Shown: in pieces, positions 1-64,000 of the stretch
How positions within the stretch are numbered: position 1 is the stretch's first letter
Layout of the letters: each line of letters starts with the position of its first letter
Assembly (NCBI GenBank): GCA_051872635.1
Contig: JBJEEA010000009.1
Coordinates: 7,513 to 71,512 of the forward strand
From: Bacilli bacterium
GTDB lineage: Bacteria > Bacillota_I > Bacilli_A > RF39 > UBA660
DNA length: 64,000 bases
Reading direction: 5' to 3'
Notes under the pieces: generated by a model
Told to the model about the DNA's origin: nothing
Seen by the model: the letters and a program-made list of their open reading frames with translations, nothing else
Databases searched by the model: none
Program-made: the position numbers and the translations under genes

Positions 1-1126
1 TAATAATTTGTATTTATATCATCGTTTTCAAAATCAGTAACCATAACAAATCTATATAATACATCTGGAATATACATTTTATTCTTAAAATAATTCTTTT
101 CAATTAATTTCATAAAAGATTTATATAAATTCATAATATCATTACTATTTTCAAATACATAATCAATATATTGCAAATACTTAGCATTTTTCAGTATTAA
201 ATTAGCACACTCTGTTATAGTAAAATCATTTAATAGATGAATTACTATTAAAACATTTGATTTTGGAACTGTATTTTTAATACTATAATGTTTTAAACTA
301 TCTAAATAATTTTCTAATATTTTACAAAAATCATTAATTTCTTCATTACTTTTATTTTTTTTATAAAATTTCGCAATCCATTTATAATCAGAATAAACAG
401 ATAATTCTTCATTTAATAATATTTTATCTATTTCTGATTGTAATATTTTATTTTTATAAAGTTCTTCTATTTTTCTTTTTTCTCTAACATTTAAAATTTC
501 TTTATCAAAATCATTGTAATCATAATTATAATAACCTGTTAACTCTTGAACTTTTTTATTTAATTTATCTAAAAGCAAAAAATCTTGACTACTATTTTGT
601 AAATATTTTTTATAATCTTTTTCTAAATATAATTCAAATGTTCTCTTTTCATTATTTTTAAGTTCCGTTAACAAACATTCTTTTAATTGGTCTATACTTA
701 AATCATCAACATACATTTCTAATACTACATCAAAAAATAATGGTTTTTCAAAATTAGAAGATTCCCTATAATCATAATAATAATCATCGTCATAATATCT
801 ATCATATTTGTAGTAATCGTCTTCTTCGTCTTCATCATAATCACTATTTAACCATGATTCATAATCATCTACTTCATCAGGAAACAGTTCAAAATATAAT
901 GCAGTCATATGTTTACAAGTAATATTTCCATTTGCATGAGGACAATCACAATATGATTTTTTAGGATGTTCTATATCTATTTTTACATAATAAGGATTTT
1001 TTAAACTTCCATCAACATACCCTTCAAATTCATAATCATTTAATTGTTTTACATTGCTAACTTTATTATGTTTGTAATAGTCATAACCTCTACTAACAGA
1101 AGAACTACTTGCACTTGTAAGAATAC
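1..1126 (-). CDS. SWIM-type zinc-finger protein, N-terminal part; the gene continues past the left window edge. TTG start preceded by a GAGGTGG RBS.
   Basis: Reverse-strand translation reads L/MSILTSASSSSVSRGYDYYKHNKVSNVKQLNDYEFEGYVDGSLKNPYYVKIDIEHPKKSYCDCPHANGNITCKHMTALYFELF. This contains the CxC-x(n)-CxH SWIM motif, followed by a D/E/Y-rich acidic low-complexity stretch. It is absent from the ORF track because no stop codon falls inside the window. GAGGTGG lies 7 nt upstream of TTG at 1124-1126. Confidence 0.55.
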
Positions 1127-1151
1127 TCAATTTGTACCACCTCAAGTTATA

Positions 1152-2723
1152 TTATACACTATTATTGTTAAAAGTAACCTTAATATTTATAGTTTTATCT
1201 TCAAATATTTCAATTTTATCAATTAAATTAATTATTAGCTCCCTACTAGGATTTTTCATAGATAAAAATTTATTAATATATTCATTAATGATTTTATTTT
1301 TAAATTCTTCATTTATAGTATCATTAATAGCATTATTTAAATCATTATATCTTTTTTGCTTAATGTTTAGTTCACTTTCTAATTTGACCTTTACTCTTTC
1401 AAATTGTTCTTCAGTTATTTTTTTATTTAATTTATCAATATAAATAATATCTAAATTATCATTTATTTGTCTAATATCATCGGTAAGTATTTTTAACTCT
1501 TTTTTGTTATTGATTTTGTTATCTTCAGTTAAATTATTCAATACATTATTTTTAATTTTATCTTTATTAATATAATTTAAACACATTTCAGTCAAACAAT
1601 TGATTATTACTTTCTCTAATTCATCATAATTATTTGAATGAGTTGTACAAAGTTTTTGTTTTATGTAAGTTCGATAATAGTTACAAATAGTATAGCATCT
1701 ATTATCTTTTTTTCTCCTTGCTTGAACTGATATTCTATGACCACAATCACCACAATACAATAGTCCATCTAGTAAATGATTTTCTTTCTTTTCATTTCTT
1801 CCTACATTTTTAGGTATTCTTTTTTGCACTTCATAAAAAGTTTCTTTATTAATAATAGGTTCATGAGTATTTTCTACAATTATATAATCTTTAGGATTAT
1901 TTCTAACAACTTTTTTAACTTTATAATTTACTTTACTTCTTCTATTTTGTACCATATCGCCTATGTACATTTGATTAGTTAAGATATCCCTTATTGTTTT
2001 TGAATGCCACTGTCCATATTTTAAATTATAATTACTTTTCCATTCAAAACTATAATACCCTGCAGGAGTTTTTATTCCTTCATTAGTTAATTGTTTTGCT
2101 ATTTTATAAAATGATAAACCATCTAAACACATATCAAATATTCTTTTTACAACACTTGCTTGTCCTGCATTTTTTACTAAATGATTTTTGTTATCTGGAT
2201 CTTGCATATATCCAAATGGAGTTCTACCACCAACAAACTTACCTTCTTTTTGTTTAGCTTTTAAACTGGATTTAATCTTTTTAGAAATATCTTTAGCATA
2301 CATATCATTCATAATCGCCTTAAATGGTGCTATATCATTATTTGAACTATCTAAAAATGTATCTATATTATCAGTAACAGCAATATATCTAACATTATGT
2401 TCTGGAAAATATTTTTCTATTAAATTTCCAGTACCAATATAGTCTCTTCCAAGTCTAGACATATCTTTAGTAATTACCATATTAACTCTTCCTAATTCAA
2501 TATCATTTAATAATCTATTGAAATCAGGTCTATCAAAATTAGTTCCACTATATCCATCATCAATATAAATATCATAAACTCTTAAATTATTTTCTTTTAC
2601 ATATTGAAGTAATAAACTTTTTTGATTTGTAATACTTTCGCTCTCATATACTTTATCATCATCTTCACGAGATAATCTTATATAAATACCAACATTATAT
2701 ATCTTATTTATACTCCCTAACAA
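1152..2723 (-). CDS. Large serine recombinase (resolvase/invertase N-domain plus large C-terminal recombinase domain).
   Basis: 523 aa. N-terminal GIYIRLSRED catalytic-serine motif, then a long recombinase/zinc-ribbon region with a C-terminal coiled coil. Layout typical of phiC31/SpoIVCA-type large serine recombinases. Confidence 0.9.
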   Translation of the reverse strand: MLGSINKIYNVGIYIRLSREDDDKVYESESITNQKSLLLQYVKENNLRVYDIYIDDGYSGTNFDRPDFNRLLNDIELGRVNMVITKDMSRLGRDYIGTGNLIEKYFPEHNVRYIAVTDNIDTFLDSSNNDIAPFKAIMNDMYAKDISKKIKSSLKAKQKEGKFVGGRTPFGYMQDPDNKNHLVKNAGQASVVKRIFDMCLDGLSFYKIAKQLTNEGIKTPAGYYSFEWKSNYNLKYGQWHSKTIRDILTNQMYIGDMVQNRRSKVNYKVKKVVRNNPKDYIIVENTHEPIINKETFYEVQKRIPKNVGRNEKKENHLLDGLLYCGDCGHRISVQARRKKDNRCYTICNYYRTYIKQKLCTTHSNNYDELEKVIINCLTEMCLNYINKDKIKNNVLNNLTEDNKINNKKELKILTDDIRQINDNLDIIYIDKLNKKITEEQFERVKVKLESELNIKQKRYNDLNNAINDTINEEFKNKIINEYINKFLSMKNPSRELIINLIDKIEIFEDKTINIKVTFNNNSV

Positions 2724-2911
2724 TTCTTACCTCCTTCTAGAGATAAATAAGTACATGATGATGTTACCTCTCTTTTATCATTTTTACAAATCATCTGAAT
2801 ATATTTTTTTAATTCTTTATTTAAAACATTTATTAAGATATCATTTATATCTTTTTCATTATTAAAAATAAAATTTATTTTATACTTATCCATAAATTTT
2901 GTACACCTCAC
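2717..2911 (-). CDS. Small protein upstream of and overlapping the recombinase start. Likely start at ATG 2893 (MDKYK...) with a GAGGTG RBS. Possible regulator or recombination directionality factor.
   Basis: Small ORF of 58-64 aa depending on start. Overlaps the recombinase gene start by 7 nt. RBS GAGGTG lies 10 nt before the internal ATG. Function unknown. Confidence 0.35.
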   Translation of the reverse strand: MRCTKFMDKYKINFIFNNEKDINDILINVLNKELKKYIQMICKNDKREVTSSCTYLSLEGGKNC

Positions 2912-2939
2912 TTAAACTTATGGATAAATAACTATTTTT

Positions 2940-2990
2940 AGTAATACTAAATCGTGTAAATATTAAATTACACATTAATTTAGTATTACT
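2940..2990. repeat. 51-bp compound palindrome. Perfect 13-bp inverted repeat AGTAATACTAAAT / ATTTAGTATTACT flanking a 25-bp core that holds a second inverted repeat, GTGTAA / TTACAC.
   Basis: Read directly from the sequence. It lies about 30 bp upstream of the small ORF and recombinase operon start. Its size and architecture fit a serine-recombinase att site or an operator. Confidence 0.6.
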
Positions 2991-3304
2991 TATATACATT
3001 CACCTCTTTATAAATTTTCTTTTTAAAAATCATATACATCAACTCCTTTCACGATGCATGCTAGCTCATTAATTAATATTTGTCAAATCATATTTTGCTA
3101 ATATATTTATTTAATTATCCTAACTTTCATTAATTTCTATTAATTCTACAAAAGCAGGATAAGATGATGACCACATAATATAAAAAGAACCCTTATACAA
3201 TAAAGATTCATTATGGTGTCATTCCTATTTTGCACTTGCAAAATTCATCCTACTTTGTAGGTTGATATAAAGGAAAAACTCTTATTTTATAATATATTTA
3301 GGCA

Positions 3305-3352
3305 TTAAAAAACATCCTAGATTTAATAAATCTATTATTTTAGTAGGATGTT
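3305..3352 (-). terminator. Rho-independent terminator downstream of the fic gene.
   Basis: AACATCCTA ... TAGGATGTT 9-bp stem, followed on the minus strand by a T-run. Confidence 0.5.
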
Positions 3353-3360
3353 TAATTTTT

Positions 3361-4131
3361 TTAGTTATTTTCTTCTATTTCAAAATTTAGTAACTCTTCA
3401 CAAGTTTTTTTATATAAATCTTGTTCATGTTTAATAGTATCGATTAAGAACATTTTATCATTTTCATATTCTTTTAAACCTCTCATATAATAAGGTTTAT
3501 CATCATCTAATACAATAAAAGGCATAATGTTATTTCTTAAACATTCTTTAAACATTATAATTCTACCTACACGCCCATTTCCATCACCAAATGGATGTAT
3601 TCTTTCAAATCTAAAATGAAAATCAACTATATCTTCTAAAGTAATATTAGTTTTAGAATTATATTCATTTAATAATACTTTTATTTCTTTTTCTACATCT
3701 TCTGGTGCAGTGGTATTAATAACATTAACTACACCTATTATATTAGGAACAACTTTAAATCCCCCAACATTATATCTAAGATTTTCTTCATCACTAGTAT
3801 TTCTCTTTAAAATTTTATTCATTTCAATTATCATATCTTTAGTTAATAACTCATCAACATTATCTAACATATAATCAAATAATTTAAAATGGTTTTTAGA
3901 CTCTATTAAATCATCTAATTTAATTAAATCATCACTTTTAGGAATAAATGAAGATGTATCAAATATTGCTTCAGTTTGATCACTAGTTAATCTACTTCCC
4001 TCTATCTTATTTGAATTATAAGCAAAATTAACTTGTGAATAATAATATATATTACCCTTAAAATTAGACTCTTTTTGTTTAATTAATTCATTTTTAATCT
4101 TATTTATTTCCATAATCCAACTCACTTTCAT
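3361..4131 (-). CDS. fic: Fic/Doc-family protein (class II; inhibitory SxxxEG helix in cis).
   Basis: HPFGDGNGRVGR matches the Fic active-site motif HPFx(D/E)GNGRxxR. N-terminal SNKIEG matches the (S/T)xxxE(G/N) inhibitory motif. Confidence 0.85.
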   Translation of the reverse strand: MKVSWIMEINKIKNELIKQKESNFKGNIYYYSQVNFAYNSNKIEGSRLTSDQTEAIFDTSSFIPKSDDLIKLDDLIESKNHFKLFDYMLDNVDELLTKDMIIEMNKILKRNTSDEENLRYNVGGFKVVPNIIGVVNVINTTAPEDVEKEIKVLLNEYNSKTNITLEDIVDFHFRFERIHPFGDGNGRVGRIIMFKECLRNNIMPFIVLDDDKPYYMRGLKEYENDKMFLIDTIKHEQDLYKKTCEELLNFEIEENN

Positions 4132-4613
4132 TATATATTATTTGATAAAGAAATTGCCCATTTTAATAATTTATCATTTGCATCTTTTATTTCTTTGTCT
4201 ATAACATTCGAATCTTTTCTTTTACCATTTTTATAATAATAAATTTCCTTTGAAATAACATAATCATCAATGTTATCATTATACACCTTGTTAAACCCTT
4301 CGGGTAAATTATCAAAATTATAATTACTCTCAAACTTTATATAAACTGATGTATATATAGATGGCATAATAATATCATAATTACTTTTTTCTTGATTTAC
4401 TATATAACCAAGATCTTTAAATTCAAAATCATCATTGTTTTTTACATTATATAATTCATATAATCTAGGATCCTTTGCATGTCCAGAACAGCAATATTTC
4501 GTATAATATCCTTTTTTATTTAATATTGATATTGTTTGAGATATATCTTCATCTACTTCAAATACATTATCAACTATTTCAAAAGTTTCCTTATTTATAT
4601 ATTTATGATTCAT
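4131..4613 (-). CDS. Hypothetical protein, 160 aa, translationally coupled upstream of fic.
   Basis: ORF stop overlaps the fic start (ATGA arrangement). No recognisable motif. Confidence 0.5.
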   Translation of the reverse strand: MNHKYINKETFEIVDNVFEVDEDISQTISILNKKGYYTKYCCSGHAKDPRLYELYNVKNNDDFEFKDLGYIVNQEKSNYDIIMPSIYTSVYIKFESNYNFDNLPEGFNKVYNDNIDDYVISKEIYYYKNGKRKDSNVIDKEIKDANDKLLKWAISLSNNI

Positions 4614-4727
4614 AATTATCTCCTTTAAACACTACATTAATATTATACCACACAAAAAGACATTTCTTATCAAAATGCCTTTATTTATACTTATTTTATC
4701 TCAAATATTTTGGTCTATCATAAATTA

Positions 4728-4955
4728 TCACTCTTGTGGTACAGTATGATAAATATTTCTATAAACAACTCTTTCTCTAGGAGTCTCTACAACTGGAGAA
4801 GTAACTCCCCCCATTATAGGCCCTCCCATCATTGGTACACCAACATTATTATAATTCATATTAGTATTATCATTAACATTTTGATTAGTATTAGTTATAT
4901 TAATATCAATATCACCATCATACATACTTTGGTTAAAACCATCACTATAATTCAT
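4728..4955 (-). CDS. Hypothetical small N/G-rich protein (75 aa).
   Basis: ORF carries low-complexity N-rich and GG-rich segments. An overlapping plus-strand ORF also exists, so the coding strand is uncertain. Confidence 0.3.
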   Translation of the reverse strand: MNYSDGFNQSMYDGDIDINITNTNQNVNDNTNMNYNNVGVPMMGGPIMGGVTSPVVETPRERVVYRNIYHTVPQE

Positions 4956-5034
4956 AAATTATCCTCCTATCTACAATTATAATATGTGATTATCAAACAT
5001 GTAGATAGTAAAGAAGTCTAATTTTAAAATAAAA

Positions 5035-5460
5035 TTAATTATTCATATCATAATTCCATAGTCCAAGTTTCCCCCTACAAGGTATTGTCTTTTCATACTT
5101 AATAACATTTTCAAATTTCCAAGCATAATTTCTAGTATGCCCACTTGTCTCATATACTATTGGATTAATTTCTGAAAGTTTTCTATTAAAATCATCATTA
5201 ACCAAAATACAATCAGTCAAAGTAGCCTCACCAATAATAGCACCACTAGAATATTTTAAATCATATTCCTTAAATCTAGGTACATACTCTTCTTCTAAGC
5301 TCATTCCTGCATGTATTAATATCTTCCCTCTATAATTTGTCTTCCAACTTCTAAATTCATACATCTTGTAACCACTAATAATTAAAGTAGCCCAAGGTTC
5401 CTTAATAGTTAATACTTTCATTTTAATAACAACCTCAAAATGGCATTTTAAACTTACCAC
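5035..5460 (-). CDS. ASCH-domain protein.
   Basis: The pattern KEPWATLIISGYKMYEFRSW resembles the ASCH/PUA-like beta-barrel signature. Its start overlaps the ffh stop by 26 nt. Confidence 0.55.
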   Translation of the reverse strand: MVSLKCHFEVVIKMKVLTIKEPWATLIISGYKMYEFRSWKTNYRGKILIHAGMSLEEEYVPRFKEYDLKYSSGAIIGEATLTDCILVNDDFNRKLSEINPIVYETSGHTRNYAWKFENVIKYEKTIPCRGKLGLWNYDMNN

Positions 5461-6742
5461 TAGTCATCATTTTCATCATCTTTTTCATTTCCTCAAACTG
5501 ATTCAAAAGTTTATTTACTTCAGTTACTGTCGTACCAGACCCATCTGCTATTCGCTTCTTTCTACTAGCCTTAAGAATCTCAGGATGTCTTCTTTCTTCT
5601 AAAGTCATTGACAAAACAATTGCCTCTGTTCTTTTCATAATCTTAGGATCAATTTCTATATTATTAAGTCCCATCTTTTTTGCCCCAGGTAAAAGCTTTA
5701 GAATATTTTCAAGTGGTCCTAATTTTTTTATTTGCTTAAGCTGATCTAAAAAATCCTCTAAATCAAAATTTCCCTTCATCATCTTTTTGGCAGTTTTTTC
5801 AGCTTCTTTCTCATCAATCTCATTTTGTACTTGTTCAACTATTGATAAAATATCTCCCATTCCAAGAATTCTCGAAGCCATTCTCTCTGGATAAAAAGGC
5901 GTAAGACCATCCATCTTTTCAGAAATACCAATAAACTTAATAGGTAAATTAGTTAAATGTTTAACAGAAAGAGCAACACCACCTCTCGTATCACCATCCA
6001 TCTTAGTAAGTATTACACCACTAAGCTTAATTTTATCATTAAATCCTATAATTACATTAATAGCATCTTGTCCCATCATTGCATCAATAACCAAAATAGA
6101 TTCTTGAGGATTAACCCTATTTTGAATATTGGCAAGTTCTTCCATTAAGCTTTCATCTATTTGAAGTCTTCCAGCAGTATCAATAAGAACATAATCAAAA
6201 CCATTATCTTTAGCATATAAAACAGCATTATAAGATATTTCTACAGGATCTTTCTTCCCTTCTGAATATACTTCAATTCCAAGCTCTTTACCTATCTGCT
6301 TAAGCTGATCAATAGCAGCAGGCCTATATACATCACAAGCCACTAGTAAAGGTTTTTTCTTATTATTCTTTCTAAGATAATTAGCAAGTTTTCCAATAGT
6401 AGTAGTCTTACCACTACCTTGAAGACCTACTAACATAAGAATAGCGGGTTCCCCCTTTACATTAAGTGGACTATTTTCACCACCAAGTAAATTAGTAAGT
6501 TCATCCTTTACAATTTTTACAAACACCTCTCCTGGCGTAAGGCTTTTATTAACCTCTTCTCCAAGAGCTTTCTCTTTTACATTATTTGTAAACTCTTTTA
6601 CAACTTTATAATTAACATCAGCTTCAAGTAAAGAAAGCCTAATCTCTCTCATCATTTCACTAATATTATCTTCAGTTATTTTTCCATAACCCTTAATCTT
6701 ATGAACAACATTCTGCAATCTATCACTTAAATTTTCAAACAT
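5435..6742 (-). CDS. ffh: Signal recognition particle protein Ffh (SRP54).
   Basis: GLQGSGKTTT P-loop, DTAGR and TKMDGD GTPase motifs, and a Met-rich C-terminal M domain. Confidence 0.95.
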   Translation of the reverse strand: MFENLSDRLQNVVHKIKGYGKITEDNISEMMREIRLSLLEADVNYKVVKEFTNNVKEKALGEEVNKSLTPGEVFVKIVKDELTNLLGGENSPLNVKGEPAILMLVGLQGSGKTTTIGKLANYLRKNNKKKPLLVACDVYRPAAIDQLKQIGKELGIEVYSEGKKDPVEISYNAVLYAKDNGFDYVLIDTAGRLQIDESLMEELANIQNRVNPQESILVIDAMMGQDAINVIIGFNDKIKLSGVILTKMDGDTRGGVALSVKHLTNLPIKFIGISEKMDGLTPFYPERMASRILGMGDILSIVEQVQNEIDEKEAEKTAKKMMKGNFDLEDFLDQLKQIKKLGPLENILKLLPGAKKMGLNNIEIDPKIMKRTEAIVLSMTLEERRHPEILKASRKKRIADGSGTTVTEVNKLLNQFEEMKKMMKMMTSGKFKMPF

Positions 6743-6799
6743 AATTTATCACCTATTACTTATTATACATTATTTTTTTACTTTTTTATTAAAAAGTAG

Positions 6800-6828
6800 T
6801 TGATTTTTCCAAATAATTTTAATATAAT
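6800..6828 (+). promoter_or_regulatory. Sigma-70-type promoter for the tRNA-like gene.
   Basis: TTGATT, then a 17-nt spacer, then TATAAT, about 15 nt before the tRNA 5' end. Confidence 0.35.
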
Positions 6829-6843
6829 ATGTATATATCTAAT

Positions 6844-6918
6844 GCAGATGTGGTTCAACGATTAGAATTCGGCCTTGCCAAGGCTGAGACGGGGGTTTGA
6901 CTCCCCTCATCTGCTCCA
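6844..6918 (+). tRNA. tRNA-like gene of 75 nt with a cloverleaf fold. Anticodon loop TTGCCAA gives anticodon GCC (Gly-type), 3' CCA is encoded. The D-loop and T-loop (TTTGACT) are non-canonical. It serves as the prophage attachment target.
   Basis: Acceptor stem GCAGATG/CATCTGC, D-stem GTTC/GAAT, anticodon stem CGGCC/GGCTG, T-stem GGGGG/CCCCT, discriminator T, then CCA. Its last 17 nt are duplicated at the distal prophage end. Confidence 0.5.
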
Positions 6919-6919
6919 T
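6902..6919. repeat. attL core, TCCCCTCATCTGCTCCAT.
   Basis: 18-bp exact direct repeat of 43765..43782. It overlaps the tRNA 3' end. Confidence 0.8.
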
Positions 6920-6928
6920 ATGTAATTA

Positions 6929-6953
6929 AAGCCTTGTAAATCAAGGCTTTTTA
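6929..6953 (+). terminator. Phage-borne terminator downstream of the reconstituted tRNA.
   Basis: AAGCCTTG, loop taaat, CAAGGCTT, then TTT. Confidence 0.45.
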
Positions 6954-6969
6954 TAATTTTATAGTGTGC

Positions 6970-6990
6970 TTAGGTACATTTTAGGTACAT
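6970..6990. repeat. Tandem TTAGGTACAT TTAGGTACAT. Putative integrase arm-type binding sites (P' arm).
   Basis: The same tandem motif, TTAGGTACAC x2, appears at 43639..43659 immediately after the integrase gene. Confidence 0.55.
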
Positions 6991-7038
6991 AATTTGTATT
7001 TAATATTTATTAATTTTCCAGAGAAAGGAAGATTAATA

Positions 7039-7584
7039 ATGAATAACTACTGTATACACTTAAAGAAGAGAAAAAACAAACCATTCTGTAAGTTACTAGA
7101 TAAAGAAATAACATTTTCCCTATGTAGGGAATGTGATAATAAAGAATATAAAAAAAGTGATATCAAGATATCAAAAAAGTCCGGTTTTCGTTCTAAAAGT
7201 CCGGTTAAAAGCGGGCAAATGAATAAAAATGCACAATCATTGACAGAAAAGCCAGTTAAAAAAGCAAAAATGCACAATAAATCAAAGAAATTGACAAAAC
7301 TAGAAAGAAATAGATTTTCAATATTCACAACTAATAAAGATAAATGTATGTTCTGTCCTGCTACTACTAATTTAACATGGCACGAGATATATCGTGGTAA
7401 GAACAGACTTAATTCTATGATATATGGTTTTTGTTTAAGAATGTGTTTAAATTGTCATGACAAATATCAAGAAGATATTGAATTTAATGATTATTGGCAC
7501 AAACAGGCCCAATTATACTGGGAAGATAATATTGGCTCTAGAGATGAATTTATTAAGGTGTTTAGGAAGAATTATTTAGAATAA
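7039..7584 (+). CDS. NinG/Rap-like recombination-promoting nuclease (Cys-rich, HNH-like).
   Basis: N-terminal Cys pairs (CKLL...CREC), then CMFCPATTNLTWHEIYRGKNRLNSMIYGFCLRMCLNCH, then a C-terminal helical region. Pattern resembles lambda NinG. Start reassigned to ATG 7039 (MNNYCIHL) after a GAGAAAGGAAG RBS. Confidence 0.45.
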   Translation: MNNYCIHLKKRKNKPFCKLLDKEITFSLCRECDNKEYKKSDIKISKKSGFRSKSPVKSGQMNKNAQSLTEKPVKKAKMHNKSKKLTKLERNRFSIFTTNKDKCMFCPATTNLTWHEIYRGKNRLNSMIYGFCLRMCLNCHDKYQEDIEFNDYWHKQAQLYWEDNIGSRDEFIKVFRKNYLE

Positions 7585-7585
7585 A

Positions 7586-7607
7586 GAACTAGTGAATACT
7601 AGTTCTA
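7586..7607. terminator. Bidirectional hairpin between convergent genes.
   Basis: AGAACTAGT, loop gaat, ACTAGTTCT. Perfect 9-bp stem. Confidence 0.5.
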
Positions 7608-8012
7608 TTATATTGTTTCCAACAAAACTCTATGAAATTGCTTAAATTTATGTGTTTTTTTTGTATACTTTTTTATTTCTTTGTATAATTTAGTTTTACC
7701 TATATATATGTATATATCTTTCAAACCTTCTTTTTTATATTTTTCTATAATCTTTAATAATATTTGTTGATGATTATCTGTTATTTGTTCTATTTTTATA
7801 ATGCCATAATGTGGTTGCTTTCTTAATTCTTTATAATCGATGTCATAGGTAATTATACATTGCTTATTATTAACAGCATATTCAAACACTTCTTTATCTT
7901 TTATTCCTTTTTTATTATCGTTTATATGTTCTACATCATATCCATTTTCTTTTAATAACTTTTTTAACGAAACTGGTATATTTTCATCAAGTAAAAACTT
8001 CACACCTATCAC
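7608..8012 (-). CDS. DUF5615-like protein (PIN/Mut7-C-like). Putative toxin of a DUF433/DUF5615 pair.
   Basis: N-terminal FLLDENIP...GYDV.H......G..D.E.....V....C.ITYD.D pattern is typical of DUF5615/COG4634. Confidence 0.55.
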   Translation of the reverse strand: MIGVKFLLDENIPVSLKKLLKENGYDVEHINDNKKGIKDKEVFEYAVNNKQCIITYDIDYKELRKQPHYGIIKIEQITDNHQQILLKIIEKYKKEGLKDIYIYIGKTKLYKEIKKYTKKTHKFKQFHRVLLETI

Positions 8013-8459
8013 CTATTTAAAAAGAGTAAATATTGATTTATTTCCAATATAGTACATTAAACCTTTAAGTATTGTTTTATTTTTTTTGTTTTTTAATGAT
8101 GGATATTCTTCTTTAATATCATATATAAAAGTTTCTGAATCAAAAATGTTTTTTTCACATTTTTCAACAAAAAAATCATAAACAACTTTAACTGGAACCC
8201 TAGTTCCTTTAAAAACCACTTTGCCATTCATAATTTCTTTATTTTTACTTATTGTGTCTCTATAATCCAATTTTTTTAGTTTCTTTTGTAACATCCAAAA
8301 ATTGAAAAAATAAATAAGTTCATCAATAAAATTTGTTTTTTTAACTCTTGTTTTTTTAGATTCATCTTGAATAATTTCATGACCCCATTCCATAACTAAA
8401 TCAGGCATCATAATCAAATCACCATTCCTATCCTTACAATATAATTTCACATATCTCAC
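8013..8459 (-). CDS. DUF433-like protein (COG2442). Putative antitoxin partner; carries an N-terminal extension.
   Basis: C-terminal FKGTRVPV matches the GTR(I/V)PV DUF433 signature. The stop abuts the downstream DUF5615 start with a 0-nt gap. Confidence 0.55.
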   Translation of the reverse strand: MRYVKLYCKDRNGDLIMMPDLVMEWGHEIIQDESKKTRVKKTNFIDELIYFFNFWMLQKKLKKLDYRDTISKNKEIMNGKVVFKGTRVPVKVVYDFFVEKCEKNIFDSETFIYDIKEEYPSLKNKKNKTILKGLMYYIGNKSIFTLFK

Positions 8460-8544
8460 CTTATTAATATTATGTAAGAAAGTGTTATTTATTATTCTCT
8501 ACTCTATATTTCAATTATAGCATAAGTAAAACACCTGTGCAATA

Positions 8545-8577
8545 ATAAATTGCTTACTATGATATACTTTTTCTTAC
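8545..8577 (-). promoter_or_regulatory. Promoter of the DUF433/DUF5615 moron.
   Basis: On the minus strand: TTGACT, 17 nt, TATCAT. It overlaps a CTTTTT..AAAAAG inverted repeat. Confidence 0.3.
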
Positions 8578-8611
8578 AAAAAGTCAATACATTTCTAAAA
8601 AAGAAAAAAGA

Positions 8612-8650
8612 AGTAGACTACTGCCTACTCCTTTACTGTTCACATCTGTT
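8612..8650 (-). terminator. Terminator after the endolysin gene.
   Basis: On the minus strand: AGTAG gcagtagt CTACT, followed by TCTTTTTTCTTTTTT. Confidence 0.4.
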
Positions 8651-8662
8651 TGGTGGTATTCG

Positions 8663-9589
8663 CTACTCAATTACTATCTGAAATTTAGTAGCAGGTACTC
8701 CCATTACTCCAGCATAACCATCTTGACCATTTGTTTTTTCATTATCGTATTGCCAATCATAATTATTAACTTTGTATTTGGCTTTCTTGTATGGTCTTAT
8801 ATCATCTGGCGTATAATAATAAACTTCTACTGCATCAATAATATCTTTACCATTGCCAGCAAAGCCACTATTAAAGTCATTAATGTTATATCCAGTTACA
8901 TAAGGAAGCCAATCCTTACCTTTTAAATGTACCCTATATTTAATAGATCCTTTGTCTACTCTAATTGCTAAACCAGTTATAGGACTATTCTCCCATCCTG
9001 CATAATCTTCTAGATTCTTAACTTCTGGAAGCCATCCGTGTTTTTGCGTTTTAACTCTGTAATAAACATTAACATTTTTATCTGAGACTTGATTTTGGGT
9101 ACCATTAAGTTTCGTTTCAATCATTTTAATAAATCTATCCCAGCCCATATCTAAAGTCCTGTGAGGGCAATATTTATTGGCATAGTCTTGATGTTTAGTT
9201 ACTCTGTCTATTCCCCAATTATATCTTTTTAGAATATCCACTATTAAATCAACTGCATTTTGTTCGGCTTTAATAAATCTATCTCCACCACTTTTAGAAT
9301 AACATATTTCTATTGCTATTCCTTCTCTGTTACCTTTACCGTTGCCATCTCCAGCATGCCAAGCATTACGATTTTCTTCAATACCTTGTACTATCTCTTT
9401 ATCATCAACAGCATAGTGAAAAGATACTTCATTATTGTTATTTGTCATATATGCTATTTCACTTCTTGCAGAAGCATCATTAGCTGTATTATGTACTACA
9501 ATCCTTGTAGGTTTCATGCTATAAGGGCACTTTATTCCAAATTTATTTTTTGGTACTATTTGTTTTACTATATTTACCATATTAATCAC
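8663..9589 (-). CDS. Endolysin: N-acetylmuramoyl-L-alanine amidase (PGRP/Amidase_2 type) with a C-terminal cell-wall-binding region.
   Basis: N-terminal PGRP-like amidase pattern (H..A...A.....H.....N..S.G.......YCP) and an aromatic-rich C-terminal domain. Positioned next to a holin gene. Confidence 0.8.
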   Translation of the reverse strand: MINMVNIVKQIVPKNKFGIKCPYSMKPTRIVVHNTANDASARSEIAYMTNNNNEVSFHYAVDDKEIVQGIEENRNAWHAGDGNGKGNREGIAIEICYSKSGGDRFIKAEQNAVDLIVDILKRYNWGIDRVTKHQDYANKYCPHRTLDMGWDRFIKMIETKLNGTQNQVSDKNVNVYYRVKTQKHGWLPEVKNLEDYAGWENSPITGLAIRVDKGSIKYRVHLKGKDWLPYVTGYNINDFNSGFAGNGKDIIDAVEVYYYTPDDIRPYKKAKYKVNNYDWQYDNEKTNGQDGYAGVMGVPATKFQIVIE

Positions 9590-9779
9590 TCTCTTTCTTA
9601 TTATTTAATGCAACAATTATTAAATTCATAACAGCACTTATACCACCTGATATTGCTCCTATTAACAATGATTTTATTACTGCTGGGCTACTAAAATCAC
9701 TTCCAGGTAGTGTTACTGCTAATGCACCCAAAAAACCTTGTAAAAAAGTTTTTCCAGCTCTAATTAATATATCTTTCAT
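9582..9779 (-). CDS. Holin.
   Basis: 65 aa with two hydrophobic helices and a charged C-terminus. Lies immediately upstream of the endolysin. Confidence 0.6.
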   Translation of the reverse strand: MKDILIRAGKTFLQGFLGALAVTLPGSDFSSPAVIKSLLIGAISGGISAVMNLIIVALNNKKESD

Positions 9780-9792
9780 TACTCATCACCTC

Positions 9793-10089
9793 TTACTTCA
9801 TTCCTAATTTCATAAATATAAATACTATTAAGCCACTTACTATAGCAGATACTATATATCCCCAAATTAAATCCATTTTTTTACTAGGCTTGTCCTCAAT
9901 AGCAAGAACTCTTTTATCAATCTTATTCATATCTTCTCTCATCATTTTCATTTCTGTCGCTATCTCACGAACCGATAAAGTTAAATTATGAATATCTTCC
10001 ACTTTATTTTCTAAATTATCAATTCTTTTAGTATTAGATTTACTTCTTTGCTCGACTTCGACTAGTTTTTCTAAATCTTCTCTTTCCAT
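9793..10089 (-). CDS. XhlA-like lysis-associated membrane protein.
   Basis: N-terminal coiled coil plus a single C-terminal transmembrane helix, about 98 aa. Lies upstream of the holin, as in PBSX xhlA. Confidence 0.5.
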   Translation of the reverse strand: MEREDLEKLVEVEQRSKSNTKRIDNLENKVEDIHNLTLSVREIATEMKMMREDMNKIDKRVLAIEDKPSKKMDLIWGYIVSAIVSGLIVFIFMKLGMK

Positions 10090-10109
10090 CTTATATTCCT
10101 TTCTAGTAC

Positions 10110-10382
10110 TTATTCTTGTATGTCATCTTGCCAATCTTTAAACAAGCCTTTTTTAGCCTCAAGATATATTTGTTCATATACTGATACATTTCTATCAATA
10201 GGACAACTTATATTTATCGTTTCTAATGGATCATATTCTTCTAAATCTTCTCTGGTTTTATGTATTTTCATTTCTGCTATTGCTAAATCGTTTTCTATTT
10301 CTATTCTGCCAACCATTGCATAAGCAGGAATAACATCTATATTTAATTTTTTACTTTTATAGCTATCTTTTTTTAATCCCAT
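10110..10382 (-). CDS. Hypothetical phage protein.
   Basis: ORF with coding-like periodicity. No recognisable motif. Confidence 0.4.
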   Translation of the reverse strand: MGLKKDSYKSKKLNIDVIPAYAMVGRIEIENDLAIAEMKIHKTREDLEEYDPLETINISCPIDRNVSVYEQIYLEAKKGLFKDWQDDIQE

Positions 10383-11407
10383 TATTCCTCAACTCCTTCT
10401 GTTACATGCCAAGCATTCCAAGTTATCTTTTTTGTACTGGTATTATATAAACCAAACCTTGAATAAATCTTCCACGGCTCGCTTATCGAATAATACTTTT
10501 GCGACCTTCGATATTGTGTAACTCCATTGACTGCGACATTATAATAGTATGAATTTAAAATATATAATTCTTTGTCAACATTACTTGTTATTCTGTAATC
10601 GCCATTTCCATTAAAACTATCTAAATAATTTCTTATTGTGTATGATGTAGTAATTGATGAATAATGAACATGATTTTTTAAAGCAAATAACGAATGACCT
10701 TGTGAAGATGTTAAAAACGATATCCAATCATTCCAACTATAAGTATCAGTATCTTCATCATAAAAGCCACTTCTGTAGTAAATATATTCGTATCCTTCTT
10801 CTGAACTGCAATAACTTTGACCTACTAAATAATCTCCGAGCCAAATTACATTAACATACCAAGTAAAATTATCGTAACTATCAACAAATCTATATTCCCC
10901 TTCTGAAGTCAAAGTTGATATAAATTCATTTACATCATCACTAAAATTAGATAAATCTATCTCTCCTAAGTCTCTTATAGCTCTCTTTGCTCCAATATTG
11001 GTTCTTGCTGTTGTTTTGTATATTTCATTTAAATTCTGATTTTGATTATACAATACGCAAGAGTTTGGTATTCCTATATTAGTTCTTGCTCGATTTTGTT
11101 GTGCTGTTGTCTTTGATTGTGTATTATAACTAACATAATTTGATAAATCATTATTAATATCTTCTATATCTTTAGAACTTGCAAAGCCAGTATGTCCCGA
11201 ATTTTCAAAATCAAGATTTTCTAGTTTTCTATGGTCTTTTTCAACAACTCTTAACACATCACTATCTATTTCTAAATCTTCAACCATACTTTCAAGTTCT
11301 ATATTAATTTTATTTATATCTATCTCGGCATTATTGTTATCAATATCTATACTTGTTGTAACATTATCTGCTTCAATATTTAATTCTTGACTATCAGTAT
11401 TTATCAT
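10382..11407 (-). CDS. Tail-fibre-associated protein with an internal repeated ARTNIG motif.
   Basis: 341 aa. Acidic N-terminal coiled segment and an aromatic/Tyr-rich C-terminal domain, as seen in receptor-binding tips. Sits in the tail-fibre block. Confidence 0.4.
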   Translation of the reverse strand: MINTDSQELNIEADNVTTSIDIDNNNAEIDINKINIELESMVEDLEIDSDVLRVVEKDHRKLENLDFENSGHTGFASSKDIEDINNDLSNYVSYNTQSKTTAQQNRARTNIGIPNSCVLYNQNQNLNEIYKTTARTNIGAKRAIRDLGEIDLSNFSDDVNEFISTLTSEGEYRFVDSYDNFTWYVNVIWLGDYLVGQSYCSSEEGYEYIYYRSGFYDEDTDTYSWNDWISFLTSSQGHSLFALKNHVHYSSITTSYTIRNYLDSFNGNGDYRITSNVDKELYILNSYYYNVAVNGVTQYRRSQKYYSISEPWKIYSRFGLYNTSTKKITWNAWHVTEGVEE

Positions 11408-11793
11408 TATAATTTATCCTCTACTTCAAATTCTTTTTCTTTTATGAGGTTTCCACAAAAAGTATCTTGTTTATACCAGTCAATAGCATATTTATATTTG
11501 CCTATTGGTAATCTGTCGCTTTCTTCTTTAGAAAAAGTTAAATTAATAGTATTGTTTTCTATATTTTCATAATTTTGGTCTACTATTTTTTCACTATTTC
11601 TATCTTTTTTTATATAAAAATTTAATTTATCATCTGCAGAAATTGTTATCCCATTAATTATTAATGGTAAAGTTAAACCATAATCTCCTTCAACCATTGA
11701 TAATTTATTACTTCCTTTATTTCTTAACATTTCTATCACTCTCCTTTTTAGTCTGTTGTTTTTGTATATTTTAAAACAATATTCTTTATCCAT
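11407..11793 (-). CDS. Hypothetical phage protein.
   Basis: ORF located in the tail-fibre block. Confidence 0.4.
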   Translation of the reverse strand: MDKEYCFKIYKNNRLKRRVIEMLRNKGSNKLSMVEGDYGLTLPLIINGITISADDKLNFYIKKDRNSEKIVDQNYENIENNTINLTFSKEESDRLPIGKYKYAIDWYKQDTFCGNLIKEKEFEVEDKL

Positions 11794-12194
11794 TGTTCAC
11801 CCCAACCAGTATCAGTCAAAAACATTATATTAGTATCATCTACTAAACAACATACTTTGTCCTCTCCTCCTCCATAAAGAATTATTGGTAAAGTATAAGT
11901 ATCATAATTAGTTGTTGCCCGAAAAAAAGAATTACTATAATCTATCCATATTTGGTCTATATCTTTTATGCCATGTTCTATAGTAACTTCGTTGCTTATA
12001 TTAGTTGTAAAAGTTAATCTTTTTGCATAAACTGTCTTGCCATTTATTTTTTCATTTGTTTTGATTTCTTGGCTATCTGCATAATCTACTATTATTTCGT
12101 CTAGTTTTTTCTTTAAAGTTTCACCATTATATTCAATATTTTCACTCTTTAGTATTAAATTGTTTTCTAAATCTACTAATGTTTTGTCTTGCAT
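11748..12194 (-). CDS. Tail-fibre-associated paralog A.
   Basis: N-terminal ~35 aa, including the LILKSENIEYNGETLKK segment, are shared with the neighbouring paralog. About 85 % nucleotide identity over roughly 100 bp. Confidence 0.5.
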   Translation of the reverse strand: MQDKTLVDLENNLILKSENIEYNGETLKKKLDEIIVDYADSQEIKTNEKINGKTVYAKRLTFTTNISNEVTIEHGIKDIDQIWIDYSNSFFRATTNYDTYTLPIILYGGGEDKVCCLVDDTNIMFLTDTGWGEQWIKNIVLKYTKTTD

Positions 12195-12219
12195 TAATTT
12201 TGTATTTAATTTATTTATT

Positions 12220-12693
12220 CTACTTCCATTTTCCTATTGCTAACAAATAAAAAAATCCTCCCGCCAAACTTGCGTTCCAATAAGTCATTATTCCTATCTT
12301 TTCAACATTGGTATTAGATATTTGTCCAGAACAGTATGACCATGTTCTTCTAGTAGAATTTTCACTCCTATTTGTAACTTGGACAAAAGGTGTAGAAATA
12401 AAAGGTTTTGGAAAAGTCCAGCCATCAAAATCTTTTAAAAACATGCTGCCATCATTTTCAAAATTTTCATCTACTGAATAGTCTCTGATTAAATAACAAA
12501 TCATAGTACCGTCAGCCCATTTAATCCAATTACCATTATCATTACTGCCACTTTCAATTACCTTATCTAAATAATTTTTTAAAGTTTCACCATTATATTC
12601 AACGTTCTCACTTTTTAATATTAAATTATCATTTAAATCTATTTTTGTTTTATTCATATTAATAGCATTATTTATTATGCTATTCTTCTCCAA
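12220..12693 (-). CDS. Tail-fibre-associated paralog B.
   Basis: Shares the N-terminal module (LILKSENVEYNGETLKN segment) with paralog A. Confidence 0.5.
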   Translation of the reverse strand: MEKNSIINNAINMNKTKIDLNDNLILKSENVEYNGETLKNYLDKVIESGSNDNGNWIKWADGTMICYLIRDYSVDENFENDGSMFLKDFDGWTFPKPFISTPFVQVTNRSENSTRRTWSYCSGQISNTNVEKIGIMTYWNASLAGGFFYLLAIGKWK

Positions 12694-13139
12694 CGGTAAA
12701 CAACTATTGATTTTTGTATGTTATTATGAGATTGTCCTCCACCAGTAGTGTCAGTTTGTAAATCACTAACTGTACTGCTTCCTGTTAAATTCCATTGTAT
12801 ATTATAACCTGTATTTCCGTTGCTTGAGAGTGAAACAGAAACCCCATTTTGATATTCTATTCCATTGTGTTTATGCTTGGGCATCTCATCAACAGTTAAT
12901 GTATGTGTACTTTCACCAATCTCCTTACCTATGGTATTGAAGTTAGAATCGTTAGAATCTATACAAACAGCAACTCTGCCTTGTCCATATAATTCCCATG
13001 TTCCAATATATCCATCATCACCTGGATTATTAGGATTAGTACTTTCTATTATGTCGCCTATTCTATAATAAGGTCTAGGATAAGCAGAATTACCATCTTT
13101 GTCATATAATTGAACTGGTATATCATTCATAGTAGTCAC
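12675..13139 (-). CDS. Phage tail collar domain protein.
   Basis: THTLTVDEMPKHKHNGIEY matches the tail-collar/MdpB motif. Confidence 0.6.
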   Translation of the reverse strand: MTTMNDIPVQLYDKDGNSAYPRPYYRIGDIIESTNPNNPGDDGYIGTWELYGQGRVAVCIDSNDSNFNTIGKEIGESTHTLTVDEMPKHKHNGIEYQNGVSVSLSSNGNTGYNIQWNLTGSSTVSDLQTDTTGGGQSHNNIQKSIVVYRWRRIA

Positions 13140-13263
13140 CTACCATTGAATCGAAAGAAGTAGAAGTATTATTTAAATTAAATACTTCCCTCCTTTCTTT
13201 GAGAAGAATTGCTAAATAATGCAACCCCCCCCCTCGTTAACCTACAATTTACTTTTTTCATTT
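13128..13263 (-). CDS. Possible 45-aa leader ORF spanning a G8 tract and overlapping the tail-collar gene start.
   Basis: ATG..(G)8..TGA ORF, MKKVNCRLTRGGLHYLAILLKERREVFNLNNTSTSFDSMVGDYYE, ending in ATGAATGA overlap with the collar gene start. Below the ORF-track size cut-off. Confidence 0.2.
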
Positions 13264-13281
13264 TATCAAATCCTTTCTTTT

Positions 13282-13485
13282 TTATGTATTACTTTCACTA
13301 TTATTTTCTGATACTTCTGTGTATGTTAAGGTTTTTGCTAATTTAGTATCAATACTATCTAGTTTCGTTTTAATTTCATTAAAATTAGTGATGATTTTAT
13401 CTTGAAATTCGTTCAACCATTCACTAGTAAATGGTGTTGTTGTATCTGGATAATCTTTAAATTCTTTTTTAGTTATTGTTTCCAC
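13282..13485 (-). CDS. Hypothetical phage protein.
   Basis: ORF between the tail spike and collar genes. Confidence 0.35.
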   Translation of the reverse strand: METITKKEFKDYPDTTTPFTSEWLNEFQDKIITNFNEIKTKLDSIDTKLAKTLTYTEVSENNSESNT

Positions 13486-16186
13486 TTATTTTCTCCTCCA
13501 ATTCTTTTATTTTACTTTCTAATTTTTCAATTATAATTTGTTGTTCTTTAATTGCTTGTAAGCATAATGATGTCATTGAATAATTATCGACACCTATTTC
13601 TTTACCATCATCATTTAAAGATGTAATTTCATGTGAATAATTATAATTATCTCCAATGATAAACCCTAAATGCTTTTTTCTTTCGTCCTTTTCTGATTTT
13701 AAATTATACCTATATATATCTGTCTTTTTAACCTCCTCAAGTGCATTTGTAAATTTTTCAAGATTTTTCTTATTGTTTTCCAAAGACGTTTGTGTTAAAG
13801 AACTACAAGAAACATTTCCATTACTATTTAAACTAATTACTTGTTCAATCCCATTTGAACCATCAGAACGAATGTCAAATTGCCCAGTTTTGTCATCTGG
13901 AAATGTTATTTCAAAGAAATTGGCATTATCATATGTTGCTGTTCTTATTTCAAAACCGCCATTATCTCGATTGTCAAAATCAAATTTTTCTGTTACATAT
14001 AATGAATTTAATACACTTCCATTTGTTCCAATTTTAACTAATATATTTCCTTGCTCGTTTTGAATATTTAGAAGTTTATCTATATAATTACTATTTATTT
14101 CAATTGTATATTCCTCGTTTGAATTATCGATTAAATTTTTTATAAGCATATAATCTACGGAACTGACTTTACCATCTTTGTTATAATCATAAAAAGTTTT
14201 TTCTTCATCTGTTAGAGTAGTCTCGCCCAGTATATATTTTCTTATCTTTTCTAAATCTTGCACTGTATATGAGATAACATTTTTCTTGTGTATTCCATAC
14301 AATTTATAATCTTGTATTTTAAATCCACCTATAGTACCACTTTTCGAAAAAATTTCTCCTTCTTTACTGACTGAAAAATTTGGACTTGTTATCTCTATTT
14401 GATCTGATTTTAAATTAAATTTTTTGTTTTTTATGTTTAATTTATCTGAGTCAATTTGAATTAAAGAACCATCTTCATTTTTTTCAGTACTCATGTTTAT
14501 TTGAGCTATAATGTTGTCTTTATCGGTTTTCTTTTCTAACTTTAAATCAATATTTTCTTCATTCATAACGATAGCAGAATTCATCTCTACTTTTGTTGTA
14601 AAAATATCAGTATATTCATTTTTTTTGGCATATTTCATTGTATAATTTAAATTAGGAAAGGACTTCATGTATATTTTGTTGTATCCTTCATTTAACTCAA
14701 TATTAACTAGTGAAAGGTTTTCTTTTGTTTCATCTTTTAAAGTGTATAAAGTTAAGTCATTATTGACTCCTATTCGTCGAATTATATAAGAACCGGTATC
14801 ATCAGTAATAAATTCATCATAAACATTATTTAAAGCATTTAATTTTCTTATGTTTGTTTCAATTTCTCTTTTGTTACCATCATTATCTTCAATAATCAAT
14901 TTAGAACTTTTGAAAAAAGTATTGCTTCCTAAAAAAGTCTTGCTAGAAGGCAAAAGTAATGATAAATCGCCTTTTATTGAGAAATAAATTGAGTTCCCTT
15001 TTACGGCATCTGTTATTTCTAAATAATTATTATTATTGATTGTGCTCGTTACATCTTTTAATACATTTACTTCGCCATTTAATTCGTTAATAGCAAGGCC
15101 AAGTTTTGTTGTTTCCTTTGATGTTTCGCTTGTTTGTTCTATTAAATCTATTATTGTTCCTTCTTGTTTATTAGCAGTTCTTTCTACTTTTAATAACCTA
15201 TTTTCTATACTAGCAGAATAAGAATACTCTGTTGATGTCTCATTAATTTCTTCTGAAGATAATGTAATTTCATAATTATCATCATCTGTAGGATCACCAC
15301 CTAAATAAGTAATTTTTTTACTCATTACATATGCAGTTAAATCATTTCCCCATATATCTTTATAGCTAACTTTTTGCCCTAATTTTATAGATAATTTATT
15401 TTCAACAGATTGTGTCCTCATATTGAATAATAAATAAGAAAAGCCTTTTACTCTGTCGTAAATTGGCTTTATAGTAGTATATCTTATATCATCACCAGAA
15501 ACTTGCGGATCTAATATATAATTATTATCAATTCTAAATTCAATAGGATTTGTTGGTAATGTTTCTGGCCATTTAACATTATCTTCTACATCTCCTCTAC
15601 CTAAAATAACTACATTAATTGAATTACTTAAATCTTTCTCTGTAGTAAGTTCAATCCAATCGTTAATTGTATGACTTGTACTTTCAAACCATTTGAAGTA
15701 AAAGATGTCGTCTTTATCAGTATATACAAAACTGCATCCAGCCTGTGCAATTTGGCTTATAACATTTCTATTACTAGGATTATCACCTACATATGGCTCC
15801 GAGTTTAAAGATAAATCACTATTTGGAAAATCTGAATTATCATATTCTACACCACAATTACTAAATATTGCATTTCGCCATTCTTTTAAAGTCATTGGCC
15901 ATGTATAAAGATTACTATCATATGGAGTATCCAATTTATATTTTATATCATAGCAAGAAAGTTTAATATTTACTTTTTCTTGTACTGGCTCAACATCATG
16001 AATATAAAAAGAACCATGAATTGTTTTAATCCATTGTCCCTTTAAAGAACTATATTCATTACTGTCATTTATCATTTGAATTGTAGCATTACCAAGTTCA
16101 CAAGTTCCAGCAATATTACCATCACTTATAGCTGTTGTTTCATATTCAAAATTCTGAATTACTTTATCATCATAATTTTCTATCAT
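13469..16186 (-). CDS. Tail spike / tail-associated protein (905 aa). Carries a dockerin-like Ca-binding motif and a C-terminal peptidase-S74-type intramolecular chaperone domain.
   Basis: Large protein following the tape measure protein. DYNKDGKVSSVDYMLIKNLI fits a dockerin/EF-hand-like repeat. The C-terminus (...GVDNYSMTSLCLQAIKEQQIIIEKLESKIKELE) resembles the self-cleaving chaperone of phage tail spikes. Confidence 0.65.
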   Translation of the reverse strand: MIENYDDKVIQNFEYETTAISDGNIAGTCELGNATIQMINDSNEYSSLKGQWIKTIHGSFYIHDVEPVQEKVNIKLSCYDIKYKLDTPYDSNLYTWPMTLKEWRNAIFSNCGVEYDNSDFPNSDLSLNSEPYVGDNPSNRNVISQIAQAGCSFVYTDKDDIFYFKWFESTSHTINDWIELTTEKDLSNSINVVILGRGDVEDNVKWPETLPTNPIEFRIDNNYILDPQVSGDDIRYTTIKPIYDRVKGFSYLLFNMRTQSVENKLSIKLGQKVSYKDIWGNDLTAYVMSKKITYLGGDPTDDDNYEITLSSEEINETSTEYSYSASIENRLLKVERTANKQEGTIIDLIEQTSETSKETTKLGLAINELNGEVNVLKDVTSTINNNNYLEITDAVKGNSIYFSIKGDLSLLLPSSKTFLGSNTFFKSSKLIIEDNDGNKREIETNIRKLNALNNVYDEFITDDTGSYIIRRIGVNNDLTLYTLKDETKENLSLVNIELNEGYNKIYMKSFPNLNYTMKYAKKNEYTDIFTTKVEMNSAIVMNEENIDLKLEKKTDKDNIIAQINMSTEKNEDGSLIQIDSDKLNIKNKKFNLKSDQIEITSPNFSVSKEGEIFSKSGTIGGFKIQDYKLYGIHKKNVISYTVQDLEKIRKYILGETTLTDEEKTFYDYNKDGKVSSVDYMLIKNLIDNSNEEYTIEINSNYIDKLLNIQNEQGNILVKIGTNGSVLNSLYVTEKFDFDNRDNGGFEIRTATYDNANFFEITFPDDKTGQFDIRSDGSNGIEQVISLNSNGNVSCSSLTQTSLENNKKNLEKFTNALEEVKKTDIYRYNLKSEKDERKKHLGFIIGDNYNYSHEITSLNDDGKEIGVDNYSMTSLCLQAIKEQQIIIEKLESKIKELEEKISGNNN

Positions 16187-16602
16187 GAATTAACATCCCC
16201 ATATCCGGAAAACTCAATAGTAAACTCATTATATATAATATTGTCTGTGTTATTATCTTTTGGAATAGTGTCTACTGTTGGATTAGGTTTCTTAGCATAA
16301 AACTCTCTAGTAACATAAGTATTTAAATATTTTTCAAAATAATAAATATTTATTTTTACAAGTCTTAATAATTTTAATAGTGGATATAATTCAGCCTGAG
16401 TAAGTTTTTTCTTTATTGGAAGTGTTGCAGCAGGTACTTCAGCACACCTAACACGACTTAAATACCCATTTAATTTTCCTCTTTCAGCACTTGCCTCTAA
16501 ATCGTTTAAAGAAGGAGCATAAGTCCCTTTTTCAAGCCATTCCCATGGAATTTCAAAATAATCTGTACTATCTTTAGGATTTATTATTTTAATTTTATTC
16601 AT
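16183..16602 (-). CDS. Tail component (possible distal tail protein).
   Basis: Sits between the tape measure protein and the large tail protein. Confidence 0.4.
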   Translation of the reverse strand: MNKIKIINPKDSTDYFEIPWEWLEKGTYAPSLNDLEASAERGKLNGYLSRVRCAEVPAATLPIKKKLTQAELYPLLKLLRLVKINIYYFEKYLNTYVTREFYAKKPNPTVDTIPKDNNTDNIIYNEFTIEFSGYGDVNS

Positions 16603-16614
16603 ATACTCACACTC

Positions 16615-18885
16615 CTAACTTACAAATAAAGGTTTTCCCATATTTTTTTCTGCAATTCTTACCCCTTTTACAACTGTCTTACTTACATCTGTATCGCCCA
16701 TTCTTGCAATAATGGTTAAGTTATCTATTATTACTTCACCTTTAGAATCGTTTCTATTATCTAATGCTTTGTTAAATGCTTCTACGATTGTATCAAGTGG
16801 TGCTTCAATATTTACGCCTCTTTTTTGGTCTCCCAATATAGCCATAAATTCACTTCTAGGAGGAATTACTGTTCCAGTTGCTAACTTAGGTATTTGTGGT
16901 ACAGGCGCTCTCCAAGTTATCCAGTTAAATGGTTTTATCCCAGCAATGCTAACTCCTTGAATCTTATCTAATATTTTATTCAAGCCATTAAATGGTAACG
17001 AAACGACTTTATTTATTCCTGTTATAATTGCATTTACAACTGTAGTAAAGGCACTTACTATTCCTTCTTTTATTCCATCAAATATTTTTCCGCCAGTAGA
17101 AAAAACTTTTTTTACCCCCTCCCATGCATTAGTGAAAATGTTCTTAAAAAAGTTAGCAACAGTGGAAAATATATTTTTGATTCCTTCCCATGCATTTTTA
17201 GCACCATTTTTTAATGTATTCCACATATTACTAAAAAAGTTAACAACGGGACTTATAACCTGTGTGTAAAACCAATTTCCAACAGAAGAAAAAATGTTTT
17301 TTATTCCATCCCATAATCCAACAAAAAAATCTCCTATTGGTTTTATGACATTATTATATATCCATTCTCCTGCTTTCGAAAGCCAAGCCATAATTTCATC
17401 TTTATATTTTATTATTATTGTGGCTAAAGCCGTTACAGCCGCAATTGCTAAAACAATCCAAGCAACAGGATTCGTTGCATTTACTGCCAACATTGCAATT
17501 GCAACTCCTGCTAGTATTAATGTTAATCCAGTCAATATAGTTCCAAAATTTTCCCAACTTGGGTCTTTAATAAAATCAATAATTCCTTGAATTAGAATAA
17601 CTATACCAGCAATTGCTATTCCTATTCCTAAACTCTTTATTGGTTTAAATCCTAATGTATTTAGTGCAATTAATGCACCTGTTATACCAGCAATCATTCC
17701 TATGACAAGTTCCTTATTTTCTACAACAAAGTTTTTAATATTATTTAATATATCTAATAATTTTTGACTATATTGTAATTCTCCACTATAATCAATACTA
17801 TTATCTGATGAAGTTCCTCCACCGCTACTATTGTTATCTGCTACTACCTCTAAGTTATCAAAACTAGCAAGTGAGCCGCTTGCCTTTTCTCCACTTTTTG
17901 CAGTGCTATCAAGTGATTTTGACAGTCCCTCTGCTTGTTTTTTTGCATCTTCTAAACTAGTTCCAAATAATCCTGATACGAACACTGCTATTGTTCCAGT
18001 TAATTTAGAAAGTGAATTCATTAGTGAGTTAATTGCAGGTAAACAAGCATTATAAATAGGAGCAAATGCAGTCATCAAGTTTGCCTTTATTTGATTTAAA
18101 CTAGATTTAAAAGTATCATTTTGCTTTAATAATGAAGTAAAACTATTTCTTAAACTAGTCAGACCACTTCTAATTAAACTAAATACTGCAACAGTACCTA
18201 TCAATCTAGTCATTCTAGTTTTTAGTTTATCCACTTTTTTACCAATACCATCAAACCCTTCAGTAATGCCGGATAGTTGTGCTTTAATTCCTAAATTCTT
18301 TTTTATAGACTTTCCTAATTCATTAGTTTGTTTTTTTGATTCTTCTAATTTACTAGTCATATTTTCTATTTTTTGTGTTAAATTTTGTGCTTCAAGAGAA
18401 TTATTAGGATTTAATTTAACTTCTTTAATCTTTGCCTCTAATTCAGCTGCCTTTTCATCTAAAGAAATCATTGTATTCTTTAGTTCTTCATTTTCTTTCA
18501 AAACACTTTGTATTTCATTGCCAATTCTGGTTGTTTCACCAATATTACCTAAATTTTGTTGAACTTGTTTTTCTCCTTTTTTCTGTTCAACAATTTCTTT
18601 ATTAGCTACTAGTTTTTTGTCAGCAATATCAAATTGCTTATTTAATTTATTTAATTCTGTTTCCATTGCTTTTACACTAGCAGGTGTCTTTTCAGAACTA
18701 ACTATAGAATCTAATTTTTTCTTTACATTTTCAAGTGCTATTTCTTGAGACTTAATACTATCAACAGATTTGTTATATCTATTAATCATATTTTTTGTTT
18801 GTTTATCTATTTTTTTAAAATCAGTGTCTATTTTTTCTGTATTTAGTCTTGTCTCAATTATAACAGCACCATCACTTCTTGCCAT
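16615..18885 (-). CDS. Tape measure protein.
   Basis: 756 aa. Long coiled-coil N-terminus, a central hydrophobic/GxxxG-rich segment, and a C-terminal repeated W/F-x-periodic region. Lies downstream of the two chaperone genes. Confidence 0.85.
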   Translation of the reverse strand: MARSDGAVIIETRLNTEKIDTDFKKIDKQTKNMINRYNKSVDSIKSQEIALENVKKKLDSIVSSEKTPASVKAMETELNKLNKQFDIADKKLVANKEIVEQKKGEKQVQQNLGNIGETTRIGNEIQSVLKENEELKNTMISLDEKAAELEAKIKEVKLNPNNSLEAQNLTQKIENMTSKLEESKKQTNELGKSIKKNLGIKAQLSGITEGFDGIGKKVDKLKTRMTRLIGTVAVFSLIRSGLTSLRNSFTSLLKQNDTFKSSLNQIKANLMTAFAPIYNACLPAINSLMNSLSKLTGTIAVFVSGLFGTSLEDAKKQAEGLSKSLDSTAKSGEKASGSLASFDNLEVVADNNSSGGGTSSDNSIDYSGELQYSQKLLDILNNIKNFVVENKELVIGMIAGITGALIALNTLGFKPIKSLGIGIAIAGIVILIQGIIDFIKDPSWENFGTILTGLTLILAGVAIAMLAVNATNPVAWIVLAIAAVTALATIIIKYKDEIMAWLSKAGEWIYNNVIKPIGDFFVGLWDGIKNIFSSVGNWFYTQVISPVVNFFSNMWNTLKNGAKNAWEGIKNIFSTVANFFKNIFTNAWEGVKKVFSTGGKIFDGIKEGIVSAFTTVVNAIITGINKVVSLPFNGLNKILDKIQGVSIAGIKPFNWITWRAPVPQIPKLATGTVIPPRSEFMAILGDQKRGVNIEAPLDTIVEAFNKALDNRNDSKGEVIIDNLTIIARMGDTDVSKTVVKGVRIAEKNMGKPLFVS

Positions 18886-18895
18886 ATTGCACCTC

Positions 18896-19456
18896 CTAAC
18901 TGTTTAATTTTTTCATAAATTCATCATCTTCTTCATCATCAACATAATCTAAATCTAATATTTTTCTCATTGACATGTATACTTTTTTCTCATCTTTAGT
19001 AAGTTTGCCTTCATTCTTTCTTTGTCTATAATAGATAAGTTGATTAAACATGCAATCTTGACCTATATCTAAAAAAAGATAGACAAAATTCCACCAATGC
19101 AAATATTCTATACTATTTAAATCTATATTATGTGATTGTCTGATACCTGTATAAATATAATTATCATCTTTTATAAATGAATAAAGTCTTTTACTAGTAC
19201 TTGAATCATTATCATTATTTTCTTCTCCTAAATCCAAAAATTTGATTCCTTTAATTATTGCTTCTTCTATATCTTCTGTATCTACTTCATCAATATAGAG
19301 TTTCTTAATAAGAATTAAATATTTTTCTTCATCAAACAAGTCATCATCTTCAAATGCCTGTATTATTTTTATACAATTTCTAAAATCAGAATTTATCTTT
19401 AAAATTTTATTATTTACTTTTATCTTTGTAGGAAATTTATCAGTTAGAACATTCAT
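18896..19456 (-). CDS. Tail assembly chaperone (second; acidic).
   Basis: Position between the major tail protein and the tape measure protein. Has its own RBS (GGAGTAGGA). Confidence 0.45.
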   Translation of the reverse strand: MNVLTDKFPTKIKVNNKILKINSDFRNCIKIIQAFEDDDLFDEEKYLILIKKLYIDEVDTEDIEEAIIKGIKFLDLGEENNDNDSSTSKRLYSFIKDDNYIYTGIRQSHNIDLNSIEYLHWWNFVYLFLDIGQDCMFNQLIYYRQRKNEGKLTKDEKKVYMSMRKILDLDYVDDEEDDEFMKKLNS

Positions 19457-19460
19457 ATTC

Positions 19461-19922
19461 CTACTCCATTACATCATTTTTATTATCTAAATATTTATTT
19501 ACTTTGTTTTGTCTTGTTTGTTTTACATAAGGCTCTATAAACTCGATTATAGGTAATAAACACTCAGCATCATTCGTTCCTTGTGTAAATAATTCAATAG
19601 TGTCTTTTCCAAATATTTCAGACAAGCCATTAATCATTTTATCTACTGCTTCAACTTCTATATCAAGTGCTTTATCAATTGTTTCAAAAGATTTACTTAC
19701 ATTTTCAAAATCCTCAATAGATTTCAAATCTTCTTTTTTTATTTCTTCGACTTTTTCTAGCTTATCAAGTTCTTTTATTCTATTAGAAAAATCTTTAACC
19801 AATTCAGATAATGTTTTCATTATTCTACTATCATTTGGATTAAATTTTAATTCTCCTAGTTTATTTCCTTTTTCGTCAACAATATCTTCTCTTACAAAAT
19901 TATTTTTTATCTTTAATGCCAT
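19461..19922 (-). CDS. Tail assembly chaperone (first).
   Basis: Position immediately after the major tail protein gene. Acidic helical protein. Confidence 0.45.
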   Translation of the reverse strand: MALKIKNNFVREDIVDEKGNKLGELKFNPNDSRIMKTLSELVKDFSNRIKELDKLEKVEEIKKEDLKSIEDFENVSKSFETIDKALDIEVEAVDKMINGLSEIFGKDTIELFTQGTNDAECLLPIIEFIEPYVKQTRQNKVNKYLDNKNDVME

Positions 19923-19940
19923 TTTTCAATCTCTCCTTTA

Positions 19941-19976
19941 TATAAAAAATAAGGGGGCTTTTATATTTGCCCCCTA
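19941..19976 (-). terminator. Rho-independent terminator after the major tail protein gene.
   Basis: AAGGGGGC ... GCCCCCT hairpin followed on the minus strand by a T-run. Confidence 0.5.
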
Positions 19977-19980
19977 GTTA

Positions 19981-20490
19981 TTATTCTGCTGGTGTAAATG
20001 TTTTTGTTGTAGGGTTAAATGTTCCATAAGTCTTCTCTCCTAGCCAGTTAATATCAAATGGACTATTGATACCAGTGGTATCTCCACCCCAAGATTTCAA
20101 GTCAATTGCACCAGTTTGCATAAATGCTTCATACTCATCATCTTTTCCACTTACTGGCATAGATGTATTAACTTCTACAAACTCCTTTTCAACATCTGAT
20201 AATTCACTATCGTTTTTGTAGATGTTATAAAGAATTTTACTTGCTTTAGAATCATCTCTAAATTTAACTGGATCGCAAGAAGTAACTTGATTTCCTTTTG
20301 TTACTTCAACTTCAGTTTCACCAAGAATATTAGTAAATGAATTAACTTCATTATTTAATTCTCTTGATAATTCTTCAATATCTTTACCTATAATTTCCCA
20401 TTCTTTAGAACTTGCACTTGCTTCAGCAACATTCATAAATATTTTATAAGTGTTTCTTTTAGCCTTTGCCATTTTATCATTCCTCCTCAT
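19981..20490 (-). CDS. Major tail protein.
   Basis: 169 aa. Sits between the head-tail joining genes and the chaperones, with a strong downstream terminator. Confidence 0.55.
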   Translation of the reverse strand: MRRNDKMAKAKRNTYKIFMNVAEASASSKEWEIIGKDIEELSRELNNEVNSFTNILGETEVEVTKGNQVTSCDPVKFRDDSKASKILYNIYKNDSELSDVEKEFVEVNTSMPVSGKDDEYEAFMQTGAIDLKSWGGDTTGINSPFDINWLGEKTYGTFNPTTKTFTPAE

Positions 20491-20911
20491 ATATTAATCG
20501 GCATTGAATCTGATATCTAGCATATTGACTACTATTATCAGTACCATATAAATAGCCACTAGATACTGCTTCTATACTAGTGGACGTTTGATTATTATTT
20601 AATTTAGGTAATACATTTTTTTCAGTATTTTCCTCTAACCAATTTGCTATTTTTTCAAAAAGATGAATATTTTCAATATTTTTCTTATTTTCTAGTGTCC
20701 CAAAGAAAACCCTACTAGCAAAAACGAATTGGCATTGTCTTTCACTGCTTCCATCTATATATTTGTGTAAAATGATAGAAGCTGGCACTTCTTCTATGGA
20801 ATAGCACTCAGCTTCATCATCTAAAAAATCTATATTTATGTCTAATAAAGAGTTTAAATAAGGACAATCTTCAAAGTATTCTTGAATACATTCTATAATT
20901 GATTTTTTCAT
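20477..20911 (-). CDS. Tail completion / head-tail joining protein.
   Basis: Synteny only. Confidence 0.4.
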   Translation of the reverse strand: MKKSIIECIQEYFEDCPYLNSLLDINIDFLDDEAECYSIEEVPASIILHKYIDGSSERQCQFVFASRVFFGTLENKKNIENIHLFEKIANWLEENTEKNVLPKLNNNQTSTSIEAVSSGYLYGTDNSSQYARYQIQCRLIYEEE

Positions 20912-21342
20912 TACTTACCTCCGTCTACTATTTTTTGACATCCTTCGATTAATTCTTCTTTCTTATCAATAATCATTCTGTCAAACCAGCGTTCTCTTCT
21001 GTTGTTATCTCCGCTATGATAATCAAGCGTCTTTGGCGGTTCAGCATAAATTTTTTCTTCATGCTTTTTAGCCCAAGAAGAACCAGTACTTGGAGAAATC
21101 ATTAACTTTCCTTCGTACATATAATGTGCATAAGGTGTATTCCAAATAACTTGTCCGTTACCTATCTTTGTAGATAATGAACCGCTAGCTATTAGTACAC
21201 CACTTTTATGTGGCATATATGGTTCTGATTGTTTAAGAACAAAATTATCAATATATTTTTGAACTTCTCCTCCCTCATTTAAACCACAATTTTTCATCAT
21301 TTTTTCAACACTTGGAAGAAACAGTCTTGCCGTTATTTTCAA
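20911..21342 (-). CDS. Head-tail joining protein (HK97 gp10-like position).
   Basis: Synteny only. Confidence 0.4.
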   Translation of the reverse strand: MKITARLFLPSVEKMMKNCGLNEGGEVQKYIDNFVLKQSEPYMPHKSGVLIASGSLSTKIGNGQVIWNTPYAHYMYEGKLMISPSTGSSWAKKHEEKIYAEPPKTLDYHSGDNNRRERWFDRMIIDKKEELIEGCQKIVDGGK

Positions 21343-21728
21343 TTTCTAACCTCTATGCTTTGCAAATCATTACTACCATATCTATTATCATTTATTGTTT
21401 TAATTGTAAAGTAGTCATAAGTAGATGATTGAAGTTCAGTAATACTATTTATACTTTCGCATTCTCCAAAAACAATAACATCTTTAGGAGCAAAAGTAAA
21501 TTTGTTTGTTTTGGGCTCTAAAGCATTAAATTTCTTTCTATCAACATAATTTGTTAATTGTTCTAATGGAATTATGCAGTGATATTGACTACTATTAACT
21601 ATCCCTTTTCCTTCATCTACTACCATATTACTTTTATAGAAAAAAACACCTGTTAAAAGTGTTCTATGATAATAAACTATATCCTTTTTCTTATAAACAT
21701 TAAATAGTGTCACTGTATGTGGAAACAT
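21339..21728 (-). CDS. Head-tail adaptor protein.
   Basis: Synteny only. Confidence 0.4.
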   Translation of the reverse strand: MFPHTVTLFNVYKKKDIVYYHRTLLTGVFFYKSNMVVDEGKGIVNSSQYHCIIPLEQLTNYVDRKKFNALEPKTNKFTFAPKDVIVFGECESINSITELQSSTYDYFTIKTINDNRYGSNDLQSIEVRN

Positions 21729-22138
21729 TATATCCCTCTATACATTAAACCAGTCCTAGATAAATGTTTTAAACATATAGAATATGTTTCTTTATCTAGT
21801 TCCTTTTTGCTTAATATTCTTTGAGATTGAAGATTTGATTTATTTACATAACTTACAGAACGAGGTCCCACTGTTTCACTGGCTACTGTTGATTTATCAT
21901 CATTTTGATTTTCTTTTAATTGGTTTTGTTCATACAACAGTTCAGCAATTTCGCAAGTAGCAAAAATTACTTTTATTAAAACATAATCTTCGATATTTTC
22001 TTTATCGATTTTATCAAATGTATAATAATTGACTATGCCACTTGCTTTCATTGCAAAACTATCAAAGGAATCTTTAGGTATGAGAATACCTTTATATTCT
22101 GATTTATAATCTGAATATTCTACAAATGCTTCAGTCAT
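21728..22138 (-). CDS. Head-tail connector / gp6-like protein.
   Basis: Synteny only. Confidence 0.4.
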   Translation of the reverse strand: MTEAFVEYSDYKSEYKGILIPKDSFDSFAMKASGIVNYYTFDKIDKENIEDYVLIKVIFATCEIAELLYEQNQLKENQNDDKSTVASETVGPRSVSYVNKSNLQSQRILSKKELDKETYSICLKHLSRTGLMYRGI

Positions 22139-22149
22139 ACCCTATCACT

Positions 22150-22290
22150 TCCTTTCCTATTCTTCAGTATTTTCTTGATTATTTTCAGCATCACCATTAT
22201 TTTCTGCTACTGGTTTATCTGTTTTCTTTTCATTTTTTTTAGTTGTTACTTTTTTAGGAATAAATCCTATAACAGTTGGTTTTTTCATTT
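22150..22290 (-). CDS. Possible small basic/acidic protein of about 46 aa.
   Basis: MKKPTVIGFIPKKVTTKKNEKKTDKPVAENNGDAENNQENTEE. An AGGATGA RBS precedes it. Below the ORF-track size cut-off. Confidence 0.3.
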
Positions 22291-22305
22291 ATATCATCCT
22301 TTCCA

Positions 22306-23163
22306 TTAAGCAACTGGTTTATAAGAAACATAAACTCCGGCAAGTTTATTTTCATAAACATGTCCATATAAGTTGTAATTTCTATATGGGAATACATGAG
22401 AATCACCATTTTGATCTTCATCTGGACTAAAGTATTTGATGAATTGATCCATAGCAGTTACTGCTGCACTTCTTTCAACAATCATAAAGTTAATATCAGC
22501 AGCACCCTCTGCCTTCTTGTAACCATAGTTTTCTTCACCTGTATTTAAAGTAATTGCAGTATACATTCTTGTTTGTGGTACCTCAATAACTTGACTAAAT
22601 CTAGACATAACTGATTTTGATTTATATGTCTCTAAATCATCAATCAAGGCTTTTCCAGTTGGTGTAATAAATAAGATTCTGTTTTCAGTTGATACTTCAT
22701 CTTCATCTTGTTTATTAGTTCCTGCTCTTAATGCCTTATACATTTCATCACCAGTAGTAATAGTTTCTTCTTTCTTAGAAACACCTTCCACACTAGCTAT
22801 TTTAGCAATTCTAGCTGCATCAGTTTCTGGAGCAACTTTAGTTCTTAAAAACTCACTAGACAATTTAGCAACAGCAATTCCTAGACTTTCATCATTATCT
22901 AATCTGTCTATTTTTAATTTTTGAGAACGCTCCTTATCATATTTGATAGTTTCCCAAGTTAATTTAGATGTTCCTTCTGTATATCCAGAATTTCTATCAA
23001 AATCTCCTAAACCATCCATATCTAATTTAGCAACTTTTATTTCACCATTTTGGCCTTTTTTAATTGTTGCTTGATCTCCATCTAATACAGATGTTTTTAC
23101 TTCATTTTTGTATACTTCATCAAGTAATGGTAAGTATACTGTACTTAATTCAATATTATTCAT
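22306..23163 (-). CDS. Major capsid protein.
   Basis: 285 aa. Lies immediately downstream of the scaffold gene. Confidence 0.6.
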   Translation of the reverse strand: MNNIELSTVYLPLLDEVYKNEVKTSVLDGDQATIKKGQNGEIKVAKLDMDGLGDFDRNSGYTEGTSKLTWETIKYDKERSQKLKIDRLDNDESLGIAVAKLSSEFLRTKVAPETDAARIAKIASVEGVSKKEETITTGDEMYKALRAGTNKQDEDEVSTENRILFITPTGKALIDDLETYKSKSVMSRFSQVIEVPQTRMYTAITLNTGEENYGYKKAEGAADINFMIVERSAAVTAMDQFIKYFSPDEDQNGDSHVFPYRNYNLYGHVYENKLAGVYVSYKPVA

Positions 23164-23183
23164 AAATTATCATTTCTCCTTCT

Positions 23184-23747
23184 TTATTTTTCTTTATTGG
23201 CTAAGCCCATAACTTGTCTAAGTTCATCGTTGGTCTTAGTATTTGTTGGTGCTGTTGGTAGTGTTGTAAATTTTGGATTTGCTACATCACTTAAAAAAGA
23301 ACCTTTATCAGATTCCTTTAAATTATTTAACCATTCTGTTGCACCTTGAAATGACTTACTTTCTTCATCATATTTAAAGTCTTTCTTATTAAACTCTGCT
23401 ATAACTCCATTTTTGGCCATTTCACTTGAGAACTTAGTATCTTTAAAGAATTCATTTACTCTTTCATTTCTGATACTTTGTTCTTTTTCTGCCTTTTGAT
23501 TTGCTACTAACTCATTATATTTAGTCTCCCAATCACTAGCAGATTTTTTAATGCTATCAATATCCATATCTTTGTATGATTGAATTTCCTTGTTCGCATT
23601 ATCAATTTGTGTTTTTAATGTTTCCACCTCATTTTTTGAATTTGTTAGGTCTGTGTTTAATTTTGAAATAGCAGTGCCATGTTCTTTCATGATAGCCTCT
23701 ACTTTTTCACTTTCCAATCCTAATCCTTCTAAAAATTCTCTTTTCAT
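23184..23747 (-). CDS. Scaffolding protein.
   Basis: Highly charged coiled-coil protein between the minor head protein and capsid genes. Confidence 0.6.
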   Translation of the reverse strand: MKREFLEGLGLESEKVEAIMKEHGTAISKLNTDLTNSKNEVETLKTQIDNANKEIQSYKDMDIDSIKKSASDWETKYNELVANQKAEKEQSIRNERVNEFFKDTKFSSEMAKNGVIAEFNKKDFKYDEESKSFQGATEWLNNLKESDKGSFLSDVANPKFTTLPTAPTNTKTNDELRQVMGLANKEK

Positions 23748-23964
23748 AATATTCTTTCCTCCTACACTTTTTATCGAGGTTGTGTCCCCGTAGATTTGAA
23801 ATATTTACTAGTCCTATCGTTGCTATGTCACACGAAAAAAATCGATAGAAATATCGATTTAAACCTAATTAATACTTATTGCTCTATTTTCTTGTTTTTT
23901 ATAAGCATATAAATATAACTCTTTTTTATCACTATTATAAGTTAATTCATAGTACATATTGGGT

Positions 23965-24120
23965 ACTAATCTTCATATTGTATGGGGTTTTCTTTTAAAT
24001 ATTCATCAATTTCCTTAGTTACTTGTTTTTGAAATTCTTCATCAATTTCTATTGGTTCATCAATGAACTCTTCTAATTCTCTATCATCAAACATCATTTC
24101 ATTTTCTTTCAATTCTTCCA
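23965..24120 (-). CDS. Possible small acidic protein of 51 aa.
   Basis: MEELKENEMMFDDRELEEFIDEPIEIDEEFQKQVTKEIDEYLKENPIQYED. Overlaps the 3' end of the minor head gene. Below the ORF-track size cut-off. Confidence 0.25.
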
Positions 24121-25718
24121 TAATTCCAACCAACTCTCTTACTAATTTCTTTATTAATCATATGAAGTGTTTCTTGCTTCTTTCCATACTTTTGAATATA
24201 TTTATTTCTTGTTATTTCATTGATTTTTTTTAAATCTTTGGACTTTACTTTATTTATACCATTTTTTTCTAAATAATACAAGTATTTATCAGTTTTTACT
24301 ATGATTGAGTTAATAGACTTATATTTATTGAATGTATCAATATCAGTAAATGAAAAACTTGAATTACTTGGATGATTATGAACCAACAATAAACTATTAT
24401 CTTTTGATTTAATTGACAACATAATAGGCTTAATGCCACCAACACTACTTTTTTTATTTTGATGAACTTCTAATAGTTTTTCTTTGGTATCTATATTATA
24501 TATAAATAAATGTTCTACTTCGTTATTCAAGTTTTTGAAATCTTTATCAATTATATTATCATTAAACATTTCAAAATTACTTTCATTACGAACTAAATCT
24601 TTCTCAATGTATTCTCTAGTATAATCTCTTTGAAGATTATTCTCTTCTAAAAATCTATTATAATTTTTGTTAAACATTTTTGTTTCAATACTTATCCTTT
24701 TTAATTCATCAGCATCATTTAATATTTTAGAAACTTCTCTTTGTCTTTTTAGACTACGAAGTTTTCTTTCATATTTCCTTTGTTCTTGAGATAATATATA
24801 GGTCTTTTCATTCTCTTCTTGGTCTACTCTTTCTGGGTGCTTTTCCCACTCAAAAGTAGGATAAAAAGTGTGCCTACAATTAACACCACAAAGCCCTAGC
24901 ATTTTACCATAGCCAGTTTTTTCATAAAAATTCTCATATTTATCACTTGAACCATTTAGCATATAAACTTTCCCTTGCCAATCAGCATGGACTTCAAAAT
25001 CTTCTTTAGTATATGGTGTTCGTATTCTGGCACCAAAATGTTGGGTAACATAAACTAAATTAGTTCCTAGTTGTTTAGCCTTTTCTATTTGTATATCTCC
25101 TGTTAGTTGATGAACTTTAGTAAGCACATCTCTTCTTACTGTGGATTCTAAGGATAATCTTTTACCATTTTTATATGTGGCACCAATAAATCCTTCTTTA
25201 GCCATCTTCTTTAAGCCTTGTTTTATAGCTTGGTCATATGAATAAACTCCACTAGATACCTTTATATATGCATCAGTTAATATTTTCATATAGCTTTCTT
25301 TCGCACTTTCTATCGCTTTTGTCTGTATTGTTTCCATCAAAGAGTTTGTTTCTTTTATGGAATTTTCTATAATATTCTGAACTGCTAAACTTTCATACAT
25401 TTGAGTTGGATTACTCAGCAATTGTTCATCATCAATGTAATCTTTATATTTGTCTAGCTTAGAAACATCATATCCTGCCAATTTTAGTATTCTTTTTACT
25501 TCGTTTTGAGATTTTCCAGCATACTTTGCTAATAATGCTAGATTTTCTTTATTAAATCCGCCTATTTCTTGTAACTTATCTAAATACCATTTCAATGAGC
25601 CTTCAATACCAGTATAGGTATTTAATCTAATTGCTATGTCTTTAATTAATTCTAATTCTAAATTATCATATATTTTTATTAAAGGTTTTATTAATACTTC
25701 AAGTTTGGCATCATCCAT
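24099..25718 (-). CDS. Minor head (head-morphogenesis) protein of the SPP1 gp7 / Mu F family, fused to a C-terminal RadC/JAB-like metallo-domain.
   Basis: The N-terminal ~300 aa carry the LGLCGVNCRHTFYP motif of the Mu F / gp7 family. The C-terminal ~200 aa contain LLLVHNHPSNSSFSFTD, which reads as a JAMM-like HxH-x6-S-xx-D motif close to RadC HNHPSGxxxPSxxD. Confidence 0.6.
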   Translation of the reverse strand: MDDAKLEVLIKPLIKIYDNLELELIKDIAIRLNTYTGIEGSLKWYLDKLQEIGGFNKENLALLAKYAGKSQNEVKRILKLAGYDVSKLDKYKDYIDDEQLLSNPTQMYESLAVQNIIENSIKETNSLMETIQTKAIESAKESYMKILTDAYIKVSSGVYSYDQAIKQGLKKMAKEGFIGATYKNGKRLSLESTVRRDVLTKVHQLTGDIQIEKAKQLGTNLVYVTQHFGARIRTPYTKEDFEVHADWQGKVYMLNGSSDKYENFYEKTGYGKMLGLCGVNCRHTFYPTFEWEKHPERVDQEENEKTYILSQEQRKYERKLRSLKRQREVSKILNDADELKRISIETKMFNKNYNRFLEENNLQRDYTREYIEKDLVRNESNFEMFNDNIIDKDFKNLNNEVEHLFIYNIDTKEKLLEVHQNKKSSVGGIKPIMLSIKSKDNSLLLVHNHPSNSSFSFTDIDTFNKYKSINSIIVKTDKYLYYLEKNGINKVKSKDLKKINEITRNKYIQKYGKKQETLHMINKEISKRVGWNYGRIERK

Positions 25719-25722
25719 TTAA

Positions 25723-27141
25723 CTACTCCTCTATAGGCTCATTATCTGTTTGCTGTTGATATTTTGTTTTTCTTCTCTGAATATTGTCATAGAAAGCAGT
25801 AGCTTCTTCTTCAGAATAATCTCTTGTTTCCATTATATATTGAATATCATCAATAATATCTGCATTTCTTTCCGTTAAGGATTGTCTTTGTAAAGATTCT
25901 TTATCAACAAGAATACTATCATCCCAATCAAATGTGACTTTGTAATTATTGCTTACTGGTATTTCATATAATTTACATAGTACATAAATACCGTAAATTA
26001 AGTCTTCAAATGCTTGTTGAAGTGATGTTTGAATATCACTTACGGTAACATAATAATCTTGCTTGCCTGTCTTTATTTCAGTAGCAGTCTTTTCTATCAA
26101 TTCCGGTTTACATAGTGTTCCCACTGCTAGTCCACATTGCAATTCTACCTGTCTTAACAATTCATTTAAACCATTAAATAAAGCAGTATCTCTTATCTCT
26201 GGACTAAATATATTCCACTTATTTTTATCATCATCACTTGCTATTAATTTACGATATAATCTTTGTTTCCCTTTTGGATAAATTGGATTGCCTTTTTTAT
26301 CTAAAGGCAACATTGTTTCATCTATATCAACAGCTAATTCAGAGCCTTCATATTCCCAAAGAGTTCTTGAAAACTGTTTGTCTATCTCTTTTAGTGTATC
26401 AATTGCATTATGAAACAACGAAACACCCAAAGGACTATTATTATCGACATTGTTAGTATTGTTCATAGTGAAGAACCCACCAATTAACCTATCAACACCT
26501 TCAATAGCTAAATTTTCATCTATTTCTTTCCATTTATTAACACTATGCAAGTCTATCTTATTTGCTAAAATAACACCATTTTTCTTTCCTTTATATGCTA
26601 TATTTTTAATAGTTAATATATTTTCATTTAATTCATCATATTCTAGCCTAGTGTAAATATCATTTCCATCAGTTATTTGATCTATAAATATAGCTCCTAA
26701 TAAATCTCCACTATCATCGAATTTAACAGGTATAAATTTATCTGCTTGTATAGTAGTTATATTTATTTTATTATTCTCATAGGATGGCTTAAAAAATATG
26801 CAACTTTTGCCAATTGCATATTCAGTATTTTTTCTTTTATTTTTTAAGAACTTCTGATAAACATTATTTATATATTCATCATCGCATTCACTTTTAAACT
26901 CTATTGTAACTGCTTTAGCAACTTTTTCACACATTGTCTTTGCTACATGGAGAGATATTGTATCTTTATCTATCCATGGTTCATTACCATTAAATATTCT
27001 GCTCCAATTTTGAATTGCATCTAGCATTTCTTTTGAAGTTTCTGTATCTAATCCAAAATCAGAAATTATTTTATTATAATCAAACATATTTTTCCACCAA
27101 CCTTTTATTTTATTTATAATTTTATCAAACACTACAATCAC
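25723..27141 (-). CDS. Portal protein.
   Basis: 472 aa, located between TerL and the minor head protein. Typical SPP1-like order. Confidence 0.75.
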   Translation of the reverse strand: MIVVFDKIINKIKGWWKNMFDYNKIISDFGLDTETSKEMLDAIQNWSRIFNGNEPWIDKDTISLHVAKTMCEKVAKAVTIEFKSECDDEYINNVYQKFLKNKRKNTEYAIGKSCIFFKPSYENNKINITTIQADKFIPVKFDDSGDLLGAIFIDQITDGNDIYTRLEYDELNENILTIKNIAYKGKKNGVILANKIDLHSVNKWKEIDENLAIEGVDRLIGGFFTMNNTNNVDNNSPLGVSLFHNAIDTLKEIDKQFSRTLWEYEGSELAVDIDETMLPLDKKGNPIYPKGKQRLYRKLIASDDDKNKWNIFSPEIRDTALFNGLNELLRQVELQCGLAVGTLCKPELIEKTATEIKTGKQDYYVTVSDIQTSLQQAFEDLIYGIYVLCKLYEIPVSNNYKVTFDWDDSILVDKESLQRQSLTERNADIIDDIQYIMETRDYSEEEATAFYDNIQRRKTKYQQQTDNEPIEE

Positions 27142-27142
27142 C

Positions 27143-28492
27143 TCATTTCTCTTCCAAATCTATAAATGGTAGTAATTGTTTAATATATTTCCAAACACCC
27201 ATTATTGCATATCTTTCAGCATCACAGCAGTGATCATATTCTTTTATGGGTTCCTCTCTACCTTTATCTAATAAATCCTCATTCCATTTATATTGATATC
27301 TTTCTTCGATTAGATGTTTTTGTTTAGGACTTAAAAATAATCTTTTAAATGACATCATCTTCTGCACTCTGTTTATTCCTAGCAAAACTGTGTTATTAGC
27401 ATTAAGTATTGATACTTCGGGACATATTCTTTTTATTTCTTCTGATAAACCTTTTGCAGAAGGATCTATAAAAACAAACTTTATTTGCTTGCTTGTTTCT
27501 TCTTCTATTCTATTTTTAAATATCTTAAAATCATTAGCATATTCTGATGGGCTTTTTTGCCTTCCACTTTCTCTACCGCTATGATAATATTCATCTATTC
27601 CTTGAACACATTTATTTATATAATCCAAACTAAAGCATTGAAAAGTAGTAGCATTCATCTGCCCATAGTCTACACCAATAAATAGCCAAGGAATACCTTT
27701 TAATATTTCTTCAGTTACCTCTCTTATATGTTTTTCTTTATCAAACATATAATAAATAACTTCATCTATTCCAGTACAAAGTCCTAACCAAATCCAGTTA
27801 TACATTTTTTCATCTAATTTTTTCAATAGTTCAGCTGTTTGAATCAGTTTTTTACCTAACCAATTAATTGGAACATCCCTATAATCTGTATGTATTCTTA
27901 TGCAATCTGGTCTTTGTACCATCTTTTCTACCCACTGCATTATAGGTGCTTTTGGATTCTGTGGCGGATTAAAATAATATTCCATACAGAATTCATCATC
28001 ATTTCCACGAACAAATGTTGCTTCTATATTGGTTAATTCATCTTCTCCATCACCTTTATCAAAAAATTCAGTTAATTCATCTAACTCTACTAACTTAATT
28101 GGTTTATTTTCATCAATCATACCTTTAGTATCATCTATACTATCATTACCAGTAAAATAGATAGTGTTGCCATTCTTTAAATACTTAATTTCCATTGGAC
28201 TAACAGTTATTTTAAAGTCTTTTTTATTAAGGCCTAATCTTGTAATAGCTCTTAAGCATTCTTTATATACAGTCTTCTTTAACTTATTATGAAACTTTCT
28301 CATAATAACAACAGAACAATTATCATCTTCTACTATCTTTTCAACAGCCTTTATTGCTCCTCTGCTAGATTTAGTTCCTGCTCTTCCAGAAGTAAATATT
28401 TTATGCATATACTTTGTATCATTAAAAGTAGAATGATATTTAGAAATTATCAAATCGCTTAATTTAATAATTTTTCTATTTTGGTAGATCAT
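27143..28492 (-). CDS. Terminase large subunit.
   Basis: N-terminal FTSGRAGTKSS Walker-A-like ATPase motif and a C-terminal nuclease-like acidic residue pattern. Lies adjacent to the small subunit. Confidence 0.8.
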   Translation of the reverse strand: MIYQNRKIIKLSDLIISKYHSTFNDTKYMHKIFTSGRAGTKSSRGAIKAVEKIVEDDNCSVVIMRKFHNKLKKTVYKECLRAITRLGLNKKDFKITVSPMEIKYLKNGNTIYFTGNDSIDDTKGMIDENKPIKLVELDELTEFFDKGDGEDELTNIEATFVRGNDDEFCMEYYFNPPQNPKAPIMQWVEKMVQRPDCIRIHTDYRDVPINWLGKKLIQTAELLKKLDEKMYNWIWLGLCTGIDEVIYYMFDKEKHIREVTEEILKGIPWLFIGVDYGQMNATTFQCFSLDYINKCVQGIDEYYHSGRESGRQKSPSEYANDFKIFKNRIEEETSKQIKFVFIDPSAKGLSEEIKRICPEVSILNANNTVLLGINRVQKMMSFKRLFLSPKQKHLIEERYQYKWNEDLLDKGREEPIKEYDHCCDAERYAIMGVWKYIKQLLPFIDLEEK

Positions 28493-28928
28493 TTACTATC
28501 ACTACCTTATCATCACTACCATTATCAGTTTTCTCTATTTTTTCTCGCCACTTATCAGGTTGTCTATTTTTTAGCCAAAATATTTGAGCAGTAGTGTCTG
28601 GAATAATTTGTTTAGTAACTTCTTTAGTAATCATCAATTCGTAATTACCTGTTTTAGGATTAACTCTCATTTCTTTAGTTACTTCTGTATACTCATATCC
28701 ATTTGCTCTTTTATATAATGAATTTTCCACATTAAAATCGGCAATATCTTTACTCTCTTTTAAGGCTGCCGAAAGTGCCAGGTTTTTGTCTCTCCACACT
28801 CTAAAAGTAGAATAAGCAATTTTCATATTTTCTGCTATTTCTTTATCAGTCAAGCCTGCTCTGGCCCATCCCTTAATTAAATTAAGTCCATCATCAGTTA
28901 ACCAATACTCTACTTTTTTACTAGCCAT
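28476..28928 (-). CDS. Terminase small subunit.
   Basis: 150 aa. N-terminal HTH-like segment (GLTDKEIAENMKIAYSTFRVWR). Lies immediately upstream of the large subunit. Confidence 0.7.
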   Translation of the reverse strand: MASKKVEYWLTDDGLNLIKGWARAGLTDKEIAENMKIAYSTFRVWRDKNLALSAALKESKDIADFNVENSLYKRANGYEYTEVTKEMRVNPKTGNYELMITKEVTKQIIPDTTAQIFWLKNRQPDKWREKIEKTDNGSDDKVVIVNDLPK

Positions 28929-29057
28929 TATTAATCACTTATTTCTTTGATTTCTTTTTTAGATTTTGGCTCTTTATATACTTCAACTATTCCTTTATTA
29001 ACTAATTCCTCAATTCTCTTTTCGTCAAAATCAACTATTTCATCTTTTTTATACCAT

Positions 29058-29270
29058 CTATTTGTAATTTTGTCTGGATAGTCTCTTAATACTCTTGCTT
29101 TCATTTTCTTTCATCTCCTTTTTCTTACCTTTTTTCTTGCACTTATTATTTTCAATAATATCATCCTTGCACCATAAATAATCACTGCAAGTTTTGCAAT
29201 TGTTATTTCTCATACATTTTTTGTAATTCACACATATCAACCCTTTTTTATATATAATAAAAAGACACAT
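29058..29270 (-). CDS. Small Cys-rich basic protein.
   Basis: 70 aa with multiple CxxC-like pairs and a K-rich tail. Confidence 0.35.
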   Translation of the reverse strand: MCLFIIYKKGLICVNYKKCMRNNNCKTCSDYLWCKDDIIENNKCKKKGKKKEMKENESKSIKRLSRQNYK

Positions 29271-29555
29271 CTGTGCCTTAAACTGATTGTACTATGAAAG
29301 GAGGTGTACAATCACGAATTAGTGAGTACTGTACTAATGATACAATGCCTATTTGGTTCGACCTACCAAATCTACCTTTCAGCCCTTTATATTGCATAGT
29401 CTTATATGTTCATCGTAGTAGGTCACTATACTTCACAAAGCTATACTTGGTTTCATATCATCAGTACACTACCCACTAAGGTAGTTTTTTACTCGGGGGT
29501 TAAATTGAATATAAAATAATCACTTTTTCGATTATTCCATAATACAAGTATAAAC

Positions 29556-30005
29556 CTAATTTTTTCCGATTTTTTCCGATTTTTTATTTTGATACAATTT
29601 TATTTTCATTTCATCTATATAATCATATGTCCTACTAAGAGAATAACCTATTAATTTATAAAAATATTTAGGTTTTCTTCCTTCAATCCATCTATAAATA
29701 TAAATCTTATCGTAGACATCTCCCTCTTCTCTCATTTTAATTAGTTTCTTCTTCAACTCATAATTTAACATATCTCGTGTATTTCTGCTTTGATTGATAA
29801 GATTATCTACTTGGTCAATTTCACTCGTGTAATCAATTAATTTTAAGTCTGATGAGGCATGTTCACCAAATACCATAACTTCCTTTGGTTTTGATGAACC
29901 AGGTAAAACTGCTAATATTAATTTACTTTTTTTCTCAAGTGCCTCATTATAGTTTCTTTCAGCTTCTTTACATTTTTTTAATAATTCATGATATTCTATA
30001 TACAT
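29556..30005 (-). CDS. Putative late-gene transcriptional activator (ArpU/RinA-like, sigma-region-4-like HTH at the C-terminus).
   Basis: Position immediately upstream of the packaging genes. The C-terminal segment IYIYRWIEGRKPKYFYKLIGYSLSRTYDYIDEM resembles sigma-like late activators. Confidence 0.3.
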   Translation of the reverse strand: MYIEYHELLKKCKEAERNYNEALEKKSKLILAVLPGSSKPKEVMVFGEHASSDLKLIDYTSEIDQVDNLINQSRNTRDMLNYELKKKLIKMREEGDVYDKIYIYRWIEGRKPKYFYKLIGYSLSRTYDYIDEMKIKLYQNKKSEKIGKN

Positions 30006-30007
30006 AT

Positions 30008-30391
30008 CTACACCCCTTTTAATATCTTCTGCATTTCTTCTTCGGTGTATTGTTTATTAGTATAATTTTTGCCTAATAATTTTTCTTTTTTATAAATCTC
30101 AGTCATTAAAAATTGTCTATTCTCTTTAGAAATTATTTTATTCTTATTTTCATTATATTTTGATAACAATTCCATATCATTTTTTATTTTTCTTCGTTCT
30201 TCTCTTAAAACTTTTATTTCTTTTATCATCCTATAACACCATAAAACATTTATTTTATTATTTTCTATATAGTGAAGTAAATCTTGCAGTTTACTATCAA
30301 CCACACTTAATTTATCACTTAATGAGTTACTATAATCATCTATTCTATCTAATTTATCTACTATATTTTTTATTTCCTCTATTACATCCAT
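30008..30391 (-). CDS. Hypothetical early protein (coiled coil).
   Basis: ORF in the early operon. Confidence 0.4.
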   Translation of the reverse strand: MDVIEEIKNIVDKLDRIDDYSNSLSDKLSVVDSKLQDLLHYIENNKINVLWCYRMIKEIKVLREERRKIKNDMELLSKYNENKNKIISKENRQFLMTEIYKKEKLLGKNYTNKQYTEEEMQKILKGV

Positions 30392-30703
30392 TTACTTCCC
30401 CTTTCTAACCAAAACCTATTTTTTATTTTCCAAATACTCTTTTAATTTCGGATCACTATTTGATAATATTTTTAGTGTTGTATTATAGTTATTTTTAAGT
30501 ATCTTATTTTCTCTTTTTGTTTGTATAATCTCATAAATTAATATAGCCATTACTAATACTGCTAATATAAATAACTCTTTCATTTGTTCCTCCAATCTAA
30601 TATTAAACCAATTATTGATGCTATAAGTAAAATACCTAGTACAATAAATGGCAAATATAATATAAACATTACTCCTCCTAACTAACCATAGCCCCTGAAG
30701 TAT

Positions 30704-31138
30704 TTAATTTTCTTTATTTAACCTTTCTATTATCTTCTTTTGATTTTTGATTAATTGATTTATTTCTTCTTCTAATTTTTCAAAATTATAATCACAATAG
30801 TCTTCTAACCTATCTGTTGTTACTGCTTGTCCTGTTCTTTCAAATGTTCTTAATATTAATGGTTCAATATCTTCAAATTCTTCTTCATCTTGTATTTCTG
30901 TTTCTTCATTATCTTCTAATATTAATACTTCATCATTTAAACATCTTGTTATATTAATTGAATTGTCTATATACATTTCCCAATCTCTTATATCGTGTGA
31001 ATTTTTTGAATAAACATAATTTTGTTCATCTTCTAACAAATAATAAACTTTATCATGTATTAATACTTTTTTTGGTGCTTTTTTATCTTTAACTAAACCT
31101 AATAATTCATATATTGTTATTGTCTTTTTCATTTGCAA
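30704..31138 (-). CDS. Hypothetical early protein with an acidic C-terminus.
   Basis: ORF in the early operon. Confidence 0.4.
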   Translation of the reverse strand: MQMKKTITIYELLGLVKDKKAPKKVLIHDKVYYLLEDEQNYVYSKNSHDIRDWEMYIDNSINITRCLNDEVLILEDNEETEIQDEEEFEDIEPLILRTFERTGQAVTTDRLEDYCDYNFEKLEEEINQLIKNQKKIIERLNKEN

Positions 31139-31400
31139 TCCTTTCTAATTGCCTATGTATCTTCTGATGCTTAATTTCTATAACATCTTTAATATCAATA
31201 TCATAGTAGTACATAAATTGTTCTACCATATTTAATACATCTGCTATTTCTTCTGCAATATGGTCAATATCTTGTACAGGCTCAAACTTATTTTCTGCTT
31301 TTATAATAGCCTCATTCAATTCAAATACTTCACTTTGAAAATATTTTAATTGTGGAAGTACACCATAGTTATTAATTATCTTTAATAAACCTTCTTTCAT
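31107..31400 (-). CDS. MazG-like nucleotide pyrophosphohydrolase (small all-alpha NTP-PPase).
   Basis: EIADVLNMVEQF and a preceding E..E pattern are typical of MazG/HisE-type small NTP pyrophosphatases found in phages. Confidence 0.45.
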   Translation of the reverse strand: MKEGLLKIINNYGVLPQLKYFQSEVFELNEAIIKAENKFEPVQDIDHIAEEIADVLNMVEQFMYYYDIDIKDVIEIKHQKIHRQLERIANEKDNNNI

Positions 31401-31597
31401 TATTTATCATCTCCTAAATCGCAAGTAACTTTATATGGTGGTGTTAATTCATTACCATTAGTTCCACGATAAGTTATTTTAGGGTAAGTAAAAGGTGTAT
31501 AATTGCTTTTTAATTCTTCATATTTACCTTTAATAATTAATAATTCTTTATATTCTTCTAATGTTATTGCTATTGTTCTTTCATCTGTCTTTTTCAT
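31400..31597 (-). CDS. Hypothetical early protein.
   Basis: Small ORF in an operon with tight coupling. Confidence 0.35.
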   Translation of the reverse strand: MKKTDERTIAITLEEYKELLIIKGKYEELKSNYTPFTYPKITYRGTNGNELTPPYKVTCDLGDDK

Positions 31598-31839
31598 TAT
31601 TTATCATCTACCTTTTCTACTAGCCCATCTTTTATTAAGTCATTAACTCTTTTGCTTTCTCCTAAATCTTTCATCATAAGAAATTTATAATCGGTGTCAA
31701 TATCTCTTATTTCTCTTGTTTCTTTTGTGATGTCAGTTACTATTCCATTACTATAAACTCTTGTATATTCTTTTTCATACTCTGCAAATCCATATTTTTT
31801 TAATTCTTTTAAATCTACATTAGCTTTTATCTTTAACAT
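31597..31839 (-). CDS. Hypothetical early protein.
   Basis: Small ORF in an operon. Confidence 0.35.
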   Translation of the reverse strand: MLKIKANVDLKELKKYGFAEYEKEYTRVYSNGIVTDITKETREIRDIDTDYKFLMMKDLGESKRVNDLIKDGLVEKVDDK

Positions 31840-31842
31840 TAT

Positions 31843-32262
31843 TTATTCATCTCCTAACCTATATTCTATACTTTCAAAGCATTCTTTTGTTACTATTGAT
31901 TTAATATCTTTATTGTGTAAATGTATAATTCCACCATAACTCGGTGCTTGTATAGTTATTTGTCTTTCTTTTCTTCGTATTGGCTTTTCATCAACATAAT
32001 GAGTTATCTCACCACTTTTCCATATTTTTGATACATAGTAACCATTAACATAATCTCCTACTTCTATTAGGTCTATTATATTATGACTGGCTTTTATTAC
32101 ATCTATTTCACTTATATATTCAGTATCATCATTTATTTCTAAATATTTATCAGTTACCCACATTTTAAAATAATAATTGTCTGGTTCTAATATTCTATCA
32201 ATTATTTTAGCAATTCCTTTTTTAGTTCTTACATACATTCCTACTTCTAATTTATCTTTCAT
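31843..32262 (-). CDS. Hypothetical early protein.
   Basis: ORF in an operon. Confidence 0.4.
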   Translation of the reverse strand: MKDKLEVGMYVRTKKGIAKIIDRILEPDNYYFKMWVTDKYLEINDDTEYISEIDVIKASHNIIDLIEVGDYVNGYYVSKIWKSGEITHYVDEKPIRRKERQITIQAPSYGGIIHLHNKDIKSIVTKECFESIEYRLGDE

Positions 32263-32471
32263 TATTTACCTCCATTGCTACCGACATTAATGTCGTTACC
32301 TATTATTTCTTTATAAGTTTCTCTTTTTAATCTACTTCTCATTTTCTTATTAAGTGTTCTATCTTTCCTTTTGCCGACAATATCTTCACTATAGCAATTA
32401 AGTGTTTTCTTTAATAATGAATTTTTTATTACTCTCCACCCTTTATTTCTATCTTTTCTAGTTCTGCTCAT
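32262..32471 (-). CDS. Small basic protein (R/K-rich).
   Basis: Small ORF in an operon. Confidence 0.35.
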   Translation of the reverse strand: MSRTRKDRNKGWRVIKNSLLKKTLNCYSEDIVGKRKDRTLNKKMRSRLKRETYKEIIGNDINVGSNGGK

Positions 32472-32850
32472 TATTACCTATTATTTCTTTGTGTTTTGAT
32501 AAAACTGCCATATAATTTCTATCTTTATCCACATAATCTTTATAATAATAATTTTTATCGTGCGGAGTTAAAGAATTATACCAATTTATATTTTTCTCCA
32601 TTTCTTCTTCTAAATACTCTATAAACTCTTTTTGTTGATTTTCTAATTTCCTAATCTTATCTTTTGCTTTTTCATTACAATACATAAACATTAAAGTTAA
32701 ATCTTCCGGATCTTCGTATGTTTTTACTTTTTCTTTTAATTCTTGATTTTCTTTTTCTAAACTATGTATTATGTCAAGTATATCTTTATCAACACCATAT
32801 ATAATCTTGTTTCCAATTTTTATTTCATCTTCTACTATGTCATATTTCAT
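32458..32850 (-). CDS. Hypothetical early protein (coiled coil).
   Basis: ORF in an operon. Confidence 0.4.
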   Translation of the reverse strand: MKYDIVEDEIKIGNKIIYGVDKDILDIIHSLEKENQELKEKVKTYEDPEDLTLMFMYCNEKAKDKIRKLENQQKEFIEYLEEEMEKNINWYNSLTPHDKNYYYKDYVDKDRNYMAVLSKHKEIIGNNEQN

Positions 32851-33068
32851 TTATTCCACCCCAATTCTTCTATTTGTTTATTTATGGCTTTTATTTCTTG
32901 TATTGATAATTCAACAATTTCTTCACTATCATCTGCTAGTATCATTTTCTTTTTATCTAATTGAAATTCTATTAGTTTACACTCTTTTTCAAAATTATTG
33001 TAAGATATTCTTAAACCATTATTAAAATATTCATACCCCAATTCTTCAAACATCTCTTTAGTGCTCAT
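32847..33068 (-). CDS. Hypothetical early protein.
   Basis: Small ORF in an operon. Confidence 0.35.
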   Translation of the reverse strand: MSTKEMFEELGYEYFNNGLRISYNNFEKECKLIEFQLDKKKMILADDSEEIVELSIQEIKAINKQIEELGWNK

Positions 33069-33311
33069 TTATTTCACCTCTTTTAGAATATCTAATAAAT
33101 CATCTCTTATAACTGTATTTATATTCAAATAATCATTTAATTCTTTTATTGCTTTATCAATTACTTCTTTGTATTTTTGGTTTTCTTGTTGTAATTTTGA
33201 TACTTGTTCAAATAATTTATAAAAAGATATTATTTCTCCATCCTTAGACATATAAGCATATTTATTATCCCTAAATTCTTTTAACCAATAATTTATTTCT
33301 TCTTTATTCAT
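33069..33311 (-). CDS. Hypothetical early protein.
   Basis: Small ORF in an operon. Confidence 0.35.
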   Translation of the reverse strand: MNKEEINYWLKEFRDNKYAYMSKDGEIISFYKLFEQVSKLQQENQKYKEVIDKAIKELNDYLNINTVIRDDLLDILKEVK

Positions 33312-33323
33312 TTTCTTAGCCTC

Positions 33324-33701
33324 CTAACTAATAATTCCTAACTTTCTTAATTTTTTTAAATCTTCTGCTAATTCTTTTTGAAAATCTTCCATATCTTTTG
33401 TAAACTCTGCTATATTCCAATTATCACACCACCAACTATCATAAGATGTTTTTATTTTTACATAAGGATATATTTCTTCCCCACAAAAACAACATCTTTC
33501 TAAATTTATACATAAGTCGAAAGTCCCTCCACAACAACTATAACTTTTATAAAAAGAAGTAATATTTATATTATCTATTGGTCTATATAAACTATCGTAA
33601 TATTTTCCAAAGTGCATATCATTTAATATCTTCATTTGCTCTTCATTTAAATGAGTTATTTTAGGCTTACTATTTCTCAACATTCTTACACCTCCTACCA
33701 T
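33324..33701 (-). CDS. Cys-rich (zinc-binding) early protein.
   Basis: CCGGTFDLCINLERCCFCGEEIYP and a later WWCDNW segment. Confidence 0.4.
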   Translation of the reverse strand: MVGGVRMLRNSKPKITHLNEEQMKILNDMHFGKYYDSLYRPIDNINITSFYKSYSCCGGTFDLCINLERCCFCGEEIYPYVKIKTSYDSWWCDNWNIAEFTKDMEDFQKELAEDLKKLRKLGIIS

Positions 33702-33907
33702 TTATAAGTTAGCATTAAGTAAAGCATATATATTGCTCCCACTAGCATTACTAGAAAGAACATTGTTATAAGGAAGTAACATACATTCTCTACTATCGCC
33801 TTTTTCTTTTCTTGTTTTAGTTGTATTTCTTCTTTAGTTAATTTTCTTTTTGGGAACTGCTTTTTAAGTTCCTTTTGATCCTTTTTTGTTAATTTATTTG
33901 GATACAT
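33695..33907 (-). CDS. Small membrane protein.
   Basis: C-terminal transmembrane helix and K-rich N-terminus. Confidence 0.35.
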   Translation of the reverse strand: MYPNKLTKKDQKELKKQFPKRKLTKEEIQLKQEKKKAIVENVCYFLITMFFLVMLVGAIYMLYLMLTYKW

Positions 33908-34085
33908 ATTTTCCTCCTACTAATCTAGTGCAACGACTACCCTGCAATTATTTCCTTTATTTCTCTTTAATTTTGTAGGTGTCATATAAAAAGTTATAGT
34001 TCTTTCTTTTACATTGAATTTTTCTGCCAATTCTTTTTTAGTTCCTATAGCTAGTAATTCTTCGCCTTTATAAAGAGCATATTCT

Positions 34086-34433
34086 TTATATTTCTTCATC
34101 TTCTACCTCTTTATTTAATAATTTTTCTTTTTCAGCTGTTAACATATCATTAATGTATTGCAGTTCCATTATTACCTCTTTTGGTGCATTATTTTCTTTG
34201 TATTTCTTTATTCTTTGAGGTAATGAATTTTCTAGTGCAGTTAATGTAGATTCTCTTTTTTTTAAACAAGTATTTTCTATACTGATTTTATCTAACTCTT
34301 TTTCAAGTCTCTTTTTCTCTAATTCAAACAAGTTTTTATCTCTCTTTAGTCTTTCTAGTTCTTTTTCATTTGATGACATATTATTTATTACATCCATAAC
34401 CAAATTATCATCTGTTTCATTTTTTAATTGCAT
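34086..34433 (-). CDS. Hypothetical coiled-coil protein.
   Basis: ORF in an operon. Confidence 0.35.
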   Translation of the reverse strand: MQLKNETDDNLVMDVINNMSSNEKELERLKRDKNLFELEKKRLEKELDKISIENTCLKKRESTLTALENSLPQRIKKYKENNAPKEVIMELQYINDMLTAEKEKLLNKEVEDEEI

Positions 34434-34636
34434 AGATCACAATACATTTCCTTATATTCTTTTAATTCTTCAATTCTTTCATCACGTTTATCTAATTCAA
34501 TTAATAAGTCTTTAATAATTGTCATCAAATTATCATTCGGAATAAAATCACCTAACATTTCATAATCAGTTAAAGCTTTTTCTTCTGCTTTTTTTATTGC
34601 ATTACAATCTTCAGAAGTTAATTTCTGAAATATCAT
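34424..34636 (-). CDS. Hypothetical small protein.
   Basis: ORF in an operon. Confidence 0.35.
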   Translation of the reverse strand: MIFQKLTSEDCNAIKKAEEKALTDYEMLGDFIPNDNLMTIIKDLLIELDKRDERIEELKEYKEMYCDLCN

Positions 34637-35084
34637 AGTTTATACCTCCCTTTAATAATTCTATAACCTTAGCTCCTGCATTTTCTTTGGTAGTAAATAT
34701 AAATTCAACATTATATCTTTCAGACATAGTTTTCATTATTTTCATCAAAGTTTCACCTTTTACTTTTGTTCTTTTAGAGTTCCAATTGGGAACTTCCTCT
34801 ATTGACTTTATTTTTTGTTCTTTAATTAGAAAAATAAATCTTTCACAGCCAATTTCTCTGGCTCTTTCTATTTCTTTTTTTATTCTTTCATGTTCCTTTA
34901 AACTGGTTAAATTTCCACACATTTCTAAAAGATCCTTTTTTAGATCAATTAAAACACTTGTGCTATTAAGTAATTTTATATCTGCGGCATAAAGTTTATT
35001 GCGTATCCACTTTATGCCCTGCTTGTCTAAATATTCAGTTACATATTCATCTTTTTGATTTCTAGTATCCATTTCTATTATCAT
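34611..35084 (-). CDS. Putative PD-(D/E)xK-type nuclease, possibly a Holliday-junction resolvase.
   Basis: Start reassigned to ATG 35084 (MIIEMDTRN) after a GAGGT RBS. The pattern ..AADIKLL..VLIDLKK.. fits a D...(D/E)xK nuclease core. Positioned directly after the helicase gene. Confidence 0.3.
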   Translation of the reverse strand: MIIEMDTRNQKDEYVTEYLDKQGIKWIRNKLYAADIKLLNSTSVLIDLKKDLLEMCGNLTSLKEHERIKKEIERAREIGCERFIFLIKEQKIKSIEEVPNWNSKRTKVKGETLMKIMKTMSERYNVEFIFTTKENAGAKVIELLKGGINYDISEINF

Positions 35085-36318
35085 AATTATTAACCTCGTT
35101 AAATATTTGTTTAGTTTTATCGTATTCCATTTCAACATAACCAGTAACACCATCACGATTTTTAACAATTTCAACATTCATTTGATTAACCGATGTGATA
35201 TTATTCTTATCTTTTTCATCGCGATATAGTAATATAACCTTACTAGCACTATTTTCTAATTCCCCACTATCTTTTAACATTGCTAAACTGGGTCTTTCAC
35301 TTTGGTAAGCTCCTCTATTTAATTGGCTTGCAGATATAATAGTACAATCATATTCTAGACACATCTGTCTTAATTGTTTTGCAACTTCTGTTGCTTGTTC
35401 GTATAAACTTTTTGTATTATCTGCTCTTGTTAATCCAAGATGGTCTATAAATAATATCGTATGTCTATTTTTATCTTTCATTTTAATTAGTAAATTTTTT
35501 ATTTGTTTTATATCATTTGCTTTATGCTCTATCACAATTCCAGCATTTTCTATTTTATCAATAGCCTTTTCTATTAATTGCCTTTGATATTCACTTTGCG
35601 GGTTCAAAATATCATCAATCTTAATATTTGCTTCTATTGAAATAAGTCTTTTGTAAATTGTACTCTTACTCATTTCCATATTGAAATATATACACTGATA
35701 TCTTTCCATTAAATCAATCATAAGATTTAACATAAATCCTGATTTACCAGCACCAGTTGTTGCACCTATTATTAAAAAATCTCCTTGTACTAGTTTTAAG
35801 AAATTATTTAATTTATTAAATTTATTTAGTCTAATTTCAATATTTTCTATATTAATATTGGTAAGTAGTTCTTCCTTATCAACAGTATTTGATCCTCTAA
35901 TCAATTCAATATCATCTAACTGTCTCATCTTCTGAATGAACCCATCATAACTTATCTGTTTTCTTTCTAGTTTTTCATTCATTACCTTAACTAAATCTTC
36001 TTTATAAAATCTGACTATACTTTCTTCGCACACTTTTAACTGTTCTTTCCAAGCATTGTTATAATAAAAAGTATTTATCATTAAATCCATCATCCATTCA
36101 AAATTAATATCTTTATGCTTTTCATATATCTTCATCGGACTAACTACCTTATACTCCTCATAACATTCTTTACAATACTCAAACAACTTCTGATTTTTTG
36201 AATTGCTTAAATACTGTGGTCTTATCTGTGTGACATCAAATAATTCATTTTTATTTAATAACAAAGCCATATACTCATTTTCTATTTCTTCTCTATTATC
36301 AAGAGTTATTGCTAACAT
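35062..36318 (-). CDS. Replicative DNA helicase (DnaB-like).
   Basis: FLIIGATTGAGKSGFMLNLMIDL Walker A motif, HLGLTRADN, and a RecA-like C-terminal fold typical of DnaB family helicases. Confidence 0.75.
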   Translation of the reverse strand: MLAITLDNREEIENEYMALLLNKNELFDVTQIRPQYLSNSKNQKLFEYCKECYEEYKVVSPMKIYEKHKDINFEWMMDLMINTFYYNNAWKEQLKVCEESIVRFYKEDLVKVMNEKLERKQISYDGFIQKMRQLDDIELIRGSNTVDKEELLTNINIENIEIRLNKFNKLNNFLKLVQGDFLIIGATTGAGKSGFMLNLMIDLMERYQCIYFNMEMSKSTIYKRLISIEANIKIDDILNPQSEYQRQLIEKAIDKIENAGIVIEHKANDIKQIKNLLIKMKDKNRHTILFIDHLGLTRADNTKSLYEQATEVAKQLRQMCLEYDCTIISASQLNRGAYQSERPSLAMLKDSGELENSASKVILLYRDEKDKNNITSVNQMNVEIVKNRDGVTGYVEMEYDKTKQIFNEVNNYDNRNGY

Positions 36319-36971
36319 CAGCCTAACCTCCTTCTATTATCGATTTTTATCTTTCCACTCTCTAAATCTTTTTTATACCAGTAATTTACTTTTGCTTTCC
36401 AATTCTTTATTTCTGTACCATTCTTATTTAACCAACCATTTGCTTCGTAATAGTTATAGAAATTTTCATAATCAAAGTTTCCCATATTATTGTCAAAACA
36501 ATAAGAACGAAGTTCAGAAAGTGTGGGTGCGAGTGATGGTGTATTCTCTACACACACACTTCTTTTATTCTTTATTTCTTTATATTCTTCTATTGTGGTT
36601 AGGTGTTGGTTAGCTGCTGGTTGGTTGTTGGTTAGATGCTGGTTAATTTCTTGGTTAGTCTCTTGATATTTTTCATAATTAACTATTGTAATTATTGAGA
36701 AATTTTTAGTTGTTTTGATGGTTATTTCGTTGGTTGATTTTAATCGTTTTAATGCAGTTCTTATTGATTGTTCTGAAATATTTAATTCTTGAGACAATTG
36801 TCTTCTCCCTGTAACAAAACTACCTCTCGGAATATCATAGCCTTGAAATCTTCCATCTTTCCAATTTGCCTTTAATAAACAATGTATAAATACATTTTTT
36901 GCATTTTCGTTTTTATACCATTCCCAATCTAACATCTTTCTGTATATTTTTATAAAGCCTTGATTGTCCAT
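36318..36971 (-). CDS. Replisome organizer / DnaD-like replication initiation protein.
   Basis: N-terminal MDNQGFIKIYRKMLDWEWY is the characteristic start of phage replisome-organizer N-domains. The gene contains the iteron repeats. Confidence 0.65.
   Translation of the reverse strand: MDNQGFIKIYRKMLDWEWYKNENAKNVFIHCLLKANWKDGRFQGYDIPRGSFVTGRRQLSQELNISEQSIRTALKRLKSTNEITIKTTKNFSIITIVNYEKYQETNQEINQHLTNNQPAANQHLTTIEEYKEIKNKRSVCVENTPSLAPTLSELRSYCFDNNMGNFDYENFYNYYEANGWLNKNGTEIKNWKAKVNYWYKKDLESGKIKIDNRRRLG
36596..36660. repeat. Six direct 11-bp iterons (TGGTTAGNTGN). Putative phage origin of replication embedded in the replisome-organizer gene.
   Basis: Reads TGGTTAGGTGT TGGTTAGCTGC TGGTTGGTTGT TGGTTAGATGC TGGTTAATTTCT TGGTTAG. 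GC-rich island in an AT-rich genome. Confidence 0.6.
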
Positions 36972-36984
36972 AAGGATTACCTCC

Positions 36985-37608
36985 TTATAAATTCAATCCA
37001 GCATTATCTAAAAACTTATCTAACTCCTCATCTGTTAATTGTCTAGCAATAGGGTTATTCTTGTTCTTCTGATAATCCTCATATTCAACCATTTCCCCAC
37101 TGATTAACTTAACTTTAGGTATTTTTACCTCATTTAACTTATCTAAACTTCTAAATTGAACTAATTTAGTAGTAGTTTTTATTTCTCCTTTATCATTCTG
37201 GTATTCCTCTAAGCCAAATACTCCAACAATTTTTAATCCTTTAAATTGTGTTAAATCTAACTCTTTTCCTTCTTCTACTTTTATCTTTATATTGTTAGAT
37301 TTTTCCACAGTAGTAATAAAACCTTTTAAATAAGACATTTGTTCTTCTTTGAGAGATAAATACTTAACTGCTCCTGTAGGCCACTTCTTTTCTGATAAAT
37401 TATTGTTATCATATTGCTTTTTAAAATAGTCTTTAAATTCATTATTTTCATCAATATCAATTGATACCTTTAGCGAAGTATTACCACTTGTTTCGCTTGT
37501 GTATTCTCTTACATCAAGTATTCTACAAACGTGTCCTCCTAATGTTAAACTTGTAAAATCACCTGCTTCTTTTGATTCTATTTCATTCCAATTTTTTGGT
37601 ATTATCAT
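36985..37608 (-). CDS. DUF669-like phage protein (possible ssDNA-binding partner of the Sak4-like ATPase).
   Basis: About 200 aa, positioned between the AAA_24 ATPase and replisome-organizer genes. This synteny is common in siphoviruses. Confidence 0.3.
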   Translation of the reverse strand: MIIPKNWNEIESKEAGDFTSLTLGGHVCRILDVREYTSETSGNTSLKVSIDIDENNEFKDYFKKQYDNNNLSEKKWPTGAVKYLSLKEEQMSYLKGFITTVEKSNNIKIKVEEGKELDLTQFKGLKIVGVFGLEEYQNDKGEIKTTTKLVQFRSLDKLNEVKIPKVKLISGEMVEYEDYQKNKNNPIARQLTDEELDKFLDNAGLNL

Positions 37609-37610
37609 AA

Positions 37611-37850
37611 TTATTTTTCCTCTCTTCCTTTATTTAGTTTTGAATTATCCCAATTAATATTAATTTTAACATCTTTATATCTGAGCTTTAAAATATTAAC
37701 TGCTTTATCAATCAATATTTTCGCTTCATTAATGTATAATCTTGTACTCAATATTAATTTTACTTCTCCAGATATTAAATTTTCATATAATACTGCTGTT
37801 CCGTCTATATCATAGTCATTGTAACTAAAACACACTTCTAAAGTTATCAT
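37611..37850 (-). CDS. Hypothetical protein.
   Basis: Small ORF, translationally coupled. Confidence 0.35.
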   Translation of the reverse strand: MITLEVCFSYNDYDIDGTAVLYENLISGEVKLILSTRLYINEAKILIDKAVNILKLRYKDVKININWDNSKLNKGREEK

Positions 37851-39259
37851 TATTGTTCTTCACTTCCTTGTTTATCCAATTCATAATAATCTCTTATTAT
37901 TTCGTCAACTTTTTTCAAATCATTTTCCATTTCTTCTATGTCAAACATTCCGATAGGTGTTTTAACGCAATCTTGTCCATTTGTTTTTAATCTAAAAATA
38001 TAATTACCATTTTCAAACATTGATCTGATACATACAGTAAACATACCTTGAATATTAACTTTATCATCTAGTAATTTACCAATCGTTTTAGGTTTAACAT
38101 TTCCATCATCATCTGAATCTTCGTGCATTATAAGAAAAACCGTCTTGCCACCCTTAATATTTTTAATACCTTGTATTAGATTCCAGAAATTGTTTGCTAA
38201 CTCATTATATTTATCAAAACCTTTAACACTTGATTTAGCCATAAATTCATTTGTGATTAAATAATTAGCATCATCAATTACTATTGTTTTTTTATCTGTT
38301 TTTTCAATAGCAGCTAGTATAGTTTTATAATCATCACACTTAGGTGCATTCAAATCATTTTTGAAAGGCAATGGTTTACCTAAAACATTAACTATTGCAA
38401 TTTCTTCTTTCTTAAAATTTCTCATTGAAGCAGATTTTCCACTTCCACTTTTACCAATCAATAATACTGGTACACTATTCATATTTTTCACTCTCCTATT
38501 TTCATATATTTCAATCACTTCTTTGCGAAGTTCTAGAGGCTCTATTACCTCATAATTATCTTTGTTACAATCAAAATAGATTAATAACTTGTCCTTTACT
38601 TTTAACCCTGTCATATACTCAATTTTATATGCATAGGCATTAAGCTGAAGTGAGTAATGTATATAATTACAATCTTCATATTTTTGTAAAGGAACCTTCA
38701 TTTTTTTGTGCCCGAAACTTTCATAATCAATCTTTTTATTACTTTTAAAATCAATTACTAAAAGTTCATTTGTAAACTTGTTTATAAGTAACATATCTGT
38801 AGCACCACATTCATCGTAATCAGGCACTCCAAGATATATCTCACAACCAATTAATTCATACATATCTTTGTAATCATTGTAGAAATTAATAGCTTGTCCA
38901 CTCATATTACATAATTCTTTTTGTAATCTTAGTAAGTTAATTTCTTTTGGTATATAATCATATTTAAATATATAATCTTTTCCTTCCCACAAGCTTTGTG
39001 CAAATTCATGTATCATTGCCCCTTTAATTGTTGAATGCAAATTCTCTATTCGCCATTCCTCTAAAACATCTAATTGACTTATTCCTCGTTTTGCAGCAAT
39101 GCTTGCAGATGTTATCCATTTATCAAATTCTTGCGAATATTCATGAATAAGTCCTGTTGTACTAATTCCTACTTTTTGTCCATTATAATAGTAAGTGTGT
39201 GACCCCTCAAAAAACTCATAATCTTTAAATGTTTCTAAAATTGTATTTTTAATATCCAT
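37850..39259 (-). CDS. Fusion of an N-terminal PD-(D/E)xK-like nuclease domain with a C-terminal AAA_24 (Sak4-like) ATPase.
   Basis: The N-terminal half carries a Cas4/RecB-like pattern. The C-terminal half has VLLIGKSGSGKSASMRNF (Walker A) and VIDDANYLI (Walker B). Confidence 0.5.
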   Translation of the reverse strand: MDIKNTILETFKDYEFFEGSHTYYYNGQKVGISTTGLIHEYSQEFDKWITSASIAAKRGISQLDVLEEWRIENLHSTIKGAMIHEFAQSLWEGKDYIFKYDYIPKEINLLRLQKELCNMSGQAINFYNDYKDMYELIGCEIYLGVPDYDECGATDMLLINKFTNELLVIDFKSNKKIDYESFGHKKMKVPLQKYEDCNYIHYSLQLNAYAYKIEYMTGLKVKDKLLIYFDCNKDNYEVIEPLELRKEVIEIYENRRVKNMNSVPVLLIGKSGSGKSASMRNFKKEEIAIVNVLGKPLPFKNDLNAPKCDDYKTILAAIEKTDKKTIVIDDANYLITNEFMAKSSVKGFDKYNELANNFWNLIQGIKNIKGGKTVFLIMHEDSDDDGNVKPKTIGKLLDDKVNIQGMFTVCIRSMFENGNYIFRLKTNGQDCVKTPIGMFDIEEMENDLKKVDEIIRDYYELDKQGSEEQ

Positions 39260-39322
39260 AAATTCCCATTTGATTTTTTATCTATACTATGTTAGAATTA
39301 TAGTGTAAATAATTTATCCAAA

Positions 39323-39556
39323 TTATTTATTTGTGTGTTTAACAGTTCCAGTGTTAGACACATTTTTTATTTGATTGTAAATGTCATAAGATACATAAAG
39401 AGACAATATAAAAGTTATAAATCCAAATAAGGTCCAACTTGTTAGTTTACCGGATATAATTGGATAAACCAACAATATATACAAGTCATAGATTACAATT
39501 CCTACACATATTACAAAGATTACTAATTTAAATACATTTTTCCAATTTAATTTCAC
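39323..39556 (-). CDS. Small membrane protein (two transmembrane helices). Possible superinfection-exclusion function.
   Basis: Two hydrophobic helices, 77 aa. Confidence 0.35.
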   Translation of the reverse strand: MKLNWKNVFKLVIFVICVGIVIYDLYILLVYPIISGKLTSWTLFGFITFILSLYVSYDIYNQIKNVSNTGTVKHTNK

Positions 39557-39557
39557 A

Positions 39558-39839
39558 TCACATCATACCCTTTCTCATCTTATTCGCTTCTCTTCTAATT
39601 AAAGATACATCTATATTTAGTCTTTCAACAACTTTTTTTGTTGGTACTAATATAGGTCTAGTCTTAAAATAAAACTCCCCTGTCTTGTCCATTTCATCTG
39701 TAAGGTTTTTCCTAAAATTATTAACAGCATTCTTACCAGTTGGTATAATTACCATTAAATCTTCTGTGGATAACCAGGGTTTATTTAATACCTTTTCTTG
39801 TTCTGTATAATCAGATACAGGTCTTTTTTTTCTTTTCAT
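39558..39839 (-). CDS. Putative excisionase/DNA-binding protein (Tn916 Xis-like HTH).
   Basis: WLSTEDLMVIIPTGKNAVNNFRKNL...GEFYFKTRPILVPTKKVVERL has a pattern similar to Xis-type winged HTH proteins. Confidence 0.3.
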   Translation of the reverse strand: MKRKKRPVSDYTEQEKVLNKPWLSTEDLMVIIPTGKNAVNNFRKNLTDEMDKTGEFYFKTRPILVPTKKVVERLNIDVSLIRREANKMRKGMM

Positions 39840-39879
39840 TTTTTCTCCTATCGTGATAGGCTATTGCAGTAGCCTTTTA

Positions 39880-40113
39880 TTATTCATTTTTCAAATCTTC
39901 GAATACGCTTTTAGCGTTATTTGGCGGTAAAAAAATAATATCATTATAATTCATACCTGTAGAAATTAATATATTATTGATTATAGGAACATCAGGAAAT
40001 GTTTTAAAATTTTCATAATTCTCTAATGTATACACGCTGATCCCATACTTTTCTGCCGTTTCTTCCTTTGTCCAGCCTTTATTAATTCTTATCGCTTTTA
40101 AGGTCATTTTCAT
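39880..40113 (-). CDS. Cro-like HTH early regulator.
   Basis: XRE-type HTH (WTKEETAEKYGISVYTLENYE). Divergent from the cI-like gene, with a shared operator. Confidence 0.6.
   Translation of the reverse strand: MKMTLKAIRINKGWTKEETAEKYGISVYTLENYENFKTFPDVPIINNILISTGMNYNDIIFLPPNNAKSVFEDLKNE
39904..39920. promoter_or_regulatory. Operator copy 1: TACGCTTTTAGCGTTAT (dyad ACGC-N5-GCGT).
   Basis: 17-bp exact repeat of 40145..40161. Confidence 0.45.
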
Positions 40114-40144
40114 ATTATCACCTCCAACCTTAATTACATTTTAC

Positions 40145-40161
40145 TACGCTTTTAGCGTTAT
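40145..40161. promoter_or_regulatory. Operator copy 2, inside the early-promoter spacer.
   Basis: On the minus strand: TTGACA, then a 17-nt spacer containing ACGCTAAAAGCGT, then TAAAAT. Confidence 0.5.
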
Positions 40162-40207
40162 GTCAATACTTTTTTACGCAAAAAACATATTTTTTTATAT
40201 TTTTTGT

Positions 40208-40238
40208 TGAAAAAAATACGCCTATAGTGTATAATATA
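40208..40238 (+). promoter_or_regulatory. Promoter of the cI-like repressor gene.
   Basis: TTGAAA, 17 nt, TATAAT, then a GAGGTGA RBS before the ATG at 40255. Confidence 0.45.
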
Positions 40239-40254
40239 CATGTGAGGTGATAAT

Positions 40255-40611
40255 ATGAGCGATTTAGGAAATAAAGAAATTTTTGCAAATAATTTAAAAT
40301 ATTACCTAAAATTATACGATATAGACAGAAATAAAGTTTGTGATAGCTTATCTATTCCCTACTCAACATTCGCCGATTGGATAAATGCAAAAAAATACCC
40401 TAGAATTGACAAGATAGAAATATTGGCAAATTACTTTGGAATTGAAAAGTCGGATTTAATCGAAGACAAAAATAAAAATATTCAAAATACAAGACAAGTT
40501 TTATTTGACAAAACTAAAGACTTATTGTCTGATGATGATTGGGCTACTATTGAGTTTATAATGAATAAAACAATTGCAAATTATGAAAAAAATAAAAATA
40601 ATATGGAATAA
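40255..40611 (+). CDS. XRE-family (cI/ImmR-like) phage repressor.
   Basis: N-terminal HTH_3 (FANNLKYYLKLYDIDRNKVCDSLSIPYSTFADWINAKKYP). Followed by a metallopeptidase gene, as in ImmR-ImmA modules. Confidence 0.75.
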   Translation: MSDLGNKEIFANNLKYYLKLYDIDRNKVCDSLSIPYSTFADWINAKKYPRIDKIEILANYFGIEKSDLIEDKNKNIQNTRQVLFDKTKDLLSDDDWATIEFIMNKTIANYEKNKNNME

Positions 40612-40643
40612 GTGCGCTAGTATAGGTACTTAATAAAGGAGTA

Positions 40644-40979
40644 TTGAGCATTATGAATATATTAAATTTATTATCTGGGGAAATTACGCAAAAAGAACTG
40701 TTAAATTATTATAATGCAACTATTATATATGAAGAATTACCAGTGCAAATAAATGGCTTAGTGTTTGACTATGATGATGTAAACTTCATTATAATAAACA
40801 AAAACTTATCTTATTACAAAAGAAAAAAAACAATTCTTCATGAATTGGCTCATATTGAATTAAATCAGTTAAATCAGATTGATAGAGATTTATTCTCATT
40901 TAAAATTGATAATTATGAAGATGCTGCTGATGTATATATTAAATTTTTAATTGAAAATGTGGTGAAATCAAATGAATGA
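40644..40979 (+). CDS. ImmA/IrrE-family zinc metallopeptidase (anti-repressor protease).
   Basis: HELAHIEL matches the HExxH motif. The small protein lies directly after the XRE repressor. Confidence 0.65.
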   Translation: MSIMNILNLLSGEITQKELLNYYNATIIYEELPVQINGLVFDYDDVNFIIINKNLSYYKRKKTILHELAHIELNQLNQIDRDLFSFKIDNYEDAADVYIKFLIENVVKSNE

Positions 40980-42132
40980 ATCAATATATAAAATCAAGTA
41001 CTTGTATTATAAAAAAATAGGAAATGTAAAATTAGCTGAGCATATGTTTAATTTTACTGATAGCGAAAAAAAATCAGAACAAGAATTTTTAAATTGGTTG
41101 CGTAGTAAATGTTCCGGAAGAATGGATTATTTCGATATAGCAATCAAATTATGTGGCAAGCCCATTACTAAACACAGGAGATTTTTGTTAGCAAAAATAT
41201 ATGCTTGGCATTCTGTTGTATATGCAGATAAAGCAATTTATTACATAAATCTTTACTTAAATAATGGACTATATGGTGGTGCATATAAACATATTAATTA
41301 TGGTAATGATACAATATCTAGCCGAAAAAACATTCATTTATCTGACATGTACATGTACTTAGGACAATCATATGAAAGATTAAAAGATTATGATAATGCT
41401 ATAAAATATTATAAAGAAGAAATAAAATATAGACCAGAAGTTCCAGTTGGATATGTGCACATTGCTAATGTCTATAAAAATAAAAAAGAATTACAACATG
41501 CAATCGACATTTTAGAACAAGCTAAAAATTCTAAATATTATGTAATTACAGAAGTTAAAGATTATTTTGGGAATTCTTATAACCCACCATTATATAATAA
41601 ATCATTTGTTGATGTAATTGATAGATATTTAAATGAATATAAAGATTTGAAATTAGGAATTAAAAAACATGAATTTTCTGGTTTTGACTATGTTGAAGGT
41701 ATAAATAATAAATATATACAATTACGATATAATGAATTAAAAAATGAATATAAAACAATATTTGATATTCATAGACAACATTTGAGAAAAAATGATGAAC
41801 TTTCTTTTAGAATAGAAAATGAAACAAATAGTACTTTATTTGAAGAATATACAGAAAATTGTTTGCAAGATATTGATGTATATAAATCCCTTGAAATTTT
41901 TTATTTCAAACTAAATAATTTTGGACTAAACAATCATTATAAATATCAGGATAGTTATTCCAATGGTTATCTATTACCAAAAAAATGTTGTATCTTTCTA
42001 GAAAAATATAAAAGATATGATGATGCTATATTAATTTGCAAAAAAGCAATTGAAAATGGTATCATCGATGATGGAACTAAGGGTAAAATGTATAAAAGAT
42101 TAGAAAAGTTAGAAAAGTTAGCAAAAAAATAA
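40972..42132 (+). CDS. TPR-repeat protein of 386 aa. Rap/RRNPP-like candidate signal receptor.
   Basis: The start overlaps the immA-like stop (ATGAATGA). Central TPR-like repeats include YERLKDYDNAIKYYKEEIK and VGYVHIANVYKNKKELQHAIDILEQA. Its size matches Rap/AimR-class regulators. Confidence 0.55.
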   Translation: MNESIYKIKYLYYKKIGNVKLAEHMFNFTDSEKKSEQEFLNWLRSKCSGRMDYFDIAIKLCGKPITKHRRFLLAKIYAWHSVVYADKAIYYINLYLNNGLYGGAYKHINYGNDTISSRKNIHLSDMYMYLGQSYERLKDYDNAIKYYKEEIKYRPEVPVGYVHIANVYKNKKELQHAIDILEQAKNSKYYVITEVKDYFGNSYNPPLYNKSFVDVIDRYLNEYKDLKLGIKKHEFSGFDYVEGINNKYIQLRYNELKNEYKTIFDIHRQHLRKNDELSFRIENETNSTLFEEYTENCLQDIDVYKSLEIFYFKLNNFGLNNHYKYQDSYSNGYLLPKKCCIFLEKYKRYDDAILICKKAIENGIIDDGTKGKMYKRLEKLEKLAKK

Positions 42133-42167
42133 AAAAAGACTAGCCTGCTGCAACAGAACTAGTCAGA

Positions 42168-42224
42168 ATGAAAAACAAATTTAGCGACAAAACTAAGATC
42201 AATTTTTATGAGGAGGAAATCTAA
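42168..42224 (+). CDS. Possible 18-aa peptide ORF (MKNKFSDKTKINFYEEEI).
   Basis: ATG..TAA ORF whose stop overlaps the next ATG (TAATG). Weak RBS. Hydrophilic, no signal peptide. Confidence 0.15.
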   Translation: MKNKFSDKTKINFYEEEI

Positions 42225-42346
42225 TGAAAGAAATAGATGAGAAAACAAAAGAGATTTTAGCGGATAGATTTATAAAAGCAATTATAGAAGTATTAGAAAT
42301 GAAATATGATGTTGAAATAAAATATACATTAAAAGATAAGAATTAA
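42224..42346 (+). CDS. Small protein of 40 aa (MKEIDEKTKEILADRFIKAIIEVLEMKYDVEIKYTLKDKN).
   Basis: Strong GAGGAGGA RBS 5 nt upstream. Lies between the TPR protein and integrase genes. Confidence 0.35.
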   Translation: MKEIDEKTKEILADRFIKAIIEVLEMKYDVEIKYTLKDKN

Positions 42347-42491
42347 AAAAAGAGCCAGTGCTGGAACACCGACTCAAACACTATAAAAGTGTATGTAAAA
42401 TTAAATTGTTCTTGCGACAGACAATTGGTTTTTTACATACTCTAATTATAGCAAATGCAAAGAAAAAAAGCAATAAGGAGAGTGATAATTT

Positions 42492-43625
42492 ATGCCAGTT
42501 TATAAGACAAAAACTGAAAAAACAAAAGATAATAAAATATGGTATTTTAAATGCAATTATAAAGATGTTTATGGAAACATAAAGCAAAAGAAAAGTAAAA
42601 AATATGCAACAAGAGACGAAGCGCTGAAAGAAGAAGCAAAATTTAAACTAAAACAAGATGAAGTTTCAGTTTTAAATACTACTATGTATGATTTATATAA
42701 TGCCTATTTCTTTTTAGACGACAGTATAATAAATAGAGAGTCAACATTATATACTAAAGAATATAGAGTTAGAAAATATATACTACCATTCTTTATAAAT
42801 AATAAAAATGGTAAGTACTCTGATTTATCCACAGTTAATGTTGATAAAATTAAAAAATGGAAAATATGGCTAAATGAAAAAAAATTGTCATTACAAACAA
42901 AGAAATCATTATTTAATACTTTCTCTTCTTTAATGAGTTATGCCGTAGAAAAGTATAGTTTAGAATATAATCCTTTAAAACTTGTTGAAAATTTTAGAGA
43001 AAAGAACGATAAGGTAGTTGAAGAAGAAAAAGTCAGATTTATGACTAATGAAGAATATAGAATATTTATTGATGAAGTAGATGATGATTTTAAAGTAGTG
43101 TTTCACTTCTTATATGAAATTGGATGCCGTAAAGGTGAAATGACATCTTTAAAATGGAAAAATGTTGATTTAAAAAACGAAAGAGTAAAATTAAATACAA
43201 CATTTTCTCGCAAAAGAGATGGTAGCCTTACTATTGCAAATACAAAAAATGGCAAAAACAAATATGTTGATATGTCTCCAAAGTTAGTTGAAGAACTAAC
43301 CGAATTATACAACAAGATGAAAAAACTGGATGGTTTCTCTGATGAATGGTTTGTGTTTGGTGGGATAAAATATCTTTCCTACACTACTCTAGGAAGAAAA
43401 AAAGATGAAGCATTTGAAAGATTAAAAGAAAAAGGTATAAATATAACTAATATAACAATACATGAATTTAGGCATAGTTCTGCTAGTTATATGATTAGTA
43501 ATAATATACCAATAGAAGTAATAGCATACAGATTAGGAGATACACCTGAAACTATCAGAAGAACTTATGCTCACCTATTTCCTGATGCTCAAAAAGATGT
43601 AAAAGGATTATTTAATAATTTATAA
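42492..43625 (+). CDS. int: Tyrosine integrase (phage integrase family).
   Basis: C-terminal catalytic motifs: R in GCRKGE, HEFRHSSASYM (H-x-x-R), ETIRRTYAHL (Y). Confidence 0.9.
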   Translation: MPVYKTKTEKTKDNKIWYFKCNYKDVYGNIKQKKSKKYATRDEALKEEAKFKLKQDEVSVLNTTMYDLYNAYFFLDDSIINRESTLYTKEYRVRKYILPFFINNKNGKYSDLSTVNVDKIKKWKIWLNEKKLSLQTKKSLFNTFSSLMSYAVEKYSLEYNPLKLVENFREKNDKVVEEEKVRFMTNEEYRIFIDEVDDDFKVVFHFLYEIGCRKGEMTSLKWKNVDLKNERVKLNTTFSRKRDGSLTIANTKNGKNKYVDMSPKLVEELTELYNKMKKLDGFSDEWFVFGGIKYLSYTTLGRKKDEAFERLKEKGINITNITIHEFRHSSASYMISNNIPIEVIAYRLGDTPETIRRTYAHLFPDAQKDVKGLFNNL

Positions 43626-43638
43626 AAATTAATAAATT

Positions 43639-43659
43639 TTAGGTACACTTTAGGTACAC
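43639..43659. repeat. Tandem TTAGGTACAC TTAGGTACAC. Putative integrase arm-type sites (P arm).
   Basis: Same tandem motif as 6970..6990, immediately after the int stop. Confidence 0.55.
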
Positions 43660-43764
43660 ATTTTTTAAAATAACATAAAAAAACACATAAAATTAACTAT
43701 ATTAAAATTAAACAAACACTTATTTTATAAGGCTTTTAGCAAATGATAAAATTAACTAATATTT

Positions 43765-43782
43765 TCCCCTCATCTGCTCCAT
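43765..43782. repeat. attR core, TCCCCTCATCTGCTCCAT (partial tRNA 3'-end copy).
   Basis: Exact 18-bp direct repeat of 6902..6919. Confidence 0.8.
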
Positions 43783-43794
43783 TGAGGTTAATAC

Positions 43795-43830
43795 TCGCAC
43801 ACTTATATAGTGATTGCGAGTTTTTTATTT
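43795..43830 (+). terminator. Original host terminator of the tRNA gene, displaced by phage integration.
   Basis: CTCGCA...TGCGAG hairpin followed by TTTTTTATTTT, about 12 nt after the attR tRNA-end copy. Confidence 0.55.
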
Positions 43831-43832
43831 TA

Positions 43833-43869
43833 AAACAAGTCCATATTATTTGATATTATGGACTTGTTT
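43833..43869. terminator. Perfect 13-bp stem hairpin (AAACAAGTCCATA / TATGGACTTGTTT). Likely terminator of the convergent 990-aa gene.
   Basis: Perfect inverted repeat lying between attR and the 990-aa ORF stop at 43938. Confidence 0.45.
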
Positions 43870-43937
43870 CATTATTTAAAGGAAGTATGAATTATTTATA
43901 AAAACAACCATAAAAACTTTGACTTTTCCTTTTGAAA

Positions 43938-46910
43938 TTAAAAACAAATCAAAGATTTTGTGATGTCGTATGCTTCGTAAAGCATTATAAATGCTGGATT
44001 TACTATGGTGTCATCAAAGTGTTTTTTTAATGTTTTCCCAATTTTTAATGTGACTGAATTTATTTCACTATTGACCCTTTCATCTTGTGAATTGTTAAAT
44101 GCTTCTTTATCTCCATTTTTATAACTTATAACATACCAGTCATCATTACAATAAACTTCTTTTAAATCCCCAACATCTATTGCTTTATATAATGCTAATG
44201 TGTTTTCTTTTTCTGATTTTATATATCTTAACGCATTAACTTTTTTGTTAATAAGTTTTATATAATCTTCATCATAAGAATCAGCTGCTAAATAATACAT
44301 AATCTCTTTTCTATCATCTTGGTAATTAAAATAGCATTGACCTAAATTAAATGTACCATTTCCTCTAATTAAATATTGGACATTTTTAGAATCAGAATAT
44401 TCTACCGCCTCAATCGGTTGTGGTAAAATGTCAACAAATTTTCTATTACTTCCTAATTTACTTCCAAAATCTTTATCTTTAAGATTACAAATTTTTGCAA
44501 TTAAACAAGGATATTTTTCTATACCTTTTATTTCTTTATCAAAATTAGTAAACCCAATTGTTACATTTTTAATGCAACTTTCTATTCCTTCAAATTCAAA
44601 TGAAATTCTTATTAATTCATCAATAGCTTGTAAATATACATCAAAGAAATCAACACAATCTATACTTTTTGAAATTTCAATATTATCAAAGCACAGTAAA
44701 TCTCCATTTCTCCAAACCCAACTATGTGCTAAAATATCATTATCTTTTTTTATAACAAATATTCTCCCATTAAAACTAGTTACAGCATGTTTTAAACATG
44801 AATATCCATTACCTAACACAGTAAAACAGCAATCAGTCTTATTACCAACACATAAAGCTTCCATATCATCTAATCTTAATATCTCATAAGAATATTTATC
44901 TTTTATTCCTGCAATTCTTGGTATTGTAGAAGATATTCTGTTCAAAATCTGATCATGTAATACTAAAGTTTCATTCACAATACTATTATCACAACCAATA
45001 AATTTAAATATTCCCTCTAAACGATAATATTTAGGTGGTAGTGTTATTTCATCACTTTTTAAAAATTCTATTATTGTCTTTAATGATTTATCCTTATTAT
45101 TCATCTCAATCATTTTCCATTCACTAAATATTCTAGGAAAATATTTATATAAATCACTATCTTTATTAGATAACATCCCTTTAATTCTAGAATAATTTTT
45201 ATCATTAAATAATAAATTAATTATCTTAGTATTTAGTATTGGACTTCCTTGTTCATCTAACATTACATTTTTAACATCAACATTACCTACTAAATGTTCT
45301 AATACAGGTAATGTATCATCAATTTCTAATAAAACTCTAGCGTTATTAAATCCAACCATTAACATTAATTTTAAAATTAACTGTTTATAACTTCTAATAG
45401 ACCATTTACCTTCTTCAAACTTTTTACATAACTGTTTATGTTGTTTAACATTATAATTTTCTAATTGTTCTACAGTAAAATCTTCTACTTTAAAGTCTAT
45501 ACTTCCTAATCTATTTAAGATTGTTATTTCTTCAATACTAGATAACTCATATAAAACAGTAATTGACTTACCCATAACAATTTTATAAAATAATTTTTCT
45601 ATTTCTTTAAAATTATTATTCTCAATATTGTTAACAATATTTTGATTTCTTAAGAACAATATAAAATTTGATAAGTGTTGTTTATAATTTTCATCACTTT
45701 TTGAAATAATATTACTTTTTAACATTTCTCTAAGTTCACTTAAATTCTTAAAATATTTTTCTGAAAAAACAGAAGTCATTTCATCAATTTCCTCTAATAT
45801 ACCATTAGTTTTAATATTACTTCTATATTTTGTTTCAACATATCTCAATGCTGATATAGATTCTTTATGCCAATAAGAAATATAAAAGTTTGTGTCAAAA
45901 AGCAATTCAATATTATCAATTTCAAAAGTATCCAATATTTCTTTAAATTTATCATTAAATACTCCAGATCTAGAACATGCTTTGATCCAATCATTTAAAG
46001 TTAATGAATTAAACACTTCTTTATCATCACTATATAAATTAATAATAATCTTTGGTCTGATACTATTATTAATTTTCTTGATATCATGGCCTTGTATTAT
46101 ATTTTCAAAAAAATTAGATATTAAAATCTCTTGCTTCGTTTCATCAGTTTCGTTCAAATACTCTTTTAAATCATATTCAGAAATATTACTAAATGCAGTA
46201 TTTAATTTATCATAATGATTACTTACAAATTGTCTATATACATCTACATTTTCAATATACCTTATAAATGTTAATAGTTCTCCTGGTTTAAATTCATTAA
46301 TTTTATCTATATATTTTTCTAATAAAAAATCCATAAATTCTTCATTATAAATTATTTGTAATTCAAAGATGTTATTTATATCATGCATATTAGCATTATC
46401 ATAACAACAGCTATTATGAAAATATAATCCATTGATAAATTCTCTATTTTCTACTTGAACTAATTCAGTATAAAATTCGGTATAAAAAGAATAATACTCT
46501 TCATGTGTAAATCCATGAAATAAATTCTCAGGATTTTGACTTATAACTTTTTTAAATATATCAGTATCAATATTTTTTAATTCTTTTAACACATTAAAAG
46601 AAAGAAAATAGGATAAAGATCTAGGGGCTATCATTGTGTATAAAAATATATCATTGTCATGTTCTTTAATGTATTTTATATTATCCTTCATAAATGTTAT
46701 TTGCTTATCTTCTGGTAATTTGCTAATAATATAATAAATAGAAAGAGGATTCATATCATTAATATTTTTATTACCAGTTTTAATATATTCATCACACTCT
46801 TTAAGCGCTTTTTCTTCATTTTGTTTACTTGCATTTAATGAAAGTGGTATAGATTTTTTCCCAAGTCCTTCTAACAACACTTGAATTTGTTCATCAGTTA
46901 ATTCTGGCAT
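43938..46910 (-). CDS. Large hypothetical protein (990 aa), operon partner of the ankyrin-AAA+ protein.
   Basis: Long uninterrupted ORF with a GGGGGA RBS. Cys-containing segments (SCCYDNANMHD, CVGNKTDCCFTVLGNGYSCLKH). No domain recognised. Confidence 0.8.
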   Translation of the reverse strand: MPELTDEQIQVLLEGLGKKSIPLSLNASKQNEEKALKECDEYIKTGNKNINDMNPLSIYYIISKLPEDKQITFMKDNIKYIKEHDNDIFLYTMIAPRSLSYFLSFNVLKELKNIDTDIFKKVISQNPENLFHGFTHEEYYSFYTEFYTELVQVENREFINGLYFHNSCCYDNANMHDINNIFELQIIYNEEFMDFLLEKYIDKINEFKPGELLTFIRYIENVDVYRQFVSNHYDKLNTAFSNISEYDLKEYLNETDETKQEILISNFFENIIQGHDIKKINNSIRPKIIINLYSDDKEVFNSLTLNDWIKACSRSGVFNDKFKEILDTFEIDNIELLFDTNFYISYWHKESISALRYVETKYRSNIKTNGILEEIDEMTSVFSEKYFKNLSELREMLKSNIISKSDENYKQHLSNFILFLRNQNIVNNIENNNFKEIEKLFYKIVMGKSITVLYELSSIEEITILNRLGSIDFKVEDFTVEQLENYNVKQHKQLCKKFEEGKWSIRSYKQLILKLMLMVGFNNARVLLEIDDTLPVLEHLVGNVDVKNVMLDEQGSPILNTKIINLLFNDKNYSRIKGMLSNKDSDLYKYFPRIFSEWKMIEMNNKDKSLKTIIEFLKSDEITLPPKYYRLEGIFKFIGCDNSIVNETLVLHDQILNRISSTIPRIAGIKDKYSYEILRLDDMEALCVGNKTDCCFTVLGNGYSCLKHAVTSFNGRIFVIKKDNDILAHSWVWRNGDLLCFDNIEISKSIDCVDFFDVYLQAIDELIRISFEFEGIESCIKNVTIGFTNFDKEIKGIEKYPCLIAKICNLKDKDFGSKLGSNRKFVDILPQPIEAVEYSDSKNVQYLIRGNGTFNLGQCYFNYQDDRKEIMYYLAADSYDEDYIKLINKKVNALRYIKSEKENTLALYKAIDVGDLKEVYCNDDWYVISYKNGDKEAFNNSQDERVNSEINSVTLKIGKTLKKHFDDTIVNPAFIMLYEAYDITKSLICF

Positions 46911-46932
46911 AATATAATCCCCCTTTCTTTTT

Positions 46933-48519
46933 TTATTTTATAAATTTATTAAAATCTATTTTTAAAACTCTTTGTACAGGTTTAGATATACTTGCATCTA
47001 AATTTCTTAATCTTGCTATTGCTTGTTCTCTTGTAGATTCATAAATTCTATCACAGTATTCAAAACTTTCAACAAAATGTTCTGCTGTTATAAACTCACT
47101 ATCATAAACTTTAGCAAATGCAAACACTTTATCAACAATAGATATTGATAAGTCAGGATTATTAACCATATCGTTATAAACTCTATGATTTTTTTCAGTA
47201 GCACTTACAATAATATCAACAACTTGATTTCTTATATTTTCATTTTCAAATTGTATTCCATTTTTTAAATAGTAATCACCAATTACTTTATCAATTATTT
47301 GACATAAAATATCTTCAGTAGGCTCTTTAACTATAATTTTTTCAAATCTTCTTTTTAATGTATCACCACTAAAAAATTCATTATACTCTTTTTCAGTTGT
47401 TGTTCCAATTACCTTTAAATTTGATCTATCTATATAGTGTTTTAACATAGATGCCATATCATTATCCTTACTTTTAGATGAACCAATACCATATATTGTA
47501 TGAATCTCATCAATGAAAACTATTACATCTAATTTTTCACATAACTTCATTAATTTAGTCATGTTATCTTCAAACATTCCAACATATTGACAACCTGCAA
47601 CAACATCACTAGGATTAACCTCTAAAATTATTTTCCCTTGTAAGAAACTAGGTACTTGTCCTATTTTAATTCTATATGCTAGTTCATCCACTAATGCAGT
47701 TTTTCCTACACCTGACTCTCCAACAATTAAAGGTCTCTTTTTATCTTGTGCCAAAGTAATCATAAGATTTTTTAATTCTTTTTCTCTTCCAATAGTTGGA
47801 GCAACTATATAATTTTTCTTATTTAATACTTTTCCATATTTTTCAAGTTCTGAAATATCATTATCAGATAATGTTTGTGTCACAGTAGCAAAGGGAACTT
47901 CTTGTTTTACTGGGGTATTACTAGCAACAACTGTTTTTATTTCTTTAGATTGATTATCCTTGTATAATTTTGAATATCTTTCTTGAAATTTCTTTTTAAA
48001 ACCTTCCATTTGCTCTCTAGAATATTGCTTTTGAAAAATCATAGCTTCAAGTAAATTTCTTGCATCTTGATCTTCTAATGAAGAATCAAATCCATTAGCA
48101 CACAATAAATCATAAATTCTTTCAACTTCACCTAAGTAATCATCACTATATATTGCAGTGTGCATAATAGTATCTTTATCACTATCAACATGATTAACAT
48201 TTAATTTGTATTTTAATGACTCAGTAATAATATTTAAAATAAACTCTTCACTATATCCAGCATATAAAGCGGTTTGAATAAAATTATAATTATAATCAGC
48301 TTCTAAATTCGGACTTAAACCAATTTGCAATAATGATTTAATAGCTAGAAAACACTTTGCTTCATCATACTTATTATCTACTAAAATATGTAATAAAGAT
48401 TGATTATCGTCATCAGTATAATCTAAATTTCCAAATGCACTCTTAATTTTTTTTACATTAGAATACATGTCGTCTGTCATTTCTGACAATAAAGTCCTTA
48501 TATTATTTTTATTTAACAT
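46933..48519 (-). CDS. Ankyrin-repeat protein fused to a single ClpA/ClpB-NBD1-like AAA+ ATPase domain.
   Basis: N-terminal ankyrin-like repeats (SLLHILVDN..., DKDTIMHTAIY..., DARNLLEAM...). Then PTIGREKELKNLMITLAQDKKRPLIVGESGVGKTALVDELAYRI, Walker B VIVFIDEIH, and Arg finger KRRFEKI. Nearly colinear with the ClpB D1 domain. Confidence 0.8.
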   Translation of the reverse strand: MLNKNNIRTLLSEMTDDMYSNVKKIKSAFGNLDYTDDDNQSLLHILVDNKYDEAKCFLAIKSLLQIGLSPNLEADYNYNFIQTALYAGYSEEFILNIITESLKYKLNVNHVDSDKDTIMHTAIYSDDYLGEVERIYDLLCANGFDSSLEDQDARNLLEAMIFQKQYSREQMEGFKKKFQERYSKLYKDNQSKEIKTVVASNTPVKQEVPFATVTQTLSDNDISELEKYGKVLNKKNYIVAPTIGREKELKNLMITLAQDKKRPLIVGESGVGKTALVDELAYRIKIGQVPSFLQGKIILEVNPSDVVAGCQYVGMFEDNMTKLMKLCEKLDVIVFIDEIHTIYGIGSSKSKDNDMASMLKHYIDRSNLKVIGTTTEKEYNEFFSGDTLKRRFEKIIVKEPTEDILCQIIDKVIGDYYLKNGIQFENENIRNQVVDIIVSATEKNHRVYNDMVNNPDLSISIVDKVFAFAKVYDSEFITAEHFVESFEYCDRIYESTREQAIARLRNLDASISKPVQRVLKIDFNKFIK

Positions 48520-48739
48520 ACATAATTTCCCCCCTTAAATAGTTGAGTGCTATTATAACATAAGATCTAAAAAATTACCATAAAAGCAATCAAATTTTCG
48601 ATTATATGGCTATATAATTAAAAAAAAGACAACACTTGAAAATATATTTTTTCAAATATACAATATAATTTAAAATTTCTAAATTATATTTATTTAAACA
48701 TATTACTCGTATAATTCAAGCATAATGTTATGAGGTGCA

Positions 48740-49181
48740 ATGATGGATCACTTTTGCTTTTTTCTTAGATTAATAATTTGTTTTGTTTTAAGCTTTATGA
48801 TTGATCTAGAAAAGAAATAAGAGGAAGAAGTGCCGGACTTAAAACAAACATTATTGTATGTTTAGGAGCTTTCTTGTTTGTATCTTGTTTGTATCGGCAT
48901 CATTTAACTCATATGATGATGACTTGATGTGTATCCCAGCACAAGTTGTTTCAGTAATAGTTTTTTTAGGAGCAGGTGCTTTTACTATTGATACTAATAA
49001 AACAAAAGGTTTAAATACCGAAGCAACAATATGGGGTGTTGCAGCAATTGGCATATTAGTAGGATTAAAGCTTATATTTGAAGCATGTATTGAAACAATT
49101 GCTATTATTTTTACTAATGTTTTCCTTCGAAAAATTAAAAAAACAATAGCACCAGATAGATATCTTGAAGATAACTTGTGA
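48740..49181 (+). pseudogene. MgtC/SapB-family membrane protein gene disrupted by frameshift(s).
   Basis: Frame 1 reads MMDHFCFFLRLII...LEKK-stop. A second frame reads ...GLKTNIIVCLGAF... A third frame reads GLNTEATIWGVAAIGILVG (MgtC signature). An 11-bp tandem duplication, CTTGTTTGTAT x2, lies at 48873..48894. Confidence 0.5.
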
Positions 49182-49530
49182 CTTCATAATTTTAATCTAA
49201 TCTTTATAATAATGAATTTTTTAGATATGATGAATCGTTTTTCATATAATACATTATTTACACAAATAATTACTTAATTTCAATAAATTCATTCATTGCT
49301 ACCTTACATCGTAATTCATTAACCATAGTATAATTTTATTTCAAATCTATTTATTAACTCGCTTAAAGCTCAATCTAAAATATTGACTTTGTGGCAACTC
49401 TTTAAAAAAAGAAGTTAAAAAACTTCCTTAGGCTGTATAATAAATAGTGTTGGTGTAATAAATCACTACACTATTTTTTAGTATTTAAAAAAGACATGTA
49501 ATCTGATACAATGTAATTGAACAAAAAACA

Positions 49531-50111
49531 TTGAAAGGTTGTGATCACATATCTCATAATAATTATATACTAAATTTGTTAAATATTAAAGATAAAAATA
49601 TATTTATTCTTACTAATTCTATTCAAGAAAGGATTATTAAAGAAAAAAAACATAAAATTATTGAAGGTATCCTTACTTATACTCCTGAATTTTGTCCAAA
49701 TTGTAGTTGTGTTAATGAATCAACTAACGATATTATAAAATGGGGTTTTAAAAAGAATTATAAAGTTAAAATACCGAATATATCTAATTGTAAAAGTTTA
49801 TTGGTTTTACATAAGCAAAGATTTTATTGTAAAAATTGTCATAATACTTTTATTGCTAAAACTACTTTAGTAGATAGAAACAATAATATTTCAAATAATA
49901 CTGAACTGCAAATTAGAATTAAACTTATGAAAAAGCAATTAAAATGAGTAAAGCACTAAAACTATATAAGGAAAATATAAAATATATTGAAAATTGATTC
50001 AAATACAACATAAACAATGGAATAATAGAAAGAAAGAATAATCTAATTAAATGTATAAGAATTGGCTTTGACTATAGAAAATATAGTCACTTCATATCCA
50101 GATATTTTTAA
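49531..50111 (+). pseudogene. ISL3-family transposase with a large internal deletion (N-terminal 138 aa plus a C-terminal ~24-aa tail).
   Basis: N-terminal zinc-finger/HTH region with CPNC...C..C pairs. Last residues NNLIKCIRIGFDYRKYSHFISRYF are typical of an ISL3 C-terminus. A 9-bp inverted repeat TGACAAAAG/CTTTTGTCA follows at 50121..50143. Confidence 0.55.
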
Positions 50112-50230
50112 TTTCTGATATGACAAAAGAATGACTTTTGTCATCCTCTCGCATTGTATATTATTCTTCACCTACACTATTTGACAAAAAACCACTACTT
50201 TCTTTAATATTTATACTATTCTGTTCTTTT

Positions 50231-51664
50231 TTAATTTGCTTTTACTTTACTTCTTTTTTTTAAATATATTATTACACCAAATAATCCAATTAATGATATA
50301 GTTCCCATTAGTATACTATTACCAATACCATCATAAGTTTTTGGATTTTCCTCACCAATTTCTGCTGCTTTTTCTGCTAAAATATAAGTGCTAAAGTGAT
50401 TAGTTTCAAATGATGCATATCCATCTTTTACTGTAACTTCGTGTTCTTCTGTAGTGCCTTCACTTGTAATATAGTACACTATTAAATCTTTTCCATTTAA
50501 TTCAGTTGGTACTGGTATCTTAACTAAAAATTTGCCATTTTCTAATTTTTCTATTTTTGCATTTTTTGCAGCTGAATATAAACTAATATCATAAGATCTA
50601 TAATTTTCAGTTCCTATTATGTCTTTAATTGAACTATCTTCGACATTATTAACTGTTAATGAAGTATCAAGTGGTATTGATGAATCTTCACTTGTTATTT
50701 CAATTTTAGAGTTCAAATCTAATCCATAATATGTTGGTTCTACTAACTCTTCATCAGTTCCTTTTACAATATAAAACTTGTAAGTTCTACTGCCAATTTT
50801 TATATTATAATAGTTCCCATCACTTCTTATTGGGCATCCGTCATCTTCAGAACCTTCAGGTAATGTGCTTAACAAACCACCATATGACACAATAACAGAT
50901 GAATTTCCTAAATAATCATTAATTCTCTTTTGTGCGGCAGCTATGTAAGATTCTTTTGTATCTTCAGTATCTTGTGGTATATAGATAACTCTTTTTAAAT
51001 ATAAACCTTCTGTTTTTGTACCATATGAATACCCATTATAAAATATACTCATTGGTCCAAAAGCTGATTCATACATTAAAGTTTCATCTTGCTCTCCAGC
51101 TCTAACGTCTATATAGTAAGTTATATTAGCTCCATTTGTAACATTATTTAATGTACTAAATTTTAATGCTCTACCAGGAGCTCCCGGATTCCATAATTCT
51201 GATTTTTCACTTGTTAGATAATAGTTTATTAAAGACAAATCTTCAACAAAATAATATGTATTTGGATTAGATTCAGAAAAATTATTTAGTTTACTAAAAT
51301 AATCATTAAGAACTGAATTAGATTTTGGTTCGTCATATGTAACATTAATAGTATATGAATGGCTCCATTCTGCTTCAGTATTTTGGATTTGAACTGTGCA
51401 ACTTGTATATGGTGCTTCATAGCATCCTGCATAAATTTCATATCCATCTTCTTGAAGTAAGTTATTTACATAACCGTTTATAAGAATATCTCCTTCGATA
51501 CCATTTGTAGGTTTCTTAACCTTAAATACCGCATTCTCTCCATCAGGTGCTATTTTTTTGATTAAATCTTCATGATTCTCCAATGCATTTACAATATTTG
51601 GAACTAAAAATAATGCACAAACCATAATAGCAAAAACCCCTAACTTTTTTTTCACATTTTTCAT
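50231..51664 (-). CDS. Secreted or surface-anchored protein (signal peptide plus C-terminal transmembrane anchor).
   Basis: Start reassigned to MKNVKKKLGVFAIMVCALFLVPNIVNA after a strong AGGAGG RBS. C-terminal hydrophobic helix followed by KKRSKVKAN. Confidence 0.65.
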   Translation of the reverse strand: MKNVKKKLGVFAIMVCALFLVPNIVNALENHEDLIKKIAPDGENAVFKVKKPTNGIEGDILINGYVNNLLQEDGYEIYAGCYEAPYTSCTVQIQNTEAEWSHSYTINVTYDEPKSNSVLNDYFSKLNNFSESNPNTYYFVEDLSLINYYLTSEKSELWNPGAPGRALKFSTLNNVTNGANITYYIDVRAGEQDETLMYESAFGPMSIFYNGYSYGTKTEGLYLKRVIYIPQDTEDTKESYIAAAQKRINDYLGNSSVIVSYGGLLSTLPEGSEDDGCPIRSDGNYYNIKIGSRTYKFYIVKGTDEELVEPTYYGLDLNSKIEITSEDSSIPLDTSLTVNNVEDSSIKDIIGTENYRSYDISLYSAAKNAKIEKLENGKFLVKIPVPTELNGKDLIVYYITSEGTTEEHEVTVKDGYASFETNHFSTYILAEKAAEIGEENPKTYDGIGNSILMGTISLIGLFGVIIYLKKRSKVKAN

Positions 51665-52463
51665 GTACACTCCTCCTATTATTAATGATACTATATTTTT
51701 TTTATATTTGAAATGCTTTTTTAACAATTTTAAATAATTTTGAAAATATACTAAGTGATTTAAACATTAAACATTCTTATAGTAATATCCTTATAATAAT
51801 ACTTCAAGTCCATATAAAAAAAGAAGAAGTAAATGTTAATATTTATGAAACATTTAATAAAGATAAACTAGATATAATTGGTATAATAATCAAAGAATTC
51901 ATGAAGCTATAGGATACACCAAGTAAAAAATATAATGACGATATAGCAATTTTAGCACCAGCATAGTATTTAATTTTATGACAAGAAAATATATCTGTAA
52001 TTGACAGACAAATTTCATTAGTTAGTAATAATCTCAAAAGATGATTGTAACTAATTAGGTCTAATTACAAATAGAGAATTTAAATAAATTTCAATACATT
52101 TAAATAATATTGTTTGAAAAAATGTGTCCAAAAAGTTAACATAAATTCACCTGGCGTTTCAAATTCACTCTTTAAAATCTTTTTAGCTGAACCATTTCTA
52201 TAATTAGTTTTTTCTTTCGCCCTAACATATTTAGAATAACCAATAGATTAATCAAATTCAAAATTAATCATCTCTAATAAAGCACTAGATAAGTTTTAAG
52301 TAGGCTTAATATCATAATTCTCTTGTATTAATTTTAACATTTCTTTTTCTTAATTAATTTCTTTCATAATAAAAATCCTTCCATTTCTTTAATTCATTAT
52401 ATCATGGAAAGATTTTCTATTTACACAAAATTATTTGCAGACCCAAATTTTATAAAAACACTT

Positions 52464-53066
52464 CTATTTCTTTCTCTCAAAAAGCTCACTAGATACTCCA
52501 CAAACAGGACAAACAAAATCTTTAGGAAGCTCTTCCCCATAATAAACATATCCACAAACAGTACATACATATGCTGTTTTTCCCTTTTCCGTTTCAACCT
52601 TTATAATATCATTCTTATTTTCTTGATAATAATTATATGTCATAGGCTTCTCATCACTAAATTTATCGGCTTCAATAAGTTTACCAATAAATATTGTATG
52701 CGTATCAGCATCTATTGTATCTACAACTTCACAAATCATATATCCAATTGAATCTTTAATAACCTCTATACCATCGACTGAGATAGTATTAACCTTTTCA
52801 AATTTATTAATATCCCTTGAAGAATTAAAACCAAAAGTCTTAATAAGCTCCCCTTTAACGCTCATTCCAAGAACAGATATACCAAATTTACCATTTTTAG
52901 CTACCATCTCATTAGTATAATTATTCTTATTAACTGCAACTGAAATAAGAGCAGGATCCCCAGAAGAAACTTGCATTACAGTATCAACCATACATCCAGC
53001 TCCATCAGTAGAAAGAACATACATTCCCGCACTAATACTACGTGTTATTTTTTTATTTTTTATCAT
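52464..53066 (-). CDS. hrb: High-molecular-weight rubredoxin: flavin-reductase-like domain fused to a C-terminal rubredoxin domain.
   Basis: N-terminal flavin reductase-like fold and a C-terminal [10 protein letters not shown]...CPVCG rubredoxin motif. Confidence 0.65.
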
Positions 53067-53155
53067 TCATATCACTTTCCCTTAACTAAATTTTAACACA
53101 AATAAAAATAATCTACAACAAAATTCAAAACAAACAAAATAACAATTTACAAAGT

Positions 53156-54721
53156 TTATTCTATATAAACTTGTTCTTCACTATCATTAGGAGAAGATAT
53201 TCCTTTTCCCTGATTAGGCTTAAATATCGAAAAACCTAAATCAATCATAATTACTACAACTAAAATTGAAGAAATGATAACTCTATATTTATATTTTATA
53301 TGATTAAATAATCTCTTCAGTAAGGGTGATAATATATATATCCCTACAGTACATCCAAATCCAAATACTAAAAGTCCTTCCAAACATATCCTACCATTAA
53401 TATTAAATAAATATCCGCTGTAATCCCACCATTTCATATTATACAAGACATCTAAATAAAGTGATGTAAAATATTCAATAATTCCACATAAAAACATTGA
53501 AAGAATAAAAGTAAGTCCAATATTTTTACTATATCTTTTTAATAGAAGCAACGACAAAACTCCACCAAAGCCATATATCGGAAGATAAGGGCCATATAAA
53601 GTACCACGATTTACAAAAGTACCATCACTAAATAAATGAAGAAGTACTTCCCAAGCATATCCAATAAAAGAATAAGCAAAAAAGAGCATTATTATATCAA
53701 TAAAAGAATACTTAATATTAACATCACTAATTTCTACTTTCGTTCTCAATGTAGGAAGAAAATATTTATCTATAGGATAACTATTATTACTAAATTTTAC
53801 ATCTAAATAATCATCACATAATAATTCATTATTAACTTTTTTACAATCAATATAATCTTCTCTCATATTCATATAAAGCTCAGCAAAAACACACTCTTTA
53901 AATGGATTAGTATAAAACAAATTAAATAGATTAAAACTCATAATACCAACTACATAATATAAAATAAAAGATAATTCCATCACAAATAGTTTCCATTTAT
54001 ATCCTCTTGCCATCTCTTTAGAAATTCTAAAAGCATCTTTTAAAGAAATATCAGGATTCTCTGCTAAAATGTATGGAATAAAGAAATACTCATATCTCTT
54101 TACAAAGCCAAATACAATAGTAAAAGACCAAAAAAAAGTATAAACCTCTCTTACAAACATTATCTTTGCAACATTCCATTCTTTCTTTAATCTATAAGGA
54201 AAGAGTATTCTTCTTATTTTTGTTTCACCATATCTTCTATTTTCTAAAAAAAATCTACACTGTCCAACTTTTATAACATTACCAACAAAAAAATAATAAA
54301 TAAATGTAATCATAGTACCTATTAAAATAACAATACCAGCACCAATTTTATCTTTAAAAATCATTTGATTAATAGCATTTAATGTTCCAAATAAAAACGA
54401 ATCTGATTTTGAAATATTGTTAGCAATATTAGCAAGTACTCCAGCATTAGCCCCCTCTAAATACTTATCAATTTTCACATTACTTTCTTCTTTTACTCCC
54501 TTAATAAAATCAATAACAATATCTGAATTACTTTTAATATCAAGTTGATTAAAATATTCACTATAATCATAATTTTTAACTTCTTTTTTTATTATACTAG
54601 TAGTAGTACCACCAATTAAAATAGTTACAATAAAACATACTGCTATACACTTCACAAAACTTTTATTAAATACTCGTCTTCCTTCTTTTTTTAGATTATT
54701 AATTTTTAATTTACTACTCAT
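53156..54721 (-). CDS. Polytopic integral membrane protein.
   Basis: Multiple hydrophobic helices in both halves. No catalytic motif recognised. Confidence 0.55.
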   Translation of the reverse strand: MSSKLKINNLKKEGRRVFNKSFVKCIAVCFIVTILIGGTTTSIIKKEVKNYDYSEYFNQLDIKSNSDIVIDFIKGVKEESNVKIDKYLEGANAGVLANIANNISKSDSFLFGTLNAINQMIFKDKIGAGIVILIGTMITFIYYFFVGNVIKVGQCRFFLENRRYGETKIRRILFPYRLKKEWNVAKIMFVREVYTFFWSFTIVFGFVKRYEYFFIPYILAENPDISLKDAFRISKEMARGYKWKLFVMELSFILYYVVGIMSFNLFNLFYTNPFKECVFAELYMNMREDYIDCKKVNNELLCDDYLDVKFSNNSYPIDKYFLPTLRTKVEISDVNIKYSFIDIIMLFFAYSFIGYAWEVLLHLFSDGTFVNRGTLYGPYLPIYGFGGVLSLLLLKRYSKNIGLTFILSMFLCGIIEYFTSLYLDVLYNMKWWDYSGYLFNINGRICLEGLLVFGFGCTVGIYILSPLLKRLFNHIKYKYRVIISSILVVVIMIDLGFSIFKPNQGKGISSPNDSEEQVYIE

Positions 54722-54824
54722 ACCTCAAACTCCAAACTACAATACATGATAATTATACTATAAACAAATATTACGGTCAATAACCAAAAATAAAAGACCT
54801 ATAAATATAAGTCTCTTATTAAAA

Positions 54825-55571
54825 TTACATCATAAGTCCGCCATCAACTTTAATAATAGTTCCAGTTGTAAATGACGATTTATCGCTAGCTAAATATAAA
54901 TAAGCACCAGCCAAATCATCCGGCGTAGCCATTTTTCTAAGTGGAGTCATTCCAATTAACATCTTCTTCATATCTTCACTTACAGAATCTCTCATCATAT
55001 CAGTACCAACAACACCAGGAGCTACAGCATTAACTCTTATATTATAACTTCCAAGTTCTTTGGCAAGTGAAATAGTAAGTCCATTAACCGCGGATTTAGA
55101 AGAAGCATAAGCGACTTGTCCTCTTCCACCATTAATTCCAACCATACTAGAAGTATTAATAATAGAACCACCACCATTTTCCTTCATATATTTGACAACT
55201 ACTCTTGTTAAGTCAACAACGCCAAAGAAATTAATTTTAAACATTTCCATAAATTCCTCACTTGTTGAATCAACAAAAGCAACATTTGAGGTTATTCCAG
55301 CATTATTGACTAAAATATCTATTTTGCCCCATTTATCAACAACTTCTTTAACAGCATTGTCAAAAGTATCAGGTCTACTAACATTAAGTTCTAAAGCCAT
55401 AACATTATCAGAGTATCCTTCTTTAGAAAGAGTATCGCAAGCCTTTAAAGCACTCTCTTTCTTAGAACCACATATCACAACTTTTGCTTTCTCTTCTAAA
55501 AATAATTTAGCTATTGCATAACCAATTCCTCTAGATGACCCAGTAATTAATGCAACTTTTCCATCTAACAT
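54825..55571 (-). CDS. fabG: Short-chain dehydrogenase/reductase (3-oxoacyl-ACP reductase-like).
   Basis: TGSSRGIGYAIA Rossmann motif and NNAG. The catalytic S...YxxxK (YASSKSA) is present. Confidence 0.8.
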   Translation of the reverse strand: MLDGKVALITGSSRGIGYAIAKLFLEEKAKVVICGSKKESALKACDTLSKEGYSDNVMALELNVSRPDTFDNAVKEVVDKWGKIDILVNNAGITSNVAFVDSTSEEFMEMFKINFFGVVDLTRVVVKYMKENGGGSIINTSSMVGINGGRGQVAYASSKSAVNGLTISLAKELGSYNIRVNAVAPGVVGTDMMRDSVSEDMKKMLIGMTPLRKMATPDDLAGAYLYLASDKSSFTTGTIIKVDGGLMM

Positions 55572-55580
55572 AATTATCTC

Positions 55581-56120
55581 CTAATAATTTTCTTTCTTTA
55601 TTTCAAAATAAGATTGTGGATGATTACATACAGGACAAACTTTAGGAGCTTCTTTTCCAATAACTATATGTCCACAGTTTCTACATTGCCAAATTTTATC
55701 TCCATCACGTGAAAATACTAAACCATCTTCAACATTAGTAAGAAGCTTTCTATATCTCTCTTCATGCTCCTTTTCAATTTTAGCAACTTCTTCAAATAAA
55801 TAAGCAATTCTAGTAAAACCTTCTTCTCTAGCTGTTTCAGCAAAACCTTTATACATATCAGTCCATTCATAGTTTTCACCCTCAGCAGCATCTAATAAAT
55901 TTTCACTAGTACCAGGAATTTCACCACCATGTAATTCCTTAAACCACATTTTAGCATGTTCTTTTTCATTATTTGCAGTTTCCTCAAATATTGCAGCTAT
56001 TTGCTCATAACCATCTTTCTTAGCCTTTGAAGCATAATAAGTATACTTATTTCTAGCTTGAGATTCTCCTGCAAAAGCAGTCATTAAGTTTTGTTCTGTT
56101 TTACTTCCTTTTAATTCCAT
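55581..56120 (-). CDS. rbr: Rubrerythrin.
   Basis: Ferritin-like di-iron E..H motifs ([16 protein letters not shown]) plus a C-terminal rubredoxin-like CRNCGH...CPVCNHP. Confidence 0.9.
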
Positions 56121-56488
56121 TAATAATCATTCCTTTCCATACATTCTCTACAAATGCCTTTATATTTTATTTCATAATCAGTTACTAAATTATCACCAAT
56201 ATACTTAATATTCGCATAATTATCATCAAAAATATCAATTATTTTATGACACTTATTGCAGATAAAATGACTATGTCTAGTATTCTTATCATATCTATAA
56301 GTATCAAATACCTTAAGCCTTACAATAAGTCCACTATCAACTAAATTACCTAAATTACGATATACCGTACCAAGACTAATATTTGGTATTACTTTTTTAC
56401 ATAAATCGTAAATTTGATAAGCATCTAAATGACTAGTACTATCTTCCACTATTGAAAGAATCAAATTTCTCTGCTTAGTATTACGCAT
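56120..56488 (-). CDS. perR: Fur-family regulator (PerR-like).
   Basis: N-terminal winged helix (TKQRNLIL), HSHFICNKC...CRECM metal-site cysteines. Lies upstream of the rubrerythrin gene. Confidence 0.8.
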
Positions 56489-56628
56489 ATTAGCTTCTCC
56501 TTATTAGTAATGATTACTACATATAAAATATACCACTTTTATTATTATTTTGTCAATAAAAGAATACACTTATTTTACATAAAATATACTTTTTAAAAAT
56601 AAAAAACATATAATAAATTGGTGATACA

Positions 56629-56895
56629 ATGTTTAACTTAAAAGATGCCATTTATGCTGCTAATAAATTAGGCGTAAAATTTGACAAATACTCCCCTGAA
56701 GAATTTCTAACAGGTATTAATATCGAATTAGAACATGGCAAAATAGATCCAACTACAAATGTAACAAACAATGACTTGATAACCACTGCTAAAATAGCCC
56801 TAGCTCATTTAAATGAATTTCCAAATTATTATAATCCCAAATATGGTCTAAAAGTATTTGAAGAATTTTTAAAAGCAAAAATGAATGAAAAGTAA
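56629..56895 (+). CDS. Hypothetical small protein.
   Basis: 88-aa ORF convergent with the mur ligase gene. Confidence 0.45.
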   Translation: MFNLKDAIYAANKLGVKFDKYSPEEFLTGINIELEHGKIDPTTNVTNNDLITTAKIALAHLNEFPNYYNPKYGLKVFEEFLKAKMNEK

Positions 56896-56896
56896 A

Positions 56897-59617
56897 TCAT
56901 TCATTTTTTTTAACTAACATATCAGCAAGTTTAGTAACATGACCAGCGCCTAGTGTTAAAATAAGATCTCCACTATTTACATATTCACTCAAATATAAAA
57001 CAATATCATCATAACTACTAATATGAAAAGCTTCTTTTCCATATTTCTTTATTTCTAAAACAATATCTTCTTCTGTAATACCATATATATTATCTTCTCT
57101 AGCAGCATATATATCTGTAATAATAATATGGTCAAAACTACTAAGAGCTTTTGCAAAATCACTTTTATGTTTAAATGCCCTCGAATAAGTATGTGGTTCA
57201 AATATTACCCATGATTCATTATATTTTTTACCATGAATAGCACTACTAGTAGCTTCAATCTCAGTAGGATGATGTCCATAATCATCATATACCTTAGCTC
57301 CTTTAAACTGCCCCTTATATTCAAGTCTTCTACTAGCTCCAGTATATTTCTTTAATCCATCTTGAGCCTTGTCAAAAGGAATATCATAAGAAAGAGCTAA
57401 AGCCGTAGCAGCAAGAGCATTAGATACATTGTGATACCCGGGAACAGAAAGTTCTATCTTACCAATTCTCTCTAAATTTTTATTAACGTAAAAACTTCCA
57501 TTACCATCTTCGTCATATTCAATATCCGTGGCCATATATAATGCCGAATTCTTAATACCATAACTAATAATTTTAGCTTTAGTATGTTCTTTTAACTCAC
57601 TACTATTCTCATCATCATTATTTACTACTAAAAAACCATTACTAGGTAAATGTTCTACGTATTTATAAAAAGACTTTTTAATATTATCGATATTCTTAAA
57701 ATAATCCAAATGATCAGCATCAATATTAAGTACAATCGAAGACTTCTCATGAAAATTAAGAAAACTATCACAGTACTCACATGCTTCAATTATAAAATTG
57801 TCACTCTTACCAACTCTATAATTACCCCCAATATTACTAAGAATACTACCAACCTGAATAGTAGGATCTAAATTAGCTTCTAGAAATATACAACTGACCA
57901 TTGATGTTGTACTAGTCTTACCATGTGTTCCGGCGACACCTATTGTATTAGAAAATAGCTTTGTAAGCTCTCCTAAAAACTCCCCTCGCTCCATCATCGG
58001 AATGCCTTTTTCTAACGCAACAACTCTCTCTAGATTATCTTCCTTTATTGCAGCGGTATATACAATAAAATCAATATCATTAGTAATATTCTCTTTTTTC
58101 TGAGGAAAATATACATCTATACCTTGTTCGATAAGTTTTTGGGTAATATTATTCTCTTCTCTATCACTACCACTTACTTTATATCCCATATTAAGAAGAA
58201 TATCTGCTATACCACTCATACTTATACCACCAATACCAATCATATAAATATGTTTCCCTTTTTCTAAAAATAACTCTTTTTTATATTTATTAATAGACTC
58301 TTTAAATACTCTTCCCCTTTCTTCAAAATCACTAAATTGATCCCAAGACGCACATGCTGGACTAAGTAAAATAACATCTCCAACATTAGAATTACCATAA
58401 GCCTCTTTTACTGCACTAACTAAATCATCACATACATTACACTTAATATTAATTTCATTACAAAAATCTTTAATTCTATTCTTAGTCTCACCATAAGATA
58501 CAACCAACTTAGTATTTTTCATATAACTTTCAAGTTCATCAAAAGAGTGTCCCCTATCAGTACCTCCCATGAGAAGTATTGTTGGAGAGTTAAAACTATT
58601 AAGAGCAATCTTGGTAGATTCAACATTCGTACTTTTAGAATCATTATAAACTATTCTACCATTTATGTTACCAACATATTCAAGACGATGTTCTACACCA
58701 CTAAAATTACTTACAACCTCTTTAATAATTTCATCACTAACACCATATACTTTAGTAGCTAAAATAGCACACATAATATTTTCATAATTATGTTCACCCT
58801 TGAGAATAATTTTACTAGTATCAATAATTTTCTTATTGTTATAATAAATAAAACCATCATCATAATAACAATCTGTTTTATCATTTTTAGAAAAATAATA
58901 TTTTGTACTATCAATATTTTTAGTAAGTTCTACTTCTTCATTATTATCGCTATTAATAATAGCAACATCTTTTTCTGTATGATTCATAAAAATTTTTTTC
59001 TTAGTCTCAACATATCTCACATGACTGTCATGAAAATCCGTATGACATTCATAAATATTTGTCATAACCGAAACATTAGTCTTAAAGTCATACATATCAC
59101 AAAGCTGATGATCAGATATTTCCATAACTAAATAACTATCTTTTTTAATATCACGTGCAAAATGAGAAAGAGGTATTCCCATATTACCCGCAAGAAAAAC
59201 TTTATCGCCAAAAGCTTCCTTCATAATCTCATATATAATACTAACAGTTGTCGTTTTACCATTAGATCCAGTTACGCCAATTATCTTAACAGATTTATCT
59301 ATATAATGATAAGCCACTTCTACCTCATTGATAACTGGAATTCCCATATTCTTAGCCTTAACTACGCATGGATGATTATATTTAATACCAGGATTCTTAA
59401 CCATAATGTCAAAAGAATCATCAAGTAAAGTATCCGGCTTATCACTAATAACAAAAGTAACACCTAAATTTTCAAGTTCACAAACCCTATCCTTATCTTG
59501 CTCTTTCATATCCGTAATAAATATCTCATTATCATCCGCTAATAACTTAGCCACTTCATACCCACTTCTAGCCATACCAAGAATAAATACCTTTTTATTT
59601 TTATACATACAAACCAC
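56897..59617 (-). CDS. In-frame fusion of MurD (UDP-MurNAc-L-Ala--D-Glu ligase) and MurC (UDP-MurNAc--L-Ala ligase), 906 aa.
   Basis: The N-terminal half has MurD features: KKVFILGMARSG, GVTGSNGKTTT, and C-terminal SPACASWDQFSDFEERGRVF. The second half starts with a canonical MurC N-terminus, KHIYMIGIGGISMSGIADILLNMGYKVSGSD, then GVAGTHGKTSTT. No stop lies between the halves. Confidence 0.7.
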   Translation of the reverse strand: MVCMYKNKKVFILGMARSGYEVAKLLADDNEIFITDMKEQDKDRVCELENLGVTFVISDKPDTLLDDSFDIMVKNPGIKYNHPCVVKAKNMGIPVINEVEVAYHYIDKSVKIIGVTGSNGKTTTVSIIYEIMKEAFGDKVFLAGNMGIPLSHFARDIKKDSYLVMEISDHQLCDMYDFKTNVSVMTNIYECHTDFHDSHVRYVETKKKIFMNHTEKDVAIINSDNNEEVELTKNIDSTKYYFSKNDKTDCYYDDGFIYYNNKKIIDTSKIILKGEHNYENIMCAILATKVYGVSDEIIKEVVSNFSGVEHRLEYVGNINGRIVYNDSKSTNVESTKIALNSFNSPTILLMGGTDRGHSFDELESYMKNTKLVVSYGETKNRIKDFCNEINIKCNVCDDLVSAVKEAYGNSNVGDVILLSPACASWDQFSDFEERGRVFKESINKYKKELFLEKGKHIYMIGIGGISMSGIADILLNMGYKVSGSDREENNITQKLIEQGIDVYFPQKKENITNDIDFIVYTAAIKEDNLERVVALEKGIPMMERGEFLGELTKLFSNTIGVAGTHGKTSTTSMVSCIFLEANLDPTIQVGSILSNIGGNYRVGKSDNFIIEACEYCDSFLNFHEKSSIVLNIDADHLDYFKNIDNIKKSFYKYVEHLPSNGFLVVNNDDENSSELKEHTKAKIISYGIKNSALYMATDIEYDEDGNGSFYVNKNLERIGKIELSVPGYHNVSNALAATALALSYDIPFDKAQDGLKKYTGASRRLEYKGQFKGAKVYDDYGHHPTEIEATSSAIHGKKYNESWVIFEPHTYSRAFKHKSDFAKALSSFDHIIITDIYAAREDNIYGITEEDIVLEIKKYGKEAFHISSYDDIVLYLSEYVNSGDLILTLGAGHVTKLADMLVKKNE

Positions 59618-60222
59618 TCCATAAACATTATATCACTTCATAATTAAGAAGTAAATTTATTTATCAAATGTTAATATAAATATGAAAATCCAAGTAATCA
59701 AACAGAAGAAAAAATAATCATAAATTTAAATGAAACTATTAATTATATATAAATTAATATAAGAATAAAATAGAATTTTTAAAAATTATAATCTTAAATA
59801 ATAAATATCAAAGAATTAACATATATTATAATTTCTAAAAAAATTTAAATACAATCACTATCTTTAGTAATAATGACGTTTTGATATATATTAGTACCGA
59901 TGATAATACTATATATATCAAAAGAATTATATAGCCACTATATTACAGGAAATGAATACAGTAATGAATTATTAGATTATTTTATCAAATTATAGAAGAC
60001 AATAACAGTATCAGAATATAATATATTAATAGTAAATAAAAGTAACTGAAGTAATAATACACTTAACTATGTTGCTTTAATATTCAATAAAAATCCATAT
60101 ATTTTGATAATATTGACAAATCGTAACTATATTGAATATGAGTACTTTTCACACATAATATTGGAATCAAAAAAAGAAAAAAATTTAAATTTAAATTAAA
60201 AGAAAGACATAAAATCTTTCTT

Positions 60223-60840
60223 TTAATTATTATCTATAACATATCGTTTGCTAATACACTCATACCCTAAAGATTTCATATAATTATAACTATCAGGAAT
60301 AATACAAAAATCAATAGAACTAGTATTACACTCCATAAAAAAATCATCTAATTTTTTAATAACATCCTCATCCTGAATATTTTGACTATATAAATTACAA
60401 TTAATACCATTTTTAGTATAAAAATATTTAATACTTCTCATATCAATTTCGGCATATTTTTCCTTAGAAATAGAACTACTTACTATTTCACCGTTTTTCT
60501 TGCTGACAAATATCATTTTTATTCTATATAATTCATCCATAATATCCATAAGCTTATTATCCCTAACTTGAATAATTAAATGTCCATTAAAAGATAAACT
60601 ATTGTTAAGAAAATTAATGCCTCTCTTAACTATATCATCATCTATTTTTTTATTACCAAAAGTAATACTAATTGAATCATCCTCTGGCAAAGAAATAAAA
60701 CCAAATAAAAACTTATCTTCTTCTTTTACCCCAAAGGTATTAGTATTAACAATACTTTTCTCATCATCTAAAGTAGCTTCTATTCCTAAATCCTTTATAT
60801 ATGTTTTAATATTCTCATTATCAATTTTTTCAATCTTCAT
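60223..60840 (-). CDS. Hypothetical protein.
   Basis: 205-aa ORF downstream of rpoC. Confidence 0.5.
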   Translation of the reverse strand: MKIEKIDNENIKTYIKDLGIEATLDDEKSIVNTNTFGVKEEDKFLFGFISLPEDDSISITFGNKKIDDDIVKRGINFLNNSLSFNGHLIIQVRDNKLMDIMDELYRIKMIFVSKKNGEIVSSSISKEKYAEIDMRSIKYFYTKNGINCNLYSQNIQDEDVIKKLDDFFMECNTSSIDFCIIPDSYNYMKSLGYECISKRYVIDNN

Positions 60841-60967
60841 AAAAAATCTCCTTGATAATATTATACACTATAATAAAATATATTTCAAACACTAGTTTTT
60901 TTATAATTAAAAAAGCCAGTAACATAAAATACTAGCCTTTTAAGTAAATACATCAGCTATCTTTATA

Positions 60968-61325
60968 CTAGCAACACTTGATTTTCTTTTTAGCATGTTC
61001 TTCTACCAATGAATTTTCTACTTCCAAATCACTCATAGCTAAACATACATTCCACCAAGCACCAACTAAAAGATCATCACAAAACATGACATTATAGTAT
61101 TGAATATCATCAGATACAGAAAGTAATGTATCATACAAAGAAACATTATCCAAAATAATATTGCTATCATTAGTAGCAAGAGCATAATCATTTTTAATCA
61201 TCATCTTCTTTAAATATAAAATAGCATTCTCTATATCATATTTAACAATGCCATTACTACTATCCTTACATATATTTAACTTACTTAAAGTATCAATAAT
61301 GCATTCTATAAAATCCTCTATATTC
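60968..61325 (-). CDS. Hypothetical protein. Start likely at the second Met (61325) after an AAGGTGGGA RBS.
   Basis: ORF. The annotated first ATG lies inside the rpoC terminator hairpin. Confidence 0.5.
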
Positions 61326-61346
61326 ATAATCAAATCCCACCTTTGT

Positions 61347-61380
61347 AAGATAGAAGTCATAGGAAACTATGACTTCTATC
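61347..61380 (-). terminator. Terminator after rpoC.
   Basis: Perfect 14-bp stem: GATAGAAGTCATAG, loop gaaa, CTATGACTTCTATC. Confidence 0.5.
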
Positions 61381-61382
61381 TT

Positions 61383-64000
61383 TTAATCCATAAATTCTTC
61401 TTCAAGTACTTCTGAAGCATCTTCATCAAAAAATTCCTTCTCTAATGAATAACCAATATCCATATATTCCTTAGCTCCCGTACCAGCAGGAATTAATTTA
61501 CCAATAATAACATTTTCTTTTAATCCCTGTAATTTATCAACTTTACCTTTAACTGAAGCTTCAGTAAGCATTCTTGTCGTCTCTTGGAATGAAGCCGCAG
61601 ATAAGAATGAATCATTCTCTAAAGATGCCTTGGTTATACCAAGTAGTATTGGTTGTCCAATTGCAGGTTTCTTGCCTTGAATAATAACATCTTTATTACC
61701 TTTAGTAAACTCTTGTAAAGATACCGTAGTAGTTGGAACAAATGTCGTATCACCAGCATCCATAATTTTTACTTTAGAAATCATTCTTCTAGCAATAATC
61801 TCAACATGTTTATCATTAATATCAACACCTTGTGATCTATATACCTTTTGAACTTCTTTTAAGATATACTGCTGAACTGTATTAGGATCAGTTACCGCAA
61901 GCAATTCTTTAGGAGAAATACTACCTTCCGTAATTCTCTCTCCAGCTTCAATAGCTTGACCCTTTTCAACCCTAAGTTTAGCTCCATATAAAGTTACGTG
62001 CTCACGAGTTTCATTATCATTCTTAATATATACTTTAAATTTACCACCAGCATCTTCAATTTTAGAAACAACACCACTTATTTCTGCTATAGTAGCTTTT
62101 CCTTTAGGTATTCTTGCTTCAAATAACTCTTCAACTCTAGGTAAACCTTGCGTAATATCAGCGCCAGCAACACCACCAGTATGGAAAGTTCTCATCGTAA
62201 GCTGTGTACCAGGTTCACCAATAGATTGAGCACCCATAACACCAACAGCCTCACCAATCTCAACTAAATTACCCGTTGCCAAATTCTTACCATAACATTT
62301 TTGACAAACACCATGATCTGTCTTACAAGTAAGAACTGTTCTAATTTCAACTTCTGTAATTCCAGCTTTAATAATTTTATCCGCTATTGCTTCCGTAATA
62401 TATTCATTTTTATCAATAATAACTTCCTTAGTCTCTGGATCAATTACTTTCTTATTTGTAAATCTGCCGACAATTCTATCATATAATGGCTCAATAATAC
62501 CATCTTTATCATCAGTAAATGCACTAACAAGAACACCTTGAATAGTTCCGCAATCTTCTTCTTTAACAATAATATCCTGTGCTACATCAACTAGTCTTCT
62601 CGTCATATATCCAGAGTCAGCAGTCTTTAAAGCCGTATCGGCACTACCCTTTCTAGCACTATGTGTTGATAAGAAGAATTCCGATACCGATAGACCATCA
62701 CTAAATGAAGATAGAATAGGTATTTCAATAGTTTCTCCATTAGGTTTAGCCATTAATCCTCTCATACCAGCAAGCTGTACAAAGTTCGATATTGATCCTC
62801 TGGCTTTTGAATTCATCATGATGAAGATAGGATTATCAACATAAGTTTTAGCATATCCTTGAAGTTCATCTTGAATTTCTTCCTTAGCCCTTGTCCAAAT
62901 ATCAATAACAAGCTCAAGTCTTTCTCTATCCGTAATAAGTCCTCTTTGGAACTGTTTATTAACTTTCTTAATTTCTTCATTAGACTTTTCAACAATGGCC
63001 TCTTTATTCTTACTTACAATAACATCCGAAGCTGCTATTGTAATACCAGAGTAAGTCGAATACTTAAATCCTAAATCTTTAAGTTTATCTAGGAATATAC
63101 TAGTCTCCGTCGTCTTATATCTCTTAAACATTTGAGCGATCATTTTCTCAAGTGCGCCTTTATTAAATGGCGTTGTAAGAGGCATTTCCTTAATTCTTTC
63201 AGGAATATTTTCCCCATACTCAATAAAGTATTTACTAGGAGTTATTCCACCAATATTTTCACTAGTAGGCTCGCATAAATATGGAAATGAATCTGGAAGA
63301 ATTTCATTAAAAATAATCTTACCAGGAGTAGTTACCAAATATTTATTTTTATCACTATCTAAAAATACTTTATACTTAAACGAATTAACAGGAACAGCAA
63401 TTCTCGTCTGAAGCGTAATTTCTCTTCTTTGATATGCCATTAAAGCTTCACTAGTATTTTTAAATATTCTTCCTTCACCAGGAAGTCCTGCCTTTTCCAT
63501 CGTAATATAATAGTTACCTAAAATCATATCTTGTGAAGGAGTAACAATCGGATCTCCATTCTTAGGGCTTAAAATATTATTAGAACCAAGCATAAGAATT
63601 CTAGCTTCAGCTTTTGCTTCTTCAGAAAGTGGTACGTGTACTGCCATCTGATCGCCATCAAAATCTGCATTAAATGCTGTACAAACAAGTGGATGAAGTC
63701 TTATAGCTTTACCACTTATAAGTTTTGGCTCAAACGCCTGAATACCAAGTCTATGTAAAGTAGGAGCACGATTTAGCATTACTGGATGTTCTTTAATTAC
63801 ATCCTCAACAACATCCCATACTTTTGGATCCTGATTTTCAATCATCTTTTTAGCAGATTTAATATTATTAGCAAGGCCTCTCTCCGTAAGTCCGTGTATA
63901 ACATGAGGTTTAAATAGTTCAAGTGCCATCTCTTTTGGAATACCACATTGATACATCTTTAAATCCGGTCCTACGACGATAACACTTCTACCAGAATAGT
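61383..64000 (-). CDS. rpoC: DNA-directed RNA polymerase beta' subunit, C-terminal part. The gene continues beyond the right window edge.
   Basis: [16 protein letters not shown] catalytic motif, trigger loop and clamp regions. The frame is open to the window end. Confidence 0.95.

Follow-up and report, generated by a model that had tools for sequence, protein, structure and literature searches.

Sporulation genes of several bacteria are interrupted by intervening elements that a large serine recombinase excises, as described for skin in sigK (SpoIVCA) and SPbeta in spsM (SprA/SprB) of B. subtilis, for gin in gerE (GirC/GirX) of B. cereus, and for the skin element of C. difficile (PMC4191935, PMC5595907, PMC5025042). 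Large serine recombinases also move small elements unrelated to phages, with sizes from a few kb to tens of kb, such as Tn4451/Tn4453 (TnpX) and staphylococcal SCC (CcrAB). Large-scale surveys of serine integrases define att sites by the comparison of occupied and empty genomes.

Here we describe a small serine-recombinase element in a CotD-like gene that resembles the known skin-type elements of spore-formers. It lies at the left end of the window, as we call the whole stretch of 64,000 nucleotides that was analysed, which belongs to an uncultured RF39 (CAG-302-like) gut bacterium with Clostridium sp. CAG:302 as its nearest named relative. We give a probability of about 80% to the reading that positions 1-4734 hold the larger part of a site-specific integrative element of 5,207 bp with a large serine recombinase. 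CAG-302 is a family within RF39 (PMC7676259), and spore formation has been predicted for RF39 from gene content (PMC10868615).

Like skin, SPbeta and gin, the RF39 element is placed within the coding sequence of a small gene resembling a late mother-cell gene; both halves are intact, precise removal restores the ORF, and the recombinase gene stands beside a tiny unannotated ORF (58 aa here). As in gin, the content is non-phage. The RF39 elements are, however, far smaller (2.8-6.3 kb), whereas gin has 31 genes and skin 48 kb. They also differ in that a Fic gene is conserved among them and that they have clearly spread horizontally from species to species. Their host is an uncultured bacterium with a reduced genome and predicted sporulation only, and excision and its timing are hypothetical here. 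The recombinase is not orthologous to SpoIVCA, SprA or GirC, and its identity to phage recombinases does not exceed 34%. In the literature searched, no report was found of a cotD-like gene as the target of such an element.

Boundaries and empty sites

The L001 contig matches window 1-9020 at 100% identity and carries the sequence on leftwards. The three closest relatives (L003, L004 and L005) were taken as the empty-site reference. Homology of L001 to them stops at L001 position 4286 and restarts at 9494, with a 2-bp overlap of the homology blocks; compared with these empty sites, the insertion measures 5,207 bp and reaches from window 4734 to about 472 bp beyond the left window edge. One uninterrupted ORF of 115-118 aa is encoded at the empty sites, and the insertion falls between codons 73 (...YHTVP) and 74 (HVCP...) of the 116-aa host gene. 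The sites are the following:

4737 to 4955, minus strand: first 73 codons (5' fragment) of the interrupted CotD-like host gene, with intact orthologues in L003, L004 and L005
4735 to 4736, minus strand: probable crossover dinucleotide CA (TG on the plus strand), from the 2-bp homology overlap and the symmetry centre of attP
4711 to 4734, minus strand: element-side half-site (P' arm) of attL, conserved in all copies, AGAGTGATAATTTATGATAGACCA on the gene strand
-472 to -449 in window coordinates, minus strand: P arm of attR, on the L001 contig
-604 to -473 in window coordinates, minus strand: 43-codon 3' fragment of the split host gene, on the L001 contig

Leftwards, a SWIM-like gene is followed by attR, the 3' fragment and then a SpaA/sortase gene. 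The P' arm of attL gives a TGA stop two codons beyond the junction, and the 75-aa N/G-rich ORF at 4728-4955 consists of the host 5' fragment plus Q-E-stop contributed by the element. The exact P'-arm pattern has 12 matches in metagenome contigs; in 11 of them it adjoins a 5' fragment that ends in ...YHEVP and comes from a related gene. The rebuilt attP is symmetric about CA in nine copies (TCTATCA-N14-CA-N14-TGATAGA), from which we infer crossover at this dinucleotide; the L001 sequence by itself leaves AC possible too. The large serine recombinase would have joined a symmetric attP to an attB inside the CotD-like gene, crossing over at CA. The G+C content is 20-23% in window 1-5000 vs about 31% in 5001-7000.

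A preliminary description of the window, made from the sequence alone, had proposed a mobile block at this end. The listed genes and the mobile element were confirmed, including a large serine recombinase that drives the block and its separation, as a second integrated element, from a tyrosine-integrase prophage (integrase at 42492-43625). By its account, a lack of empty-site variants in related genomes would refute the proposal; the comparison was made, and empty-site variants do exist in the closest relatives. The proposed anatomy did not hold: the block was taken to end at 5035 and actually ends at 4734/4735-4736. In the model offered there, a 51-bp palindrome was the att site, the SWIM gene was a controlled or flanking gene paired with an SNF2 helicase, and the Fic gene, a 160-aa ORF and the N/G-rich protein were cargo. 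The palindrome is real and roughly att-sized, and the recombinase stop is in frame with the SWIM TTG, 24 nt upstream of it, an arrangement with no visible meaning. However, the palindrome is internal and no att site, the mapped junction lying 1.7 kb away; neither a second copy nor a half-site of it was found, and it is not palindromic in two otherwise complete copies (L052 and L056, with one arm each). No SNF2 helicase was found in 7.4 kb leftwards or beside distant SWIM homologues, the SWIM-like gene is present in only 4 of the 9 complete copies, and the supposed N/G-rich cargo is the 5' half of the truncated host gene. The mapped junctions refute this model, which we consider extremely improbable. 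Its suggestion of a skin-like recombinase-controlled gene was right in spirit, the interrupted gene being CotD-like and not SWIM.

Element family and mobility

Nine complete copies (2.8-6.3 kb) and more than 10 partial ones were found at the same codon in the same orientation, other RF39 species included. The usual core comprises the Fic gene, the 58-aa ORF and the recombinase gene, with variable cargo on either side (SWIM, MazEF, NERD, GNAT); the minimal copy of 2.8 kb (L052) holds these three genes only, and two decayed copies (L085 and L088) are devoid of the recombinase. Recombinase identity and host Ffh identity are uncorrelated (Spearman -0.06), and in 20 of 28 pairs conservation is higher for the recombinase than for Ffh. 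This independence from host similarity argues for horizontal movement, and on such sequence comparisons the family is one that moves between species. Neither transfer genes nor a plasmid or phage carrier of the element were found.

Large serine recombinases mostly belong to phages and conjugative elements, and the window already has one prophage, so the block might be the decayed end of such an element continuing to the left. Against this, each end has been located and the element measures 5.2 kb in all, no copy has a phage, relaxase or conjugation domain, and matches to phage and plasmid records are limited to short Fic or recombinase segments. Phage ancestry is possible, but the mapped attR excludes the decayed-prophage reading for this copy, and we hold that reading to be very unlikely. 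Serine recombinases also include invertases, and inverted repeats are abundant in the block; an invertase flipping a segment between them, for example between the palindrome arms, could switch Fic or SWIM expression. Yet gene order and orientation with respect to the host gene are the same in all of the 20 or more copies, the long-range inverted repeats consist only of AT-rich sequence matched at 70-80%, the domains are those of a large serine recombinase of the integrase type, and clean insertion/empty-site pairs account for the data. We give almost no weight to this possibility.

The element has several features in common with the surveyed serine-integrase elements: attL and attR are mapped, attB is empty, attP is symmetric around a dinucleotide and about 50 bp long, and there is one recombinase gene, which lies next to one end. 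The family and its att sites were matched to no catalogued entry in the present analysis, and, unlike the surveyed elements, it has very small cargo and, in many species, targets a single codon of a single gene. The RF39 element shares its small size and non-phage nature with Tn4451/Tn4453 and SCC, but it lacks the Mob/TnpZ-like gene of the former and has one recombinase instead of the CcrA/CcrB pair of the latter; its strict single site inside a gene distinguishes it from both.

Recombinase, p58 and operon leader

The operon and its leader contain the following features:

1152 to 2723, minus strand: large serine recombinase of 523 aa, TTG start after GGAGGT, with three Pfam domains (Resolvase, Recombinase, Zn_ribbon_recom)
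2717 to 2893, minus strand: p58, a 58-aa ORF from ATG and candidate recombination directionality factor, its 3' end overlapping the recombinase ribosome-binding site and start
2883 to 2930, minus strand: hairpin 2, TTATCCATAA...TTATGGATAA, which holds the p58 ribosome-binding site and pairs with the p58 start codon
2940 to 2990, minus strand: the 51-bp compound palindrome (hairpin 1), in the leader/promoter region of the p58-recombinase operon
3058 to 3086, minus strand: sigma-70-like promoter candidate TTGACA-17-TAGCAT, 5' of the p58 leader, a consensus match only

The best full-length solved relative of the recombinase is SPbeta SprA/YokA (E 6e-26), and its best PDB match by E-value is the catalytic domain of TnpX (7e-27). 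CcrB is a weak NCBIfam match, the NCBIfam scores being far under the cut-offs (113 vs 900 bits). The recombinase is intact in 10 copies with an omega of 0.13 and the Fic gene has an omega of 0.10, values which indicate that both are functional genes.

As the preliminary description had noted, a small ORF lies directly upstream of the recombinase gene, and it travels with it in 11 copies. Relatives of p58 in public data form 283 clusters, all of about 58 aa and unannotated. Searches with p58 gave no family, phage or defence match, nor did they reveal similarity to a known directionality factor; the AF2 model is poor (pLDDT 64), with a single helix at residues 16-38. Its candidacy as directionality factor comes from analogy with the 58-aa SprB and the 42-aa GirX (PMC4191935, PMC5595907).

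Hairpin 2 is predicted by both consensus and single-sequence folding, and its two arms are unchanged in 10/10 aligned copies. The palindrome has 13-bp perfect arms and a 25-bp spacer with a 6-bp inverted repeat inside; by itself it is only marginally beyond chance, as 14 of 300 shuffled sequences contained a perfect inverted repeat of 13 bp within 30 nt. Eight of the 10 copies conserve it, and its fold together with the neighbouring hairpin has z = -6.6. The one-sided changes in the 13-bp outer stem lead to G.U on the sense strand in four of five cases and to U.U in the other, and no compensatory pairs occur in this stem among the aligned copies. At the promoter candidate, 6 of the 10 copies have TTGACA and (G/T/A)CATG at matching alignment positions. 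We propose that expression of p58 and the recombinase is regulated by the palindrome and by hairpin 2, which would bury the p58 start codon, and both may decide between recombinase alone (integration) and recombinase with p58 (excision).

The split host gene and a possible sporulation link

The rebuilt host gene encodes 116 aa. The Pfam family Spore-coat_CotD is matched at E 0.0064, under the curated cut-off, and by 11 of 20 relatives at E <= 0.01. The promoter region of the gene has the following feature:

4978 to 4986, minus strand: -10 box CATATTATA of the CotD-like gene, of the sigma-K/E type CATAnnnTA, a conserved motif

Among 44 orthologous regions, 32 have the exact CATAnnnTA at 26-33 nt 5' of the ATG (vs 1.3% of background windows) and all 44 a relaxed motif, and the box is retained in occupied alleles as well. 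Frame and normal stop are preserved in all 3' fragments. Protein-identical alleles exist both split and intact: the exact rejoined protein of L019 is an intact gene on 47 contigs elsewhere and that of L077 on one, while the rejoined protein of this window's own copy was absent from the protein collection searched. By these comparisons, precise rejoining of the halves would give a real gene. We think it rather probable that the recombinase is able to cut the element out precisely and to reunite the gene halves, with p58 as directionality factor.

The CotD-like gene with its CATAnnnTA box fits an intervening element like skin, SPbeta or gin, which would be excised during sporulation. A link of excision to sporulation in the mother cell is suggested, by analogy with those elements, by the CotD family matches, the box, the RF39 spore prediction and the RF39/CAG:302 host, as well as by frequent insertions into a gene under purifying selection, by two recombinase lineages on one spot, and by SprA as the closest solved full-length relative together with the sizes of SprB and GirX. 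Several points count against it: the CotD assignment is weak (17.4 bits vs a cut-off of 22 for the closest intact orthologue), the p58-recombinase leader promoter looks sigma-70-like, not sigma-K/E-like, spore formation in this lineage is a prediction, and no sporulation genes were seen in the window. We regard the sporulation link as tentative, with odds somewhat below even.

The same integrative element may instead have no developmental role and be selfish, or a carrier of defence genes, its insertion merely inactivating a small gene that the host can spare; the site would be picked for its conserved sequence, and excision would serve transfer only, if it ever occurs. This is favoured by the sigma-70-like promoter, by cargo of defence/addiction type (Fic/PDC-S04, MazEF, NERD), by the decayed copies without recombinase and by the region 3' of ffh being a general hot spot for variable genes. 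It is also favoured by the failure to find the excised form: the attP junction was absent from the viral and metagenome contig collections, while a control pattern picked up 12 integrated copies. Against it, about one third of the species representatives (~16 of ~49 assessable) carry the insertion in a gene otherwise under purifying selection (median omega 0.19), the 3' fragment is undamaged in 9/9 complete copies with promoter and ribosome-binding site kept in the 6/6 checked, and identical alleles are both split and intact. Moreover, a second recombinase lineage aims at the same few codons of the CotD-like gene, and the pattern agrees with known mother-cell gene interruptions. The low omega of the gene fragments could stem from recent insertion instead of continued function. 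In our opinion, the chance that there is no developmental role falls just short of even.

Fic gene and cargo slots

The remaining features of the element are the following:

3310 to 3353, minus strand: hairpin with 10-bp perfect arms just 3' of the Fic gene, then a T-run, TTTTTTAATG on the gene strand
3361 to 4113, minus strand: class II Fic, core gene of the element family, 250 aa from ATG 4113 (Pfam Fic)
4131 to 4613, minus strand: cargo slot A, a 160-aa ORF found only in this copy
1 to 1130, minus strand: cargo slot B, a gene for a SWIM-like protein of 526 aa with TTG start at 1130, its first 376 codons here and the rest on the L001 contig

The Fic protein (256 aa from the alternative start ATG 4131) was rightly assigned to class II in the preliminary description: it has HPFGDGNGRVGR and an N-terminal SNKIEG motif. 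The active-site motif and an N-terminal SxxxEG motif are present in 13/13 copies. In PADLOC it matches the candidate defence family PDC-S04 full-length (E 1e-98) and SoFic partially (E 2e-19), and it resembles these in its intact active site with an intramolecular inhibitory motif. Unlike them, it is a fixed passenger of a recombinase element and not free-standing in a defence island; the defence activity of PDC-S04 is putative. The hairpin after Fic is likely a terminator between Fic and p58-recombinase, and L042, L052, L056 and L077 have an equivalent hairpin with a T-run behind their Fic genes.

The 160-aa ORF had been proposed as a coupled partner of Fic. It has no family match and forms a singleton cluster among the element copies; being confined to this copy, it is not a conserved Fic partner. 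The SWIM ORF does start at TTG after GAGGTGG and run off the left end, as described before; the gene continues some 450 bp further left. An identical protein is named 'SWIM zinc finger domain-containing' at NCBI; the sequence has C-x-C-x8-C-x-H and a weak Pfam SWIM match (E 0.039), and no significant PDB fold match was obtained, the best being ZSWIM8 (E 0.027). The AF2 model (pLDDT 86) consists of a SWIM beta/zinc module, acidic disordered residues 96-124 and then an alpha-solenoid.

Gene layout at the left end of the window

Every gene in window 1-5035 is carried by the minus strand. The preliminary description of this stretch was largely correct, since the genes that it listed and the 51-bp palindrome are all present.

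Features at the left end of the window
start TTG at 1130, running off the left end, minus strand: SWIM-like ORF, with RBS GAGGTGG and the motif C-x-C-x8-C-x-H
1152-2723, minus strand: large serine recombinase, 523 aa, with Resolvase, Recombinase and Zn_ribbon_recom domains
2717-2893, minus strand: p58, a 58-aa ORF whose 3' end overlaps the recombinase RBS and start
2940-2990: 51-bp compound palindrome, its two perfect 13-bp arms set 25 bp apart, with an inner inverted repeat of 6 bp
between p58 and the Fic gene: 450-bp spacer
3361-4113, minus strand: Fic gene
4131-4613, minus strand: 160-aa ORF, in the slot between attL and Fic
4728-4955, minus strand: 75-aa N/G-rich ORF, the 5' part of a split host gene plus Q-E-stop

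An ASCH gene and then ffh come after the N/G-rich ORF. The G+C content is 20-23% up to 5000, against ~31% at 5001-7000. The class of large serine recombinases is defined by a resolvase domain with the catalytic serine, followed by recombinase and zinc-ribbon domains, in a chain of ~450-700 aa. The 523-aa protein has its Pfam domains (Resolvase 13-162, Recombinase 188-305, Zn_ribbon_recom 317-375) all above the cut-offs and a Y-I-R-L-S motif close to the N-terminus, and its residues 8-489 are matched by SprA, the best full-length solved relative. Judged by all these sequence features, it is an integrase-type large serine recombinase.

Insertion and attachment sites

A 16.4-kb assembly contig (L001) holds the exact recombinase protein and is 100% identical to window 1-9020, and therefore 7.4 kb could be gained on the left side. 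The extension completes the SWIM-like protein (526 aa), which is followed by a 981-aa SpaA/sortase protein, cdaA and ybbR. This leftward check had been proposed in the preliminary description in the expectation of an SNF2 helicase and of a second copy or half-site of the palindrome, and it brought neither.

Empty sites were searched for with Ffh as query, taking one genome per species, which gave 80 loci from uncultured Bacilli. The closest relatives, with Ffh 91% identical and Clostridium sp. CAG:302 among them, have ffh, ASCH, the N/G-rich gene and then directly the SpaA/sortase gene and cdaA, so that the presence/absence comparison that had been suggested, made here between species, does reveal an empty site. 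DNA homology to L001 ends at 4286 and restarts at 9494, with a 2-bp overlap of the two blocks in every empty site. This gives an insertion of 5,207 bp, with limits at 4734 and about -472 in window coordinates. In the empty sites the N/G-rich ORF runs 43 codons longer, giving a 115-118-aa protein with a Cys-rich tail at its end. The split point in the window's genome is ...YHTVP / HVCPIN..., the 75-aa ORF being the 5' fragment with a Q-E-stop supplied by the element, and the intact 3' fragment lies directly past attR, outside the window. The N/G-rich ORF had been taken for cargo; the empty sites show instead that it is the 5' fragment of a host gene.

When all junctions are aligned, attL reads host ...CCA, then CA, then AGAGTGATAATTTATGATAGAC, and attR reads ATCTATCAAAAAAGGGCAAGGA, then CA, then TGTTTG... 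of the host. The rebuilt attP is TCTATCA-N14-CA-N14-TGATAGA, with CA as the centre of symmetry (AATCTATCAAAAAAGGGCAAGGACAAGAGTGATAATTTATGATAGAC in full), and attB comprises ~50 bp around ...ACTGTACCACATGTTTGCCC.... Large serine recombinases are expected to use an attP with this kind of symmetry. Integration by such an enzyme implies that occupied and empty sites differ by exactly the element, that attL and attR are hybrid, and that attP is ~50 bp long and symmetric around a dinucleotide. All of this is found here, with a 5,207-bp insertion, a 2-bp overlap and a symmetric attP, and the element is integrated by a large serine recombinase. The idea that the block is a real mobile element with a serine recombinase is thus borne out, in a more specific form than first thought. 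The palindrome, which had been proposed as the att site, lies 1.7 kb inside the element and equals neither attL, attR nor attP.

Related elements at a single codon

In numerous, more distant species (Ffh 74-77% identical), Fic and recombinase proteins that are 86-95% and 79-91% identical are found together with p58 downstream of ffh, and the CotD-like host gene is interrupted at the identical codon in each of those species. An insertion at this place is present in ~16 of ~49 assessable species representatives. The complete copies (n=9) span 2.8-6.3 kb and usually share a core of Fic, p58 and recombinase; one copy (L052) is the core alone and another (L086) is without Fic. Two slots take up variable cargo. 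Between attL and Fic, copies carry the 160-aa ORF, GNAT acetyltransferases, an ASCH fusion, an MA-type peptidase or other genes; between the recombinase and attR, four copies have the SWIM protein, two a NERD plus zinc-ribbon protein and two MazE/MazF. An invertible switch was also considered, and it is ruled out because the orientation is the same in all copies.

An exact scan of metagenome contigs for the P' arm yielded 12 further copies; in 11 of them the arm adjoins the 5' part of a related gene that ends in ...YHEVP, and one, recombinase-free, lies at a different site. p58 alone forms 283 sequence clusters in public data, and the family is therefore common in gut metagenomes. Two loci (L088 3066-6480 and L085 2541-11500) have the P' arm and Fic, without p58 or recombinase. 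L088 has a 70-aa SWIM fragment and adjoins a flank other than the CotD-like gene; both loci have the look of copies that have decayed or become trapped. A variant of at least 9.7 kb (L006 1894-11603) has eight genes in place of Fic between attL and p58-recombinase. Read by eye, their sequences resemble a PLP-dependent decarboxylase, cysteine synthase, ATP-grasp enzymes, arginase, a KamA-like radical SAM enzyme and an RsgA-like GTPase.

Pairwise recombinase identity is not correlated with host Ffh identity (Spearman -0.06) and exceeds it in 20 of 28 pairs; this uncoupling means that the element moves between species. Its genes are under purifying selection, with omega values of 0.10 (Fic), 0.13 (recombinase), 0.19 (SWIM) and 0.40 (p58). 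As to a carrier, relaxase/Mob, phage structural or replication domains are absent from every core and cargo protein, and a prophage or a mobilisable transposon was rejected on these grounds. The search for a phage or plasmid record with the whole element was also negative, and the P' arm alone had 0 matches in viral contigs.

Possible excision and rejoining of the split gene

The frame and the normal stop are kept in all 3' fragments. The omega of the fragments (0.0-0.34) is within the range of intact genes (median 0.19), a result that a recent insertion would give as well. The rejoined proteins of two occupied loci (L019 and L077) were found as intact genes on 47 and 1 other contigs, respectively, and therefore split and intact alleles with an identical protein coexist; for the window's own copy, the protein collection had no such rejoined sequence. 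The attP junction pattern had 0 matches in viral contigs and 0 in metagenome contigs, where the control pattern recovered 12 integrated copies; excision is therefore an inference and not an observation. The element has the anatomy of a sporulation gene-intervening element, i.e., insertion in a coding sequence, both fragments intact and an ORF restored by precise excision. In that class the interrupted gene is moreover a mother-cell sporulation gene of an endospore former, and excision takes place in the mother cell with the recombinase and a directionality factor. The present element belongs to the class of integrase elements, and it agrees with the sporulation-intervening class in anatomy and possibly in its target gene.

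A second recombinase lineage (506 aa, 53% identical) splits the CotD-like gene three codons further 3', at ...HEVPHVC, in another locus (L017 11379-16848), where it has a 114-aa upstream ORF and, as cargo, an 874-aa P-type ATPase. Two integrase families thus target this short stretch.

The interrupted gene and its possible link to sporulation

Spore-coat_CotD is the sole Pfam match of the intact protein; the closest intact orthologue scores 17.4 bits, below the curated cut-off of 22, and 11 of 20 relatives match at E <= 0.01 (best 3.7e-5). There are 2,611 database relatives of the intact protein, some of which carry PF11122. An exact CATAnnnTA lies 26-33 nt before the ATG in 32 of 44 orthologous regions, against 1.3% of background windows, and a relaxed -10 form is present in all 44, occupied alleles included. 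The mother-cell sigma factor K has CATAnnnTA as its -10 consensus, and the one of sigma E is similar. A scan of 10 host proteins in the window for sporulation domains gave none and is uninformative. These sequence features are coherent with a spore-coat gene, without showing it. CAG-302 belongs to RF39 as a family (PMC7676259), and spore formation of RF39 has been predicted from gene content (PMC10868615).

In most genomes CATAnnnTA is preceded, at a distance of exactly 33 nt, by a conserved T(A/G)G(G/A)C box (5016-5022 in the window, and at the orthologous loci), which lies too far away for a -35 element and may be a site for an activator. Where the ASCH gene is lacking, this box overlaps the ffh stop codon; in the window the ASCH gene overlaps the ffh end. 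The region just downstream of ffh differs among species (window 5035-5460; L098 5585-11400), and in L098 it holds a methyltransferase, a SWIM homologue, a tyrosine-integrase fragment and RloB/AAA_15 genes.

The p58-recombinase leader and a possible switch

The palindrome is unique, with no second copy or half-site in the window and the leftward extension. As a 51-nt hairpin it precedes p58 in 8 of 10 copies, and L052 and L056 do not have it as a palindrome. A second hairpin, TTATCCATAA...TTATGGATAA, is present in 10 of 10 copies, where it encloses the p58 RBS and pairs with the p58 ATG. Folding of the 125-nt leader gives z = -6.6. Of the five one-sided changes in the 13-bp outer stem, four lead to G.U on the sense strand and the fifth to U.U, and there are 0 compensatory pairs. 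The sequence variation weakly favours an RNA structure over a DNA operator for the palindrome. A hairpin with a T-run (3310-3353) after Fic separates this gene from the p58-recombinase unit. A sigma-K/E promoter was sought before p58-recombinase, and the sole match was sigma-70-like (TTGACA-17-TAGCAT, upstream of the leader in 6 of 10 copies). We propose these structures as regulators of how p58 and the recombinase are expressed. Two tiny ORFs (15 and 37 codons, minus strand) with good RBS were also read by eye in the leader at 2996-3056, the second one passing through the palindrome.

By its position, size and co-inheritance, p58 is a candidate directionality factor. It has no detectable relatives beyond the element family, and its AF2 model is one helix of low confidence, too weak for a fold search. 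We think that the whole could be a natural minimal rearrangement switch of an uncultured gut lineage with reduced genomes, in which Fic-p58-recombinase excises in the sporulating mother cell and rebuilds a spore-coat gene, with a hairpin gating direction and a functional Fic; this reading is tentative, and we give it a probability of about 0.3. The recombinase alone would integrate, and recombinase plus p58 would excise. The choice between the two directions would be gated by the second hairpin, which covers the p58 start codon and does not vary. Fic would be part of the life cycle of the element, penalising its loss or defending the host, rather than a random passenger.

Cargo proteins

Class II Fic proteins have HPFx(D/E)GNGRxxR and, in the same chain and N-terminal to the Fic core, a (S/T)xxxE(G/N) inhibitory motif. 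The present protein has the active site HPFGDGNGRVGR at residue 179 and SNKIEG at residue 40, in 13 of 13 copies, and with Pfam Fic also present its sequence places it in class II. Along its whole length it matches PDC-S04, a candidate defence family of PADLOC (E 1e-98); its match to SoFic is partial.

SWIM zinc fingers have a CxCxnCxH motif on a small beta/alpha module (Pfam PF04434). Here the motif, C61-x-C63-x8-C72-x-H74, is unchanged in 26 homologues. PF04434 scores 13.9 bits, under the cut-off of 19.6, and two homologues carry this domain; the identical protein bears the NCBI name 'SWIM zinc finger domain-containing'. The AF2 model is good (pLDDT 86) and leads from a SWIM module through an acidic disordered linker to a long alpha-solenoid; a fold search gave no significant PDB match (top hit ZSWIM8, E 0.027). 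The suggested pairing with SNF2, of the YwqB/YwqA type, fails, since an SNF2 gene is absent both from the 7.4 kb left of the window and beside the homologues at 43-48% identity. These homologues neighbour restriction-modification, Hachiman, RnlAB and RloB/AAA genes, without a recombinase. Searches of Pfam, NCBIfam and PADLOC gave no significant match for p58, the 160-aa ORF or SWIM.

Comparison with known systems

The closest kind of system is that of the gene-intervening elements of spore formers, such as skin, which are excised by a large serine recombinase with a tiny directionality factor. SPbeta has SprA with the 58-aa SprB, and gin, which is non-phage, has GirC with the 42-aa GirX (PMC4191935, PMC5595907). 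The present recombinase is not evidently orthologous to SprA. The element differs from these systems in its uncultured RF39 host, CotD-like target, very small size, fixed Fic gene and evident horizontal spread between species.

Compact site-specific serine integrase sets are wanted as genome-engineering tools, and a defined set is now available, with exact attL and attR, rebuilt attP and attB, the recombinase, a candidate directionality factor and a natural minimal version of 2.8 kb. Moreover, a defence-type Fic gene and toxin-antitoxin, NERD and SWIM cargo spread between species on a very small recombinase element in which transfer genes are not seen. Should excision prove developmental, the skin/SPbeta/gin paradigm would reach the uncultured RF39 gut bacteria, and the split gene, its sigma-K/E-like promoter and the element would serve as markers for testing RF39 sporulation. 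If the switch exists, it would provide direct genomic evidence of that sporulation, together with a compact set of integrase, directionality factor, attP and attB.

Other features of the window

A separate prophage lies around 8600-43700, with an amidase (8663-9589), a minor capsid protein (24099-25718), the large terminase (27143-28492), a DnaB-like helicase (35062-36318) and a tyrosine integrase (42492-43625). Next to ffh, at 7608-8459, a DUF5615/PIN-like gene (7608-8012) and an upstream 148-aa gene annotated DUF433 are likely a toxin-antitoxin pair. A 906-aa protein (56897-59617) has two Mur-ligase modules, with a MurD-like N-terminal stretch at 8-96, a second Mur_ligase catalytic stretch at 456-555, and two middle and two C-terminal stretches; it looks like a fusion of two peptidoglycan ligases.

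What the first reader, a model, noticed from the sequence alone, without database searches (positions are those of the whole stretch)
24099..24700. Minor head (gp7 / Mu F-like) protein carries an extra C-terminal RadC/JAB-like metallo-domain
Residues about 340-539 of the 539-aa head morphogenesis protein are not part of the gp7 fold. They contain LLLVHNHPSNSSFSFTD, which reads as a JAMM/RadC-type HxH...S..D metal site. gp7/MuF proteins are packaged and often carry polymorphic, toxin-like C-terminal cargo that is injected with the DNA. A JAB-type peptidase or deubiquitinase-like domain delivered this way could be an anti-defense effector, for example against ubiquitin-like or ISG15-like defense conjugation.
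Basis: partly seen in the sequence, partly recalled or inferred. Interest (0 to 1): 0.55.

Follow-up and report, generated by a model that had tools for sequence, protein, structure and literature searches.

The report
Phage head protein carrying RadC-like toxin cargo
A prophage head protein of the MuF family carries a previously unnamed RadC-type metal-enzyme domain at its C-terminus, followed by a tiny acidic partner gene, which is the layout of phage-borne "polymorphic toxin plus immunity" modules and not of a ubiquitin-removing anti-defence enzyme.

Summary
ORF 24099-25718(-) encodes 539 aa. Residues 1-372 are a MuF-superfamily head domain (Pfam Phage_min_cap2, E 2.5e-81). Residues 385-539 are a compact domain with HNHPSNSSFSFTD (447-459) and an upstream Glu (E402).

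A profile search found 250 cluster representatives. E, H, H, S and D are essentially invariant in them (for example H 169/169, E 143/143). The domain falls below Pfam's RadC cut-off (16.6-19.3 vs 22.1 bits). Profile-profile comparison with true RadC proteins gives 97.8% probability with all catalytic residues aligned. So it is a distinct, unannotated RadC-like JAB subfamily with a loop one residue shorter.

The deubiquitinase / anti-Ubl reading is not supported:
- There is no similarity to the JAB proteins of defence systems.
- The domain sits after a conserved junction (LQRDYTREY). Cargo-less MuF2 proteins end there, and other phages and orphan cassettes carry Gln-amidase, CdiA_C or other domains there.
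- 42 of 45 family genes are followed at once by a small ORF, against 29 of 187 control genes. Here that ORF is a 51-aa protein of net charge -16 that overlaps the gene end by 23 nt.

Best reading: a MuF polymorphic toxin or effector with a RadC-like hydrolase cargo and a cognate inhibitor. This is a new member of a known kind. Its substrate is unknown.

The parts
24099..25718 (-). Complete gene for the 539-aa MuF2-JAB fusion protein. It is identical to NCBI MGM9881578.1, named only 'phage minor capsid protein'.
24603..25718 (-). N-terminal MuF-superfamily head domain (residues 1-372), Pfam PF06152 Phage_min_cap2 / 'MuF2'. It includes the GVNCRH motif.
   Evidence: Pfam E 2.5e-81 over residues 1-358. 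PHROG 581 'minor head protein'. Alignment with cargo-less MuF2 proteins.
24603..24632 (-). Conserved junction LQRDYTREYI (residues 363-372). Cargo-less MuF2 proteins end just after it. Behind it the C-terminal cargo differs between phages and orphan cassettes. It is a likely recombination handle.
24567..24602 (-). Short spacer (residues 373-384) between the junction and the folded cargo domain.
24102..24566 (-). RadC-like JAB domain (residues 385-539). The core is beta1-beta2-alpha-beta3-alpha-beta4-beta5. A family-specific extension follows: two long helices and a final strand carrying the nearly invariant GWxY.
   Evidence: AF2 pLDDT 95.9. hhalign to RadC 97.8%. The family profile reaches RadC at E 3.5e-6. 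RadC Pfam hit is below the cut-off.
24513..24515 (-). E402, the predicted catalytic Glu at the start of beta1.
   Evidence: Invariant. Aligned to the RadC Glu.
24342..24380 (-). Metal-site motif H447-N-H449-P-S-N-S-S-F-S456-F-T-D459.
   Evidence: H 169/169, H 168/169, S 168/169, D 169/169. Coordinates.
23966..24121 (-). Partner ORF: 51 aa, 21 D+E and 5 K+R (net charge -16). Its ATG lies 23 nt inside the 3' end of the JAB gene in another frame. It is the candidate cognate inhibitor or immunity protein.
25723..27141 (-). Portal protein gene, immediately upstream. This is the defining genomic context of muf genes.
   Evidence: PHROG 533, E 1.4e-106
23184..23747 (-). Head scaffolding protein gene, the next gene downstream. 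The major head protein gene is at 22306-23163.

Best explanation
The gene encodes a MuF-family polymorphic toxin or effector of a temperate prophage.

Shown here:
- The N-terminal 372 residues are the MuF2 head domain, encoded directly after the portal gene.
- After a conserved junction (LQRDYTREY) comes a swappable cargo. In this phage the cargo is a 155-residue RadC-like JAB domain with an intact, invariant E...HNHP...S..D centre.
- A 51-aa strongly acidic ORF overlaps the end of the gene by 23 nt. It accompanies this domain in fused, orphan-cassette and chromosomal contexts.

Inferred:
- As with SPP1 gp7, the MuF domain places a few copies of the protein inside the capsid next to the portal and DNA. 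The cargo then enters the next host cell with the DNA.
- The cargo is a zinc-dependent hydrolase that harms or reprograms the cell.
- The acidic partner is made by translational coupling. It binds and blocks the enzyme in the producing cell, probably by covering a basic substrate-binding face.
- From its RadC-clade membership, its basic charge and its acidic inhibitor, the most likely substrate is a nucleic acid or nucleotide-linked molecule, not a ubiquitin-like conjugate.
For: MuF2 domain and context:
- Pfam PF06152 at E 2.5e-81.
- Gene order TerS-TerL-portal-MuF-(small ORF)-scaffold-major capsid.
- Integrated prophage bounded by tRNA-Gly and a tyrosine integrase.

RadC-like JAB identity:
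- Pfam RadC hits at E about 1e-3, below the cut-off.
- PDB RadC homolog 2qlc is the only meaningful hit, at E 0.0011 with the family profile.
- The family profile reaches PF04002+PF20582 RadC proteins at E 3.5e-6 to 9e-4 among 5.8 billion sequences.
- hhalign gives 97.8%, E 8.5e-13, with E, HNHP, S and D in register.
- The catalytic residues are invariant across about 170 domains.
- In the high-confidence model (pLDDT 95.9) the Glu lies at the start of beta1, the two His at the end of beta3, and Ser/Asp at the N-terminus of the next helix. This matches the RadC-like domain described in PMC11981726.

Polymorphic cargo:
- A500 gp4, Deep-Purple gp13 and phiCD38-2 gp04 end just after the junction.
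- Javan210_0029 carries a different domain there.
- The Gln_amidase and CdiA_C cassettes of L052 share the junction and then diverge.
- P0002 and P0017 are orphan JAB cassettes that carry the junction motif RRDYTREY. P0005, the standalone copy in L001, starts the same way in the alignment but carries a variant of it (LDYTREY).
- The same cargo is also fused to the other MuF family, PF04233: 13 of 65 members and Dorea phage DO134P1.

Partner ORF:
- 42/45 JAB genes (30/33 unique) are followed at once by a 40-110-aa ORF, against 29/187 control genes.
- Homologous acidic partners with the shared motif phi-x-DD-x-x-phi-x-x-L occur in phage, orphan, chromosomal and CRISPR-locus copies.
- Two of the three cargo-less MuF2 control phages have no such ORF, and the third has an unrelated one.

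Precedent:
- A MuF toxin (Apk2) and its immunity proteins have been validated experimentally (PMC12226406).
Against: - There is no experimental evidence of toxicity, metal binding, packaging or injection for this family. Virion delivery of any MuF toxin cargo is still an inference in the literature.
- Foldseek against the PDB gave no significant hit. MPN/JAMM proteins appeared only at E >= 0.4 and TM about 0.3, and the RadC structure 2qlc was not among the 50 matches listed. The fold assignment therefore rests on sequence profiles and motif placement.
- The RadC hit is below Pfam's gathering score.
- The anti-correlation between the charge of the domain and that of its partner is not significant (rho -0.35, p 0.18).
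- In one large clade the downstream ORF is a 104-aa basic protein unrelated to the acidic partners. The partner is therefore not one single family, and some of these small ORFs could be head-module genes.
- The partner lies in the late head operon. Whether a lysogen would be immune is unknown.
Confidence: 0.65

Rival explanations
1. The cargo is an injected JAB isopeptidase or deubiquitinase-like anti-defence effector. It strips ubiquitin-like conjugates (Bil/ISG15-like, or CBASS Cap2-type) from phage or host proteins early in infection.
For: - The complete JAMM-type E...HxH...S..D set is invariant.
- All biochemically characterised JAB domains are peptidases acting at Ubl C-termini (PMC3239186).
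- Weak structural matches include a giant-virus 'deubiquitination hydrolase' and Rpn8/Rpn11.
- A MuF anchor is a plausible route for an early-acting protein (PMC5512222).
- Standalone copies lie inside CRISPR-Cas loci, so there is a link with conflict systems.
Against: - The domain is closest to RadC (97.8% hhalign). Only 2/65 members give faint Prok-JAB hits.
- No PADLOC defence-system model matches.
- RadC-type and toxin-type JAB domains are reported to lack the Ubl-tail groove.
- A cognate small partner ORF, and orphan cassettes interleaved with Gln_amidase and CdiA_C toxins, are the hallmark of toxin/immunity modules. Classical injected anti-defence proteins do not have them.
- No Ubl, E1 or E2 gene was seen next to any copy examined.
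Confidence: 0.1
2. The domain serves the virion itself. It could be a head-maturation or self-processing metalloprotease, or an enzyme or binder that handles the packaged DNA end during packaging or ejection. The small acidic protein would be an assembly cofactor.
For: - The gene sits in the head module between portal and scaffold, and no separate prohead protease gene was recognised there.
- SPP1 gp7 binds DNA and the portal and affects infection efficiency (cited in PMC5576092 and PMC12226406).
- RadC proteins carry DNA-binding HhH domains (PMC3239186).
- The cargo domain is basic (net +10).
Against: - Most MuF2 phages, such as A500, Deep-Purple and phiCD38-2, lack the domain, so it is accessory.
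- The same position carries unrelated toxin domains in other phages.
- The domain and its partner also occur far from any head genes: L001 beside LigD and SecG, L050 among glycosidases, L009 and L014 inside cas operons.
Confidence: 0.12
3. The extension is a catalytically dead structural or binding module, and its resemblance to the metal site is only historical.
For: - Inactive RadC-type JAB domains exist in some fusobacteria (PMC3239186).
- The loop between the second His and the Ser is one residue shorter than in canonical JAMM/RadC.
Against: All five catalytic positions are essentially invariant across about 170 domains that are otherwise only 21-35% identical. That is the signature of selection on catalysis.
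Confidence: 0.03

Closest known systems
MuF polymorphic toxins of temperate phages (Jamet et al. 2017, PMC5576092; Apk2 (p)ppApp-synthetase toxin, PMC12226406)
   Same: - N-terminal MuF-superfamily domain (here MuF2/PF06152).
- Gene directly after the portal gene.
- Temperate prophage.
- Variable C-terminal enzymatic domain behind a conserved junction.
- Small downstream ORF of under 150 aa.
- Orphan cassettes.
   Different: - The cargo is a RadC-like JAB domain. No RadC, PF04002 or JAB-domain entry turned up in that paper's text or in its held supplementary tables, one of which was truncated when stored.
[quoted passage not shown]
- The partner is an unusually short (46-59 aa), highly acidic protein with no family assignment.
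- Toxicity is untested.
RadC / YicR family JAB domain (Pfam PF04002; PDB 2QLC)
   Same: - Homologous core, with hhalign 97.8%.
- Identical HNHP signature.
- Conserved Glu, Ser and Asp in register.
- Biochemical function unknown in both.
   Different: - Scores are below Pfam's gathering cut-off.
- The loop is one residue shorter (HNHPxxxxFSxxD against HNHPSGxxxPSxxD).
- There is no N-terminal HhH/UPF0758 domain.
- A family-specific C-terminal extension of about 65 residues ends in GWxY.
- It is fused to a phage head domain and paired with a small partner ORF.
Tox-JAB-1 (PF15659) and Tox-JAB-2 (DUF4329) toxin domains of RHS-type and other polymorphic toxins (Zhang et al. 2012, PMC3482391)
   Same: - JAB-fold domains used as C-terminal toxin modules with dedicated immunity proteins.
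- Divergent from the Ubl-processing JAB domains, and predicted to act on nucleic acids.
- Tox-JAB-2 relatives occur in giant viruses, and such giant-virus proteins are among the weak structural matches here.
   Different: - Only 2/65 members give faint PF15659 hits.
- The trafficking domain differs: MuF instead of RHS, T6SS or T7SS.
- The immunity partners differ: Imm65 and Imm-NTF2 there, a short acidic protein here.
JAMM/MPN+ isopeptidases (Rpn11, AMSH, BRCC36; bacterial Cap3-type and Bil-type JAB proteins)
   Same: The same E...HxH...S..D zinc-site logic and the same deaminase-like fold class.
   Different: - No significant sequence or structure match.
- The signature is HNHP, as in RadC.
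- No associated Ubl, E1 or E2 genes were seen.
- The immunity-like partner is not a feature of these enzymes.

Membership tests
JAB/JAMM (MPN+) metalloenzyme superfamily | Conserved Glu followed by HxH, then Ser and Asp (E...HxHx7Sx2D) | tested here: met
   E402, H447, H449, S456 and D459 are invariant in the family. The spacing is x6, not x7.
JAB/JAMM (MPN+) metalloenzyme superfamily | Deaminase-like alpha/beta fold, with Glu at the start of beta1, the His pair at the end of the central strand, and Ser/Asp on the following helix | tested here: inconclusive
JAB/JAMM (MPN+) metalloenzyme superfamily | Bound zinc and metal-dependent hydrolysis | not testable with these tools
   Needs protein biochemistry.
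RadC-like JAB domain (Pfam PF04002) | Score at or above Pfam's gathering threshold (22.1 bits) | tested here: not met
   16.6, 18.4 and 19.3 bits, depending on the fragment. Only 12/65 relatives hit at all at E < 0.01 (best 5.4e-4), and the window's own domain stays below the threshold.
RadC-like JAB domain (Pfam PF04002) | Homology to bona fide RadC proteins with the catalytic residues in register | tested here: met
   hhalign 97.8%, E 8.5e-13. The family profile hits PF04002+PF20582 proteins at E 3.5e-6. 2qlc hits at E 0.0011.
RadC-like JAB domain (Pfam PF04002) | Canonical signature HNHPSGxxxPSxxD and the N-terminal HhH/UPF0758 module | tested here: not met
   The loop is one residue shorter and the consensus is FS, not PS. 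The N-terminus is MuF2 instead.
MuF polymorphic toxins | N-terminal MuF-superfamily domain, encoded immediately downstream of the portal gene | tested here: met
   PF06152 at E 2.5e-81. Portal gene at 25723-27141. PF06152 is 'MuF2' (PMC5576092).
MuF polymorphic toxins | C-terminal domain that varies between otherwise homologous proteins | tested here: met
   The junction alignment shows cargo-less, JAB, Gln_amidase, CdiA_C and Javan210 variants.
MuF polymorphic toxins | Small ORF (<150 aa) immediately downstream, the candidate immunity gene | tested here: met
   A 51-aa ORF at 23966-24121 overlaps the gene end. 42/45 against 29/187 controls.
MuF polymorphic toxins | Encoded by a temperate phage or prophage | tested here: met
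   Tyrosine integrase at 42492-43625, tRNA-Gly at 6844-6918, host ffh gene alongside.
MuF polymorphic toxins | Toxicity of the C-terminal domain and its neutralisation by the downstream protein | not testable with these tools
   Needs expression assays like those used for Apk2 (PMC12226406).
Ubl-deconjugating JAB enzymes of defence or anti-defence | Detectable similarity to Cap3-type, Bil-type or Prok-JAB peptidases | tested here: not met
   No PADLOC hit at E <= 1. PF14464 in 2/65 members at E >= 0.005.
Ubl-deconjugating JAB enzymes of defence or anti-defence | Substrate groove for an extended Ubl C-terminal tail, and cleavage of Ubl conjugates | not testable with these tools
The literature states that RadC-type and toxin-type JAB domains lack the groove.

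The most novel reading that the evidence does not exclude
This two-gene unit may be a self-contained toxin-antitoxin-like module: a RadC-like JAB hydrolase plus a short acidic DD-motif protein. Its enzyme would attack nucleic acid or a nucleotide-derived molecule. Phages load it into capsids through MuF, and bacteria keep standalone copies, including inside type I CRISPR-Cas operons of Bacteroidota, where it might act as an addiction or guard module. If so, it would give the first tractable readout (toxicity plus a specific inhibitor) for the long-unresolved biochemical activity of RadC-type JAB domains.
Probability: 0.25. Interest if true: 0.7.

Novelty: new member of a known kind. Interest (0 to 1): 0.45.

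Why it matters
MuF polymorphic toxins are an established but little-studied class, and only one cargo type ((p)ppApp synthetase) has been characterised biochemically. This finding adds a widespread cargo family: at least 250 clusters at 50% identity, mostly in gut Firmicutes phages, including the cultured Dorea phage DO134P1. Databases label these proteins only 'minor capsid protein' or 'hypothetical'. The domain is a relative of RadC, whose function has been disputed since the 1980s and was still unknown in 2025. A toxic version with a dedicated inhibitor would make the question of RadC's substrate directly testable. It also corrects an attractive but unsupported assignment as an anti-ubiquitin-like effector.

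Tried and rejected
- Foldseek of the high-confidence model against the PDB found no significant match, and the RadC structure was not among the 50 matches listed.
- The search for related loci with the deep alignment A3 failed because it had no sufficiently conserved stretch. The shallow alignment A2 was used instead.
- PHROG scans of six downstream small ORFs (five acidic or DD-motif partners and the start of the basic 104-aa ORF) found no family.
- PADLOC scans of the domain and of standalone members found nothing.
- Charge complementarity between domain and partner showed a trend only (rho -0.35, p 0.18) and is not used as evidence.
- A strict junction regex matched only 6 of 66 long family members. 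The junction motif is therefore specific to the MuF2 sub-clade. The broader claim rests on the alignment.
- Literature searches for RadC/JAB with phage anti-defence, for MuF with anti-defence, and for phage-encoded JAB deconjugases found no report of this fusion.
- I considered and rejected the idea that the small ORF is a generic head-module gene. It also follows orphan and chromosomal copies that lie away from head genes. It is absent from A500 and Deep-Purple, and the downstream ORF in phiCD38-2 is unrelated.
Full report
**1. What is in the sequence**

It lies in a standard siphovirus head module:
- small terminase, 28476-28928
- large terminase, 27143-28492
- portal, 25723-27141
- this gene
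- scaffold, 23184-23747
- major head protein, 22306-23163

The module belongs to an integrated prophage. The host ffh gene and a tRNA-Gly (6844-6918) lie on one side. Endolysin, tail, head and replication genes follow, and a tyrosine integrase lies at 42492-43625. The G+C content is about 27%. The identical protein is in NCBI as MGM9881578.1, 'MAG: phage minor capsid protein [Bacilli bacterium]'. A Clostridia MAG contig (L004) is 99% identical over the C-terminal 180 residues, and the 90% cluster also holds a 539-aa Clostridia protein on a contig of the same length.

**2. Domain anatomy**

Residues 1-358 match Pfam PF06152 Phage_min_cap2 end to end (E 2.5e-81). Jamet et al. place this family in the MuF superfamily as 'MuF2' (PMC5576092).

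An alignment with MuF2 proteins that lack any extension shows that they end within a few residues of a conserved junction. In the window protein this junction is LQRDYTREYI, residues 363-372. The proteins compared were Listeria phage A500 gp4, Bacillus phage Deep-Purple gp13 and C. difficile phage phiCD38-2 gp04.

A first AlphaFold model built from 7 sequences was mediocre (pLDDT 67.6) and disordered up to about residue 394. A second model of residues 385-539, built from 65 sequences, was excellent (pLDDT 95.9, pTM 0.89). It is a compact domain: a short N-terminal helix, then beta-beta-alpha-beta-alpha-beta-beta, two long helices and a final strand.

**3. Is it a RadC/JAB domain?**

Direct scans give only sub-threshold RadC hits:
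- Pfam PF04002 scores 16.6-19.3 bits against a cut-off of 22.1.
- NCBIfam RadC models give E about 0.003-0.03.
- The RadC homolog 2qlc gives E 0.05.

The family evidence is much stronger:
- A profile of the domain found 250 cluster representatives at E <= 1e-3 among 1.84 billion.
- The signature HNHPxxxxFSxxD occurs in 146 of the 155 proteins held.
- In a 65-sequence alignment reaching down to about 21% identity, E402, H447, H449, P450, S456, D459 and Y533 are invariant.
- Over all collected domains the counts are H 169/169, H 168/169, S 168/169, D 169/169 and E 143/143.
- The family profile hits 2qlc at E 0.0011 as its only meaningful PDB match.
- It reaches true RadC proteins (PF04002 + PF20582, COG2003/K03630) at E 3.5e-6 to 9e-4 in a database of 5.8 billion sequences.
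- A profile-profile comparison with five such RadC proteins gives 97.8% probability (E 8.5e-13). The Glu, HNHP, Ser and Asp are in register, with a one-residue deletion in the loop.
- In the model the Glu opens beta1, the two His close beta3, and Ser/Asp start the next helix. This is the arrangement described for RadC-like domains (PMC11981726).

Structural searches were less helpful:
- Foldseek against the PDB found nothing significant. MPN proteins appeared only at E >= 0.4.
- Against viral predicted structures, the model matched many 520-630-aa 'minor capsid proteins' of gut phages at TM 0.6-0.76. It matched giant-virus JAB-like proteins, a 'deubiquitination hydrolase' and a dCMP deaminase only weakly.

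My conclusion is that this is a distinct, currently unannotated subfamily of the RadC-like JAB clade, with an intact catalytic set and a family-specific C-terminal extension. In the annotated collection, no close family member carries a Pfam call on this domain.

**4. Evidence that it is polymorphic cargo**

Of 65 relatives, 32 carry PF06152 and 13 carry the other MuF family, PF04233, in front of the same domain. The cultured Dorea phage DO134P1 is a PF04233-type example. Its gp13 contains PMHPNCRCS and HNHPSGGSFSFTD and is annotated as hypothetical.

Behind the same MuF2 junction, other elements carry other domains:
- Streptococcus phage Javan210_0029 has an unrelated C-terminal region.
- Metagenomic locus L052/L053 holds two ORFs that start with the junction segment (...GLRRDYAREY...) and continue into a Gln_amidase and a CdiA_C toxin domain. 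They lie beside a SocA_Panacea gene and a short JAB-family gene.
- The 'standalone' proteins P0002 and P0017 also begin with the junction segment (HLRRDYTREY, NLRRDYTREY). P0005 begins the same way in the alignment but carries a variant of the motif (LDYTREY).

This is the organisation of polymorphic toxin systems: a constant trafficking domain, a conserved junction, swappable C-terminal toxins and orphan cassettes (PMC3482391, PMC5576092).

**5. The partner ORF**

The ATG of a 51-aa ORF lies 23 nt before the stop codon of the gene, in another frame (23966-24121). It follows a purine-rich stretch, and no terminator separates the two genes. The product is MEELKENEMMFDDRELEEFIDEPIEIDEEFQKQVTKEIDEYLKENPIQYED, with 21 acidic and 5 basic residues.

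Clear homologs overlap the 3' end of the JAB gene in every close relative (L004-L007, L015-L019). The same holds for L001, where the JAB cassette stands alone among non-phage genes.

More distant copies have partners that share a short motif (phi-x-D-D-x-x-phi-x-x-L) and, in the Bacteroidota copies, a K-x-NP C-terminal motif. These copies are:
- Dorea phage DO134P1
- a Lachnospiraceae MAG
- a chromosomal pair in a metagenomic contig (L050)
- two Bacteroidota genomes

Across all fetched loci, 42/45 JAB-family genes (30/33 unique) are followed at once by a 40-110-aa ORF. The figure for other genes of 200 aa or more is 29/187 (Fisher p about 2e-23; the loci are not fully independent).

Cargo-less controls differ. 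A500 and Deep-Purple have no such ORF, and the downstream ORF of phiCD38-2 is unrelated and not acidic. Jamet et al. found the same rule for MuF toxins in general (89.4%). A MuF toxin with protein-type immunity has been validated experimentally (Apk2/IapK).

Two caveats apply. One large clade has a different, basic 104-aa downstream ORF. The charge complementarity between domain and partner is only a trend.

**6. Mechanism**

Shown: the architecture, the intact catalytic set, the polymorphism at the junction and the linkage to the partner.

Inferred from SPP1 gp7 and the MuF literature: the MuF domain brings a few copies of the protein into the capsid, close to the portal and the DNA, and the cargo enters the next cell with the DNA.

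Inferred from the partner ORF and the company of bona fide toxin cassettes: the enzyme is harmful, and its translationally coupled acidic partner keeps it inactive in the producing cell.

Inferred from RadC-clade membership, the basic charge of the domain (net +10) and the acidic partner: the substrate is more likely a nucleic acid or nucleotide-linked molecule than a Ubl conjugate. This last step is the weakest, because no RadC-type domain has a demonstrated activity.

**7.

An injected deubiquitinase-like anti-defence enzyme is not excluded, but it has no specific support:
- The domain is not close to the Ubl-processing JAB families.
- RadC-type and toxin-type JAB domains are reported to lack the Ubl-tail groove.
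- The immunity-like partner and the cassette arrays fit a toxin module better.

A purely morphogenetic role is unlikely, because most MuF2 phages lack the domain and because the pair also occurs away from head genes. A dead domain is very unlikely, given the invariance of the catalytic residues.

**8. Novelty**

MuF polymorphic toxins, JAB-fold toxins (Tox-JAB-1 and Tox-JAB-2) and RadC domains in phage or plasmid 'polyvalent proteins' have all been described (PMC5576092, PMC3482391, PMC5512222). I found no report of this MuF-RadC-like fusion or of its partner, and databases call the protein only a minor capsid protein. It is therefore a new member (a new cargo and immunity family) of a known kind. 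Its value is moderate: it is widespread in gut phages, one cultured phage carries it, and it may offer an experimental route to the unknown activity of RadC.

Noticed in passing
L009 3872-4595 (Fulvivirga MAG) and L014 3809-4493 (Emticicia agri): Standalone members of this JAB family, each with its small partner ORF, sit inside type I CRISPR-Cas loci on the opposite strand, between Cas3 (HD + helicase) and Cas6. L014 also has a WYL-HTH regulator in the locus and an ArdC-N/zincin anti-restriction gene nearby. The pair could be an addiction or guard module, a cas accessory or an insertion.
   Followed up: partly
L052 3564-7499 and L053 (metagenome scaffolds): An array of orphan toxin cassettes: a short JAB-family gene with a 69-aa ORF; a MuF2-junction + Gln_amidase ORF with a 76-aa ORF; a MuF2-junction + CdiA_C ORF; and a SocA_Panacea antitoxin-type gene. 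It looks like a reservoir for swapping MuF cargo.
   Followed up: partly
window 13469-16186 (-): The 905-aa tail-fibre-like protein of the prophage carries a type I dockerin domain (E 8e-9) as well as a Peptidase_S74 intramolecular-chaperone domain. A dockerin on a phage tail protein suggests binding to cohesin-bearing (cellulosome-type) structures on the host surface.
   Followed up: no
P0051 (800 aa), P0069 (898 aa), P0086, P0122: Some family members contain two or three tandem copies of the JAB-like domain, each with its own HNHP...S..D motif.
   Followed up: no
L012 3578-4516 (Candidatus Saccharibacteria MAG): A 312-aa family member has an N-terminal hydrophobic, signal-peptide-like segment (MRKRIVAIICAALFALSGF) in place of a MuF domain. 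This hints at a secreted version of the same enzyme.
   Followed up: no
L023-L025 2548-4360 (IMG/VR contigs): Two ORFs in the same locus, separated by a 206-aa ORF, both start with MGGRG (a 208-aa ORF and the 186-aa JAB protein). This may be a shared N-terminal leader or processing signal for packaged effectors in that phage group.
   Followed up: no
L013, L021, L026, L030, L031, L033-L038, L040, L042: In one clade of MuF-JAB genes the downstream ORF is a conserved basic protein of about 104 aa (MxKxKKDKNKNPYLKPDGS...CRKDDKPGWKYG...) instead of an acidic one. It starts at the stop codon of the JAB gene (ATGA overlap) and is split into two ORFs in some loci. Its function is unknown, and PHROG gave no match.
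   Followed up: partly
window 43938-46910 (-) and 1152-2723 (-): A 990-aa ORF next to the prophage integrase has no Pfam match at E <= 1e-4. A large serine recombinase (Resolvase + Recombinase + Zn ribbon) lies near the other end of the window, so a second mobile element may adjoin the prophage.
   Followed up: no

Follow-up and report, generated by a model that had tools for sequence, protein, structure and literature searches.

The window analyzed here, a 64,000-nucleotide stretch of DNA, holds a prophage of ∼37 kb that is integrated in a tRNA-Gly gene and carries an immR/immA module at its right end. We conclude that this module is probably an ordinary ImmR/ImmA switch, that the gene for a 386-aa TPR-like protein next to it is likely exchangeable cargo of the lysogeny operon, and that an 18-aa open reading frame (ORF) farther downstream is a by-product of recombination. 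The genes are ordered XRE repressor, ImmA protease, 386-aa TPR-like protein, 18-aa ORF, 40-aa ORF, and tyrosine integrase (Table 1), and TTAGGTACA repeats lie close to both prophage ends. A first-pass annotation had proposed that the TPR-like protein is a Rap/RRNPP-like receptor acting through ImmA, with the two small ORFs as its possible cue. All of the sequence features that it listed are present, including the ATGAATGA overlap of the TPR gene with immA. Its term “Clostridium-type phage” does not match the NCBI source label, which is that of a “Bacilli bacterium” MAG and not of Clostridium.

TABLE 1 Features of the prophage ends and the immR/immA module, in window positions
Feature	Position	Strand	Evidence or remark
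tRNA-Gly(GCC)	6844..6919	+	ARAGORN; holds attL core, left prophage boundary
attL core TCCCCTCATCTGCTCCAT	6902-6919		18-bp exact repeat, matches 43765-43782
cro-like HTH gene	39880..40113	-	Leads leftward lytic operon; Pfam HTH_19/HTH_3; PHROG repressor-type HTH
Divergent promoter/operator region (putative)	40114..40254	no strand	Promoter scan; repeat families D1/D3
ImmR-like XRE repressor, 118 aa	40255..40611	+	Pfam HTH_26/HTH_3; PHROG transcriptional regulator
Intercistronic RNA hairpin AAGUGC-GCUAGUAUAG-GUACUU	40610..40631	+	Directly 5' of immA ribosome-binding site
ImmA-like M78 metalloprotease, 108 aa	40653..40979	+	Peptidase_M78 E=6.9e-9; PHROG metallo-protease; motif HELAH
386-aa two-domain TPR-like protein	40972..42132	+	N domain ∼aa 1-230; C domain ∼aa 230-386
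Hairpin then U-run, terminator-like	42138..42164	-	-12.8 kcal/mol, z = -4.3
18-aa ORF MKNKFSDKTKINFYEEEI	42169..42225	+	Spans apparent recombination junction, shared GACAAAACTAA at 42187-42197
40-aa small gene	42224..42346	+	Behind GAGGAGG ribosome-binding site; P0169 family
Second terminator-like hairpin	42352..42375	-	Terminator scan; -18.4 kcal/mol, z = -5.3
Tyrosine integrase, 377 aa	42492..43625	+	Phage_integrase 1.3e-18; PHROG_1 integrase 2.1e-52
attR core, right prophage boundary	43765..43782	+	18-bp exact copy of 6902-6919

The repressor/protease pair is predicted to be a standard ImmR/ImmA-type switch. The earlier reading of an XRE repressor followed by an HExxH ImmA-type protease is upheld by Pfam and PHROG matches, an invariant metal site, a recurring repressor tail, and a divergent cro gene with palindromes. 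Both genes lie on the + strand with 41 nt between them, and by its NCBI name the protease is a metallo-endopeptidase of the ImmA/IrrE family. Its metal site is intact, with H63, E64, H67, and E89 invariant in a five-member ImmA alignment (A6). Translation likely starts at ATG 40653, giving the 108-aa form deposited at NCBI, with TTG 40644 as the alternative; read-through of the TGA stop under genetic code 4 was considered and rejected, as it would gain only 4 residues and the NCBI deposit is the 108-aa form. ImmR/ImmA-type lysogeny systems have already been described in ICEBs1 (PMC6540685) and Clostridium prophages (PMC11318856). Like ICEBs1 and other Firmicute ImmR/ImmA elements, the module has an XRE repressor gene, then a same-strand M78 HExxH protease gene, then int, with the lytic or transfer operon divergent. 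It departs from ICEBs1 in the length of ImmA (108 aa here, 169 aa there), the lack of a rapI-phrI cassette, a conserved RNA hairpin before immA, and variable cargo genes interleaved with the module.

The repressor consists of an N-terminal HTH and a C-terminal tail, VLFDKTKDLLSDDDWATIEFIMNK, which is the presumed target of ImmA and which we take to resemble the cleavage region of ICEBs1 ImmR. The tail motif, (V/I)LF(D/S)K.KD.L(S/T)DDD...FI(M/I)NK, recurs in the XRE proteins encoded 5' of immA across most loci in this ImmA clade and is weak in L015, a locus without ImmA. Two promoter-like sites, at 40207-40235 (+) and 40166-40138 (-), face apart and score 11/12 matches each in the promoter scan. 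Between the divergent cro and immR genes lies an operator-like palindrome, TACGCTTTTAGCGTTAT (40145-40161); with a degenerate copy at 40215-40230 and one more at 39904-39920, this palindromic 16-17-mer is present three times. These elements provide the putative divergent lytic promoter and repressor operators that characterize an ImmR/ImmA switch. Following the ICEBs1 paradigm, the repressor would bind the TACGC-N5-GCGT palindromes and shut off the divergent cro/lytic operon, and an inducing signal would cause ImmA to cut the repressor in its C-terminal tail (between VLF and DK...), so that the prophage is induced. One rightward promoter would drive immR, immA, the cargo gene, and, further on, int.

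The logic of a protease cleaving an HTH repressor is also that of CapH/CapP of CBASS, and in PADLOC the XRE protein matched CapH weakly (1.4e-4), as did the protease CapP (2.4e-6). Unlike CapH/CapP, the pair here is predicted to control a prophage lytic operon rather than a CBASS operon, and the larger architecture of CapP is missing, the match being to positions 25-107 of a 242-position profile.

The hairpin that precedes immA is found upstream of that gene in 52 of 71 ImmA-clade loci. Covariation analysis showed pairing in all cells and compensatory changes at three of the six stem pairs, some via G·U. An Rfam search of positions 39500-44000 gave no match, and the reading of this element as a sigma-70 promoter was rejected because the sequences inspected had no acceptable -35 box.

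Based on sequence and model, we place the 386-aa protein in the TPR/helical-repeat superfamily. The label “TPR protein” is borne out by TPR motifs and a TPR superhelix fold, but Pfam found only about two canonical motifs (TPR_2 at 8.9e-9 and TPR_8, aa 125-185), and the remainder is TPR-like in the AlphaFold model only. Modeling from the single sequence was poor (pLDDT 48), whereas an 80-sequence alignment yielded a confident model (pLDDT 96.2, pTM 0.90) that is mostly helical, including the N-terminus, with two short beta hairpins. The proposed Rap/RRNPP likeness found no backing in this model of the protein alone: the best Foldseek matches (PDB and BFVD) were generic TPR superhelices of the OGT, CTPR, and LGN types, at TM 0.2-0.4. 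RRNPP members were absent from the best 50 PDB and best 50 BFVD matches, and nothing AimR-like appeared among the best matches in either database. Similarly, a PDB profile search recovered generic TPRs over aa 122-182 and no RRNPP chain in its best 60, and Pfam detected no HTH domain in 80 members of the TPR family. In these searches, neither its sequence nor its fold resembled Rap, NprR, PlcR, PrgX, or AimR in any specific way.

Relatives of the protein were sought by several routes. Neither a single-protein search nor one with the A3 alignment recovered any in genome contigs or viral contigs, and tblastn against GenBank phages gave nothing significant. A degenerate DNA pattern for [DE]DGTKGKM matched genome contigs 12 times, once truly (L023), and the looser pattern [DE]DGTKGxM matched viral contigs 25 times, including one C-domain fragment. 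In the literature that we searched, no ImmA-linked TPR protein other than RapI is described.

The comparison with RapI-PhrI of ICEBs1, on which the first-pass annotation drew, holds insofar as one element encodes both ImmA and a helical-repeat protein. Unlike RapI, the TPR-like protein shows neither detectable homology to Rap proteins nor a fold match specific to them, and no Phr-like exported peptide accompanies it. Its gene forms part of the repressor operon, not of a cassette with its own regulation, and phages with the same repressor can do without it. A true RRNPP/arbitrium quorum system, in which the TPR protein would be the receptor for a non-secreted peptide (the product of the 18-aa or the 40-aa ORF), is hardly credible to us; it has in its favor only the length of the protein, the TPR motifs in it, and the adjoining position of two small ORFs, and it is opposed by the absence of RRNPP families among the best sequence and fold matches, by the lack of a Pfam HTH in the TPR protein, and by the nature of the small ORFs themselves.

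The 18-aa ORF has no ribosome-binding site and starts directly 3' of a minus-strand hairpin (42138..42164) that belongs to a spacer conserved 5' of recombinase genes in related phages; positions 42125-42196 are 87 to 97% identical to this spacer in L146-L151, L154, and L156. The left half of the ORF resembles the spacer and the right half resembles the 5' leader of a 39-aa early gene. In the closest relative, L001, which has a 95%-identical TPR gene, the same DNA yields a 12-aa ORF instead. By these comparisons, the 18-aa ORF is a spurious frame, an unconserved artefact of a recombination junction that reflects no more than chance. The 10-mer TGCTGSAACA is common to both minus-strand hairpins; its further copies at 16423 and 49037 were treated as chance because they lie inside coding sequence.

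The 40-aa ORF, annotated earlier as having a strong ribosome-binding site, does have one (GAGGAGG) and is a real gene, the copy, at a new location, of a small phage gene conserved in early-lytic operons. Its homologs are P0165-P0167 and P0169 (76 to 78% DNA identity), and P0169 stands after cro and before replication genes in all 10 of the places listed, the L001 contig included. In L001 the gene is missing beside the TPR gene and is found in the early-lytic operon, and in many phages that have no TPR gene the family sits in the lytic operon. The 40-aa product has no signal peptide, and tblastn against GenBank phages gave nothing significant. Recombination would have placed this small early-lytic gene between the cargo gene and int, with the 18-aa ORF as a by-product. 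No exported peptide gene of the AimP type lies beside the TPR gene in the window, and no small ORF is conserved beside TPR-family members in the relatives compared. With the one ORF a junction artefact and the other, in relatives, not linked to the TPR gene, neither qualifies as the suggested signal cue.

To place the TPR gene in context, we took a census of 67 IMG/VR loci with the same ImmA clade (54 to 80% identity for nearly all), which rests on author-built HMMs and ORF calls; 62 of these have at least 700 nt downstream of immA. An N-domain TPR-family gene follows immA in just 1 of the 62, and L058 has a C-domain-only gene placed before immA. In the remainder, immA is followed directly by the integrase or by unrelated genes. 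Among the products encoded in the slot are DUF4428, TM2/Zn-ribbon exonuclease, PemK-like, Bro-N, KilA-N, and SHOCT proteins, and Ltp-type lipoproteins, nuclease-domain proteins, and toxin-like proteins fill the same slots in relatives. The same cargo families are found between immR and immA too. Three phages (L156-L158) share 117 of 118 repressor residues with the window and ∼89% DNA identity across cro, the operators, and immR, and in place of the TPR gene their slot holds a gene for a TM2/Mrr_cat (Mrr-like nuclease) protein or one for a membrane protein. In a blastn search of the module against phages, the repressor HTH region was the sole match. Comparison of these sequences shows that the 386-aa TPR-like protein is no constant component of the switch, and because related phages hold unrelated passengers in the slot, we read it as a putative lysogen-expressed accessory protein.

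Members of the TPR family occur in several settings, and most of the informative ones are mobile elements. The order XRE-ImmA-TPR recurs in the window, L001, L016, L033, and L036, with variants XRE-C domain-ImmA in L058 and XRE-N domain-M78 in L032. The arrangement immR-immA-TPR-small ORF, for which a search of related prophages had been suggested, recurs in its first three genes but not in the small ORF. Other members follow S24-type CI repressors (L029, L133, and L134), a plain XRE repressor (L015), or an Ltp lipoprotein (L130), or stand alone or in non-phage islands (L003-L014 and L023). This range argues against a TPR receptor wired to ImmA. Homologs do co-occur with ImmA-type proteases, and the five TPR-after-ImmA arrangements therefore leave room for an optional modulating role.

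Such a role would make the TPR-like protein an optional regulatory subunit, RapI-like in function, non-RRNPP, and peptide-free, that, by binding to ImmA or to the repressor tail, either keeps the protease switched off or turns it on upon an intracellular cue. We consider this unlikely, although several observations are consistent with it. The ATG of the TPR gene lies inside ATGAATGA, an 8-nt overlap with the immA stop that is kept in L001. The position right after ImmA, or between XRE and M78 in L032 and L058, is a repeated one, and in these immunity operons the TPR-family genes are tightly coupled to the preceding gene every time, with overlaps or gaps of 0 to 12 nt. Between the window and L001, the HTH half of the repressor has been swapped while its tail, immA, and the TPR gene were co-inherited, and in L001 and L016 conserved hairpins flank immA and the TPR gene as a single unit. 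Moreover, ImmA here is a bare 108-aa protease domain without a sensor domain of its own, and there is a precedent in the activation of ImmA by RapI (PMC6540685). Weighing against a subunit of the switch, at least 60 of the 62 phage loci that share this ImmA clade have no such TPR gene, and in phages whose repressor is the same, unrelated genes fill the slot. The codon overlap is also not particular to the TPR gene: several unrelated cargo genes are coupled to immA in the same way. In addition, TPR identity falls to ∼33% where ImmA identity is still 61%, and members of the family also lie behind self-cleaving S24 repressors or well away from any repressor. A broader version, in which the two-domain family would be a plug-in input module encoded behind a repressor-inactivation device (ImmA, S24 CI, or plain XRE), binding that device and tying induction to an intracellular cue by a Rap-like, peptide-free logic evolved independently of RRNPP, strikes us as doubtful.

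The favored reading, that the TPR-like gene is lysogeny-operon cargo, likens it to the morons of lysogeny modules, which include Ltp of phage TP-J34, sie2009, and lambda rexAB. As with these, the gene lies between repressor and integrase, is predicted to be co-transcribed in the lysogen, and is exchanged among related phages. Unlike them, the protein lacks a membrane anchor and a known defence domain, and PADLOC defence models matched neither it nor five relatives. Most likely it works through its helical-repeat surface, which would bind another protein, and it would probably benefit the lysogen, for example, through exclusion of or defence against other phages. Alternatively, it might alter host physiology for the lysogen, for instance, if it titrated a regulator, chaperone, or protease of the host, and take part neither in the switch nor in phage defence. 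A soluble protein of all-helical repeat type without catalytic domain matches would suit that function, as would the relatives in L023 and L003, which are single genes in ordinary chromosomal neighborhoods; no host partner is indicated, however, and with mobile elements making up most of the informative contexts, we regard this alternative as rather improbable.

A TPR receptor for an intracellular cue would have represented a new peptide-independent signaling route into ImmA-type prophage induction, and the evidence points the other way. It suggests a textbook ImmR/ImmA switch whose neighboring slots are a hot spot for exchangeable passenger genes, preceded at immA by a structured RNA element that may set the amount of protease made by the lysogen. 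The analysis also defines an uncharacterized two-domain TPR-like family whose home is mainly the repressor operons of Firmicute prophages. The slots flanking immA on either side are good mining ground for lysogen-expressed accessory genes.

The window comes from a MAG with the NCBI label “Bacilli bacterium” and carries a prophage of ∼37 kb bounded by an 18-bp direct repeat. Nearly all phage genes are transcribed leftward, starting at a cro-like gene, and the lysogeny operon runs rightward at the right end of the prophage. The cro-immR spacer contains two strong promoter-like sites that point away from each other, with three copies of the palindromic 16- to 17-mer TACGCTTTTAGCGTTAT around them. 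Within the prophage, close to either end, lie tandem repeats that probably serve as arm-type binding sites for the integrase. Just outside attR, two minus-strand genes may form a defence-type pair beside the integration site.

Coordinates of prophage, lysogeny operon, and related features (window unless a related locus is named)
Feature	Position	Strand	Remarks
Direct repeat, left	6902-6919		3' end of tRNA-Gly(GCC)
Direct repeat, right	43765-43782
Tandem TTAGGTACA repeats	6970-6990, 43640-43665
cro-like gene	39880-40113	-
XRE repressor (immR)	40255-40611; L001 5189-5551	+	Clear domain assignment
22-nt RNA hairpin	40610-40631; L001 5550-5571, 7105-7126; L016 7635-7656, 9251-9272		Also in ∼50 other ImmA-clade loci
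M78 protease (immA)	40653-40979	+	Clear domain assignment; Peptidase_M78 6.9e-9, HELAH
386-aa protein (TPR gene)	40972-42132	+	ORF; TPR motifs by Pfam
Hairpin 1	42138-42164		Between 386-aa gene and 18-aa ORF; folds better on minus strand
18-aa ORF	42169-42225	+
40-aa ORF	42224-42346	+
Hairpin 2	42352-42375		Between 40-aa ORF and integrase; folds better on minus strand
Hairpins similar to 1 and 2	L001 7628-7654; L150 ~4945-4965
Tyrosine integrase	42492-43625	+	Clear domain assignment
990-aa ORF	43938-46910	-	No Pfam match
528-aa AAA/STAND-type NTPase	46933-48519	-	AAA 6.2e-13, nSTAND1 4.7e-6
Stand-alone C domain	L058 3463-3957; L111 1304-1732

Based on XRE and M78 domain matches and the HELAH motif, the first-pass annotation was right to read a repressor and an ImmA-type protease, a reading already known. 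H63, E64, H67, and E89 are invariant in an alignment of the protease with five relatives. The pair agrees with what is established for ICEBs1, where ImmA is the protease that cleaves ImmR (PMC6540685), and Clostridium prophages are already known to carry ImmR/ImmA-like lysogeny systems (PMC11318856). By analogy with ICEBs1, we infer that this lysogeny switch would operate through cleavage of ImmR by ImmA. In PADLOC the repressor-protease pair weakly matched CapH/CapP, which likewise follow a protease-cuts-repressor logic. The clade of the protease is well populated; a pattern scan recovered 67 IMG/VR immA loci, nearly all with proteases 54 to 80% identical, and in most the upstream XRE protein ends in LF(D/S/N)K.K(D/N).L(S/T)(E/D).D...(F/T)I(I/M)(E/N)K; the corresponding tail of the window repressor is VLFDKTKDLLSDDDWATIEFIMNK. 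The closest relative, the Logan contig L001, has a different repressor HTH (specificity) half and retains the C-terminal tail together with immA (93% identity) and the 386-aa gene (95%), with 93 to 95% identity across this stretch. The position of this mosaic breakpoint inside immR fits a repressor tail that would be matched to its protease.

In 52 of 71 clade loci, the stop codon of whichever gene precedes immA is followed by a 22-nt element, AAGUAUGCUAGUAYAGRUACUU, placed 10 to 45 nt ahead of the immA ribosome-binding site; a second copy, present in 12 loci, comes directly after immA or, for L001 and the related locus L016, directly after the TPR gene. The element appears to be an RNA hairpin of the sense strand, linked to expression of immA, with a 6-bp stem and a near-invariant 10-nt loop (GCUAGUAYAG). 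All stem cells were paired across 17 distinct variants, with double compensatory changes in three of the six pairs and several G.U pairs. The observed pairing or covariation score was reached by 0 of 500 shuffles, pairing fell to 35 to 52% in slid registers, and Rfam gave no match. Its candidate role lies in protease expression, as a control or processing element.

The two hairpins that flank the 40-aa gene fold better on the minus strand, with U-runs 3' on that strand, so they look like minus-strand (intrinsic) terminators; their role might be insulation from read-through across attP, either antisense or late. In hairpins of this type, a run of A residues lies 5', the loop is CUGSAA, and the stems vary. 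Window positions 42125 to 42196, which take in hairpin 1 plus the 5' half of the 18-aa ORF, are 87 to 97% identical to the spacer before the recombinase gene of related phages, and positions 42185 to 42339 show 76 to 78% identity to a 39-aa gene, over its leader and its coding region. These two segments meet at a shared 11-bp microhomology, GACAAAACTAA (42187-42197), so the 18-aa ORF, which lacks a ribosome-binding site and is 12 aa long in L001, is a reading frame spanning a recombination junction. The 39-aa protein (P0169; index entries in 51 blocks of the collection) was encoded right after cro and before replication genes in 10 of 10 places shown, one of them on the L001 contig with its 95%-identical TPR gene. 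In many related phages, the 39-aa gene is paired with a 64-aa gene after cro (window 42185-42346 versus L146 to L155). By these comparisons, the 40-aa ORF is a genuine small gene, a displaced copy of the 39-aa gene captured at the microhomology, rather than a partner for the TPR protein; its 39-aa relative is a widespread small early protein.

The sequence features listed in the first-pass annotation are real, including the overlap (ATGAATGA) between immA and the 386-aa gene, whose product had been read as a Rap/RRNPP-like protein in a Rap-like or arbitrium-like module. Pfam detected about two TPR motifs only (aa 125 to 185). A word-indexed search of 5.8 billion proteins found one close homolog, and an exhaustive HMMER search revealed a real but sparse family: ∼10 full-length proteins (30 to 38% identity), ∼65 stand-alone proteins of 220 to 250 aa that match only aa 1 to 230 (N domain), and a few that match only aa 250 to 385 (C domain). 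The AlphaFold model, built from an 80-sequence alignment, was confident (pLDDT, 96.2; pTM, 0.90) and consisted mainly of helices, plus two short beta hairpins. A PDB profile search matched only generic or designed TPRs (aa 122 to 182), and Foldseek searches of the PDB and viral predicted structures returned OGT, CTPR, LGN, and Sel1-type superhelices (TM, 0.2 to 0.4), with none of the RRNPP receptors Rap, NprR, PlcR, PrgX, and AimR among the top 50 matches. Searches for HTH, PHROG, NCBIfam-specific, and PADLOC matches to the protein came back empty. The 386-aa protein is therefore a helical-repeat member of an uncharacterised family without recognisable RRNPP identity, and the Rap/arbitrium-like reading fails the tests that define it. 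The C domain also occurs as a stand-alone module (P0056, P0100, P0142, and in L058 and L111), ends in ...YEK..Y.EAI..C..AI..G..DDGT.G....R...L.KK, is sometimes duplicated, and can occur in fusion with Zn-ribbons or membrane helices.

Genes of this family occur as XRE-ImmA-TPR (window, L001, L033/L088, L036, and L016, with ImmA 61% and TPR ∼33% identical), XRE-N domain-M78 (L032), XRE-C domain-ImmA (L058), XRE-TPR without a protease (L015), S24-type self-cleaving CI-TPR (L029/L030, L133, and L134), and XRE-M78-Ltp lipoprotein-TPR (L130, L140, and L141). Others lie between DUF4236 proteins and a serine recombinase (L131 and similar). Relatives outside phages adjoin DUF4429/SHOCT proteins (L003 to L008), lie upstream of a DUF4236-FtsK protein that belongs to a mobilisable element (L012 to L014), or, in L023, form a solitary low-GC gene on a chromosome of Oscillospiraceae. 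The family is thus typical of mobile-element repressor operons without being tied to ImmA. DUF4236, DUF4429/DUF4428, SHOCT, TM2, and Zn-ribbon proteins are repeatedly found beside TPR-family genes and in immA-flanking slots (L003 to L008, L012 to L014, L131, L139, L066, and L092); these uncharacterised small-protein domains form a set that keeps recurring in mobile elements of Firmicutes.

Among 62 ImmA-clade viral loci with at least 700 nt after immA, an N-domain gene follows immA in one and a C domain precedes it in one. The remainder have a recombinase directly after immA or unrelated genes, including DUF4428, TM2/Zn-ribbon RNase_T exonuclease, PemK-like, Bro-N, KilA-N, SHOCT, lipoprotein, and membrane protein genes, several of which overlap the immA stop codon by 3 to 19 nt, as the TPR gene does. 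The same cargo families are housed in the immR-immA gap, so both immA flanks are cargo slots and the L058 arrangement is not special. Because the TPR family recurs, tightly coupled, inside immunity operons and the window ImmA is bare (108 aa), we retain the alternative that the TPR protein is an optional modulator of ImmA, which we consider rather unlikely. Three contigs (L156 to L158) encode a repressor identical to that of the window at 117 of 118 residues, and their DNA is ∼89% identical over cro and immR and on into immA; their post-immA product, either a TM2/FtsK_gamma/Mrr_cat protein or one with multiple membrane passes, does not match the TPR HMMs. Thus, phages that share this immunity type do without the TPR gene. 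The most likely account, and in our judgment a probable one, is an ImmR/ImmA switch beside which the TPR-like gene would be carried as exchangeable, lysogen-expressed cargo.
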